A model generated the notes under the pieces. The model worked only from the letters and a program-made list of their open reading frames with translations, was not told the DNA's origin and did not search any database. DNA of 64,000 bases from Welwitschia mirabilis. Lineage: Eukaryota. Below, in pieces: positions 1 to 64,000 of the stretch. Both the position numbers and the translations under genes were made by a program. Position 1 is the first letter of the stretch; each line of letters opens with the position of its first letter. The stretch is from assembly GCA_051453625.1 (NCBI GenBank), contig JBOZIK010000001.1, positions 36,961,156 to 37,025,155 on the forward strand, read 5' to 3'.

Positions 1-465
1 AAATGAGTTATCTACTTAGCATCTAGTTTAACTGTCTGTGAACTACATGCAAACTATCATTGACCATTTCTGGAGATGTCATCCACAAGTATCGTCTGGA
101 CGATGAGGTGGACAATGATGTCTGATAAGAAGGTCTTCAGTTCAACTACAAGTTATCTTGAAAGGAATCTATCATATGCTCAATTAGGGTGGTCGTCCTA
201 CATGTTATGTGGACGACTGAGGGGACGACAATCTTCTTTTCATCCTTTGTCAGTCTAATACCTTGTTGTTTGCAGGAATAATTATCTGAGAATACAATTT
301 ATCCATATCTACATGAAATACTTGTGAATTATTTGATAAACTGCATGTTTTTTTCTTGTGCTCCTGAATTCTTGATTTTCATAGGAACTAGGCATTTATC
401 TATTATTTTATCTGCAAAATAACTCAAAATACCCTATTAAATACATCTAAGTTGGGGTCGCAACA
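1..465 (-). repeat. Partial LTR of a gypsy-like family (related to LTR at 59157-60333)
   Basis: Minus-strand start TGTTGCGACCCC at 465; shares blocks such as 'actcaaaatacc..attaaat' and 'gaggggacga' with 60050-60333. Confidence 0.55.
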
Positions 466-2859
466 CCCATAGAGGTCCCTCAAAATACTCCATCACTAAA
501 GTAAAATACGTGAAGAATACATGTTAATATTTCTACAAATCTGGTAAGTCTATAGAAGATTACTAGTCCAAGATTCCAAATCATAACCAAAATGATAAAG
601 CAAGTGCATCAATAAAGGTTTATGAGCATAAAGACATAGTTAATAGTTTAAGAGATAAACCTTACTCAAACCCTTATCTTGGTAAAGAAGCATTGATGGC
701 CTTCCCCTCATTCCAGGCACTTCTACCTAAAAATGGGGTATACAATGAAATATTAAATAAACACATGGATAAGGTTGGATATAAAATCTCAATATAACAC
801 TAAAGTGTAATCGTTAATTGGATAAAGTAAAATGATATTAACATACTAGCATAATTTCCCATGTGAATGCCCCACTTTTCGAGGCATGCTGGGGGCGGGT
901 TGATTTCAAATTAAAACATATGCAAGTAAAATTAATAAAGAGGTTCTTATTATTATTGCACTATATTTTAAACAAACAAAAGCAAAAAGCCACAGTAAAC
1001 CACTCATAGGGAACAAAGATATCAAATAAGTAAAACCAAATTTGTTATGCAAATGCTAAAATAAAATATGCCTTGAACACTGTTAAGATTTATGCTACAT
1101 AACTCTTATGCTCAATTATTTTAGAGCATTAATGTCTTAATTATGTAATTTAATAAATAATTTAGTGTTAAGATTTTTTTACTAAAATTAATATAATAGA
1201 GCATTCTGAGTAGCATGAATCAGCTAACGTAACCTCCACTTGTCTCAACATGTATGGGTTTTTTCACTTCACTTTTCATTAACTCAACAATGATGCTAGT
1301 TTAATTGTTATTCATTTCTTATTTTTTACACATTTTTATTGAGTTGTACTAATTTAACTCTGATTACCAGCATTTGAATAACTAGCATAGTGCCATTTCA
1401 TGATGACTGTCAAGTAGGAATTTGTACTATCTTGCCTAATATATAGCTTTAAAGTTGTCAACATGGTTTTCAAAACAACATCAAAGCATGCCCAAGGTGG
1501 ATGAATTCCAAATGTAACCTTTATGCCCTGTGTCAATCAAGAAAGTTGTGTTAATAGAACTAGTGAATAAACAATGAGCTAGATAGCTTTTGTTCATATA
1601 TTGACAATTTTCAATGCATTCTATATACATAATGTATCAGGCAAACACAAAAGAAGCATAATAAAGAGCATAATTCCAAATATAACTAGTCAAAAATGCT
1701 AAGATAAAACATCCAATACACATATTTGGGTTTTTGCACTTATAGAGATGCAACCCCATACATATTGCTACAATCTAATTCTTATTTAGCAACATGAAAT
1801 GATCTTGTTAAATGGTTGTCTCCCTTGCCAATTAGCACAAGCAAACATGCAACATGGATAATTCTGCAAATCAAGCTATTGAAATAATCATTGCTTGCAT
1901 ATTAATACTATATACTCACCACCTCATTAATACACTATTAAATCTTTCTTACTTAAAGAAATTCAAATTTTAGATAGACAAGGTTAATTAGCTTTTTAAA
2001 CTTTGCTATTAGTAAAAGTTAAATTACAATTGATGCTTATTATACAAACAAACAATAATAATGAGATTAGAGTTATCTGTATATATTAACTAAATAAAAA
2101 ATGCAGCTTGTAATCCCATTAGGATTCTTAATACCAAACTTGTATATGACACAGAGATCTAATATATTTCTCAATGGAACAAGACTATCTATCACTAAGA
2201 AATAAGTAAATTCTAGCATAGATATGCAATTCAAACATTAGAAAAGAGCACGGATAAAACCAAGAAACCACAAAATGTTCCTTATCTTAGGAAGGATACA
2301 AGCTACACTATGTCTTTTGTTATGCATCTTAAATTGTTTTGGTGTTGCCTTTTGCTTGGATTTCTCAACTTTAAAAAAATCCCATGCACCCATGCCTTGC
2401 ATTCTTGGAAATGTCCAAAATATCTATGTTGATGTTGATTCCAAGCCTAGATAACTACATGAGAAAGATTAGACTTTAGTGAAATTGTGTCTCTCATATT
2501 ATAGCAATTATGGGATTGTCCACTGTGAAACCATGGGGTGAAACATAGCCTGATTACTAAATAACTAAACAACGGTGTCTAGTAAATTACCTATAGATAA
2601 GATGCAACAATCCTTGATGGTCAATATAAATTAGTAAAAAGACATGCAAGGATTTCAACACTATATAAGATATGAGTAAATCAAAGGTTACTGAACATAA
2701 TGAAGAAAATAAATACATATTTACAAAACCAAATAAAAATATGAGAAATATGGTAAATGCCAGATGCACCTCTCTACAATAAGAAACAAAGAGACAAGGA
2801 TATAAATGAAGATGAACTAATGCAAAGTGATCACTTTTTAAACTAGCACAAGGTAAACA

Positions 2860-4350
2860 CATTTTGAAGGTGGTTGATGTATTGGTACGGAGTTAAATGG
2901 CCATGTAAAATGGGAGATGCAATCTTCAAGCATTGAGGCATATGGAATCTTATAAGAGAAAATGTCTGACTTAGGACTAAAGACAAGTACCTTGTAGATT
3001 TCACAGATAATAAATTTTTCATATTCTTTGCAAGGAAAAATTAAAAAACAAGAATTATGAGATAATTCAAATGAGTCTTTAGGCATCAAGAATTAAATGG
3101 TTTAAGAAGAAGTAAAGGAATGTGGTGTGCCTGAAAGGGCTAAGACTAACATTGTGCAAATGAACATTTTTTTAAAGAATTGAAACAGAAACAATAAATG
3201 CTAAATAATGGATCCATCTAGTTGATTTTTTAAAATAATAAATCACAAACAATACATGACTCTTTATAGGCTGGTGAGGAATACATGCATTCAAGTTCAA
3301 AGGTACTATCCCCAAACTAGTCAACATTATCTCTTCCAAGTATGAAGGTTGATATTCTAGAGTTTTTGAAAATTTGCAGTAAAATCATTTCTTTAGGTAG
3401 GGACCAAATCAGTAAGATGGAACCAGTTTAAAAAGCATGAACCCAATAACATAGGAGGGACTAAAAAGGCCTCAGTAAGAATGAAGAAAAAAAAGCCTTA
3501 TATTTAGATAGGATAACTAGAAATATTAAAATAATGAAATAGGTACATTGCATTTTAATTAGGAATGGTAATGAAAAGATTTAAGAAGACTACATGTGAC
3601 TTTTATACACTTAGGAAATCCAGCATGCAATAGAGGCCTAAGAAATGCAGAGCAGATTTTATGAGAAGGCATATAACTTGGCAATATTTACAATGAAGGA
3701 AAAGTACCATGTATAAGAACAGATTGTGGAGATATGAATAAGTATATATAGTGGTTACTTTGAATTGCGTCCATGTGCTTTTGAATTGATAACAAATAAA
3801 CAAACATCAAACCATCTAAGATACTAGTATTATATGACATTTACTAACAAGATAATAAAACGAGAAGAATAGATCGAAGATGAATGAATAAGCATAAAAG
3901 ATTCTTAGATGATACAAAACAATATTCTTTAGGATCATTAATGTCATAAATGGGGATATCAAATAGGACTCCATTGCAAAACTAGTTGGAATAATAAAGT
4001 AAAAAGCTATTATTAAAGTTTTCCCCTCAAATTAGACTCAAGCATATATCTACCAAAAACAACTATGCCACTAAACTCATGGATAAAGAACTCATATGGG
4101 AAAGTTGTATATGCTAAGATTGTTTCATTTTAACCAAAAAAAGAGGGTAGTGCTTGAAGCAGATTTATTTATTTTTAAATAAGCCAGTTAATCCTAAAAG
4201 AAATACACTGATGGGGATATCAAAGATGGTTTGGTCATAAGAAATGGAAAGATTAGAGAAAATGCTTATAAGAAGACTTGCATTACTCATGTTCACAGGA
4301 ATGAAAATGGCTAACAAAATCAAGCACTCACTAGGAGGTGATGAAATGAA
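2860..4350 (+). pseudogene. Highly decayed LINE (L1)-like remnant: ORF1-like and RNase H-like traces
   Basis: Stop-riddled frames give GIWNL..YLVDFTDNKFFIFF and WIHL (DUF4283-like), then KRVVLEAD and THVHRNEN (plant LINE RNase H-like); weak similarity only. Confidence 0.3.
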
Positions 4351-7129
4351 ACGTACAAAAAGAAGTAGCATAGTAGATGAAGTGTATTACCTACACTATT
4401 AGTACTAAATAACATATAACAGACAATATTTAATCAGTATAGAATAATCATCTAAGCATGCCTTGAAAAATGAAGTGTGTTACCTACATTATTATATCCT
4501 CTTTGTGATCAGCAGGTGTTTAAATACAAATTTAGTTACAACAATTTCTTAGATTTCTAAAAGAATTTTCCAATACATTTGCAAAAGGGTGTGTTCTAGT
4601 ATGAAGGAAAATATATTATTGGTTCTTGAGTTGCATCCTTGAAAGTTTACTTCTAGTAATCCAAACAACTTAATGAAATTACTTATAAGATAAAAAGATT
4701 TATCAAAAATTATTTTAGTAATGATGATACATGAAGAGATTTGAAATAATTCAATAGATTAAATATAATTCAAATTGCCAAATTTATTGAATGAAAAAGC
4801 ATGAACAACATTGGATTTTGAAAGTGATTTTTAAATCAAAAAGATTTTATTGGATGAAGAAACATCAACGCTTGGTAGATTTCAGAAAAATATTATGCAT
4901 TTGGACAAATGAATTCTTTATCTCAAACAAGAATTCAAAGATTAAGTATACTTCAAGAAACATAGTAATTGTAAAAGGTTTTGGAAGTTCCATTATTTCA
5001 AAGAAATGACCTCAAAGCATTCCAACCGCTTTTGATATTTTTGGTGTCTCAACACACATCTGTAATGTTTACATCTACATCTTTCTCTATTTGATCTACT
5101 AATGCTACAAACTTACTCATCCTTGTAGTTGCTTCTACATTCTTTTCTGCATGCAATGCAACTTTTAAATCTTCCTCAAGCTTTCTAGTAGGTTCATTTA
5201 TATTTCTTGATGTGCTTTCCACATCTTCACTAAATTTAAAACATTTTATGAAACTTTTCTCATGCATGAAGCACATGGTTAAATGCTTCACCCTAATCCA
5301 CTTTTCTAGGCTCCGATCCTTTACATTCAACATTGCTTATGACCCACCTAATCTTCTTTGCTATAGTTACTCCCATTTAGATTAATGTACACTACTAAAG
5401 CTGATAGCATAGATTCTTACTACTTACCACACTTATCTCATTAGGCAATATAAACTTCTTACATTGATGTTAGCCCTCTTGTTTTATTTTTCTTGGTTAC
5501 ATTTATCATCCCTTTATCTATGCATTCATTTTTCATTCATGTGGTCTTTTGGCATGGACACATGCCACCAACATCCACATTGCCACCCAGCCATTTTTCA
5601 AGAGAGAAATAGATGCTACAATACATGCCGGCATCACCTCCCTTCCTCTTGCCAGCTATTATGCATGCCACCCACCTAGCAGCTTTCCTACTCTTGTAGC
5701 CTATCAGATGCAACTCAGCCTACCACACATCAACCTTCATAGTTTACCAGGTAATACCTGTATATTTAACTACCTTAGAGGGTCTTTGAGTAATTCATCA
5801 TGAATTGTATGAGATATTGACTACAGGATAATAAGTAATGTAAAAACAGAGGAGGAAACAACAGGAGGAAAATTCAAACGAATTAAAAAGGAGGATGAAA
5901 CAATAAAGGCTATGAATCGTAAAGTAGAGAATAGAGGAGGAAGAAAGTAGCATGGCATGTATCCAGGAGAGGTTAGTAAATTAAAGAGGGAAGCATTAAA
6001 GTAGATGTAAAAAGGTCTCTAAGATTTTCTAAGATTTCAATGCAAAGTCCCTTTCCTTTCTTGTTTGAGTTGCTCTTCATACCAGCCAATGTGATCTGAC
6101 TTATCCTTAGCATTAAGCTCTATGTCTTCCTTAGGATCTGCAATGTCTTTGACTAAAGATTCCAGTTACTTTAGAGTATATACTCTATGATTTCTAAATT
6201 TTTCATTATCTCGAGTAGTTGCATTTATGACTTTAATTTTGATAGGCATCTTCACATGGTTTTAAGGAAATTGAGAGGTAAGCAGAAGAGAGTTTAAAGA
6301 TTTGTGAGGTTCAAATCTGAGAATAAAGGCAAATTGCTCTTCAAACCCTATGACTCTTTGGTTTTCTTTCGGAAGTAGCTTCAAACATTGAAGGCTGCAA
6401 TGCTTTCTCAAATCAGTATGGTAGGGTTGACTATAATGGAGTAAAATCTAGCCTTGAATGTCACAAAAATAGGCTTCCCATCTATGTATACAACCACAGT
6501 TTGATCCGTGTTAATAAAACCTTGGAATGCAAAAAAATAAAAGGAAATTTAATTTTGAAAGATTTTTTTATAACCCTAAGAATTTCATTATTTCGATCTA
6601 GAAGCCTAGGTTTGTCATTATTCTTGGTTAAGTAGGGGTGCTTATTGATTAGACTATTTTGGCTCTTTCTTCTTACATAAAACTTGGTAATTATATTATT
6701 AATGGTGGGAATAAGTGGTATGAGAATACAGAATGACGTGCTTTTAAGAACGAACATAAAAATGACACATAATTAAACATAGAAAAAAAGGTTAAAAATG
6801 ACATTTAAATGCAAAAATAAGAATAATTTGTATCAAACACAAAATAATTAGTAATGGTGATAGAAGTGAGATGAAGTGAGATAATCATCTACAAAAGGCA
6901 CAAATAAAGGTAAGAAAGGGAAAGAAAGGAAATGAATAGTAGATCATTTACCAAGGAATGTCTAGCGGAGCTACCTCTAATAAAATAATCTTAAGTTATA
7001 ATCACAATGGGGGATAAAATGTATAGCAGTAGAATGGATTCATACTAGGCGAGGAGAAAGGTGAAATCATTGCAATGACCAAATCATGCAATCTGATGAA
7101 AGGTGCAAACAGGGTGGCAGTTCTCAAAA

Positions 7130-7346
7130 AAATGTGATTCTTATAATTTTAGCATCATTTTTGTGTTGTTTTAAACATATATTTTGTGGCATTTAGTTTT
7201 TAAACGCCTTAAAACAAACGCATACACATCTCACTTTTAAGGGGTTTTTTTTTAACAAATGCCTTATAACAATTGTAAAGAGACCTTTCAAGGTGTTTAT
7301 TTAAGCCTTCTATTCAAGGCATTTATTGCCTATATTTCTTATAGTA
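7130..7346. mobile_element. Terminus of a CACTA (En/Spm)-like DNA transposon
   Basis: TTTCTTATAGTA (7335-7346) resembles the reverse complement of CACTACAAGAAA with two transitions; direct and inverted subterminal motifs (aaacgcctt, aaatgcctt, aaggcattt, aaggtgttt); copia C pol is cut here. Confidence 0.55.
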
Positions 7347-7630
7347 TTTTCTTATTTCTTGAATAATTCTTGTCATTGGTTTAAGACTAGTATCATCAAT
7401 TTACACATTTATTGATTCTTCTATTAATAGGATTCATTGTTTAAAGACTCTATAAGATCTACTTCTAGTAGAATATCCAAGAAAACTTACTTCATCTACT
7501 TTAGATTCAAATTTACTTAACTGTTTTCTATCCTTTATAATGAAACATTTACTTCTAAAGACTTTAAAATAAGATACATTTGGTTTTCTTCCTTTCCAAA
7601 GCTCATACAGAGTCTTATTTATACTTGGTT
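7347..7630 (-). pseudogene. Element C integrase, C-terminal part
   Basis: INKTLYELWKGRKPNVSYFKVFRSKCFIIKDRKQLSKFESKVDEVSFLGYSTRSRSYRVF; continues the frame interrupted at 17833 (AEAVSTTCYII). Confidence 0.9.
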
Positions 7631-7635
7631 GAAGG

Positions 7636-9138
7636 TGTTAGATTATGTTTTGCTAATTGATATCAAACTAATGTTTTCTATGTAGAAAATTTTGTGTATC
7701 TTGTGCAGAAGATGTTAATCACTTGCAGATCTAAAGATAAAGCCAAAACCATTGAATTCTGAGCACTAGAAACCTATCAAGTTCATTTACCCTCTTAAGG
7801 GATTGACTGGACTTTTAAGGGGTTGATTGCACCTGAAGCAGACACTTGAAAATTGAATTAAATTTAAAGGGATCGACTGAATTTTTAATGGGGTCAAGTG
7901 GAACTATAACCTCGAGAGCTAGTATCCCTGAACTGAATGGTAAGGGGTCGATTGGACATTTATGGGATTAACTAGATTTGTGGACCTGGTAATAATATCC
8001 CTAAACTGAATGACAAGGGGTTGACTGGACCTATGATGGGGTCGACCAGATCTGTGAACCTATGAATAGTATTCTTGAATTGATTATCAAGGGGTTGACT
8101 AGACCATTAAAGGGGCCGACCAGACCTGAGCATTGTGTAGCTGATACTCCTAAGATAATCATTATGGAGTCGACCGGACCTAATACAGGAAATTGGAAAG
8201 ATATTTATCAAGAGTAATAGGTAACTAGATTTAATGATAGGTGACTGGATAGGGGTTAACTAGACCTAGATGGGGTTGACTAAAGATGGATCCATAAGAA
8301 ATTAGAGTGACCAAAAATTTCACTTGGGTAACCTGTGTAGGTCACGACACCAAATGGGGTCAACCGAACTTTTGAGAGGTCAACTGGACAGAATAGAACT
8401 AAAATTTTCTATCCATTTTGTATCGATTATGTATCCATTAGATAGTTGTTTTCTAGTCGTTTATAATCATTGGAAGTATGGAAGTACATTTTTGAATGTA
8501 ATAAACCCTAAAAGCCTTTCAATATAAATAGCTAAGAGATAGATGACTAAAGAACATTTTTGAACTGATAAATTAGTATTGTAATCTTGTAATATCCACT
8601 ATTGAATCTTGGCATTTGTACTCCTAACCAAGGAAGATCTATTGTCTATTTTATCTCTACATTCAAGGTTAGAATCTAGTGCTTTATCTGTTGTACATCT
8701 ATAGGAGAAGCGCTTTATCAAATTTACTATATCAAGGATGAGTGATATTTATGCATCAAGGCATTCTTACCATCATTAATACATCCTCTGAAGGTTGAGA
8801 CTGAGCCTGCAAAAGTTCATTTGTAAAAGTTACAGATAAACTTGCAATATCTAAAAGAGTTAACAAAGATCCAGATCAAGCTTGGGGATAAGTTGATCAT
8901 TGAGAGTAGAATAGGAGTTTTCCTAAACTACTATAAAACCCTGTGTGCATATCTATTTGCTATTTTATGCCTTCTGTCAGTTTGATTACTTTGAATATGT
9001 TTAGTTTTTCTTCATATGCACAATTTTATTAGCAAATTATTTTGACCAATATTTTAATATATAGTAAATTGTTAGTTTATCTTATTTTAATTTTTAAAGA
9101 ACCTATTCACCTCTCCTCTAGGGTTCTCGATCCTTTCA
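7636..9138 (+). repeat. A1 5' LTR
   Basis: TGTTAGATTATG...ATTCACCTCTCCTCTAGGGTTCTCGATCCTTTCA; TATAAATAG at ~8523; many GGGGTCGAC-like motifs; collinear with 16314-17827. Confidence 0.92.
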
Positions 9139-9156
9139 TTTTGTATCATAGCAAGG
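9139..9156 (+). promoter_or_regulatory. A1 primer-binding site (initiator tRNA-Met type, degenerate)
   Basis: TTTTGTATCATAGC resembles TTTGGTATCAGAGC directly after the LTR end. Confidence 0.8.
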
Positions 9157-9204
9157 TCAAGTCTTTTCTTAGATTTTAGCTGATCTATACTTTAGAACCC
9201 TACA

Positions 9205-11775
9205 ATGAGTATTTCCTTTATTGACTTTTTAAATATGCCCTTCCTAGACACCTGTACTTTTATTTGTATATTTTGGATAGCATGTGGATATATTTTCAAA
9301 TAGATTGCAAATAGTGAAAATACAAAGGAATCAAGTGAAAATGATAAAATAATAGCTTAAAAATCTGACAAAGAAAGGCGACTTTCCTTCATGGCACTTG
9401 TGCCTCCTTTATAAAATGTGTCCAATACATTAGAGCATGATGACTTTGATGTGATTGATGAAGAATAGGATGAGCTAAAAGATACTTGTCAAGATCTATA
9501 CCAATAATGTAAAAAGATAGCTATAAGAATAAATGATCTAAACAAGATTGTAAAATCTCTTATCAAGGAAAAGGAGAAAATGGAATCAAGTTTCAAAAGA
9601 ATTAAATCAAAAAAATTCAACCTCACTCTAGAGGTAAAAGAGTTATTTTATTTTGTTAATAAATTTTTTGGTGGATCTTCTACATTGGAATAGATGTTTG
9701 GAGTTTATAAATTTATTCATGACAAGCCAGGTATTGGGTTCATCTTTCAAAATCTTAAAGGAAGAAAAATCAGATAACATGGGACAGTTTACTTGTTATT
9801 TTTGTGGAAAAATTGGTCATTCAAAAATTTTGTGAAATGCTATAGAATTAGTATTATTTTATGGATAAAAGATAATTATCTTAAAAGTCTTTTAATTCAG
9901 ACAACTTTCAAGGTTTTAAATAGCACTGGGTGGTATCTATATAATGAGTGTTCAAGGCATATGACAAGAGACAAATCCAGATTCAAGAAATTAGACAAAT
10001 TTAATGGAGGAGAAGTGAATTTTGATGACAATGGGAGAGCAAAATTAGAAGGCATTGGAATCATTAGTGTAGGTAACCTTCTTAGAATTAATGAAGTTTT
10101 GTATGTAAATGTTTTAAAGCATAATTTATTGAGCATCAGTAAAATTTATGACAAAGGTTACAAGGTAGTATTTGATAAATTAAAATGTCAAATTTTGAAT
10201 GGAAAATATAATGATGTAATTCTTAGAGCAAGTAGAATAGATAATGTATATAGCATAGGTCAATTTTTTCTCCATGTTATTTTTCAAATGTTCCTCAAGA
10301 AAAGCTTTAGCATAAATGATTAGGTCATGTTAATTATGATTAGTTAAAAATAATTATTTATAAAAACATTATGAAAGGTATCCCTAAGATAAATGTAGAA
10401 AAACAAGGCTTGTGTGATGCTTGTTAAAAGGAAAAACAAATTAGGACTTCATATAAAAGTAAAAATCAAACTTCCACATCTATGCCATTAGAGCTTATTG
10501 ATATGGATCTAGTACGCCTCACTCAAACTCAAAGTCTAAGTGAAAACCATTATTTTCTAACTATGGTTGACGATTTCTCTAGATATACTTGGGTAGACTT
10601 CTTGTCAAACAAGTCTAAAGTATGTAAACATTAGATTAAGATATGCAAAAAGATTTAAAAAGAAAAGGGATATACCATAAAGAAACTAAAAAGTAATCAT
10701 GGTGGTGAATTTGAGAATCATTTTTTTGAGAAATATTGCACTAAAAATGGAATTGACCATTAATTTTTAGCCTCAAAAATACCACAATAAAATGGTATAA
10801 ATGAAATAAAGAATAGAGTCCTCCAATAAATAACACAAACTATGCTAAATGATAAGGATGCTATTAAATCTTTTTGGGCTAAGGCAGATAGCACAGCATG
10901 CTACATTATTAACAAAGTATATCTTAGGCCTGGTACAAATAAAATTTCATATGAGTTATGAAAAGAAAGACAACCAAATGTATCATATTTTGAAGTCTTC
11001 AGAAGTAAATGCTATGTGATAACATATAGAAAATACTTGAGCAAATTTGGTCTAAAGCAGATGAGGCTATCTTTTTAGGTTACTCAACTAGAAATAGAGC
11101 CTACCTTATTTTCAACAAGAGAAGTTGAATGGTAGAAGAGTCAATAAATATGAAAATTAATGAGATTCACACAAGACCAAACTGCATAGATGAAGAGGAA
11201 GTTATAACTACAAGTATCCCGACAACCAATGAAGGTACTACTAAAAGTAATGAAGTTCTAGCAAAAGAAGGCATACTGAAAAAGTCCAATTTACTTAAAG
11301 ATCATCCTTTAGAATCTATTATTAAAGAAGTTAATTTAAAAATAAAGACAAGAGGATCTATGAAAAATTTGTGTTCTCACATTTCTTATGTTTCAAAAAT
11401 AGAACTCAAGAAATTTGAAGAAGCTGAAATTCATGAGGTATGAATGATGGGAATGCAAGATGAGTTATCATAGTTTACAAGAAATGATGTTTAGAAGCTA
11501 GTAGAAAGGAAAAGGATAAAAATGTCATTGGAACTAAGTGTATTTTTAAAAATAAATGTGATGAAGAAAATAATGTCATTAAAAACAAGGCAAGATTACT
11601 AGCACAAGTCTATAATCAAATAGAAGGCATTGATGTAGATGATGCTTTTACTCTTGTTATAAGGCTAGATAGCATTAAAATGTTTTTATCTTTTGCAGCC
11701 TTTAAAAATTTCAAAGTTTATCAAATGGATGTGAAGAGTGCTTTTCTAAATGGTACTTTAAATGAAGAAGTCTAT
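9205..11775 (+). pseudogene. Copia gag C-terminal remnant plus protease, integrase and RT start (decayed)
   Basis: CYFCGKIGH knuckle, WYLYNECSRHMT protease, HNLLSISK, integrase motifs, [12 protein letters not shown]; many stops and frameshifts. Confidence 0.9.
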
Positions 11776-11875
11776 NNNNNNNNNNNNNNNNNNNNNNNNN
11801 NNNNNNNNNNNNNNNNNNNNNNNNNNNNNNNNNNNNNNNNNNNNNNNNNNNNNNNNNNNNNNNNNNNNNNNNNNN

Positions 11876-14800
11876 TGCCAAAATCCTTAATCCATGATAA
11901 TGATAAAATTAGAAATGAAGATAAAGATTATTTGGAAGACACTTGTCAAAAGTTGTTTCAAGAGTGTGAAAAACTAGCCAGAAGAATTAATGACCTAAAC
12001 AACGTTATAAAATATCTTACCAAGAAAAAGAATGATTTGAAATCAAGTTATGAAAGAGTAAAATCCAAAAATGCCAACCTCACTTTGTAAGTAAAAGATT
12101 TATCATATTTTATTAACAAGTTTTTAGGTGGATCTACCAAATTGAAATAAATTCTTGGAGTTCAAAAACTAGTTGGAAATAGATCAGGTATTGTGTCTAT
12201 CTCATAGAAACCTCAAGCACAGCAAAATCAGGTAACCAATTATGGTAATTTTATTTCAAAGCTTACATGTCATTTCTATGGAAAAATAGATCATTCAAAA
12301 TTTATGTGTCATGCTAGAAAGTTAATGTTTTTTTCAAATTCTGTTAGTTCTTTTCCATTTAAATATATTCTTAAAAGAATTTATCACTTAAGTCTAAAAA
12401 GAATATATGGGTGAAAGCTAATGATCTTAAATTTTGGTTGATTTAAATAGATCTCAAAGTCTCAAATAGCACAAGCTAGTATCTTGATAATGGATGTTCA
12501 AGGTACATGATAGGAGATAAATCTAGATTCAAATATCTAAGCCACTTTAATGGAGGAGAAGTAAATTTTGAAGATAACAGAAGAGCAAAAATAGAAGGCA
12601 TTAGAAGCATTGGTGGAGGTAATCTTTCTAGAATTAATGAAGTTTTCTATGTAAATGTTTTAAAGCATAATTTATTGAGAATTATTTAAATTTGTAACCA
12701 AGGTAACAAGGTAGTTTTCGATAAATCAAAATGTGAAATGTTACATGGGAAATCTAATAATGTAATTCTTAGAGCAAGTAGAATAGACATTGTATATAGC
12801 ATAGATCAATCATTTTCTTAATATTATTTCTCAAATATTCCTTAGGAAGAGCTTTGGCATAAACTATTAGGTCATGTTAGTTATGATTAGTTAAAAATAA
12901 TTATGCATAAAAACATTGTGAAAAGTATCCCTAAGATAAATGTAGAAAACAAGGCTTATGTAATGCATGCCAAAAGGGAAAACAAATAAGGATTTCACAT
13001 AAAAGTAAAAATTAAACTTCCACATCTATGTTGTTAGAGTTTATCTATATGGATCTGGTATGTCTTGCTCAAACTTAAAGTTTAGGTGTAAAATGTTATT
13101 TTCTTACTATGGTTGATAACTTTTCTAGATATACTTGGGTAGCCTTCTTGTCAAACAAGTCTAAAGCTTACAAACATTAGGTTGAGATATTCAAAAAGAT
13201 TCAAAACAAAAAGGGGTTTAAGATAAGAAGTAATCATGGTGTTGAATTTTAAAATTATTTTTTTAAGAAATAGTGCATTGATAATGGAATTAATCATTAA
13301 TTTTTAGTCCTAAAGATACCACAACAAAATGGTATAATTGAAAGAAGGAACAGAGTCCTCCAAGAAATGGCATGAACTATGTTAAACAATAAGGAGGTCC
13401 CTAAATCTTTTTGGGCTAAGCCAGTTAGGCCCAGTACAGATAAAATGCCATATGAGTTATGAAATGGAAGACAACCTAATGTGTCATATTTTAAAGTCTT
13501 CAAAAGTAAATTCTATGTACTGAAAGATAGAGAACACTGAAGCAAATTTGAGTCTAAAGTAGATGAAGCTATCATTTTAGGTTACTCAACTAGAAGTAGA
13601 GTCTATCGTGTTTTTAACAAGAGAATTTTAATGGTATAAGAGTTAATAAATGTGCAAATTGATGAGATTAACATAAGACTAAACTACATAGATGAAGAAG
13701 AATTCATAACTACAGGTATCTCTATAACTAATGAAGGTACTATTGAAAGTAATAAAGTTCCATAAAAATAAGGTACACTAAAAAATCCTGAATTACTAAA
13801 AGATAATCCTTTAGAGTATATTATTGAAAAAGTTAATTCAAAAATAAAGATAAGAGATTCTATAAAAAAATTTTATGCTCACATTTGTTATGTTTTAAAA
13901 ATAGAACCTAAAAAATTTGAAGAAGCTGAAATTTATGAGAAATGAATGATGGCAATGCAAGATGAGCTATAATAGTTTAAGATAAATGATGTTTGGAAGT
14001 TAATAGAAACGTCAAAAGATAAAAAACGTTATTGAAACTAAGTGGATTTTTAAAAATAAATGTGATGAAGAAAATAATATCATTGAAAACAAGGCAAGAT
14101 TAGTAGCACAAGGCTATAATCAAATAGAAGGCATTGATGTAGGTGATACTTTTGCTCCTGTTGTAAAGCTAAATAGCATTAGAATGTTTTTATCTTTTGC
14201 ATCCTATAAAAATTTTAAAGTTTATCAAATGGATGTGAAGAGTGCTTTTCTAAATGGTACTTTAAATGAAGAAGTCTATGTAGAGCAACCACAAGGCTTT
14301 ATTGATCCTCATAAAACTGATCATGTGTATAGAATTAAGAAATCTTTGAATGGATTGAAACAAGCTCCAAGAGCTTGGTATAAGAAGATAGCCACCTTTT
14401 GAAATGAAAATGGATATATTTGTGGAATTATAGATAAAACCTTATTTGTAAAGAATTTAAAAAAGGATTTCATTATTATACAGATTTATATAAATGATAT
14501 TATTTTTTGTGCCTCAAATAAAAAGATATCAAAACAATTTGTAACTATTATGATAACTCATTTTGAAATAAGTATGTTTGATGAATTAAAAATATTTCTT
14601 GGACTACAGATCAAGTAATTAAATATAGAATATTTATTTCTCAATTCAAATATGCAAGAGGTTTAATCAAACATTTTGGACTAGACAATGCAAAAACAAC
14701 TGACACTCCTATGTCTACATTATGTAAAGTAAGTTTGGATAAGAATGGTAAATTAGTAGATCAAGAGATTTACAGAAGTATGATTAGTAGCTTATTATAT

Positions 14801-15609
14801 TTGACTGTAAGTAGAGTAGATATTATGTTTAGTATTGGAGTTTGTGCAAGGTATCAATCCCAACCAAAATAATCACATCTATAAGTAGTAAAAAGAATAA
14901 TCAGGTATGTAAAAGGTACATGTAATTATGATTTATGGTATTCTACAGAGACATATTTCGAACTTGTAGGTTTTAGTGATGCACATTGGGCTAGTTGCAA
15001 AGAGCACAAGTGGAAATTGCTTTCTATTATATTCATGTTTAGTAGGATGAGTAAGTAAAAAATAAAACTCTATTTCTCTCTCTACTACAGAAGTAGAATA
15101 TATTATAGCGGGTAGTCGTTGCACTTATCTTTTGTGGATGAAAGAAATTCTAAAGAATTTTGGCGTTAATTTTGAACAAATTCCTATTTTTTGTGACAAC
15201 ATGAGTGCTATAAACATATCGAAAAATCTTGTTCAGCACTTAAGAACCAAACATATTAAGCTAAGACATCATATCCTAANNNNNNNNNNNNNNNNNNNNN
15301 NNNNNNNNNNNNNNNNNNNNNNNNNNNNNNNNNNNNNNNNNNNNNNNNNNNNNNNNNNNNNNNNNNNNNNNNNNNNNNNACAATATGAGTGCTATAAACA
15401 TATTAAAAAATCCTATTCAGCACTCAAGAACCAAACATATTGAGCTAAGACATCATTTCCTATGAGACCAAGTCGAAAAAGAATGCATCTTTATGAACTT
15501 TGTGAGTACAGACCAACAACTAGCAAATATTTTTACTAAATCCCTAAATTTTAATACTTTTCTTCATCTTAGAAATGATCTTGGGGTTATCTCACTGTCC
15601 TATGGCTAA
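11876..15609 (+). pseudogene. Second, diverged copia gag-tail/pol copy (PR-IN-RT-RNase H), spanning a gap at 15280-15380
   Basis: [44 protein letters not shown], ends LGVISLSYG*. Confidence 0.9.
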
Positions 15610-15825
15610 TTGTAGAATGATCAACTAGATCCTTGATTTAGTTAACTGGATGTGGTCGATCGACCAAATTAAAAACCCAGTCACTTAGACCTCTGTAGAT
15701 CCTTCAGTGAAAACTGATAATGCAAAATGGAAATTTCTTTTGTATTTTTTATTTTCATATTTTCATTTTAATTATTTATTTATGTTTTACTTATGAACTT
15801 TTATTCTCTCCTTTTTCATTGATGT

Positions 15826-16313
15826 TAAAAGGGGGAGAATTAGTTAATTAGTTATTTATGCCTTTAGATGGAATCAATATGCACTTCATTCTTATGTTCT
15901 AAATTGTTCTCAATTTGTATCTCAAATCTTTTTGTGCTTGTGCAACTCATATATACTTAACATGTTTTTTGAATAATGATTTTTAAGGTTTTAAATGGTT
16001 ATTTCATAAATTCAAATGTCGATGTCCAATATTGAAAATGAACTCTAAAATGTGTTAACTGATCAATATGTTAAATGGTTTATGTGATAACATTATGCTT
16101 TTCATAAAATTTATGTTTTTAACCCTCTAAATATGCATCTTAAAATTATTTCATTTTAAGCATAAAATTTGACTATTCATAATGTATTAATTTGGCTTCA
16201 AAAGGTGTAACATTTTATAAAGAATAATAGTCATTTTCTGAGGGGAAATTTTTCTAAGTCCTAAATATTTTTGCAACTAAGTATTATTTCCCATCAATGT
16301 TAAAGGGGAAGAT
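15826..16313 (+). promoter_or_regulatory. Multiple polypurine tracts upstream of the A1 3' LTR
   Basis: AAAAGGGGGAGAA (~15827), AGGGGAAA (16241), AAAGGGGAAGAT (16302-16313); multi-PPT is a Sirevirus signature. Confidence 0.8.
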
Positions 16314-17827
16314 TGTTAAATTCTATTTTGCTAATTGATGTCAAGATAATGTTTTTTATGTAGAAATTTTTGTGTATCTTATGCAGAAGATGTTAATCAC
16401 TTGTAGGTTTAAAGAGGAAGCTAAGACCATTGAATTCTAAGCACTAGAAGCCCGTTAAGTTCATTTACCCTCTTAAGGGGGTTAGCTGGACTTTCAAGGG
16501 GTGGACCACACCTTAAGTAGACACTCAAAAATTGAACTGAATTCAGAGTGATTGATCAGATTTCTGATGGGGTCAATCAAACTTGTAACCTTAAGAGCCA
16601 ATATTCTTGAACTGAATGGCAAGGGTTCAATTGAACATTTATGGGTCAATCAGATATGTGGACCTGGTAAAAATATCCTTTAACTAAATGATAAGGGGTT
16701 GACTAGACTTATAATGAAGTCAACCAGATCTGTGAACCTATGAATAGTACTCCTAAACTGATTATTAAGGGGTCAACCAGATCATTGAAGGGGTCGACCG
16801 GACCTGAGCACTGTGTAGCTGATACTCCTAAGTTGATCATCATGGGGTCAATCAAACACCTGAAAGAATCAGCTGGACCCAATGTAGGAAATTAGAAATA
16901 TTTTTATTAAGACTAGTCGGTAACCAGACTTAATGGTGAATGACTAGATAGGGGCCGAATGGACCCAAATGGAGTTGATTGGATATGGACCCATAAGAAA
17001 CGGGGCAACCAAAAATTTTAGTCAAGCAACCTGTATAAATCATGATACAAGATGGGATCAATTGGACTTTTGAGGGGTTGACTAGTTGGAATGGAACTAA
17101 AATTTTCTATTCATTTTGTATCCATTATATCTTTGTTAGATAGCCATTTTCTAGCTATTTATAGTAGTTGGAAGCATATTTTCAAATGTAATAAACCCTA
17201 AAAGCCTTTCAATATAAATAGCCAAGAGATAGATGACTAAAGAACCTTCTTGAATTAATGAATTAGCACTATAATCTTATGATATCCACTATTGAATCTT
17301 GACATTTATACTCTTGACCAAGGAAGATCTATTTTCTATTTTATCTCTAAATTCAAGATCAGATCCAGTGCTTTATCTATTGTACATATGCAGAGAGGAG
17401 CTCCATTAAATCTACTATATCAATGATGAATAATATTTATACATCAAAGCATTCTTACCATCACTACTATATCCCCTGAAGGTTGAAACCGAGCCTATAA
17501 AAGTCCATTTATAAAGGTTACAAGTAAAAATGTAACACCAAGAATAGTTAACAAAGATCTAGATCAAGCTTGGAGATAAGCGGATCATTAAGAGTGGAGT
17601 AGGGGGTTTTCCTAAATCACTGTAAAACCCTGTGTGTACATCTATTTGGTATTTTATGCTTTCTGTCAGTTTGATTACTTTGAATACATTTAGTTTTTCT
17701 TCATATGCATAATTTTATTGGTAAATTATTTTGACTAAGCTTTTAATATATAATAAATTATCAATTCATCTTATTTTAATTTTTAAAGAACCTATTCACC
17801 CCTCCTCTAGAATTCTTGATCCTTTTA
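16314..17827 (+). repeat. A1 3' LTR
   Basis: Collinear with 7636-9138; preceded by PPT, followed by TSD GAAGG. Confidence 0.92.
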
Positions 17828-17832
17828 GAAGG

Positions 17833-20467
17833 TAGATTTAGCTTATTATGTAGCATGTAGTACTTACTGCTTCAGCTTAAAATGTTCTTACAACTTCATT
17901 ATCATTAGCATTGTTCTTGCCATATCTTGGAGAACTCTATTTTTTTTAGATATACCATTTCATTTGGTATTTTTGGTGCTAAAAACTCATGCTTAATTCC
18001 ATTATCAACCTAATAATTTTTAAAATAATGATTTTTAAATTCGCCTTCATGATTACTTCTAATCCATTTAATAGAATACCCTTTTTTGTTTTGAATTTGG
18101 TTGCATATCTTAACAAATCTCTTAAAAGTTTTAGCTTGATTTCCTAGGAAAGAAATCTAAATAAATATAGAGTAGTCATCAATCATTGCCAAAAATATGG
18201 CTTTTGTGCTAGACTTTTAGCTTGAGAAGGATCTACCAAGTTCATATGAATAAGTCCAAGAGGCATAGATGTGGAGACTAAGTTTTTACTCTTATGAGAG
18301 GTTCTAATTTGTTTTTCATTTTGGTAAGCATCACATAAATCATATTTACAAACATGAATTTTCGGAACCCCTCTTACAATCTTTCTTTTGATGAGAGTTT
18401 TAAGTTAATCATAGTTTACATGTCATAAATGTTGGTGCCATGGTTTTTCTTAATTAACTTATAAAAAATGATAAATAGAAAATAGTTTTCAATACTATAG
18501 CTATTATCTATCTTATTTTCTTTGAGAAGAACCTCATCTATTCTACCATATCTAACTTTACACTTTTGACTATAAAAAATAACTCTAAGTCCTTTATCCC
18601 AGATTTGACTAATACTAAGTAAATTATGTTTAATACCATCTACATATAAAACTTTATTAGTTTTAGGCATGTTACTTCCATTAATTCTTCTTATGCATTC
18701 AATGTTTACCTTTTCATCATCACTGAAAGTTACCTCCCCTCCTTTAAAATCATTTAGGGATTGGAATCTTGACTTGTCACATGTGTATGGTGAGAGAAAC
18801 TACTATCCAAGCATTAAAATGTTTCACCACTAGCCTTGCAAGCTATTTAAATCAATAAGCTTCTCAAATTCTCATCCCTTACCATCTTAGTATTTTTAGA
18901 CTATTGCAGTGATAAAATTTAGGTATAAATTTGAAAGGAAAATCACTAGTGTTACTTGAAAAAATCATAACCTTTTTGAAATTGCAAAACAATTTAGAAT
19001 GAAATGATTTACCACTAAAATAATAAGTAATCTTTGAAATGAAATTAATATTTAGCTAATAAACCTAATTCAAGGAAGTATATAACTTTGAAGAAGAACA
19101 TCTACTACCACTTTTATCATGAATTGACTTTCCTATTTCTAGTATCTATTCCAATTTGCTAAAGCTATTAGAAAATTTATTTGCAAAGCGAAACAAATTT
19201 TTTACCTCTTAAAGCAAACCTTTATTCTCCTTTTGGATTTCCTATATTTAAGCTCTGAGCTTTCTTTTCCTTGTATAGAGACTTTACTATTTTGTTTAGT
19301 TCCTTTATTCGCTTAGCCAGCTTCTTACCTTTTATGTATAGTTCTTGATAGGTATCTTCTAAATCTTCTTTCTCTTCCTTTATGGTGTCTAGATTATTCA
19401 GTTTTATTGAACAAGAAATTTCATTTAAGGTTTGAGTTATTGACATGGAAAAAAGCTTTTTATCTTCTTCTGACTCTTGACCAGAACTGCTGTCTTCTTC
19501 ATCATTTAAGTTATTCCAAATTGTAATAAGAGACGGTCTTTTAGATCTTCTCTAATTCCTATTGTTTTTTAGACATTCATTAGCAACATGTCCATATCCT
19601 TTATAGGTATAGTACTATATATCCTTCATTTTCTATTGACTCTTCTCAATTTTGATTTATCCCTTCTAGTCCTTTTGCTTCTTTTCCCCTTTTTTCTTTT
19701 CCTATACAAGAATTTTTTGAACATTTTTACTAATAGTATTAATTTATTCTCATTAAGATCATCATCTGATCTTTCATATTTTGCTTCATCCTACTTACTT
19801 TTTAAAGTAACACTCTTCTTATTATCTTTGGGAAATTTTAGCTTATAAGTTTGAAGATTACCTTATAGTTCATCCAGGGCTATTTAGTTGATGTCCTTAC
19901 ATTCTTCAATGGCAATTACCTTTGGCTTAAAATACTTGGGAATATATCTTTAATACTTTTGCTTCATCCATCTCTTCTCTTAGTCTGACCATTGAGTTCA
20001 CTATGTCTGTCAGGTTGGCAACGAATTCCTTAAGAGTTTTTTCCTCCTCCACCTGAATATTTTTAAACTTGATGAAGTATTTGGAGTTTTTTTTATTTTA
20101 TGTAGATGACCCTTCCTGGGCTACTTCAAGAATATTCCATACTTCTTTAGTAGTTTCACAATTTACTATTCTCTTGAATTATTCTACAGACAACATAAAA
20201 AATAGCATTAAGAGCATGGAAATTCAAAGTACTATTCACTTTATTAAGAGGTGTCCATTGATCTTTTGGTTTTAAGACAGTTTTGGAATTTTCACTACTA
20301 TCTCTTTTAGTTATTATAATATGGATGTATCCATTGTAAACTACTTCTTCTATATCTACATCGAGAGACCTAAGGAAAATTCTCATTTTATATTTTCAAT
20401 AAGCATAGTTAATTTTATCAAATAATAATGGCTTTGTAGTAGGGAATCCATCCGAGGGGTTACTCAT
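17833..20467 (-). pseudogene. Element C full-length gag, protease and integrase N-part (decayed)
   Basis: MSNPSDGFPTTKPLLFDKINYAY*KYKMRIFLRSLD copia gag start, capsid-region motifs, coiled coil, VLYVDGIKHNLLSISQ, integrase core. Confidence 0.88.
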
Positions 20468-21063
20468 AGCTAGTGTTATGAGTTAACATTTGTTAGAATC
20501 TATTATTAACTCAACCTTGCTCTAATACCATGAAAAGATCTATAAACCCTAGAATAGGGATGAATAGATTTTTAACAAAATTTTCTCTAAAAATTATTGA
20601 AGCATATATAATAATAACTTCAAACAAACATGGAAAGAACTATCTATAGGAATTTAATGAGTATATTAGAAGGAAATAATAAAAATAAAAAATGGAAAAT
20701 ATGCATTAGACAAGTGATTTATAGTGGTTCATAAAACACCCCTACTCCATTCTTGACTATCAGTTTCAACCCTAAGCTAATTCAGATCTTATTGCTTTTC
20801 TTCTAGGTTTTTAAGTCAATCTATAACCTTTACAAAAGGAACTTTTAAGGCTTAATTTCAACCTTTAAAAAGTAAAGATTTTGGTGCTAGAAGTATGCCT
20901 GAGTGCATTAGCTCATCTAATCTGAAGTACAATAATGATGGATTACATTACTTAGAGTAATAGTTCACAAGTACAGTGCTTGTAGTGCAAGTGTGTGTCT
21001 TAACCAGAACGATATCAATAGTATAAATGTTCTTTTTTTAAAAAACTAGTAATCAAAAGGTTC

Positions 21064-22422
21064 TAAGAATTTATTTTAAAATTAGAAGGGATGGATGAAT
21101 GAATTTTCATCAAATAAATTTAAACTAAACAACAAAATAAAATACACAATGAAAAACCTTACTGAAATAATGTGGTTTTCCAACTTGGATACATTCAAAC
21201 AGAGAGGGTAGATTCTACTTACACCTTCAGATATTCTTGACCTATAAGAAATGATGGTTTTCTAGAACATCACCAACCTTACAATAAGTAAACATCTCCT
21301 CACAAATTAGCACATTCTTCTGCTTAAAGAAGTAGTGGTTTTCATAGGCACATCATAAACCTTTACAACAATGAGAGTTTCCTCACAAGAAAGAAGTCTC
21401 CCCCAAAAGGGAATGATGGTTTTCTTACTGACTAATAATCTTACATTCAATAAGTATCTAAAAGCACAATAACTAATGCACACCCCTACAAGGATTACCT
21501 TACAAAATATTTGGTATTTCAAGAAATGGACTCGATAATAATATTTAACAATAAGATAGTCCATAATAAAATAACCAAAAAATGCAATACAAAAACAAGC
21601 CTGAATACACTTTGATGAGGACTTTAATATCCTTGAAGTTGTTGTTGTAGTCATGAGTATGAATGAGGAAAATGATAGCAATGATGATCCAAATCCAAGA
21701 GATGAAATAATAATTGCTTCTTACTACTGCATCTTTTGATTTTTTCATGAGAGGTTTCCTTTACTTATGCTTCCAAGATCTATAAGTTTAATTGATTCAA
21801 TGAACTATTAAAAGTTATACTTTTATTTTTGACATTGATGATTTATAACAATGAGGAAGATCTAACCATTTAAGCTTAAAAGATAGCCATTTGAATCTAC
21901 AACTACCATGCAATGGATAGCTAATGTTTATGCTTTGGGTTCATAAATTTTCTTTTAATTGACATTAACTTTGGGTCAAGACTTCTTGAATTTTGTAGAT
22001 GACTACTTTCTAGACGTCTTTAATTTTATAGATGTCTTGAGCTAGCTTGCCCAGATTCTGATGAATTTTTCACTATATTATCCTTGGACATTTATGATTA
22101 TGAATCTGCTATGTACAAGTTGTTATCTTAGTTGAAACATAAGATATTAGTTTAAAAAATGAAATTTGTTACTTGTTTTAGTTTAGTACATTTTATACGT
22201 CTTTAGTTTTCTAGACATCTTCACTTAATATATTTTCAATTTCTCATACATCTTCAATCAATTGATTTTATAGTTTAGCATTAGATCCTTTTTGTGAGAC
22301 GTTGCTTTTGAAGATCCATCATGATCTCGTATCTATGAAGGTTATATTCACTTATAATAACCTGTCTACATGAAGACATAAAATGTTTGATAAGTGAAAT
22401 TTTAAAGCTAGATTTTCCAACA
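21064..22422 (-). repeat. B 3' LTR
   Basis: Starts TGTTGGAAAATC on minus after PPT AAAAAATGGGGATAT; collinear with the three 5' LTR pieces. Confidence 0.88.
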
Positions 22423-23200
22423 ATATCCCCATTTTTTATGATGTCCAAAACTCAACAAATCTCATTAGTGCAATCTAAACTAATCAATTAAAATCAAACA
22501 TTTTATTCTAGTAAAATGCACATTAATTACTAGTTCCAATAAACATTATATCTGCTACTTGACGTCAATATATATATATATGAAAAATTTAAAAAACTAG
22601 AATAATATACATTTTATATTTACTTAAGAAACTTTGTAAAAATACACAAAAATGGATGATAAATCATTGTATTGTTTATTCACGAATGTATGTAAAAATA
22701 ATTAAGCACATAAACATTTTGATAATCTCAATATTGTAATATATCTATGAAAATGTGCCATTTTTAAAGCATGAAGTTCATATGTGTGAAAATCACTATA
22801 TCATAACTAATGAAAATTTTTCTAGCATCATGTAAAAATATTTAGATCACTAAATAGTTAGAATAGTGTATATGCAAGTGTGCCAACAAAAGCATAAGAT
22901 AAGAATGATAAATGTGCTGAACACAATACATAAAATAACAAATATGATACAAAAAGAAAGTTTTTAATAATAGGAATGTATGCCAGAATGATAAGGAGGA
23001 ATCATCAATACAATTAATGAAACTCTTAGATCCAATACAAGATTTCATAGTCAAGAGCTCTAATCCCAATAGAGTATCCTCATTATAAAAATTAAAGTAT
23101 TCAACTGATGTGTCACTAATTTGCTATATACTTCTCCCCCCTTTTTGGACAACATAAGTCTCTAATCATTGAGATTTGAATCACCTATGTAGTTCTCACC

Positions 23201-24888
23201 TTAGCCTTCTTCATCAATGTCATTGCTATCATGGGTAATGGAGGTGGGCTATGTATAAGACGATGATGAAGTGGATGGTGGTATGTGTCTCTTCTTAGAG
23301 GAGCACTCTAATGTCTTACCAAGGCCTTGAAAGGCCCATCTCCTCATGCATTAATATGTTTGAGGAGTAATAGAAGTACCAAAGAAGCTGGCAGTGGTGA
23401 TCTTTGTGAAGGTGGATGGAAGATAAAAAAATTAAATTGGTTTAACTTGAATGGGCTCTATATGCAAAGGTGGAAGTTATGGTGAACAAACTAGATGTAA
23501 AGAAGGTGCATGAGCTAGTGAAGCTAGTATAGATGGTGATGGTAGTTATGAAGGTTTGGGGAATGGAATCTTACAATGAGGATAATAAAATATAAGAAGT
23601 AAAGCATCTAAGCTCTCAAACTCAATATTCTGCAATATTTATCTCTACTAATAAGGACCTAGAGCCTATGGCTTCCCCTGCACATGTGTCTCTATGGGAG
23701 TCTGATACTTCACTGGAACCTATGCCTCATCTCTAAAAAACTCCTTTAAAGACTCATTATCTGCTTCTCGACTTGAGTCATATCTTGTGCCAAATGGAGT
23801 TGATGGTTCTTATTCCTCCTCTTCTGATTGCTCCTCTGAATCTAATCATGTGGGAGTCCTCATGGATCTCTAACACTCTCTTGATGCCTCTTATTTACTT
23901 ACTGTGGATCTGTATTTCTTCAACCTTAGAAGACTTCTTTTAATTTTTCCAACCATCTTAATAATAGCCTTCAGTTCCTTTTTCACTAAAAAAGAGCTAT
24001 GTGTAGTAATGAAAAATGATATCTGCATCTGTAGTATCCTTCTACTCATGTCTTCACTTGGTATCATAGGCACTCTCCATTTCTCACTAAATTCTGCTAA
24101 TGGTTTTTTCTGATGAATGAGGTTAACCTATGAAACTGAAATGTCTACACTTCTAATGATTAAGCTAATCAGACATGGATAATCCAAAGTCTATTCTTTA
24201 TGGAATAACCAAATAATATTCATACATAACATAAAACCCAAGTCTATCTAAAAACCTATGAGTAAGCAATGTATAATAAATGTTTGCATAGGTTTGTAAT
24301 AGCTATAACTATCTCCTTTAATTAAAATACTATAAAAAGTTATCAAAATAAAAAAGTTGGATTAGTTATCATATGCTCTCTCTCAATGTTCTTAAAAAAA
24401 TTCATTTTACTATGTCCAAGTAAAACATTACTCATTTAACACCTAGACAAATTAACAATTCTAGAACTAAAGATTTCTATGAAAGAATTATTATAAAAAT
24501 GGAGAAGGTATCATATATACCAAGAAGAGAATTAATAAATCTTGGAATAATATGGAAATTAGTACCTTTGACCTATGTCTGAAATGTACCACTGTTATTA
24601 TTAATTTCATGAATGTTTACATAGAATTCTCTTATCACTAAATTAGGAACATGCTGAACTAGTTGGACAATCATCTCCTAACCAAGCTCAATAAAGTAGC
24701 TTATGATTTGATCTTTATGTCTTTTCTAAAAAAATGAGTGTTCTTTTTGTAATAATGGAGCTTCTAGACCATGCTATGAATCTCTTTTTAGCTACCTTAT
24801 GATAGAACTAAGATTCATACTGTGTTCTAAATTGTTCTGGAGCTTGTTCTTTACCTCTGGAAATTCTTGCTATCTTTCTTCTTGCCAT
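23201..24888 (-). pseudogene. env-like / ORF2 of element B (decayed)
   Basis: MARRKIARISRGKEQ start, LVIREFYVNI (LVREFYAN-like motif of plant retrotransposon extra ORFs), Ser/Pro-rich and acidic tail; lies just upstream of the PPTs. Confidence 0.6.
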
Positions 24889-25159
24889 ATTTATGAAATA
24901 GAATCAGAAGATAATAAAAGATAAACTAAAACATAAGAAACTTTGGAAAAATATGCACCTATTCAAGAAAATCTTTTGTTATTTCTCACTATTAAGATAT
25001 CTCACAAATTCAAGACATCTAGCTAGAGAAATATGAGAAAAACAAAGTCTAGAAAATCACCTGAGAGTAATACATGTTGAGAGGAGACTTGAAAATAAGA
25101 TTTGATGGTTCCTTTGGCTATTAAAAATGGTCAAAACCCTATTTTTTATGTGTTTTTTT

Positions 25160-25440
25160 ATTTCTGCACTAGTACAGTCAAGACATCTACAAATTTCAAG
25201 ATTCTAAAATGCAAAAAGTAGATGTATATACATTTCAAGATGTCTATTGTTAAAAATTTTATAGTTCATTTTCTTGATACCAAGATGTATAAAAAACTAA
25301 AGACATCTAATTTAAATAATTAAAATGACATATCTTCCCTTTCAAGACATCTGTAAAAGTCAAGATGTCTGAATCCAAGACGTCTACAAATTTCAAGATG
25401 TCTTCACTAGAGATGTCTATAAAGTTGAAGACATCTACAA
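25160..25440. repeat. Cluster of AGACGTCT/AGACATCT/AGATGTCT palindrome-derived motifs
   Basis: Roughly ten variants of AAGA(C/T)(G/A)TCT; the same motif occurs in B LTRs (~21980-22040, 34845-34920). Confidence 0.7.
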
Positions 25441-25647
25441 TAAAATTTTCATATTTTCAAAAGGAATCTACAACTATTGTAACCATAATAATAATACTTT
25501 GAGTAGGTTAAATATCACACACATAATTTAACTTATAACTATATAAACTTTATCTAATCATAATATCAACTCATAAGATAAATGAAATGGAGTTGAGATG
25601 TTAAGGATGTTAGCTGTTTACTTACCTAATTAGGTAAAGCCCAATCT

Positions 25648-27975
25648 TCAAGTTCCTACATGAATTAATGTATTATTTAGTGCCTTGAGATTTTGAAGTC
25701 TTTTTAAGAACTTAATATTTGTTTCACTAGGTTTGACATAATCGTTGTGCTTTGATTCATAGCATATGTGATAAGCATGCCTCTTCTCTAGTCTAAGATC
25801 TAATTTAACTTTAGGTACCCAAACTTTTCTTGGTTTATTGTACAAGAAATGGTGTACCAATCTATCATGCATCTTGGCTTTGTTAGTGTAGTACCTATCT
25901 TTTAATTTTATTTGACATCTATATTGATAATGACCTTTATAAAGATAATAATAGCAAATGATATTATTTGTATATGACAAGTGCTCACAACTTGGCTTAT
26001 AATTCCATCTTTAGAATAGATGGACTAAAGTGGTAGTTATTACCTCCTTGTATCCCAATCCTTTCTTATCTTTTGGATTTCTACTTTATCCAAGCATGAT
26101 ATTTAAAGTTTCTTTGCTTTAAGTAAATTTTTCAATAATTTTCTTTAAATCTAAAAGTTCCTATTTTACATTCTTNNNNNNNNNNNNNNNNNNNNNNNNN
26201 NNNNNNNNNNNNNNNNNNNNNNNNNNNNNNNNNNNNNNNNNNNNNNNNNNNNNNNNNNNNNNNNNNNNNNNNNNNNNNNNNNNNNNNNNNNNNNNNNNNN
26301 NNNNNNNNNNNNNNNNNNNNNNNNNNNNNNNNNNNNNNNNNNNNNNNNNNNNNNNNNNNNNNNNNNNNNNNNNNNNNNNNNNNNNNNNNNNNNNNNNNNN
26401 NNNNNNNNNNNNNNNNNNNNNNNNNNNNNNNNNNNNNNNNNNNNNNNNNNNNNNNNNNNNNNNNNNNNNNNNNNNNNNNNNNNNNNNNNNNNNNNNNNNN
26501 NNNNNNNNNNNNNNNNNTTTGCTTTAAGTAAATTTTTCAATAATTTTCTTTAAATCTAAAAGTTCTTATTTTACATTCTTCAAAACACATGTTAGTTTAC
26601 CGATCTTAGCTTTAAAGACTAAGTTTTTAGTGGATAATTTATTGCAAATATCCTTTTTTTATTCATATGAATTATCACAAATATTAAGCGATCTTTTCGT
26701 CTTTCCACATAAATTTTTCAAATTAATAGAGTCTTTAAAAATAAAATCATATTTTTGTTTAATAGTAATACCTGTGTCATCCTCAGTATCTAAATCATAC
26801 CCATCTTTATTTTTGTTGAATAGTTATACCTGTGTCATCCTCAGTATCTAAATCATACCCATCTTTTAAATCATTCTTTTCATCTTTAGTGTGAGCTATA
26901 GTCATGTAGGAAAGATATGTTTTCTTATTATCTGACGCTTCTTTTTCTGAAGCATTATCACCTTCATCCCATGTAATAAAGAATGATTTCTTTCTTTTGG
27001 AATCCTTCTTTGTTCATCTTCCTGCAATCTATTAGCACTAGGGCATTTTGAGATAATATGTCCTCTACCTCCACATATCTAACATTCTATTGTGAAAACA
27101 TTTAATAAAGAAGAATTATTAGATGATTTACCTTTATCCTTATCTTTTATTTAAAATCCAAATAATTTTCTAAGCTCATCTCTTCTCTTGTACTTATGTA
27201 AGAGTTGTCTTTTTACTCTTTATATGATGAAGGCTAGTTTCTTATCTTCATCCTTAAAATCATCCTTTTCATCATCTTCTTTCATCATTTTCTTTGATCT
27301 CTGATTTGTTCTTTAGCTTGTCTCAAGTGCAGTGGATTTATCCTTCATGACTCTATCTTGTATGAGGTTCATTTCATATGTTGTAGGTGCACTTTGTAGT
27401 TCTTCTATCTTCATGATGTTAAAATATCTAGCTTCTTCCATGACTATAATCTTAGATCTATAATCAGGGATTAGTGATCTAATAAGTATTAGCTTTTTTT
27501 CTAGAAGATCCTCTCTAATGCCATGCATTACATTCACAATGTTTGCAACTCTGGTAAAGTAGTCATAAACTCCCTCTTCTTGGTTTATTTTTAAATTTTT
27601 AAATTGGTTTTTCCAAACTAGAAGCTTAGATTATTTTACAATAAAAGCACCTTCATATATTTCAGTTAGAACATTCCAAATTTCTTATGCCAATTTGCAA
27701 CCTGCTATTCTATTAAACTCTTCTATAGATAAAGTGGAATAAATTGAATTTTTATCTTTAGAGTCATATATGAATGCACCTTTTTCTTCATCTATCTAGC
27801 CTTTTCTTTTCTTGATTTGAGTAGTGGTATTGCTTGCAGGGTCTGTGTAACCTTCTTCTATGCTTTGCCACACCTTAAACTCAAAAGACTATAAGTAAAC
27901 TCACATCCTCATCTTCCAATAGGTATAGTTCATATCATCAAAGAAAAAAGGTCTAATGAATGGCATCCCTTTCAT
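25648..27975 (-). pseudogene. Element B gag (decayed)
   Basis: MKGMPFIRPFFFDDMNYTYWKMRM..KVWQSIEEGY, IWNVLTEIYEG, ILIRSLIPDYRSKIIVMEEA, knuckle remnants, RKVWVPK. Confidence 0.88.
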
Positions 27976-30714
27976 ATTTTACTCAAGAAAGTTACTCCTT
28001 CTTATGAGTACCCACTGTAATACCACTTAAGGATCAATTTTGAACTTAGAGGGGAGGGGTGAATGAGTTTCAACAAATAAAAGTTAAACCAAGTAATAAA
28101 ATAAAATGCATAATGAAATACCTAACCAAGAAAAAATGTTTTCTCAACNNNNNNNNNNNNNNNNNNNNNNNNNNNNNNNNNNNNNNNNNNNNNNNNNNNN
28201 NNNNNNNNNNNNNNNNNNNNNNNNNNNNNNNNNNNNNNNNNNNNNNNNNNNNNNNNNNNNNNNNNNNNNNNNNNNNNNNNNNNNNNNNNNNNNNNNNNNN
28301 NNNNNNNNNNNNNNNNNNNNNNNNNNNNNNNNNNNNNNNNNNNNNNNNNNNNNNNNNNNNNNNNNNNNNNNNNNNNNNNNNNNNNNNNNNNNNNNNNNNN
28401 NNNNNNNNNNNNNNNNNNNNNNNNNNNNNNNNNNNNNNNNNNNNNNNNNNNNNNNNNNNNNNNNNNNNNNNNNNNNNNNNNNNNNNNNNNNNNNNNNNNN
28501 NNNNNNNNNNNNNNNNNNNNNNNNNNNNNNNNNNNNNNNNNNNNNNNNNNNNNNNNNNNNNNNNNNNNNNNNNNNNNNNNNNNNNNNNNNNNNNNNNNNN
28601 NNNNNNNNNNNNNNNNNNNNNNNNNNNNNNNNNNNNNNNNNNNNNNNNNNNNNNNNNNNNNNNNNNNNNNNNNNNNNNNNNNNNNNNNNNNNNNNNNNNN
28701 NNNNNNNNNNNNNNNNNNNNNNNNNNNNNNNNNNNNNNNNNNNNNNNNAGTTACTCCTTCTTATGAGTACCCACTGTAATACCACTTAAGGATCAATTTT
28801 AAACTTAGAGGGGAGGGGTGAATGAGTTTCACCAAATAAAAGTTAAACCAAGTAATAAAATAAAATGCATAATGAAATACCTTACCAAGATAACATGGTT
28901 TCTCAACCTGGGTACATCCACACACAGAGGGTAGATTCTAGTCACATCTCTAGATATTCTTGACTTATAAGAAATAATAGTTTTTTGATGCACTACCAAC
29001 CTTATAACAAGTAAGAGTTTCCTCACAAGGCAACACCCTCTTCCCTCAAGGGAACAATGGTTTTCATAAGTGCATCATAAACCTTTACAATAATGAGAGT
29101 TTCCTCACAAGATAATACTCTCTCCCCTAAAAAGGAATAATGGTTTTTAAGCTGACTAATAACCTTACATTCAATAAGTGCCTAAAAGTACAATAACCAA
29201 TGCACACCCCTACAAGGATTTCCTTACAAATTATTTGGTATTTTAAGAAATGCACTCTACAATAGTATTCAACAATAATATAGTCTATAATAAAATAACC
29301 AAAAAATAAAATACAATAATAAGGCTGAATATGCTTGGATGAAGACTTTAGATCCTTGAAGTTATTGTTGTAGTCATGAGCATGAATGAGAAAGATGATT
29401 TTGATGAAGGTCCAAGTCCAAGAGATGAAACAATGCTATCTCCTTGTTACTAAATCTTTTGATTTCTTCATAAGAGGTTTTATTTACTCATGCTTCCAAG
29501 ATCTATAAATTTGATTAATTCAGTGAAGTGCAAAAAGTCCTACTTTAATTCTTAATGTCGATGCTTTATATGATGAGAAAGATCTAGCTATTTAAGCTTG
29601 AAAGATAGCCATTTGAATCTGTAATCACTGTGTAATGTGTAACACCCCAGATTTTAATATGATGATTAGATCTCTAATATATTGAATTTCTTTTGTTTAA
29701 TTTTGATTGTATATTGTTAGACTAGGAATCCCTAATGTTGAAATATTTACTAGATAAAAAGGGATAAGAGATATATGAAAGTATGAATAAGATAGTAATA
29801 GAAGTAAAATTATAGGTAGTAATGAGGTAAAGTTGCAAGTAACCAAATTCTTTACCAAACCAATCAATGCTCATTAATAAAAGAGCTGAATTATCTTGTC
29901 TTTGAAGTGAGAGAAGTGTATAATCTTATTGCTATACAATTTATTAGGGATCACCACTGCTTTAACAGGTGTAAGAGCATAATCAAGAAATAGGGAAACA
30001 TTGCCAGAAAGTTGGTAAGCATTGTTAGGAGGAGGACCGAGTGGGCTACAGCATGAACAAGGCAAGCGAAGTGAGGAAATGGAGAAANNNNNNNNNNNNN
30101 NNNNNNNNNNNNNNNNNNNNNNNNNNNNNNNNNNNNNNNNNNNNNNNNNNNNNNNNNNNNNNNNNNNNNNNNNNNNNNNNNNNNNNNNNNNNNNNNNNNN
30201 NNNNNNNNNNNNNNNNNNNNNNNNNNNNNNNNNNNNNNNNNNNNNNNNNNNNNNNNNNNNNNNNNNNNNNNNNNNNNNNNNNNNNNNNNNNNNNNNNNNN
30301 NNNNNNNNNNNNNNNNNNNNNNNNNNNNNNNNNNNNNNNNNNNNNNNNNNNNNNNNNNNNNNNNNNNNNNNNNNNNNNNNNNNNNNNNNNNNNNNNNNNN
30401 NNNNNNNNNNNNNNNNNNNNNNNNNNNNNNNNNNNNNNNNNNNNNNNNNNNNNNNNNNNNNNNNNNNNNNNNNNNNNNNNNNNNNNNNNNNNNNNNNNNN
30501 NNNNNNNNNNNNNNNNNNNNNNNNNNNNNNGATTACATCTGCAAAATTGAGAGAAGTTAGATTTCAAAGAAATAGATATATAACACTTTGCAGAGCCCAA
30601 ACCATCAAATATTTTTGAATAAGATTGAGCCTAGATGGATGTGCATGATAATAGTCCTACATTATTAGACATTTGCAGAAGGTTGGGTTAATGTTGTAGA
30701 CTGATTCCAAGGCA

Positions 30715-31349
30715 ATGTTAGCATGGAACCCACATTGTTCCAAGAGAGCTGGAATCGTTTCCATTTTGCTGGTTTTTTTTTTCTCCCTATAGTTTCCCAA
30801 TCCAGTCCCTCCTCTCTCAATTTAGAGATCGACTGAATCTGTAAGATGATCAAAGACCACCCCTTTTTGTACCCTCCGATCAAATCCACGTTGAACCAGA
30901 TCAAGTTCTGCGTTTTCTTCATTCATCGTCAAGAGAATTCTTGAAAGGCTCCTTGTTGGACACTCCAATGGCCTTAAAGCCCTATGATTATTCCACTGGG
31001 CAGGTCATCTGAAGACAGGCCCCGCTTGCAATTTCATCATCGTTGCAATTTCAGTAACGGTTATAGTTACAGGCACTTTACTCTCACATATGAACTTATT
31101 TTACAAATTCTGATGAGAATGTGTAAATTCTTGATGAAATGCATAGGCAAAATGCCATCACTCTAAAGTCATTAGACTGATCCTTTTCCGCTACGCCAAA
31201 ATAAATCCTTCAAGAGAACCCTAGATGTATTCTGAAGGATGGAGAAATACGCAGGGGAGTTAAATGTCGATGTTTTTAATGTCCTTCTCAGGGGATTCTG
31301 CACACAGAAGTTCATGAAAGAAGCACACACCCTGGTGAACATGATGTAG
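30715..31349 (+). pseudogene. 5' fragment of a P-class PPR gene (resembles Arabidopsis At3g61360)
   Basis: EID*ICKMIKDHPF, ILERLLVGHSNGLKAL*LF, YELILQILMRM, TLKSL..ILFRYAK, TLDVF*RMEK, VDVFNVLLRGFCTQKFMKEA in the recalled order; stops and frameshifts. Confidence 0.8.
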
Positions 31350-32456
31350 GTACAACTATATGAGCGATGAACAGGAAGTGCTTCATAGGACACCTTCTGA
31401 CTGCCATCACATCCTTTTTTTTTTTTTTTTTTGTCACTNNNNNNNNNNNNNNNNNNNNNNNNNNNNNNNNNNNNNNNNNNNNNNNNNNNNNNNNNNNNNN
31501 NNNNNNNNNNNNNNNNNNNNNNNNNNNNNNNNNNNNNNNNNNNNNNNNNNNNNNNNNNNNNNNNNNNNNNNNNNNNNNNNNNNNNNNNNNNNNNNNNNNN
31601 NNNNNNNNNNNNNNNNNNNNNNNNNNNNNNNNNNNNNNNNNNNNNNNNNNNNNNNNNNNNNNNNNNNNNNNNNNNNNNNNNNNNNNNNNNNNNNNNNNNN
31701 NNNNNNNNNNNNNNNNNNNNNNNNNNNNNNNNNNNNNNNNNNNNNNNNNNNNNNNNNNNNNNNNNNNNNNNNNNNNNNNNNNNNNNNNNNNNNNNNNNNN
31801 NNNNNNNNNNNNNNNNNNNNNNNNNNNNNNNNNNNNNNNNNNNNNNNNNNNNNNNNNNNNNNNNNNNNNNNNNNNNNNNNNNNNNNNNNNNNNNNNNNNN
31901 NNNAAAATGAGAGAAGATCTTCCTCTTCCTCTTCAAGTCTCCTTTGCTTAAGCCTGGAACTGATATGGACAAGTGCCCTTCCACGCATGAGATAAGGCAT
32001 TTAGTGGGAGGATTTGAGGTAAAACCCCACCAACGCCATTACTTGAGGAGACCAGCTTATCAAATTAGAGCCATCATAAGCTCGGATTCTGGAAGTTTAG
32101 AAAAGAGTTACGCCTTCTCCTGGATTAGTGCCGGGAACCATCATCGAATTTAGTAGATACGAATACTGTGGAAAGGGGGAGGGAAAAACCAACTGATGTT
32201 CTGGAGTCGAAGAAAGCGGTGGTGTAAAAGTCAGAGTCGGGAGTGACATGGGCTTTCAAAGGGGACAAAAAGCACAGTGAAGAGTGTTCGTGTGGAGAAA
32301 TATAGGCCTGCTTGGGCCAACAGATTTTAGTTCCTGACAGCAATCAAGGTTTCTGTGGCTGCAGTTACATGCATCACATCGATTCCGCTGGAAGAATAAG
32401 ATGGAGTAAGCTAATATGACCATAGGATATCATCGGTTTTTTTTTTTTTTTTTTGG

Positions 32457-33063
32457 TACGTTATTCTCACGCATGGCGAAGATGCGATTCTGGAGCATTT
32501 GATAGCAACGCATAGCACAATCATGGTGATTCTTGCGTACTCTCTGTTGAACGGAACTTTTATCATCACCGGGCACGCCAATGGCACCGATTTGATGCAT
32601 CGGCTTGGGGAAATTGGCGTCGAGGGAAACGGATCCAGCGGGGCTTCATTTGGTTTGCGGATGGGAGATTTCAGTGGCCTTTCATCTGGCGGTGCGGAGT
32701 CCGTGTAGCTTCTAGAAGTTCTTCAGGGTTGCGTCTTTGGATCTTAGAATAATGACCGTCCGCACCGGCGCTTGCAAGGGTCTTAATGGATCGCACACTG
32801 TCGTGTACGCGTTCGATGCCACGTAGCGATCCAAGGGATATGGAATGATGAGCAAAGGTAAAATCGTCCATGTCGTTCTTATGGGAGACATTATGAACTT
32901 TAAGTGCAAGTTAGATCGAAATGCTCGATCGAGCTTCTGCAAGTCCAAAACCAGACGATTAGCTTAAATGCAATCAAAGGTTACATTCTTCTTGGTACTC
33001 TAGATAAGGTGCTAGTTTTCAATTCCACTTCTCCGAATTACGTTCGCTCCATCGATCCCAGAG
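32457..33063 (+). pseudogene. Internal fragment of an At1g75140-like uncharacterized membrane protein gene
   Basis: FIITGHANG..MHRL, V*LLEV, ASLDLR..CKGLN..YAFDAT*RSKGYG, HVVLMGDIMNFKC, VRSK, AIKGYILL, KVLVFN..YVR match the recalled family sequence in order. Confidence 0.8.
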
Positions 33064-33636
33064 GGATGAATTCGAGCTTTAACTTACATGGTAGAGAGAC
33101 GGTTTTATGTGGAAGACTTTATCCGTATGGCAGAGGGATATTATTTCAAATGGCAGGAGAATTAAACCCAAACTGCAGGGGCCAAAATCAAAGCCTAGTA
33201 TTGTTATTGGATTGATGCACCTAGTAGCAGTGTCAGAGAGAGGCGATGGCAGGTGAGTCTTTTAATTCTTTTTAAAAATCTTTAATAATGTCCAACTGAA
33301 TCTACCGAGTTAGTATTAATTTAGTTTTTGATCATGAAATACCAATGTTAGTGATTCTTTAAACTCATTAGGCCCTGCAAGGATATAGCAAACAAATTAA
33401 AGCATAGAAAAACAAATAGTAATTAAGCCAAAAAACTAAAAATGTCATACATTTGATGTCAAGGTTAAATATGAAGTATTCACTTATTATCATAGATGAT
33501 GTTCATTAGGAATTATCATACATAATGTATCATAAAACATTTTTTCATATATATGTCTTATATCATCAAATTTTAGTATGAGAGTCAATTTTTAAGCTTA
33601 TTCTCTTTCACTAGGAACTAGCCATTCTCTCTCCCC

Positions 33637-33639
<3 letters not shown>

Positions 33640-33678
<39 letters not shown>

Positions 33679-33925
33679 TCTATGGTATTATATTGTAATT
33701 ACATTATATCATATATTAAATTACATTGGCTTGTATTATGTAATAAATATATTATATTGTCTGTATAGTATATTATACCTTATAACATATTATAGTACAT
33801 CATTTATATTACTAAAGTGCATAGTATTATATCTACATCTAAATTTAATTACTTCTTATATTATAAAATGCTATGCTATACATATATTGTGTTATATATT
33901 ATATTACATTATATAACATTATCTT

Positions 33926-33964
<39 letters not shown>

Positions 33965-34470
33965 CATATACATTGTATTGTATGATACGATATTATAATA
34001 TATTTTAGCATCTTTTATTACATGCATAATATTACATATACACATAATATTATATTATATTATATTAGAGTATACTTAAAATATATTATGTTAAATTATA
34101 TTATTGTATCATATATTATACTATATCATATTAAATCATATTCTTGTAATATGTATTATGTTATCTTATTTTAAATTATGTTATTGTATGTGGTATTTCT
34201 ATTTAGTATGATATCGAATTAATTTGTGTCATCTCATGTGCATAATATTATGTTATATGCTACTATAGGATATGCACATTAATATGAAATTTTATGCTAT
34301 GTTACTTACTATATCATATTGTATACTATATTATATTTTATATCAAATACCATCTTATATTATCTTATATTATATTATATTATATTATATTATATTATAT
34401 TATGTTACCCTATGTCATGTCATATTTTATCGTATATCATATCATTATGATTACATTACTTATGTATATT
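33640..34470. repeat. (TA)n microsatellites (33640-33675, 33930-33962) and degenerate (ATATT)n low-complexity tract
   Basis: Directly visible. Confidence 0.95.
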
Positions 34471-36679
34471 AAATCACATGATAGGAAAAGTGTTAGATAA
34501 GATGAAATGTTTATGTTAACTCCTTGAATAAAAATGTTATAGTAGTTATTTAATTAAATACCTTCTTGCACTTGCCTTCTTAGTGATTAATTTGTGAGGA
34601 ATGGTAGGAGTTGATGGATGTATTGATTAGTAATGATGTTTCTTTCAGTATGACTTAATTCCATTATAGTAGGCATTATATACTTATAAAATAATGTAGG
34701 TTTAGGTTCAGTCTATGGTGGTTACATTTGCTTCTAGCATGCTTCTTAAGTCCAGCCTAAGCGTGGGTTGTGATACAATGGATAGCTAACATCTATGCTT
34801 CGAGTGTGTAACTTCAGTTTTAATCACTGTGAACTTTGGGTTAAGACATTTGATTTTTCTAGATGTCTACCTTCCAGACATCTTTGCTTTTGTAGACATG
34901 TTCACTTTTATAGACATCTTAAAGTAACTTGCCTAGATTCTGATGAATTTTACACTGTAGTATTCTTGAACCTTTATTATTATGAATTCACTACATACAA
35001 GTTGATGTTAGATTATGTTTTGTCAATTGATGTCAAACTAATGTTTTCTATATAGAAAATTTTGTGTATCTTGTGCAAAAGATGTTAGTTACTTGTAGGT
35101 CAAAAGATGAAACCGAAACCATCAATTTCTGAGAACTAGAAACCTGTCAATTCTTTTACCTTCTTAAGGGTCTGACTGGATTTTTAAGGGCTCGAATGCA
35201 TCTGAAGTAGATAAAAAATGAACTGCATCTAGAGGGATTGACTGAACTTCTAATGGAATTGATTGGACCTGTAACCTCGAAAAATAGTATCCCTACACTG
35301 AATGGCAAGGGGTCGACTGGACCTTTATGGGGTTAACTAGATTTGAGAACCTATTAAATAGTATCCCTGGACTGAATGACAAGGGATCGACCGGACCTGT
35401 GATGGAGTCGACCGAATTTGTAAACCAAGAAACAGTACTCCTGAACCGATTGTCAAGGAGTTGACTAGATCTATGATGGGATCGAATAGACCTAAGCATT
35501 GTGCAGCTGATACACCTGAGCCAGCTGATCGTCATGGGGTCAACCCGACACCTGAAGGGGTCGATCAAATCTAATGCTAGAAACTAGAAAGAATTTTATC
35601 ATGAGGAGTGGATGAATGGATAATGTAGTGGATGACCGAACTGGGGTTGACCAAACCTAGATGGGGTCGACTAGACAAGGATCTGTAAGAAATTAGAGTA
35701 ACAAAATTTCTCACTCAAGTGATTTATGTAAGTTATGACATAAGATGGGATCAACCAGATTTTTGAGGGGTCGACCAGAAAGAATGAAAATAAAATTTTC
35801 TAATCATTAGGTATCTGCTATGTAGCCATTGGGTAGCTATTTTTTAGCCGATTATAGCCATTAGAAGTGCATTTTAAATGTAATAAATCCTAAAAGCCTT
35901 CTAATATAAATAGCTAAGACATAGATGATCAAAGAATCTTTTGGAACTATTTTCATTTAGGTGAATCTATTGGATCTGAAAGATCAAGCTTTATAATTGT
36001 GTAACTTTCACTGTTGTATCTTAGCATCTATACTTCTAACCGAAGAAGATCTACTATTAGTATCATATCTACATACAAGATTAGATCTAGATCTTTATTC
36101 ATTTTACATCTATAGGAGAAGAGCTCTATCAAATCTACTAGATTAAGAATGAGTGATATATGTGCTCTGTTGGCATTATTCCATCACTGCTTTACTTTGT
36201 GAAAGGTTGAGACTAAGCATTAAAAAGTTCATTCAAAGGTTGAGATTAAGCCTTAAAAATTCCATTCAAATATTGAGACTAAGCCTAGAAAAGTCTGTTT
36301 GTAAAGGTTATAGGTAAACCTAGAATACCTGGTGGAGTAACGAAGATCTGAGATCTAGCTTGGGAATAAGCTGAGCATCAAGAGTGGAGTAGGGGGTTTC
36401 CCAAACCACTATAACTTCAGCTTGCCTCTATTCAGTATTTTTATGCTTTTAGTTATTATTTCTTTACTTCTATTATTTTCCTATTTCATGCACATTTTAA
36501 ATTAGGTAATTATTATATGCAAGTTTTGTTTAAGATTGGATTCATTTAGAATATTATGTTGTGTCTTTTTAAAAGAACCTATCCATCCTCCATCTAAGGT
36601 TCTTAATCTTATCATTTGGTATTAGACCTGGTTAAGTATTTTTTTAGATCTTAATCAATCTAGAATTTATAACCCCATA

Positions 36680-37819
36680 ATGAATTTTCACATTGATGAT
36701 TTTTCAAATATGCCCTTCCTCGATACTTATGCTTTTATTTGTATATGTTGGATAGTATATGGATATATTTTTAAATAGATTACAACTAGTGGAAACACAC
36801 AGGAGTTAAGTGAAAGTGATAAAAGGAATCCTCAAAAACATGACAAAGAAAGGAGACTTTCCTTTATGGCACTTGTGCCTCCATTGCAAAATATGCCCAA
36901 TACATTAGATCAAGATAACCATAATGTGGACAACGAAGAACCAGATGAGTTGGAAGATACCTGTCAAGAGCTACACTAGGAATGTGAAAAGCTGTCTAAA
37001 AGGATAAATGATCTAAATACGATTATAAGATTTCTCACCAAGAAAAAGGAGGAAATGAAATCAAGTCTCAAAAGAATAAAATTAGAAAACTTTGATCTCA
37101 CTCCACAGGTAAAAGAGTTACCTTATTTTGTTAATAAATTTTTAGGTGGATCTACCAAATTGGAACAAATGCCTAAAGTTTAAAAACCTATTAGTAACAA
37201 GTCAGGTATTGGTTTCATTGCTTAAAGACAGCAAAATTAGATAACCACTGATGATAAGTTTCTTTCAAAAACTACTTGTCATTTCTATGGAAGAATTAGT
37301 CATTTAAAATTCATATGTAATGCTAGAAAGTTATTTTCAAACTCAGTTAGTACTTTCCTGTTTAAGTTTATTCCTAAAGGAGGTATCCATGTAAGTCTAG
37401 AAAGACTATGTGGTGAAAGCTAATGATCTTAAAAGTCTCTTAATTTAGACAACTTTTAACGTTTCAAATAACATAAGATAGTATCTCAATAGTGGGTGTT
37501 CAAGGCATATGTTAGAAGATAAATCCAGATTCAAGCAACTAAGCTACTTTGATAGAGGAGAGGTGACTTTTAGAAACAATGGAAGAGAAAAAATAAAAGG
37601 AATTGGAAGCATTAATGGAGGTAAACTCCCTATAATTAATGAAGTTTTGTATGTAAGTGGTTTAAAGCATAATTAATTAATCATTAGCCAAATTTGTGAC
37701 AAAGGTCATAAGATAGTTTTTGATAAATCAAAATGTAAAATTTTACATGGAAAATCAAATGATATAATTCTTAGAGCAAGTAGAATAGACAATGTTTATA
37801 GCATAGATCAATCATTTTC
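36680..37819 (+). pseudogene. A2 gag remnant and protease (decayed)
   Basis: DKERRLSFMALVP, coiled coil, knuckle remnant, YLNSGCSRHM. Confidence 0.85.
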
Positions 37820-38109
37820 NNNNNNNNNNNNNNNNNNNNNNNNNNNNNNNNNNNNNNNNNNNNNNNNNNNNNNNNNNNNNNNNNNNNNNNNNNNNNNNNN
37901 NNNNNNNNNNNNNNNNNNNTTACTTTAAATACGTCTAGTTTTTCTTCATATGCATAGTTTTATTAGCAAATTATTTTGACTAAGCTTTTAATATATCATG
38001 AATTGTTAGTTTATTTTATTTTAAGAATTCTCGATCCTTTCATTTGGTATTAAAGCAAGGTTAATTATTTTTTTTAGATTTTAACCAATGTAGACTTCAA
38101 AACCTTATA

Positions 38110-40408
38110 ATGAGTATTTCCTTTATTGACTTTTTAAATTTGCCCTTCCTAGACACCTGTACTTTTATTTGTATGTTTTGGATAGTATGTGGATATTTTT
38201 TCAAATAGATTGCAAATAGTGGAAATGTAAAGGAGTTAAGTGAAAGTGATAAAAGAATAGTTTAAGAATCTGACAAAGAGAGAAGACCTTCCATCATGGC
38301 ACCTGTGCCTTCTTTACAAAGTGTGCCTAACACATTAGAGCATGATGACTTTGATGTGATTGATGAAGAATAGGATGAGCTGGAAAACACCTGTTAAGAA
38401 CTATACTGAGAATGTAAAAAGCTAGCTTAAAGGATAAATGATCTAAATAAGATTGAAAAATCTCTCACCAAGGAAAAGAAGGAAATGGAATCAAGTTTTA
38501 AAGGGATCAAATCTGAAAGCTCTAACCTCACTCTACAGTTAAAAGAGTTATCTCATTTTTTTAATAAATTTTCTAGTGGATCTTCCAAATTAGAATAGAT
38601 TCTTGGAATTTAGAAATCTATTGGCGATAAGTCATGTATTGGGTTCATCTCTCAAAACTTCAAAGGTAGCAAAATTAGGTAATATGGGATAGTAATTTCT
38701 TCTCAAAAGTTACTTATCATTTTTATGGAAAAATTGGTCATTCAAAACTTTTGTGTAATGCTAGAAAATAATGTTGTTTTCAAACTCAGTTAGCACTTTT
38801 TCTTTTAAATTTATTCCTAAAGGAGGTATACCACATAAGTCTAAAAATACTATGGGTGAAAGCTAATGATCTTAAAAGTCTTTTAATTGAGATAACTTTC
38901 AAAGTTTTAAATAGCACTAAATGGTATTTAGATAGTGGGTGTTCAAGGCATATAATAGGAAACAAATCTAGATTCAAGCAACTAAGCAAATTTAGTGAAA
39001 AAGAGGTGACTTTCATTGATAATAGGAGAGTAAAAATATAAGGCATTGGAAGCCTTGATGGAGGTAACCTTCCTAAAATTAATGAAGTTTTATATGTAAA
39101 TGGTTTACAACATAATTTATTGAGCATTAGTCAAATTTATAATAAAGGTCACAAGGTAGTCTTTCATAAATCAAAATGTAAAATCTTACATGAAAAATCT
39201 AATGATGTAATACTTAGAGAAAGTAGAATAGACAATGTACATAGCATATATTAATTGTTTTCTCCATGTTATTTTTCAAATGTTTCTTAAGAAGAGCTTT
39301 GGCATAAACAATTAGATCATGTTAATTATGATTAGTTGAAAATGATTATTCATAAAAATATCTTGAAAGGAATTCTTAAGATAAATGTAGAAAGACGAGG
39401 CTTATGTGATGCATGCCAAAAGGGAAAACAAATTAAGACCTCTCATAAAAGAAAAATCTAAGCATCCACATCTATGCCATTAGAGATTATTCATATGCAT
39501 CTAGTAGGCCCTGCTCAAACTTGAACTGTAGGTGGAAAATGTTATTTTCTTACCATGGTTGATAATTTTTTAGATATACTTAGATAGCCTTTTTGTTAAA
39601 AAAATCTAAATCTTATAAACATTGAGTTGAAATTTTCAATAAGATTCAAAATAAAAAGGGGTATACCATAAAGAAAATAAGAAGTAATCATGGTGGTAAA
39701 TTTTAGAATAATTTTTTTGAGAAATATTACATTGAAAATGGTATTGACCATCAGTTTTCAGCCCTAAAAACACCACAACAAAATGGTATAGCTAAAATAA
39801 ATAATAGAGTTCTTCAAGAAATGCACAAACTATGCTAAATAATAAGGAAGTTCATAAATCCTTTTGGCTGAGGCAGTTAGCACAACATGCTACATTATTA
39901 ATAAAGTAGATCTTAAACCTGGTACTAATAAAACATCATATGAGTCATGGAAAGGAAGACAACCAAATGTCTCATATTTTAAAGTCTTTGAAAGTAAATA
40001 CTATGTGCTAAAAGATAGAAAACATTTGAGCAAATTTGAGTCAAATGCAGATGAAGCTATCTTCTTGGGTTACTCAACTAGAAGTAGAGCCTATCATGTT
40101 TTCAACAAAAGAAGCTTAATGGTAGAAGAGTAAATAAACATGCAAATTAATAAGATGAACACAAAATCAAACTACACAGATGAGGAAGAAACCATAACTA
40201 CAAGTATTTCTACAACCAATGAAGGTTCTACCAAAAGAAATGAAGTTCTAATATAAGAAGGCACACTGAAAAAGCATAAACTACTTAAAGATCATTCTTT
40301 AGAATCCATTATTAGAGAAGTTAACTCTAAAAAAAAGACAAGAGGTTCTATAAAAAATTTGTGTGCTTATGTTTATTATGTCTCAAAGATAGAACCCAAG
40401 AGATATGA
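38110..40408 (+). pseudogene. Family-A gag remnant, protease and integrase (decayed), cut by D2
   Basis: WYLDSGCSRHIIG, AEAVSTTCYIINKV..FLGYSTRSRAY, ends VSKIEPKRYD. Confidence 0.9.
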
Positions 40409-41441
40409 TGTAAGATCCACATTTTTGATTTTTTAACAAGTTTATGTTTAATGAAATATTTGGAAAATATTGAACTACTTGAAATCCCAATTATGATTAT
40501 TACTATATTCTTGAAAACAGTATTATTGAGTTATAATATGAATAGCTTTTGATTAAATGCTCATACCCAAGTTTTTATATGCTCTTGTGGTGGAAGTAAT
40601 ATCTTTTATTTACTTATGCAATTGAAAGTAAATGCTAAATTAAATGTTTATTTTGGAGATATGTTATTTATTCCTTTTTCTCATTATTAAATGTAGAGCA
40701 TTATCTTGATTATATTATTGAAAGCATCCTTGGCCAGGCAATCATTTATGAGACATTATGTAATCCCTCTTGCCCTCATCCATAATATTTTATCTTTATA
40801 TGCAAGGAATCTTTGCTAACTTTCGTTTGTCTTTATATGCAAGGAATCTTTGCCAACTTTCATTTATCCTAATATTCTTATGATTCTTTGCATTCTACCA
40901 AATCTCAATTATAGTTAGGACTCTCCTTCTCCTTTTGTCTCACTTTCATTTTTGGAGAACCTCTTGCTACTGAGTCTTAGAGCTAGAAAATCCTTAAAGA
41001 CTAGCAAAGATCTTGAGTTCTTAAAAATCAATATGGTTCCATACTTTTGTGCTTCCTTGATAGTCCCTTCTTATGCATTCTGTGTTAAAATCGTCATGTT
41101 ATGTATGATTCTATACTTTTGTATTTTCTTGATGATCCTTGCTTATGGATTTGTTTACTGAAATCGATGTGTATTTATAATCCTATATGATGAACATTAA
41201 ATGATGTGATGCATGAATGAGATAAACTCTATGCTAATACATGTTTCATCTTCATTACTCTTTTTCTTAATATCTTTAGGTTATATTCCTTAGTATGAGA
41301 TGAAAACTCATGATTAAATCCTTTTTACTCATCTTGTAATCTGCTTTTAAATTCTTGTTGAGGTGTTTGTCATGGTCAACCTTCTCTCGACTTTGTAATA
41401 TCATCTTGTTAAACTTATGGTTATGGATTTTCAACAAATTG

Positions 41442-41795
41442 TCAAATGAGGTAGTGGACTTTATATATTTCCAAATGAGGTAGTGAAGAGAGAATCCCAT
41501 AAATTATTGAACAAGGTAGTGGGAATATTATATTATCATAGATCACCAAATGAGGCGGTGGGCTTCACAAATCGTCAAATGAGGTAGTGAAGTTAATGAT
41601 AAATAATATTTTATATATATTATTATGAGTATCATAGATCATCAAATGAGGTAGTGGGCTTTACAGATCACCAAATAAGGCAGTGGGCTTTACAAATCGC
41701 CAAATGAAGCAGTGAAGTTAAATATTATGTGAGAACAATAGATCACCGAATGAGGCATTGGCTTTACAGATTGCCGAACAAGGCAATGAAGTTAA
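41442..41795 (+). repeat. Degenerate ~29-bp tandem repeat in D2
   Basis: About ten units like CAAATGAGGTAGTGGGCTTTACAGATCAC. Confidence 0.85.
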
Positions 41796-41804
41796 TATTG
41801 ATAT

Positions 41805-41812
<8 letters not shown>

Positions 41813-41853
<41 letters not shown>
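41813..41853. repeat. (TA)n microsatellite
   Basis: Directly visible. Confidence 0.95.
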
Positions 41854-41856
<3 letters not shown>

Positions 41857-43243
41857 ATTCTCATTCATAGCCATAAGCTCATTATTTGTGTATTTCTTAG
41901 ATTTCTTGAAAGTTTTAAACTTTTCCTTGTTATCTTGATCCTTGAAGTATCTTGCCAAAATACTTATTGTTGTCTAGGCCATACTAGGAGCAGTGAAATT
42001 TTCACAATTCTCATTCCATATTTTTCTTGTTATATGTGGAAAATTTGGTGTCTAATTGCTAAGATGACATGAGTTTGTAATGGATCATTGGATTTATAAT
42101 GGTGGAAAAGAAAATCTTTAGATTTATTTTATCTCTTTGGCTACTAGAGTTAATTATCTGATTACATGAATAGACAATATATTAATTATCATTTTGATGA
42201 GGGATAAACTCTAGTTATTCATAATTGTGTGGCTTTCATTTTTATATGGAATGATCATTTTCCTTCTTAAAATAAAATTTTTTTATTGGAGATCATACTT
42301 TCTAGTTATTATCTCATAAAATTTATTAAAATTTTGAATGTCTACCCATGTATGTATGAAATATTATATTAGATATCAAATTGAAAGATTGTAAATTCTT
42401 AGGTATCTTTGTGGAATAGACCTAAATTTCTGCATTATTGTTATATTGTGATTAAAAAATTCATTCAAAAATTTTATTAGAAAACTTTGGAAGATTTTGT
42501 AATAAGTAGACGTCTTCTTTAGTCTATTAAAAGTTTTGTAGTGTATCTTTGATAAAATTTCTTTTAAATGTGGACTAGAGACTTTCCCTCCTTTCCAAAG
42601 AAATTTAAATCCTAAGAAAAAGAAGTTACTTTTTCTCTTAAAATTAATTAAGTGTTGTAAGATTAGTTAGTATAAATTTTCTCTTTAAAAACTAAGTTAA
42701 GGTATCATGGAGGATAGGATCGCCTTAAAGAAAGCCATTATTAATGAAGTTAAAAATTCTTGAAATGGACATTACAAAAAGGAAGTTTCAAATTCTTGAG
42801 ATGAACGTTACAAAGTCTAAATTTTCCATCAATAAAATAGATAGTTTTTAATTAATGCTTTTGATAGAGGAGATTAATGAGGATTTAATCTTTTGCTAAT
42901 AAAGTAACATTTGTAAATTAAAAAAAATAGGTATTACATTTTGATATCAGAGTGACAGAGCAAGTTAAAGTTTTCGACATTAGAATTTTTTTAGGAATTC
43001 ACATTTGGCATCAAATTCAAGTTTAAAGGCTTTTTAACTATAAAATTTTGGGGTGTTACAATTTGGTATTAGAGTGATCAAGTTAATGAAGATTTTCAAC
43101 TATAGAATTTTAGGATGTTTCAATGTTAAATGGAATGATATCAAAATTAGTAGCTTAACAACAATTATTCCCAGCAAAATCAAAACATAGGCTCTAATAA
43201 CAACTCCATAGTATCTATGCCTAGTAGAACTGCTAACCTAGAT

Positions 43244-43898
43244 TTGATACCAACATGTAACATCCTATTAATTTAATATTCAAAAACTTTTATATGATAA
43301 TGCATTGATATCAAACTATAACATATGAAATTTTATTCTAAATATCCTCCTACATTATGTTTTAGTTCTTCGAAAAAATAATGAACAAACAAATTTCTAC
43401 TTTTAAAACTTTTTGATTAGATATTAAGGAAATTATTTGCTATAATTGATAATAATAATTTATGGTTAGATTTAAATCACAGAGTTACCATAATTCGAAA
43501 ACATAACTCTTAAATTACAAATAATTTAAACAATCAAAATCTTTCAAGAGAGAAAAGATAATTATGAAAGAATATACATAATCTTGAAAATAAATTTGAG
43601 TACAAATTCCTATTCACAAAATTAATACAAACTACTTAGGACATCCAATTCCTTTAACTTCATGGATTTAAACATTAAGAATGAAAATAGCATTCAATTT
43701 CATCTACAATAGCTGGCTCATTTCAAGACCTTCTTTGTAGTAGGTCTTGCACATGTAAGCATGGCGCGAGAACTGTGACCTTCATAGTTCGCAGTATGAT
43801 CCACGGTAATGTTTAGGAAAGGGGTTCTAAGGGCAAGATAAGATTCTCACGAAAATTGATATGTGATCAAGAGAAACTAAGAAGGCAATGCCAAACAA
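43244..43898 (-). mobile_element. Opposite-strand LTR 3' end plus PBS inside D2
   Basis: Minus strand reads ..GGATGTTACA TGT TGGTATCAAA (LTR end at 43256); runs into an N gap. Confidence 0.5.
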
Positions 43899-45842
43899 NN
43901 NNNNNNNNNNNNNNNNNNNNNNNNNNNNNNNNNNNNNNNNNNNNNNNNNNNNNNNNNNNNNNNNNNNNNNNNNNNNNNNNNNNNNNNNNNNNNNNNNNAA
44001 TTGTTATTTTGATGAGAGATAGATTATATTTATTCATAAGTGTATGACTTGCAGTACTTAAAGTTTACTTGAAATTTTATGATACATGGAATGATGATTT
44101 TCCTTCTTCAAATTTTGTAATTAAACTTGTTATTTGAAGGTCAAATTTTTTCAATTATTATCTTATGGAATTTATTAATTTTTCCCATGTATCTTTGATA
44201 TATTTTATTTCTTATTGAAAGAAAAGATTGTGAAAGTTTGAAAATCTTTTGGAATGAACCTGGAAATTTGTATATTATCATTATACAGAAGTGGAAAGTT
44301 TTATTGCAATATTTCATTGAAAAATTTTTATGATTAATTGAAGTTCTTCTTGAGTCTATTTATCCTTAATAAATTATCCTTTCATGTAAACAAGAGACCT
44401 TCCCTCCTACTAAAATAATTAAGACCCAAAAAACTTCTTCTCATTAGAGGTCAAAGGGAATTGAAGGATGGGTATTAATTGAGTGCCTCTAAACTCAATT
44501 AAAAGACTTAAATGTATTGAAAAGAAGGGATGATAATGGATTAAAGAAAGGCCCTTGAGTGAGTCCCTCTAAAAGTCTTAAATGTTTGATTTACTAGAAA
44601 GAGGAAATGATAATTACTAAAAGTTAAGGGTCGTTGTGGTCTTACTGGGGTTTTCCCCCTTCACTTACCCCACGCTGTTCATAGCCTATGTTCACGGTGC
44701 TCATGAAACGTGTCGTCAACCTTCCTCCATCATAGCCAACGTGACTCCCCCTCTGAGGCATTTGTGAGTATCTTATCACTGTTAGTCTCTCCTCTGCATC
44801 ACTTGTGTGTGTCTCACAGTGCGCTGCCCTCCTTTGTTCTGCATCCCTCGCCTCGGCTTGCACCCACATTCCCTGGCAATGTTGCCTCCTTCACACTTGT
44901 GCGCAGCCATCGTTCCCTTTGCCACCCAACCTGAGCTATGCCAAAATGCCTTGATGTCATGGATAAGTCTACTGATGCGTTGCTCATTTGTGTTTCACGT
45001 TGCTAAGCCTTAGTGCGTCCCATAACCGCGCGCAATGCTTTTGTAGCCCACTTCCCTATGTCCTTTTACAATGCACCGCTTGACCCTTCTTAAATGCTCT
45101 GCTTTCACCTATGTTCACGCGCCGATTATCCAACGTTCATCTTTTTGCAAATTTTCCGTATGATCTTCCTACGCTCAGTTGAATCTCTGCTTTTTTGATT
45201 GCGTTGCCTGAACCCTAGCTGGTGACATCTTGTTAGGACTCGCGTTGCCCTACCAGCATGCATTCCAGCTTTTCTTTCTCACCCCTCCTTTTGACACTCA
45301 ACTTTTGAGGTGTTTGCACTTGCGCTCTGCTAGTCACCGAAATCCACCTACAATATGCTCAAATAATGAATGCTTAGACTTGTTGATGAAAGAATTTTTG
45401 GTCAAATATGTTAAAGAGTGGACATAGGAGTTGAAGCTGGGCACACTCAAGTTAATTGAATTCTAGAGTGCCAGGAATAAAAGGGGGGATAAAATGGAGT
45501 TTTGAGATGCGCTTCATGTTTTCTCCACTGGCAATCATAAAAACGTCTTCTTACCAATTCTTTTTTTTCATGTATAATCTTTCTGCTATTGGAACCTAAA
45601 GTCTGTTTCGTGCAAGAGTATGCAGAGTTGTTTAGAAAGGCGTAATTAAGAATGGGCATTATTTGTGAGTGACCGAGTTGAGTGGATCTGGGCATCACGT
45701 AAGGGGGCATTAGTCAAAATTTGTGTGAATGTTGCATTGCGACCAGATGTATCAAAATTGTGTGAACAAATGCATCATTTAAAGCTTGCTCCCACCAAAT
45801 AGAACATTCCAATGCTGACAGAGCATTTGTTTTAACTAAGTT

Positions 45843-45913
45843 GGAGGTGGCGTAGTGGTGAAGGTGTATGAATAATAATCAGGAGGTTATAGGGTCAATC
45901 CCAATTCTGAGCA
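45843..45913 (+). pseudogene. tRNA-derived remnant (tRNA pseudogene or SINE head)
   Basis: A box TGGCGTAGTGG (45848), B-box-like GGGTCAATCCC (45892), 44-nt spacing, AGGAGGT variable-loop-like segment, downstream T7 run; acceptor stem does not pair. Confidence 0.55.
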
Positions 45914-46717
45914 AAATGTCATTTTTTTAATATAACTCAAATATTCTTGAAATCCTGACATTTAAATTATTTGTCTAGAAATTAATTAAATATGTTTATA
46001 GAAAAGTATATAAGAAGTATAAGTGTGTATATATATATATATAATGTGCACTGATTATAGATGAGGCTTGTAAAATGACCCAACTTCATCAATATAGTTC
46101 TCTCTATAATCTGAATAAAATGAAGGTCCATTTAAATTTGACTTGGAGGAGGGTTAACATCAATTCTTAATTACAAATAAAACAATAATCCTTCATAAAT
46201 CCTTAAATACATTTGTTACTAATTTTAAGTCCTTTATATTATAAAACTCTTGGTTTCCTTTCCCTTAGTCAAACCCAAATTCATATATCCGCTTTAGATT
46301 ATTATTGTATCTTCTTTCAATTTATTAGCTTACACATCATTCCTTGTAAACACTTATGAGGATATGTAAAAGTATTATTCCCTTGAAGATCATCCTTCAT
46401 GCATTATTATCTTATTTGCTCCTTGCAGTCGACTTTTCTTGAAAGCCAAAAAAATAAAGTATTATGATTTGCTATTCTTCTTTGAAACATTGCATGATAA
46501 AATATTAGACCTGTCCAAGTTCTAGACCAATTCCTTGCTTTCACTTCTATCTATTCTATAGAAAATAGAATATCACTTTAAGTAGTACTCAATTGCTTAT
46601 TATAAGAATGAAAACCCTTGTTTAAATTTTTATCTTCAAATCATGGGATTTTACATTTTGGTATTAGAGCATTAAAGTTTATAGAGACTTTCAGTGGTAG
46701 AATTTCACACTATTATG

Positions 46718-48558
46718 TTTGAAGAAGCAGAAATTCATGAGGAATAGATGATGACAATGCAAGATAAGCTATAACAATTTAAAAGAAATAATGTTTGGAA
46801 GGTAGTAGAAAGGCTAAAAGATAAGAATGTAATTGGAACTAAATGGATTTTTAAAGATAAATGTGATGAAAAAACAATATCATTAGAAACAAGGCAAGAC
46901 TAGTAGCTCAAGGCTACAATCAAATAAAAGGCATTAATTTAGGAGATACTTTTGCTCTTATTGCAAGGCTGGATAGCATTAGAATTTTTTTGTCCTTTGT
47001 AACTTTTAAGAATTTCAAAGTGTATCAAATGGATGTAAAAAGTACTTTTCTAAATGGTACATTAATTGAAGAAGTCTATATAGAATCACCATAAGGTTTT
47101 ATTAATCCTCATAAAACTGATCACATATATAGACTTAAGAAAGCNNNNNNNNNNNNNNNNNNNNNNNNNNNNNNNNNNNNNNNNNNNNNNNNNNNNNNNN
47201 NNNNNNNNNNNNNNNNNNNNNNNNNNNNNNNNNNNNNNNNNNNNNNNNNNNNNNNNNNNNNNNNNNNNNNNNNNNNNNNNNNNNNNNNNNNNNNNNNNNN
47301 NNNNNNNNNNNNNNNNNNNNNNNNNNNNNNNNNNNNNNNNNNNNNNNNNNNNNNNNNNNNNNNNNNNNNNNNNNNNNNNNNNNNNNNNNNNNNNNNNNNN
47401 NNNNNNNNNNNNNNNNNNNNNNNNNNNNNNNNNNNNNNNNNNNNNNNNNNNNNNNNNNNNNNNNNNNNNNNNNNNNNNNNNNNNNNNNNNNNNNNNNNNN
47501 NNNNNNNNNNNNNNNNNNNNNNNNNNNNNNNNNNNNNNNNNNNNNNNNNNNNNNNNNNNNNNNNNNNNNNNNNNNNNNNNNNNNNNNNNNNNNNNNNNNN
47601 NNNNNNNNNNNNNNNNNNNNNNNNNNNNNNNNNNNNNNNNNNNNNNNNNNNNNNNNNNNNNNNNNNNNNNNNNNNNNNNNNNNNNNNNNNNNNNNNNNNN
47701 NNNNNNNNNNNNNNNNNNNNNNNNNNNNNNNNNNNNNNNNNNNNNNNNNNNNNNNNNNNNNNNNNNNNNNNNNNNNNNNNNNNNNNNNNNNNNNNNNNNN
47801 NNNNNNNNNNNNNNNNNNNNNNNNNNNNNNNNNNNNNNNNNNNNNNNNNNNNNNNNNNNNNNNNNNNNNNNNNNNNNNNNNNNNNNNNNNNNNNNNNNNN
47901 NNNNNNNNNNNNNNNNNNNNNNNNNNNNNNNNNNNNNCTAGATATTATGTTTAGTGTTGAAGCATGTGTAATAAATTAATCCCAACCTAAAGAATCACAT
48001 CTTCAAGCAATAAAAAGAATAATCAGGTATGTAAAAGGTACATGTGATTATGGCTTATGGTATCCCAGTAAGATATCTTTCAAACTTCTAGGTTTTAATG
48101 ATGTAGATTAGGCTAGATGCAAAGATGATAGAAAAAACACAAGTAGAAATTGCTTTCTACTAGGTTCATGTTTAGTGGGATGGGAAAGCAAGAAACAAAA
48201 CTCTATTTCTCTCTCTACTATAGAAGCTGAATATATTATAGCAAGTAGTTATTGTACTTACTTTTTATAGATGAAAAAAATGTTAAAAGATTTTGGTGTT
48301 AATTTTGAACAAGTTTCTATTTTCTATGATAACACAAGTGCTATTAATATATCAAAAAATCTGGTTTAGCACTCAAGAACGAAGCATATTGAGCTAAGAC
48401 ATCATTTCGTACGGGACCAAGTTTCAAGAGGATACATCTCGATGAATTTTGTAAATTCAGACCAGTAATTAGCAGATATTTTTATTTAACCCCTAAATTT
48501 TAGTACTTTTCTTAATTTTAGAAATGAATTAGGAGTTCTCTCACTATCCTATGGATGA
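46718..48558 (+). pseudogene. Family-A RT and RNase H (decayed, gapped)
   Basis: [40 protein letters not shown], ends LGVLSLSYG*. Confidence 0.9.
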
Positions 48559-51500
48559 TTACAGGATGGTCGACCGAATGCTTTATTAGGTTGATTGGAT
48601 GAGGTCATTTCGAGTAGTTTAAAATTTGGTCACCCAAATACTCTAGGTTTTGTAGCTATCCCAGCAAAAGTACAAAATTAAAAATTTGTTATTTACTTTT
48701 GTTTTATCAATAAATGTTTGTTCTCTCCTTTTTCATTGATGTTAAAATGGGAAGAATTAGTTGTTTATTTGTTGAATATTTGTAATGTTTACTTATGTTT
48801 AATGAAATACACTTATCTATTATGCACAAAATTGTGTTTCAATTAGTATCTCAAATCTTTTTATGTTGTTACAAATTATAAATGCTCAACATATTTCTAT
48901 TTTGGCATCATACGCACTTAACTTAAAAAGTTTAAAGTCTTCTAACATTGGAAATAAATTCTCATGTATGATATTTGGCTAAAATGTTAAATGAGTGGCA
49001 TGATCACATTATGCTTATTATAAAGTTGTGCTTTTTAAACTTTAAAATATACATATTAAATTATTCCATTTAAAGCACAAAATTTGATTGTTTCAAAAGG
49101 CGTATTATTTTACAATAGGCATTTTGTAAGGGGGAGCTTTTCTAAAGTTCTAATTTTTCACAACTAAGTATTTGTTTGTCCTCAATGTCAAAGGGGAAGA
49201 TTGTTATATTATGTTTTGCCAATTGATGTTAAACTAATCTTTTCTGTATAGAAAATTTTTTGTATCTTATGTAGAAGATGTTAATTACTCACAGGTCAAA
49301 AGATGAAACCCAAACCATCATTTTTTGAGTACTAAAAACTTGTTAGTTCTTTTATCCTCTTGAGGGGTCAACTAGATTTTTAAGGGGTCAACAACACCTG
49401 AAGTAGATAGAAAATGATCTGCATCTAGAGGTATGAACCAAACTTCTGATGGGGTCAACTGAACCTGTAACCTCAAAGACCAGTGTCCCTGAACTGAATG
49501 GCAAGGGGTCGACTGGACCTTTATGGGGTCGATCGGATTTGAGGACTTATTAAATAGTATCCCTGGACTAAATGACAAGGGGTTAATTAGACCTATGATG
49601 GTGTCGACCAGATCTATGAATAAAGGAATAGTACTCTTGAACTGATTGTCAAGGGCTCGACTAGACCTATGATGAGGTCGCCTAGACTTGAGCACTATGC
49701 AACTAATACGTTTGAGCTGATATTCATGGGGTCGACTTGACACCTGAAGGGGTCGACTAGACCTAATGTTGGAAACTGGAAAGAATTTTATTAGGAGGAG
49801 CAGGCAACCAGATAATGTAGTCGATGATCAAACTGAGATCGACTCGACAGTGAACCATAAGAAATTGAAATGACCAAATTTCTCACTTGGGCGACCTGTG
49901 TAAGTCATGACAGCAGATGGGGTCGACCGAATTTTTGAGGGGTCGACAAGACAGAACNNNNNNNNNNNNNNNNNNNNNNNNNNNNNNNNNNNNNNNNNNN
50001 NNNNNNNNNNNNNNNNNNNNNNNNNNNNNNNNNNNNNNNNNNNNNNNNNNNNNNNNNGGAGGAGGAGGCAACCAGATAATGTAGTCGATGATCAAACTGA
50101 GATCGACTAGACAGTGAACCATAAGAAATTGGAATGACCAAATTTCTCACTTGGGCGACCTATGTAAGTCATGACACCAGATGGGGTCGACCAAATTTTT
50201 GAGGGGTCGACTAGACAGAACGGAAGTACAATTTTTTAAACATTATATATCTGTTATGTAGCCATTAGATAGCTATTTTCTAGCTATCTATAGCCGTTGG
50301 AAGTGCATTTTAGATGTAATAAATTCTAAAATCCTTCTAATATAAAAAGCTAAGACATAGATAACTAAAGAATCTTGTGGAACTATTTTAATTTGGGTGA
50401 ATATATTAGATTAATCTTTGTAATTGTGTGACTTTCACTATTGTATCTTAGCAACTATACTTCTGACAGGAAAAAATCTACTATTAGAGCTTTATTTGTT
50501 TTACATCTACAGGAGAAGAGCTCCATCAAATCTAATAAATCAAGAATGAGTAATACCTATGCTCTATTGGCATTATTCCATCACTACTTTGCTTTGTGAA
50601 AGGTTGAGACTAAGCCTTGAAAATTCTATTCAAAGGTTGAGACTAAGCCTTACAAAGGTCATTCAAAAGTTGAGACTAAGCCTGGAAAAGTCCGTTTGTA
50701 AAGGTTACAAGTGAATCCGGAATACTTAGTGGAGTAATAAAGATCCGAGGTCTAGCTTGGGGATAAGCTGATCTTTGATAGTGGAGTAGGGTATTTCCCA
50801 AACCACTATAAATCTGGCTTGCCTCTATTTGGTATTTTTGTGATTTTGGTTATTATTTCTTTACTCCTATTATTTTCCTATTTTATGCATATTTTAGATT
50901 AGTTAATTATTATATGAAAGTTTTATTTAAGATTGGATTTATTTAGAATATTATATTGCATCTTTTTAAAAGAACCTATTCACCCCTCCTCTAGGGTTCT
51001 TGATCTTGTTAGTTAATAACTCATTTGAAACATAAGATATTAGTTAAAATCCAAATTAACTCTGTTACCTATTTTAACTCAGTACATTCTTTAATTTTTC
51101 AGACATCTTCACTTAAGACATCTTGAATTTCTAAGATGTCTTCAATAACTAGTTTTACAGTTTAGCATCAGATTCATTTCGTGAGATGTTGCCTTTGAAG
51201 ATCTATCATGATCTTGTTTCTATCAAGGTTAGATTCACCTATAACAACCTATCTACACAAATACACAAAATGTTTGATAAGTAGAATTATCAAAACTAGA
51301 TTTTCCAATAGGTTCCTACATATTTTTTTATATAGGAGATAGGTTTAATATAATTTTAAATGGATCTAATATAATAACAACTAAAATTGATGTGGAGTAA
51401 TATCTAGAAAATAATTTGAAAAGTTTCACTTTCACTTCAATGGGTTAACCTGTTGAAACATCTGGTAGACCTAATTGATTATCATCACTTGACCTAGTTG

Positions 51501-52904
51501 ACCCTTTTTTCCTCTGGTTGACTCAAGTGACTCATGTCACTTGATCTAGTCAATTCTAGCTTATATTTGGTTGACTGCCTTTCCCTAAGTATGATCAACC
51601 CCTTATGAACTTTGGTTGATAGCCTTTGTCTATGTCCAATCATCCCCTTTTGAAATTTCATTAACCCCTCTTGAACTTTAACAATTTTTAGAAATAGAAT
51701 CCTAAGAGAAACATTAATGTTCATTTGTCTTATAGGCTTTATCAACTTATAACTTAATCTACATATTTAATTTGTTGAAGATATGTTAGTTTGACATCAA
51801 TTTAACAATCTTAACTTAACATTTTTATATTTGAGATAAGGAGTCTAATTAGAATGTAGAGAGTGCTAGTTAAATAAATATGGAAAAAAGGGTAAAGGAT
51901 AAGGGCTATGGTAGTTGAGTTGGATGAAGTTCTTTAAGGGGTTCTCAGGCCTAATGTAATCACCTATAATTTTATGTTGTATATAATTTGGAGTGTTGTA
52001 CAAATTATCACTATTTCCATAAGTAAACTAGGATTTAGAAGGTGTTAGATGGATTATGCACTTAACTCATGATAAGTTTTTAAGAAAAAAATTACTATTT
52101 TAACTTTAAGATTTACATTTTTTTAATTTTTTAAATTTTTAGAGGGGTTTGTTATCCAAAAATTTTTATTGAGTCAAGAAAAAGATTTTGTTATTTTTAT
52201 AGAGCATTTTGTGTAGAATAGTTGGCTGCACTATTCAGACAAGGTAGCAACACTAGTTAGAACGAGAGTTCACATTACAGAAAAATTTTAGATCTTTGTA
52301 AACATCTCATAGCTCGAACAATATTTTAGGATTGCAAAAAAATAGAAACAAAATAAAAACATGAGTAGACATGAAATCCATGCTTTAACAAAATTTGATT
52401 AAAAATTTTAAGCTTTTTATGTTTTTAAATGGTCATCTCACATAAAACTAGAATTAAAAAAAGAACATAAAAAATTAAAGCATGTAAAGTTAATTAAAAT
52501 TTTTAAGTTTTTAAATTTTCTCCTTAATCTACCTACAACAAAATGCTATATCTATACAAAAATAAGTTAGAATTAAAAAATCTAAATAAAACTAGTTCAG
52601 GTATTACTTGAAGAACTAGTACCAACCACTAGAAAGCACACAAAAGAAAGGAAAATTGGACCAATTCAGGTATTACTGGAAAGGAATAGTACCCACCACT
52701 AGAGAAGTAAAATCTAATTAAATAATTACGAGGAATAAAAAGTTTTGATCTTTCTGAGTAGCTACCACGCCAAGAAAACACTCAGAATGCTATTATTTCT
52801 TGATGCTGCAGAGGTACCATGCTTTTCACAAATGAAGGAAGATTACAAGTGAGGTTTTAAGGCCTTTTTATAAATAAGGTTAGGATTAAGGTAATTAAGA
52901 GAAT

Positions 52905-53120
52905 TTAGCTTATAGTATTAGGTAGAATCTTCATTATTTAGCATTAGGTAGTTAAGATTCTATCTTATAGCATTTGGTGAAGGTTTTCTTATAGTGTTAG
53001 GTAGATAAGATTATGTCCTCTAAGATTAGGTAGAATCTTCATCATTAAGTATTAGGTGGAGGTTTTTTTTATAGCACTCAGTGGAGATCCTCATATAGTA
53101 TTAGGTGGAATCTTCATCAT
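52905..53120 (+). repeat. Degenerate ~25-bp tandem repeat
   Basis: About eight units with core TAG(T/C)ATTAGGT(A/G)GA. Confidence 0.7.
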
Positions 53121-53469
53121 GATGAATCCAACATATGGTCTTTGAAGCCAGATTCTTCTACCAATTAGTGCTATTATCACATGTTTCTAGTTCCACCTCC
53201 AAATTCCTCTGTCGTATATCTTTTAGTTCTGCTACTATATGTTACCATCTTATTTCTTAATTTCCCTAGTTATTTTTATATAGAATTACGTCCATATTAT
53301 ACCATGTGTTCCAAAGCATGGCTAAAGACTTGTAATTATCATGAAGAAAATTATAATATTAAATATTATTTAAAAAATAATAAAAGACATATTTTATGAT
53401 TAAAATTATTAAATTAATATATTCATTTATACGAAATTGGCATTAAACGTTTGATATGATTGTCAATTT

Positions 53470-55890
53470 TCACATGTAAATAGTGAGGGTAACATTCCTA
53501 GAGGAGTTTTATATGCTATCTCATAAGCTCATAAGATACCATGTAGCTTATAGGACCAAACATTTATTATTGAACTCACCACATTTTACAATATTTTCTT
53601 GATTTCTATATTAGTAACTTTAACTTATCCACTTGTAGAGATGATATGATATTGAAATTTTATAAGTGATTCTATGTTTGGTTAAGAGGTTTTTAAAGAT
53701 TTTGTTGCAAAAATAATCAAACACCTAGGGTAACCAAACCTAGTCAAAATATTGGTCTTGAAAAAGTCTAATATAGTTTTAGCATCAGTATACTTACAAG
53801 AATAGGCTTTTATCCATTTAATAACATAATCACCATATACTAAGATGTACTAATGTCCATTAGAAGGTGGGTAAGGTTATTAAAAATCAATGCCCTATAT
53901 GTTAAAAGATTCCACAACTAATATAGGATTTAATGACATAATGCCACTTATACCAAGACTCCCAAGTTTTTGGTAATTTTTACATTATTTATACAAGAGA
54001 TATAAATCCTTAAAGATAGTAGGCTAATAAAGTCCAAATTATAAGATATGGATTATAGTTTTATGAGAGGATAAGTGACCACCACATGTTACTGAATAAC
54101 ATGATCTAAGAATGTTTTAAATCTCATTTTGATATGAATCTTCAAATGGTTTGATTAAGATAGTATTTGAAAAGATAAGGGTCATCCCAAAAGAAGCACA
54201 TCACATAACTCAAGAATTTATTTTTGTCATTGGAAGTTTAATGAGAAGGCATAATTCCCAAAACAAGATATTTAGAAATATCAACATACAAAGGTGCTTT
54301 AGAAATAGAAAAAGATACTCATTAGGAAATAAATCATCAATAGGAGCAATTTCTTTTAGGTTATCGTAATGAATTTAAGACAAGTAATTAGCAACTAAAT
54401 TCTCAAAACCTTTCTTATCCTTAATTTCAAGGTCCAATTCTAGTACTAGAACACCTATTTGATAAGTCTTAACTTGGCATCATTTTTTGCAAAAAGGTAT
54501 CTCACAACTAAATGATTTATGTAGATAATAATCGTAGATCCTAGAAGACATTACCTAAATTTTTCTAAAACAAAGACAATGGTTAAAAGCTACTTCTCAA
54601 TAATAGTGTATTTGCATTGGTTATCATTTAGGATTTTACTAACATAGTAGATAATTGTGGATTTCTTCTTCATTCCTTGTCTTAGAACAACACCAACTAC
54701 ATAATCATTGACACCACACACCAGTTCAAAAGGTAATGACCAATTGGATGGTTGGATAATAGGTGCTAAACTAAGTTTGCATTTGATTCAATTAAAAGAT
54801 AGTTGACATTATTGAGTCCACTTAGAAGGAACATCTTTTGTTAGAAGGTCACATAAATATTTGATAATTTTGCTAAAATTTTCAATGACCTTATATAGTA
54901 TCTAGCATGTCTAAGAAAAGATATGACATATTTAAACTTTTAATTAAAGAGACTTTTATAGGATTCACTTTAGTTCCATCCTTAAAAATGATGTAACCTA
55001 ATATAATACCACTATTTACCATGAAGTAACATTTTTTCCAATTTAAGACTATATGTTTTTTAGTATGTCTAATGAGAACAAGCTCAAGATTTACAAGGTA
55101 ATTCTTAAAGAAGGATCCACATATCAAAACATCATCCATAAAGATCTTGTCATAAGATTCTAAAAGATAAAAAAAAAATAAGCATACAATTTTTAAAGGT
55201 AGTAGGTGCATTGCAAACTCCAAAGGAGATTTGTTTAGAGATAAAAGTTCCATAAGAATAAGTAAAAGTAGTTTTTCCTTAGTCTTTGAGGGGAATTTCT
55301 ATCTAATTGTAACCTAAGTATCCATTCAAGAAATAATAAAAGGATTTGTTGACTAATTACTTAAATATTTAAATAGAAAATAGTAAATGAAAATTATATT
55401 TCTTAGTCACATCATTGAGTTTTCTATAGTCTATTCATATTTTTCATTTCATAGTAGGCCTTGTAGGGGTAAGTTTAAATACTAGTATAACTCTATCCTT
55501 TTTAGCTATGGTTTGAATTGGGCTCATCCACTTGCTATGAGATATATAATAGATAACGCCATTATTTAAGAGTTTCATCACTTCAGTTTTCACAACTTCC
55601 TTTAATGTGGAGTTAACTATTTGCTAAGGTTGAATGCTTAGTTTGATTATCTTCAAGGTAGATATGGAATATGCAAATACTAGGGTAAGTATTCTTAATT
55701 TATAATAAAGTCCATCTAATGGCTTGCTTTTGTCTCTTCAAAAGTTTAAGCAAGGCATCCTCTTGGGTAGGAGATAAAACCAAGCTAATAATTATAGAAT
55801 AATTCAAATATTTTATAAAGAAGGCATCATTAAGATCATTGAGTAATGGTTTTACTTTAATAATAGGTTTATCCTCATAACTCATAGTTG
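53470..55890 (-). pseudogene. Element E: Athila-like Ty3/gypsy RT, RNase H and integrase (decayed)
   Basis: QEDALLKLLKRQKQAIRWT, KIFMDDVLI, LNWKKCYFMV, ELVCGVNDYVVGVVL, DYVIKWIKA, TRFGYPR, AYKTPLGM; RT-RH-IN order. Confidence 0.88.
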
Positions 55891-57261
55891 ACTACAACTT
55901 ACATGAGGGAAAAGGCCCAAGATCATTAAGGAAGAAAAGGTGATCTAAACTATATTAAGTAGGCTATTATTACTTTCTTCAATGATCCTATGTTCAAACT
56001 CCAAAAGTGTAGTGGACTATTCTTCTTCTTCTTAACTAATTATTTAATAATTTGGATAATAACTTAATTGAGTTATTACATAATTTATTCAAGTCTCTAT
56101 ACAGTATGAGAAGTTTATAAGTTAAATTACTATTGAGACTCATTGATAAGGTATTGGGTTTTCATGAACTTATGAAGAATAGATTCTAAGAAATCTAAGG
56201 GAAAACATTAAGCTTTAAAAGGTAGAAAAAATTTAAAATCACAACTATACAATTGATATTAAACATCATGTATAAAGATATACAAAACCTAAGGATCAAA
56301 TGGAGCATGAATTCCATGGTCTAAGATGAAGGAGTAAGGACAATAATTTATGTTTGAGAGGTTTTAGTGGAGTTTGATTCATCTAAGATAAGAAAACAAC
56401 TGAGAAAATGTATGGTTCTAGAACTACACAGTAAGTAAAAAGATTCAAGATGCCATAAATGTGAATTTTACAAAAGATGAAGATAGTCTAATATAAGAAG
56501 CCAGCGATGCTGATGAGGGAAAAGGGTGGCACTGATAAGAGAGCATAAAAGCATTTTAGCAAAAATGATAGAAAGAGTTTGAGGAAAAAAAATAATAGTT
56601 TGAGATATAGGGTTAGTTCAGCTAACTAACAAAAATAGACTGAGTAAAGGATTTAGAAAGAAGTAATGCAACAATGAAAAATACAATGCAATGAAATGAA
56701 AGAAATGAAAATTACATAAATAAAAACTATAAATACTAAACCACTTCCCTAAGATTTTATGCTAATTAAGTCCTTTTAAAATATATCTTCAAATACTTGA
56801 TAAGGAAGTCACCTAGGTAGAAAAGAAACAAAAAGAGAGAAGAGATAGTAGAGAGAGAATATAGATAGAAGAATGATTTTTTTTTTTGTTTTATTTTTAT
56901 TGTCTTTCCTTTAAAACCTATAAAAGATCAGCCTATACAAGAAAATTTAATATACTATCTAGATAATCTTTTGCAAGAAAAGAAAGAAAAGAAAATAAGC
57001 AAAAATAAAAATTAAAATAGAATAAAGGATAAAGTAAAAGAAATTAAAAAAACGTTAACATATGATTTCCATTAATCAAGTGTGAGGCATGATTAACATG
57101 AATCCACTAATGATAAAAATGAAAATGAAAAAGAAACTAGAAAATAGGGTAGTATTAAAAATTTAAAATAAAATAAAAAGAGAAAAAAGGAAAAAACTAA
57201 AATTAAAAGAGTACAAAAAAGTAAATTTTGTGCATGGCCTACTGAATCCACCATGTCACTA

Positions 57262-58504
57262 TCCCCATCAATAGTGATAAAAAGCTATTTGTAATGAAAT
57301 CTAGCTATGCTTATATCTATCATCAATAAATGATAAATCATAAATAACCTTAGGAATACAAATCTTGCATGATCAAACCTAGCTTGTAGCCCTAGTATTG
57401 TTCTTTCATAAAGATAAATGACAAAAGATATTAGAGTAGTAGAGAGTAAAATGATATTAGAGATCTAGGAATGAAACATAACATTCAAACTAACATAATA
57501 AATTCAAGTAAAGGAATTATTTAAAGTAAAAACATGTAGGTTTACTTATTAACTCATTCACAATTATATAATCCACTATAATCATGAGTGTTCATGTAGT
57601 CCAAGCTCAAGTACAATGGCATAATCTCATTCATTATGGATATGAGAGTGATATAACTAAGCACCTAGCCTTCATAACAATAATTAAATAAATATGGAAA
57701 GTAAAGGTCTCTCCTAAGATCCATCAAATGAAAATAAGAATCACCAAAATAGATCTTAAAGTAAAAGCATATTTCAACCAATACTAAGAATCACAAGTAT
57801 GACATTTACAACTTGATATCAAAATAATGCACCAAGAAGATGTAACACTTTATTATTTAAAAAGTAAAGCATACAATTTAAATGTACACATGCTAAACCA
57901 AGAAGCATCATGCTAGTTTGGTAGCTAGCCCATCACTATGGAAGGCTTAGAAGGAACTCATGAATAAATATCTAATTTCTTTGATAATGATTTGCCTTGA
58001 AGTAATATTTTTTAAGTAAGGAGAGGTAGGTTATTTATAAGGTAGAATTAGGATTTCAATTAGAATTTCAAAGGCCTAATAGGATCATTATAAATAATGC
58101 CCAAAATATATAAAATAATTTTTTGGTCATGGAATCAAATTGAGGGGTTTCCCTTAGAATATGTTCCTCATTCATCTTATTTTTATGAAAATGTTTGGAA
58201 TGGATTTCTTACATCAAGAAAACTTAGAAATGTAAGAATGATACTACTTTGCTTAAATAACTAGCACTGTCATGCCTAGAATTGACATCATTACCAATTA
58301 TGATTAGCACACATCCATCTCCTACCACAATGCTCCTAATGTTACATTTATCCTACAAAATAATAATGTTAAGGCAAATTAGTAATAAAATATAATTTTC
58401 ATGTCTCAAGTTTAAGACATGCATGAAACTGTCATAGTAAATAATTAAACTTTCTAACAAGACATTAATTCCTTAATATCAATGTTAATTTTTGAGTTTT
58501 ATCA
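57262..58504 (-). repeat. Element E PBS (57262-57284) and putative LTR
   Basis: Minus TTTTTATCACTATTGATGGGGA resembles a deaminated Athila PBS TTTGGCGCCGTTGCCGGGGA; candidate LTR start TGATAAAACTC at 58504; boundaries uncertain. Confidence 0.45.
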
Positions 58505-59156
58505 TACTTCCCAATTAACTAGTCCATTATCAAAATGTATGTTAAAAAATTAGTTAACTTGATAGAAATTAGCAATCAACTTAATAAAGTACAAAAGGTG
58601 AATTATTTTAAAGAAAAAATTGGTCAATGTGCTCTAAAATTATACTTTAAGTAAAAGATAGAGCATGAAAAGTAAGTACTTTAAGTGTAAATGCCACTTC
58701 CCTTAATGAAAGATAAACATTATCCTTAAATCTTAAAAGATAAAAAATTAAATGTGAATACAATGAAGAATGAATGATGCATACGCTAAAGTGGTCTAAA
58801 ATGAGATATAAGAAAAAAAAATTACTAAAAAGAAAATATGAAATGCAGGATTAACCTAAAAAAGATAAGTTTCAAGCTAATGCAAATGAAAGACTAAAAA
58901 TCAAAGATAAAACTTTAGTTACAATGTCTTAAAATTTTGAATCTAAGGTACATGACTATAAAATCTCATAAAATAACTGAAAGAGGATGTGAAAAAAAAA
59001 AGTGAATGTGATGATTTTAAAATGAAGTTATAAAGAATAAATTTGGATCACTTAATTTTTATAACTTTGTAATGGAGATCCAAGAGCTAAAAACATAATA
59101 TGTGATCAAGAATGCTTGTGTAGAATGGGAACATATCTGCACATCTTAAGGTGGTG

Positions 59157-60333
59157 TGTTGTAATGTAAATTTGTAAAATCTTTAAGTCCTTAAGTAGAT
59201 CCTATCAATCAAAAATACTTATAGAAAAACACACACTAGTATAGATGAGAGTTAATCCAAATGTCATAATCCATTGAAGGCACTAGGCTAGAAATTAGAG
59301 AATTTATTTTCTTTTTGGTTTTTTTCCTTTTAGGTAAATTAAAATAAGAAATGATGCAAATGCAATGTAAGATGAATAATATTGTAGTACTTAATATATG
59401 AAATGCAAAATGCAATAACTTAAGAAATTAATGTATTTTACTACCAATCTTTCTATCATAAAGATTAGGCTTTATAACTTAGATCAATTAGAAAGAACTA
59501 TTACTTAATCCTAACCAACATAAGCTATAAGATACACCAAAAAAAAATAGATAAATACAACTATGGAAATGCAATATCAAATGAGTGTAAAATCTAAACT
59601 AATAATATCAACCTTAACAAAGGTTTTCCTTATGATCTAGATCAACTATGAAGCTATGACAAAATCATAATCAATTTAAACCATGAGGGAGGAATAAATG
59701 AAGCATTAAATTATAAAGTAGAAGCACCTCAATGGAGGATACACAACCCAACACCAAGGAAGACCTCTCTCTATAGCTATGGATGGATCTCTTGTCCTTC
59801 AATCTCCCATCACAAGACTTTTTAGTTTTACATTAAATATTATGGAAGAAAAATCCTAGAAGTCAAAGATGAAATCATAGTAGTCTACATGGGGTGCATG
59901 ACCCCATTATAAAGCAAATTGAATTTGTTCATATGAAATAGCTATCATCCTTCCTATTATCCGGACAAGTGCTAAGATAATGCTCATAATAGAAGATGAT
60001 TCATTAGCTTTCAATTCCATAATTAGCCCCATAGCTTTAGTCCATGTTAGCATTAGTGTCATCCTAGCTATTATGGAGATGATGGAGGGGACGATAGTCT
60101 TTCTTATCTTTTCAACTAAGAAAAATTAGCTGCCTGCATCATTGGTTTTCTCCTCAAAGTGCTAAACATTAGAATTAGCTTAAAATGCATTCAAATACAT
60201 TAAGAATTACATGTTTTTGTGATCATCCCATCAATGCTCCATAATCATTAGAATTTCATCTAAACCTATCTAAAGATCCTACAAAAGTACTCAAAATACC
60301 CCATTAAATTACATATAATTTAGCATTGTAACA
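59157..60333 (-). repeat. 3' LTR of gypsy element F
   Basis: Inverted termini TGTTACAATGCTAAATT / TGTTGTAATGTAAATT; purine-rich GGCTAAGTAGAGGGCTA directly upstream on minus. Confidence 0.65.
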
Positions 60334-63129
60334 TAGCCCTCTACTTAGCCTTATCAGTCCCTGACAAAGTAAATGATTAACTACAAATTATGAGCATAAT
60401 TAATTAAGATAATAGTAACTAGGAAAACATAAATTAAATTCATAAATTTGTATCATGTAGGATCTAATATCAATAACTAATGAATTTATGTATTACCTCT
60501 ATAAGATGTGCAATAATTTTGCTGTCCTAGGTGTTATCCAAACGACTATGGAGCTAACATGCTTTATAAATCAGAATGAAAATTAAGTGCATATGAATAT
60601 GATCATTAAAAAAAATTAGATTATTGGAAACTTTGTTAGTCCTCCACTTAAAACATTTCATACATTACAAGATAAAAATTGAATGTCATACACAAAAATT
60701 GTCATTAAATATAACCATTATAACTTAGAAAAAATAATGATATATATGGATAATTAAAGCAGTGTAACTAAAAATGATGTGTATAAATNNNNNNNNNNNN
60801 NNNNNNNNNNNNNNNNNNNNNNNNNNNNNNNNNNNNNNNNNNNNNNNNNNNNNNNNNNNNNNNNNNNNNNNNNNNNNNNNNNNNNNNNAAATAATGAGAT
60901 ATATGGATAATTAAAGCAGTGTAACTAAAAATGATGTGTATAAATCAATCAGTAAGTTTAAAGGATAATCTATAAGGGATAAATAATCTACAAGGGGTGT
61001 ATACAAAAAATAATGATAACATTACTCCTCTTATCCATGATCTCTTGGATCTCTTAGATTACACCTACGACTGCTTTATTATGTACCACTAAATAGTGTC
61101 TATAATGTAAATTATACAAGTAATATAAAATCATACACTAATTATCACATTACATATAGGTATCGTAAAAGCTCAAAAATGATCCTCATAATTAAAGTTT
61201 TTCTCTTAATATCTCAACNNNNNNNNNNTATATTGTAATAGTGTAAAAAGGACTGCTATCGCTTGCTTTGTCATTTAAACATCAAACATGAGATGACACT
61301 TAGAAAAGGAGAATCTAGTATAATGACAAAGTCTAGGTAGGGTCAGATAATTAATGATAAAAAAACTAAATCCTTAGAAAGTTATTATGAAGTCCAAAAA
61401 ATGGATAAAAGTAAAGAATCATGATAAAAAATGATCATGAAAAAGGAGTCAAATGTGGAAGGAACTCAAGGAAAGAGAAAATAATAGGGGCATGATAATG
61501 TATCAAGTAGAAAGAAGTAATGATAAGAAAACTCCTCAAATGTACTTGAATTGAGTAAGCATGTAAAAGTAGTAAGTGAATGTCTCAAACTCAAAAGAAA
61601 TGAGAATAGATAGTATCATTGTCATCTATCAAAAGTGCTAAAGAAGGCCAACTCTTATGGATAAAAACCATAAGTGAAAGAAAAAACAACAATATGAAAA
61701 CTACTGAATGATTAAGTTCTAAATTTTATGATAAAAAGTATGAAAATGACTTTAAAATACCAAGGGAAAAAACTAATGAAAACAAAATGAAAATGGACAA
61801 CTAGAAACATGAAGAAAATTATTTACCTATCCTAAATCTTAACCTAGCAAAGTCCCTTGGTAGAAATTATAAAATTACTTGATTATGAATGCATGATATG
61901 ATGTAAAAATTCATAAAGTATCATTTGAATAGACAATGGTTATGACAATGTCAAGAAAATTTAATNNNNNNNNNNNNNNNNNNNNNNNNNNNNNNNNNNN
62001 NNNNNNNNNNNNNNNNNNNNNNNNNNNNNNNNNNNNNNNNNNNNNNNNNNNNNNNNNNNNNNNNNCTTGGTAGAAATTATAAAATTACTTGATTAATAAT
62101 GCATGATATGATGTAAAAATTCATAAAGTATTATTTGAATAGACAATGGTTATGACAATGTCAAGAAAATTTAATGTTCATAATCAATGAATGATAAGCT
62201 CAAAAGCTGCTCAGAAATCAACTTACCTGCTTACATTCAAAATTAAACTGTAATCTGAAAAGGTAAAATGGTCATGTGGACGTACTATATGCACAATAAG
62301 TCTAGAAAACATGCAATCCTCTAATGATACAAGGTACATCAATGTTTCTGTAGCATCTAAGTGATAATTATGTAATGATAAGGAGAGTGTAACCANNNNN
62401 NNNNNNNNNNNNNNNNNNNNNNNNNNNNNNNNNNNNNNNNNNNNNNNNNNNNNNNNNNNNNNNNNNNNNNNNNNNNNNNNNNNNNNNNNNNNNNNAAGGT
62501 ACATCAATGTTTCTGTAGCATCTAAGTGATAATTATTTAATGATAAGGAGAGTGTAACCACTATCAAAGGAGTAAGAACCTATTAAGAATGGCTAATTAT
62601 CCCTCTAGTGGAGTTCTCACAACTATCATATCGCACTATCAAAGGCCTCTCTTAGGAAAATTTTCCTACGTGCACTTGTAGTAGGACATCATCTTTTATT
62701 TTAGATAAAAGAAAACTATTCTTCTTCTTTTATTTTTTTTAATTTTTTAAGTGAAATATCCCATATGACCAAGTAATTTTAAAGATAAGGTTGAAGAAAT
62801 GAGATAAAAAATAATTGAAAACACACCCAAACAACTAAAGACTCACACCATTAATAAAGAATACAAAAAACAAGGCATATTCCTTCAAAATAAAGTTCAT
62901 AGATGTATGAATGTCTTATCATTTTTGAATGCCTGAGTAAAAGATTACCAGTCATGCTAACTTTATTAACGTAATACATAACTCATGTTAAAGATATTCA
63001 AGTGATAGCATGATGTCCACTAAAGAAATCATCTTAAGGAAGAATTTAGACAATGATAGGAGAAAAGTCCTCCTTATTGATAGGGGCTTCTAAGACAAGT
63101 TCTCCTATCATATTTGAGGTTTTATTAAT

Positions 63130-64000
63130 AGATAATTTATATATTTTCAACCTTTGTACATTAACTTCTAGTGTTTGTATTAGAGATTTGAATTAAACCA
63201 TTAAGATGTAGTTTTTCTATAAGATAACGATCTAAGAATTTAGAGGTTAACTTATTATGTAAAAGATGCATCCAGGTATTGTATACTAGAAATAGTTTAC
63301 CTAGTTTAAGTTGTTTATGGGTTGTCTTTTTTTATTGTTTAAACTTTGCTTGGACTGTGTGAATAAGTTGATGATGTATACCATAAGTATGTTTTTCATC
63401 TAGATGATCAATTTGGGCTAATTAAGTCATAATATTTTTGTCTAAGTTCCCAAGGTTAAGTTCATAGGTAGGACAATAAGAGTTATAATATACATTAACT
63501 AGTAAAATACAAACTTTTTCATACATAAGTTCATAAGGTAAAAAGCTGAGATAATTTCATCACACAGTACAGTAAGCTCAAAAAACATTGTTAAGTTTAG
63601 AAGCCCAAGTTTTCTTATTGATAGAGAGTAGTTTTAGAAGCATCTTCTTAATTCTCCTATTAGCATGTTTATCTTGGCATTGAATTGTGGATGATAAGCA
63701 TAAGTAATTCTATATTCAATTTCAATGAATAAAAATGGTTTCCAAAAAAGATAATTAATAAAATATATCCCTTAATTATTATGATTCTAGGAAAATTCAA
63801 ATATTGAAAGATATAAGTTTGGACAAAATTACAAATAGTTCGAGCATCATTTTTGGTAATAGGAATAACTTTAACTCATTTGGTAATATAATCAACAACC
63901 ACTAAGATGTAGTTTTTATCAGGAGAAGATATTTGATAAGGCCTATAAAATTAATCCTCTAATAATCAAAAGGTTCACATTTAAGCATAGGTTTAAGGAA
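63130..64000 (-). pseudogene. Element F Athila-like integrase (decayed)
   Basis: LKPMLKCEPFDY, NYILVVVDYITK*VKVI..KNDART, C-terminal NVQRLKIY. Confidence 0.8.

Follow-up and report, generated by a model that had tools for sequence, protein, structure and literature searches.

A decayed integrase-type insertion carrying a host-gene fragment in a copy of an LTR-like repeat of Welwitschia mirabilis

The 64-kb stretch of Welwitschia mirabilis DNA analysed here, referred to as the window, is a heavily nested retrotransposon region. It holds two copies of an LTR-like repeat of ~1.4 kb, repeat B, on the + strand. The first copy (21046-22422) is uninterrupted and provides the empty-site reference for the two insertions nested in the second. 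The latter begins with TGTAATACCAC, and its left part (28775-29637, +) shares 81.5% identity over 842 bp with the first copy (21064-21898 versus 28787-29620). Right of the first nested insertion, its middle part (34776-35005, +) aligns at 76.5% (21908-22021 versus 34773-34885) and 79.3% identity (22007-22122 versus 34889-35004), and the repeat resumes at 51012-51310, past another nested LTR element (35006-51011), which is flanked by a 5-bp target site duplication (TSD). With the insert removed, the two copies are 78.5% identical (866 of 1103 columns). Repeat B is older than the insertion considered below.

This insertion occupies 29638-34775, is ~5.1 kb long as scaffolded and splits the second copy of repeat B. 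A preliminary description of this DNA had proposed such a split together with a 5-bp TSD conserved at four of five positions, and comparison with the uninterrupted copy and its empty site bears out both. By junction alignment and direct reading, the uninterrupted copy has CAATG only once at this site (21911-21915), whereas the insertion has TAATG on its left (29633-29637), a C>T change relative to CAATG, and CAATG on its right (34776-34780). The duplication falls within the 4-6 bp by which the flanks of a solo LTR are recognized. Since repeat B itself starts with TGTAATACCAC and holds a second LTR element with a 5-bp TSD, nesting of the integrase type is the local rule.

The two termini are of unequal quality. 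The first 11 bases of the insertion (29638-29648, +) read TGTAACACCCC, an 11-mer with two matches in the window at up to one mismatch, the left terminus being one of them, against 0.30 expected. The other match, at 43050-43060 on the - strand, marks the end of a bona fide LTR, with the PBS-like TGGTATTAGAGT beyond it at 43064-43075; the likeness of the left terminus to this LTR end at 43060 is limited to the first ~20 bases. The right terminus (34765-34775, +) reads GGGTTGTGATA, ends in TA instead of CA and, at 8 of 11 positions, agrees with the left terminus read as its reverse complement. Its three mismatches to the LTR-end motif correspond to chance level in the window (77 matches versus 74 expected). 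Of the TG..(C>T)A termini proposed earlier, the left one matches an LTR end and the right one does not hold as a motif match. A change from CA to TA at the right end would be of the C>T kind, like others elsewhere in the insert.

Comparison of the insertion ends revealed neither a direct repeat (score 23 versus a shuffle mean of 23.6, with 113 of 200 shuffles reaching the observed score) nor a long TIR (300 of 300 shuffles reaching it). None of the 12 PBS-like sites of the window lies in the sequenced parts of the insertion, outside its two gaps, and the same parts contain no internal LTR pair and no PPT. These results support the view that the insertion as assembled is not a two-LTR element. 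With ends free of direct or long inverted repeats and no PBS inside, it has the appearance of a solo LTR or of one LTR-derived unit. The orientation of this LTR is ambiguous and the 'sense' of the cargo is therefore not established. A length of ~2.65 kb is probable for the neighbouring LTR that shares its end motif.

From left to right, the insertion starts with an AT-rich terminal part (29638-29937, 24-30% GC in the GC profile) continued, in the same contig as the left terminus, by a GC-rich stretch of no assigned origin (29938-30087, 39-50% GC) whose longest frame had no match in Pfam, PDB or Atlas. A scaffold gap of 443 N (30088-30530) precedes a contig of 908 bp (30531-31438, +), and a second gap of 465 N (31439-31903) follows it. 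Next come a GC-rich stretch of no assigned origin (31904-32182, 43-49% GC), a pseudogenised gene fragment (32183-33062, +), another GC-rich stretch of no assigned origin (33063-33255) terminating in CAG|GTGAGT, and an AT-rich tail (33256-34764). The GC-rich core (~29940-33255) is foreign to the AT-rich ends and begins ~300 bp from the left terminus. The tail, described as such from the outset, contains, at 33637-34407, an array of decayed (TATTA)n repeats, together with the perfect runs (TA)18 at 33640-33675 and (TA)16.5 at 33930-33962.

The gene fragment is 880 bp long and derives from a gene for a WD40-like membrane protein. It corresponds to residues 115-292 and 343-454 of P0002, a 630-aa protein from a Welwitschia transcriptome; residues 293-342 are missing, and the fragment carries several frame changes and in-frame stops, six of them among the columns aligned to P0002. 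A read-through of 32445-33254 matches P0002 in phmmer with an E-value of 2.8e-45 and 70% identity, and tblastn of P0002 against 32183-33062 yields segments with 15/19, 107/171, 48/67 and 45/52 identical residues. Both searches agree with the earlier placement of a gene fragment on the + strand. The label At1g75140 stems from the preliminary description; the similarity of the fragment itself is established to P0002. P0002 is a candidate member of the MHZ3/At1g75140 (MHL1) family on indirect evidence. It has relatives of 630-665 aa in plants, among them a protein named 'putative membrane protein', and the Atlas cluster closest to it is that of a 'WD40-repeat-containing domain protein' from Streptophyta (score 0.98); MHZ3, for its part, is described as a membrane protein specific to plants in which residues 139-458 form a WD beta-propeller-like domain (PMC5877927).

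In frameshift-tolerant alignments, the homology does not extend beyond the fragment on either side: 31904-32182 does not score above shuffles against P0002 residues 1-114 (17 of 60 reach the observed score), and 33063-33255 has no significant match to residues 455-630 (17 of 40). What had been called unidentified coding-like DNA is thereby resolved into the P0002-like gene from 32183 onward and into 31904-32182 and 33063-33255, which remain without a match. The fragment at 32183-33062 contains no intron sequence, and the locus of a relative (L001) is also intron-free over residues 341-665; intron absence therefore cannot discriminate a processed (RNA-derived) retrocopy. The CAG|GTGAGT at 33252, put forward as an exon end, does not stand: the window contains AGGTGAGT once, where chance predicts 1.13 occurrences, the site lies 190 bp past the last significant homology, and the locus of the relative has no intron over residues 341-665.

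Similarity to PPR proteins is found in the 908-bp contig at ~31134-31355 on the + strand, and it is weak but consistent. None of three Pfam models reaches its gathering score, the criterion used here for a PPR assignment: PPR_2 scores 25.8 bits (E 1.2e-5) against a cut-off of 30, PPR 17.9 against 25 and PPR_1 16.3 against 23.8. A 37-aa ORF of this contig matches three PPR models at E-values of 5e-4 to 3e-3, and all 13 PDB sequences retrieved at E<=1 are PPR proteins (best E 0.0011). Our search for a parent protein of this stretch found none. The PPR likeness reported earlier is thus retained below threshold, its designation as the 5' part of a gene is not, and its linkage to the rest through N gaps only is as originally stated. 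The cargo consists of one solid gene fragment and one weak PPR-like stretch on a contig tied by N gaps, in place of the fragments of several unrelated genes first announced.

The fragment has decayed in a particular direction. Its alignment has 75 mismatched residues; 47 of them require C>T/G>A changes and six require the reverse, an excess expected of methylated junk DNA. The window has a GC content of 30.2%; for the Welwitschia genome, a GC content of 29.07%, deamination over a long time and numerous solo LTRs and non-autonomous LTR elements have been reported (PMC8275611). The observed/expected CpG ratio amounts to 0.24 for the window, 0.28 for the tail and 0.19 for the left end, against 0.87 in 31904-33255, and the latter value sits oddly with a very long residence of the cargo in methylated DNA.

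Taken together, the data support an integrase-type (LTR-like) insertion with a 5-bp TSD, holding at least one host-gene fragment. We favour, with a probability of about one half, an old and decayed insertion made by an LTR-retrotransposon integrase, most simply a solo LTR or single LTR-derived unit, into which the cargo was copied before integration. Pieces of host transcripts (or DNA) would have been copied into the LTR region of the element by reverse-transcriptase template switching, and the product would have been inserted by integrase, generating the 5-bp duplication. Recombination between LTRs would have left one unit, if a full element existed. Methylation-driven C>T decay would afterwards have disrupted the reading frame and altered the terminal CA and one base of the TSD. 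Within this scenario, the insertion with its TSD, the motif at the left end, the gene fragment and the C>T direction of its decay are direct observations. Provided that the scaffold is correct, the PPR-like piece would also be part of the GC-rich core. This reading is supported by the empty site and its TSD, by the identity of the left 11-mer with an LTR end bearing a PBS-like site, and by the lack of a direct repeat, TIR, PBS or Helitron end. Against it, no second copy of the element exists within the 64-kb window, so that the nature of the unit as one LTR, the presence of the cargo before integration and the template-switch route are inferred; the right terminus is TA, with a motif likeness at chance level; 5.1 kb is long for an LTR, the neighbour with the same end motif being probably about half that size; and the PPR contig is tied by N gaps only. 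Moreover, the model of LTR-mediated retroposition predicts both LTRs in the product (PMC5131818), and only one unit is present here. Entry of foreign sequence into an LTR region by abnormal template switching has been described for the BARE-2 LTR and the long form of the Veju TRIM; unlike here, the foreign part came from the Wis-2 retrotransposon or was of unknown origin rather than from host genes, and propagation with the family is shown there and not for the present insertion (PMC13317346).

It is unlikely that the unit integrated without cargo and that the GC-rich core is a later and private acquisition, either filler from double-strand break repair or a nested mobile element with its ends in the N gaps. 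No other cargo-carrying copy is known, gaps conceal the left edge of the core and the junctions of the PPR contig on either side, and a late arrival would fit the high CpG ratio of the cargo relative to the tail and the left end. However, the GC-rich sequence starts inside the contig of the left terminus with no visible element boundary, and the sequenced parts contain no TIR pair, Helitron end or second TSD. A nested TIR or Helitron element, raised as an alternative in the preliminary description, was looked for in these parts and left no sign: one inverted 10-mer surrounds the cargo against 2.4 expected, and a crude scan of both strands yielded no hairpin-CTRR-T site. A mobile body made largely of host gene fragments is also a property of Pack-MULEs and Helitrons. 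Pack-MULEs possess long TIRs and a 9-bp TSD; Helitrons produce no TSD and end in a 3' hairpin followed by CTRR. The insertion as a whole does not fit the pattern of a Pack-MULE, given its 5-bp TSD and the lack of a TIR at its ends or around the cargo, nor that of a Helitron, given its TSD and the lack of a terminal hairpin site in the sequenced parts.

Somewhat less probable still is that the insertion derives from a non-autonomous two-LTR element of the maize Bs1 kind, whose cargo was internal and whose two LTRs later lost their inner parts by deletion, leaving the outer termini and the cargo. In Bs1 (PMC13317346, PMC5131818) and in 425 maize elements (PMC2774510), cargo is documented in this position between LTRs, non-autonomous LTR elements are abundant in Welwitschia (PMC8275611), and the neighbour with the same end motif shows no Pfam domain in 44000-46701 (0 of 6 frames). 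At least two separate deletions would nevertheless be needed, and neither a PBS-like site nor a remnant of a second LTR boundary is seen in the sequenced parts of the insertion. As here, Bs1 and the chimeras of LTR-mediated retroposition join partial intron-less host pieces, sometimes from several genes, to LTR-retrotransposon sequence, and reverse-transcriptase template switching is the route proposed for them. Their cargo replaces internal sequence between two LTRs (PMC5131818, PMC13317346), whereas the present insertion holds a host gene fragment and no LTR pair, PBS or PPT.

An assembly artefact is improbable. In this case the PPR contig would have been misplaced through mate pairs or (TA)n repeats, and so might the gene-bearing part of contig 31904-37819. 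Two other gaps of the window have near-identical flanks (27990-28148 versus 28749-28907, 96.2%; 49794-49957 versus 50058-50221, 95.7%), and such duplicated flanks are a sign of rough assembly. The sequence that connects the gene fragment with the right terminus, presented earlier as gap-free, indeed contains no N, yet it crosses both perfect (TA)n runs and a low-complexity array of 770 bp, where a short-read assembler can misjoin. On the other hand, the same decayed 5-bp repeat lies on both sides of the (TA)n runs, independent GC-rich sequence adjoins the left terminus in its own contig, and 0.60-0.74 of the words sampled from 31904-34900 are present in sequencing runs from two studies, a measure of presence and not of contiguity.

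Equally improbable is the strongest version of the original proposal, a 'Pack-LTR', according to which the unit is one LTR of a recently or still transposing family whose U3 carries pieces of two or more host genes (MHZ3-like ethylene-signalling and PPR). If it were true, each new copy would duplicate the cargo twice and the LTR promoter would transcribe it, which would feed siRNAs against the donor genes. Finally, an integrase DNA transposon of the GingerRoot/Ginger type is very improbable. Such transposons have TG..CA-type ends and often carry gene fragments (28.6% of GingerRoot elements), and the present insertion resembles them in its TG start, its short TSD, its cargo and its organization as a single unit with no LTR pair. 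GingerRoot elements, however, have a 6-bp TSD and TIRs of 100-150 bp and are reported, among plants, only from bryophytes and lycophytes and not from seed plants (PMC6839031), whereas the insertion has a 5-bp TSD, no long TIR and a left end identical to that of a true LTR.

Gene capture by transposable elements (TEs) is already documented on a large scale in gymnosperms. A survey of 23 vascular plants including W. mirabilis describes TE-captured gene fragments as common in gymnosperms, and a minority of the host TEs, 13.68% on average, carry at least two fragments (PMC13477047). As at the locus described here, the captured pieces are host exon fragments inside TEs, Ty3 and Ty1 LTR elements among them, and are old and decayed (PMC13477047).

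The window has a GC content of 30.2% and 14 runs of N, and self-comparison resolves it into a pile of nested repeats. One of these is repeat B, an LTR-like repeat starting with TGTAATACCAC and ending with CCAACA, which occurs in two copies (21064-21898 against 28787-29620, 81.5% identity over 842 bp). The second copy is interrupted by the insert considered here. The right flank of the insert (34773-35004) matches 21908-22122 of the uninterrupted copy at 76.5-79.3%, and with the insert taken out the two copies are 78.5% identical (866/1103 columns). According to a three-way junction alignment and direct reading, the uninterrupted copy runs ...CCATG CAATG GATAGC..., with a single CAATG at 21911-21915, and the interrupted copy runs ...TGTG TAATG, then the insert, then CAATG GATAGC.... 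Since the empty site has one CAATG whereas TAATG and CAATG surround the insert, 29638-34775 must have been inserted here, and one base of the resulting 5-bp target-site duplication (TSD) has since changed, C>T. The preliminary description of an insertion splitting a B LTR is therefore borne out, with exact coordinates.

The same B copy also holds a 16-kb LTR retrotransposon of family A (35006-51011). Its 5' LTR (35006-36614) is followed by the primer-binding site (PBS) TGGTATTAGACC at 36617, its 3' LTR (49202-51011) is preceded by the polypurine tract (PPT) AAAGGGGAAGA, and its 5-bp TSD reads GTTGA/GTTAA, the corresponding empty site being GTTGT at 22119-22123. With such an element, carrying LTRs, PBS and a 5-bp TSD, in the same B copy, integrase-type nesting is the local rule. 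Other A-family LTRs start at 7636 and 16314.

The insert consists of AT-rich ends (29638-29937, 24-30% GC; 33256-34737, 11-31% GC) around a GC-rich core at about 29940-33255. When the frame read-through of 32445-33254 was compared with 1.84 billion proteins, four reached the cut-off of E<=0.001. The best, P0002, is a 630-aa protein labelled as coming from a Welwitschia mirabilis transcriptome (E 2.8e-45, 70% identity). By tblastn, P0002 residues 115-133 lie on the plus strand at 32183-32239 (15/19 identical), residues 130-292 at 32226-32726 (107/171), residues 343-409 at 32728-32928 (48/67) and residues 403-454 at 32907-33062 (45/52); along the way the frame shifts several times and is interrupted by six stops. 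Part of the DNA that the preliminary description called coding-like and left without a name therefore belongs to this gene. At 32726-32728 the DNA runs on without a break, yet exactly 50 residues (P0002 293-342) are absent; the loss could stem from a deletion at microhomology, a jump between templates or an isoform of the donor. Extension of the fragment to P0002 residues 1-114 (into 31904-32182) or 455-630 (into 33063-33255) was rejected, the scores of frameshift-tolerant alignments being reached by 17/60 and 17/40 shuffles. Word-index protein searches with a 97-aa frame against longer proteins and a 103-aa frame against near-length proteins gave no match, which is weak evidence and does not bear on copy number.

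Relatives of P0002 come from plants and measure 630-665 aa, and one carries the name 'putative membrane protein'. The Atlas cluster closest to P0002, from Streptophyta, is labelled 'WD40-repeat-containing domain protein' (score 0.98), to be taken as a lead only. At1g75140 is MHL1, a homologue of rice MHZ3; MHZ3 stabilises EIN2 and is a membrane protein specific to plants, whose residues 139-458 form a WD beta-propeller-like domain (PMC5877927). The putative label At1g75140 for the gene fragment is plausible.

The fragment is decayed in a consistent direction. Among 271 aligned codons, 75 differ from P0002. When change was allowed from some codon of the P0002 residue, 47 of the 75 were explicable by C>T/G>A alone, 6 by the reverse changes alone and 22 by neither; four of the six in-frame stops are also of the C>T/G>A kind. 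This excess makes the window copy a decayed derivative, altered in the direction expected for methylated DNA. The pattern agrees with the Welwitschia genome paper (PMC8275611), according to which the genome has 29.07% GC, has undergone long-term deamination and is rich in non-autonomous LTR elements, with solo and intact LTRs in a ratio of 3.87. The CpG observed/expected ratio is 0.87 in 31904-33255, 0.24 in the window and 0.19-0.28 in the AT-rich parts of the insert; the high value in 31904-33255 is an oddity against amino-acid changes that are mostly C>T/G>A.

The preliminary description also placed a PPR gene fragment in the insert. In the ten frames tested first, PPR models were matched by a single 37-aa frame (31236-31346, E 5e-4 to 3e-3). 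A read-through of 30843-31436 matched PPR_2 at E 1.2e-5 with 25.8 bits, below the 30-bit cut-off, and the other two plus-strand frames of the stretch had no Pfam match. In PDB, 13 sequences were matched at E<=1, every one of them a PPR protein (best E 0.0011). A word-index search against longer proteins, weak evidence in itself, yielded no parent protein for the read-through. By these matches the stretch is PPR-like; the 908-bp contig that carries it has a run of N at either end. The claim of a multi-gene cargo thus keeps one solid gene fragment, and its PPR component is weak and linked through gaps only. In the left contig, the minus-strand frame 29874-30086 had no match in Pfam, PDB or Atlas.

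The preliminary description also listed CAG|GTGAGT, which could be read as a splice donor at an exon end. The motif is present, and AGGTGAGT has one occurrence in the window where 1.13 would be expected. It stands 190 bp beyond the last significant homology. In L001, a metagenome contig whose DNA seems to be of plant origin, residues 341-665 of the related protein P0003 are encoded without an intron, with a frameshift only. A motif at chance frequency, at that distance from the homology and with a relative's locus free of introns, does not sustain the reading as an exon end. With the relative's locus intron-free over these residues too, the absence of an intron in the fragment cannot separate RNA-level from DNA-level capture. 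L001 1-1563 carries a relative of the P0002 membrane-protein family, with one frameshift and 12 residues absent relative to P0003, and has a second short partial copy at 1498-1563.

The insert starts with TGTAACACCCC and ends with GGGTTGTGATA. The left-terminal 11-mer occurs twice in the window at one mismatch or fewer against 0.30 expected, and two or more occurrences were seen in 5/100 shuffles. The second occurrence lies on the minus strand at 43050-43060 and reads GGGGTGTTACA on the plus strand; three bases further stands TGGTATTAGAGT, a near-match to the tRNA-Met PBS. GGGGTGTTACA with this PBS-like site is read as the end of a 5' LTR, probably one of 2.65 kb (40409-43060), and some 20 bases at the left end of the insert resemble this LTR end. 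The right end agrees with the inverted left end at 8/11 bases; against the LTR-end motif it has three mismatches, a chance level (77 matches in the window, 74 expected). Its TA in place of CA would represent a further C>T substitution.

Evidence for a pair of LTRs was sought within the insert. No direct repeat links its first 450 bp and last 600 bp (local score 23, shuffle mean 23.6, reached by 113/200 shuffles), its first and last 80 bp have no partner in its other contigs, and BLASTN against the whole window gave the self-match only. The insert contains none of the window's 12 PBS-like sites, and a scan for purine runs followed by TG gave chance-like candidates only, none with a matching LTR start. 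As assembled, and with the two N gaps set apart, the sequenced parts read as a single unit, perhaps a solo LTR or else a product derived from an LTR; the 'single LTR' reading would be the simplest fit to the sequence. We put at roughly one in two the probability that an LTR-type unit already carrying the gene fragment integrated here. A propagating 'Pack-LTR' family is improbable.

One alternative is a possible assembly error inside the insert. Between the gene fragment and the right terminus the sequence runs through (TA)18, (TA)16.5 and a 770-bp decayed (TATTA)n array, and elsewhere in the window near-identical sequences flank two gaps (27990-28148 and 28749-28907, 96.2% over 159 bp; 49794-49957 and 50058-50221, 95.7% over 164 bp). 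Overlapping or allelic contigs, and not absent DNA, probably explain these two gaps, and such flanks are a sign of a rough, heterozygous short-read scaffold. The stretch 31904-34900 is present in 12 sequencing runs from 3 studies under two organism labels, a count that bears on presence and not on contiguity. A 'CATC + poly-T' common to 31410 and 32431 was rejected as a contig overlap, the alignment having no homology beyond the T run. A nested TIR element around the cargo is not supported: of 64 inverted pairs listed for the insert, the 25 longest consist of AT microsatellite without exception, and the left parts share one inverted 10-mer with the sequence to the right of the cargo, where 2.4 would be expected. 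The insert itself has no long terminal inverted repeat (score reached by 300/300 shuffles). A Helitron source is also unsupported, as a crude scan of both strands gave no hairpin-CTRR-T site and a TSD is present. A GingerRoot-type integrase DNA transposon finds no support either, being characterised by a 6-bp TSD and TIRs of 100-150 bp and not known in seed plants (PMC6839031), whereas the insert has a 5-bp TSD and lacks a long TIR.

An LTR-type unit with gene cargo has precedents. In maize, 425 intact LTR retrotransposons with gene fragments represent at least 189 captures, none with more than one gene (PMC2774510). The Bs1 element combines pieces of three genes, and foreign sequence entered the BARE-2 LTR by abnormal template switching (PMC13317346). 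LTR-mediated retroposition yields partial, sometimes multi-gene chimeras through template switching at microsimilarities (PMC5131818). This model expects both LTRs in the product (PMC5131818), whereas the insert reads as a single unit. For 23 vascular plants, W. mirabilis among them, a survey from 2026 puts the number of captured fragments at about 400,000 per gymnosperm genome and finds two or more fragments in 13.68% of host TEs (PMC13477047). Given these numbers and the maize and Bs1 cases, gene pieces in a gymnosperm LTR-type element are of a known kind, and the insert by itself is of little weight, a further decayed case of a retrotransposon with host gene pieces. Among the papers listed in the literature searches, none described host-gene cargo within the LTR proper; the text of Jiang and Ramachandran 2013 (PMC3726574), as far as available, is silent on captured genes lying in LTRs. 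The insert would gain in weight if genome-wide copies held cargo inside the LTR proper, since such cargo would be doubled at each transposition and adjoin the element's promoter. Cargo is usually internal, and this different arrangement could lead to cross-talk through small RNAs with the donor gene, putatively related to a protein that stabilises EIN2 in ethylene signalling. The locus also illustrates, on a small scale, C>T decay in an AT-rich genome.

The nearby 40409-46717 is probably another element nested in A. One copy of A has its internal sequence unbroken at 11414-11418, and in the other this sequence is interrupted between 40408 and 46718. None of 12 frames (six of 44000-46701, within the nested element, and six of 22500-24601) matched a Pfam family, so the nested element either is non-autonomous or has decayed fully. 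Another motif made up of an LTR end and a PBS-like site lies at 46645-46670.
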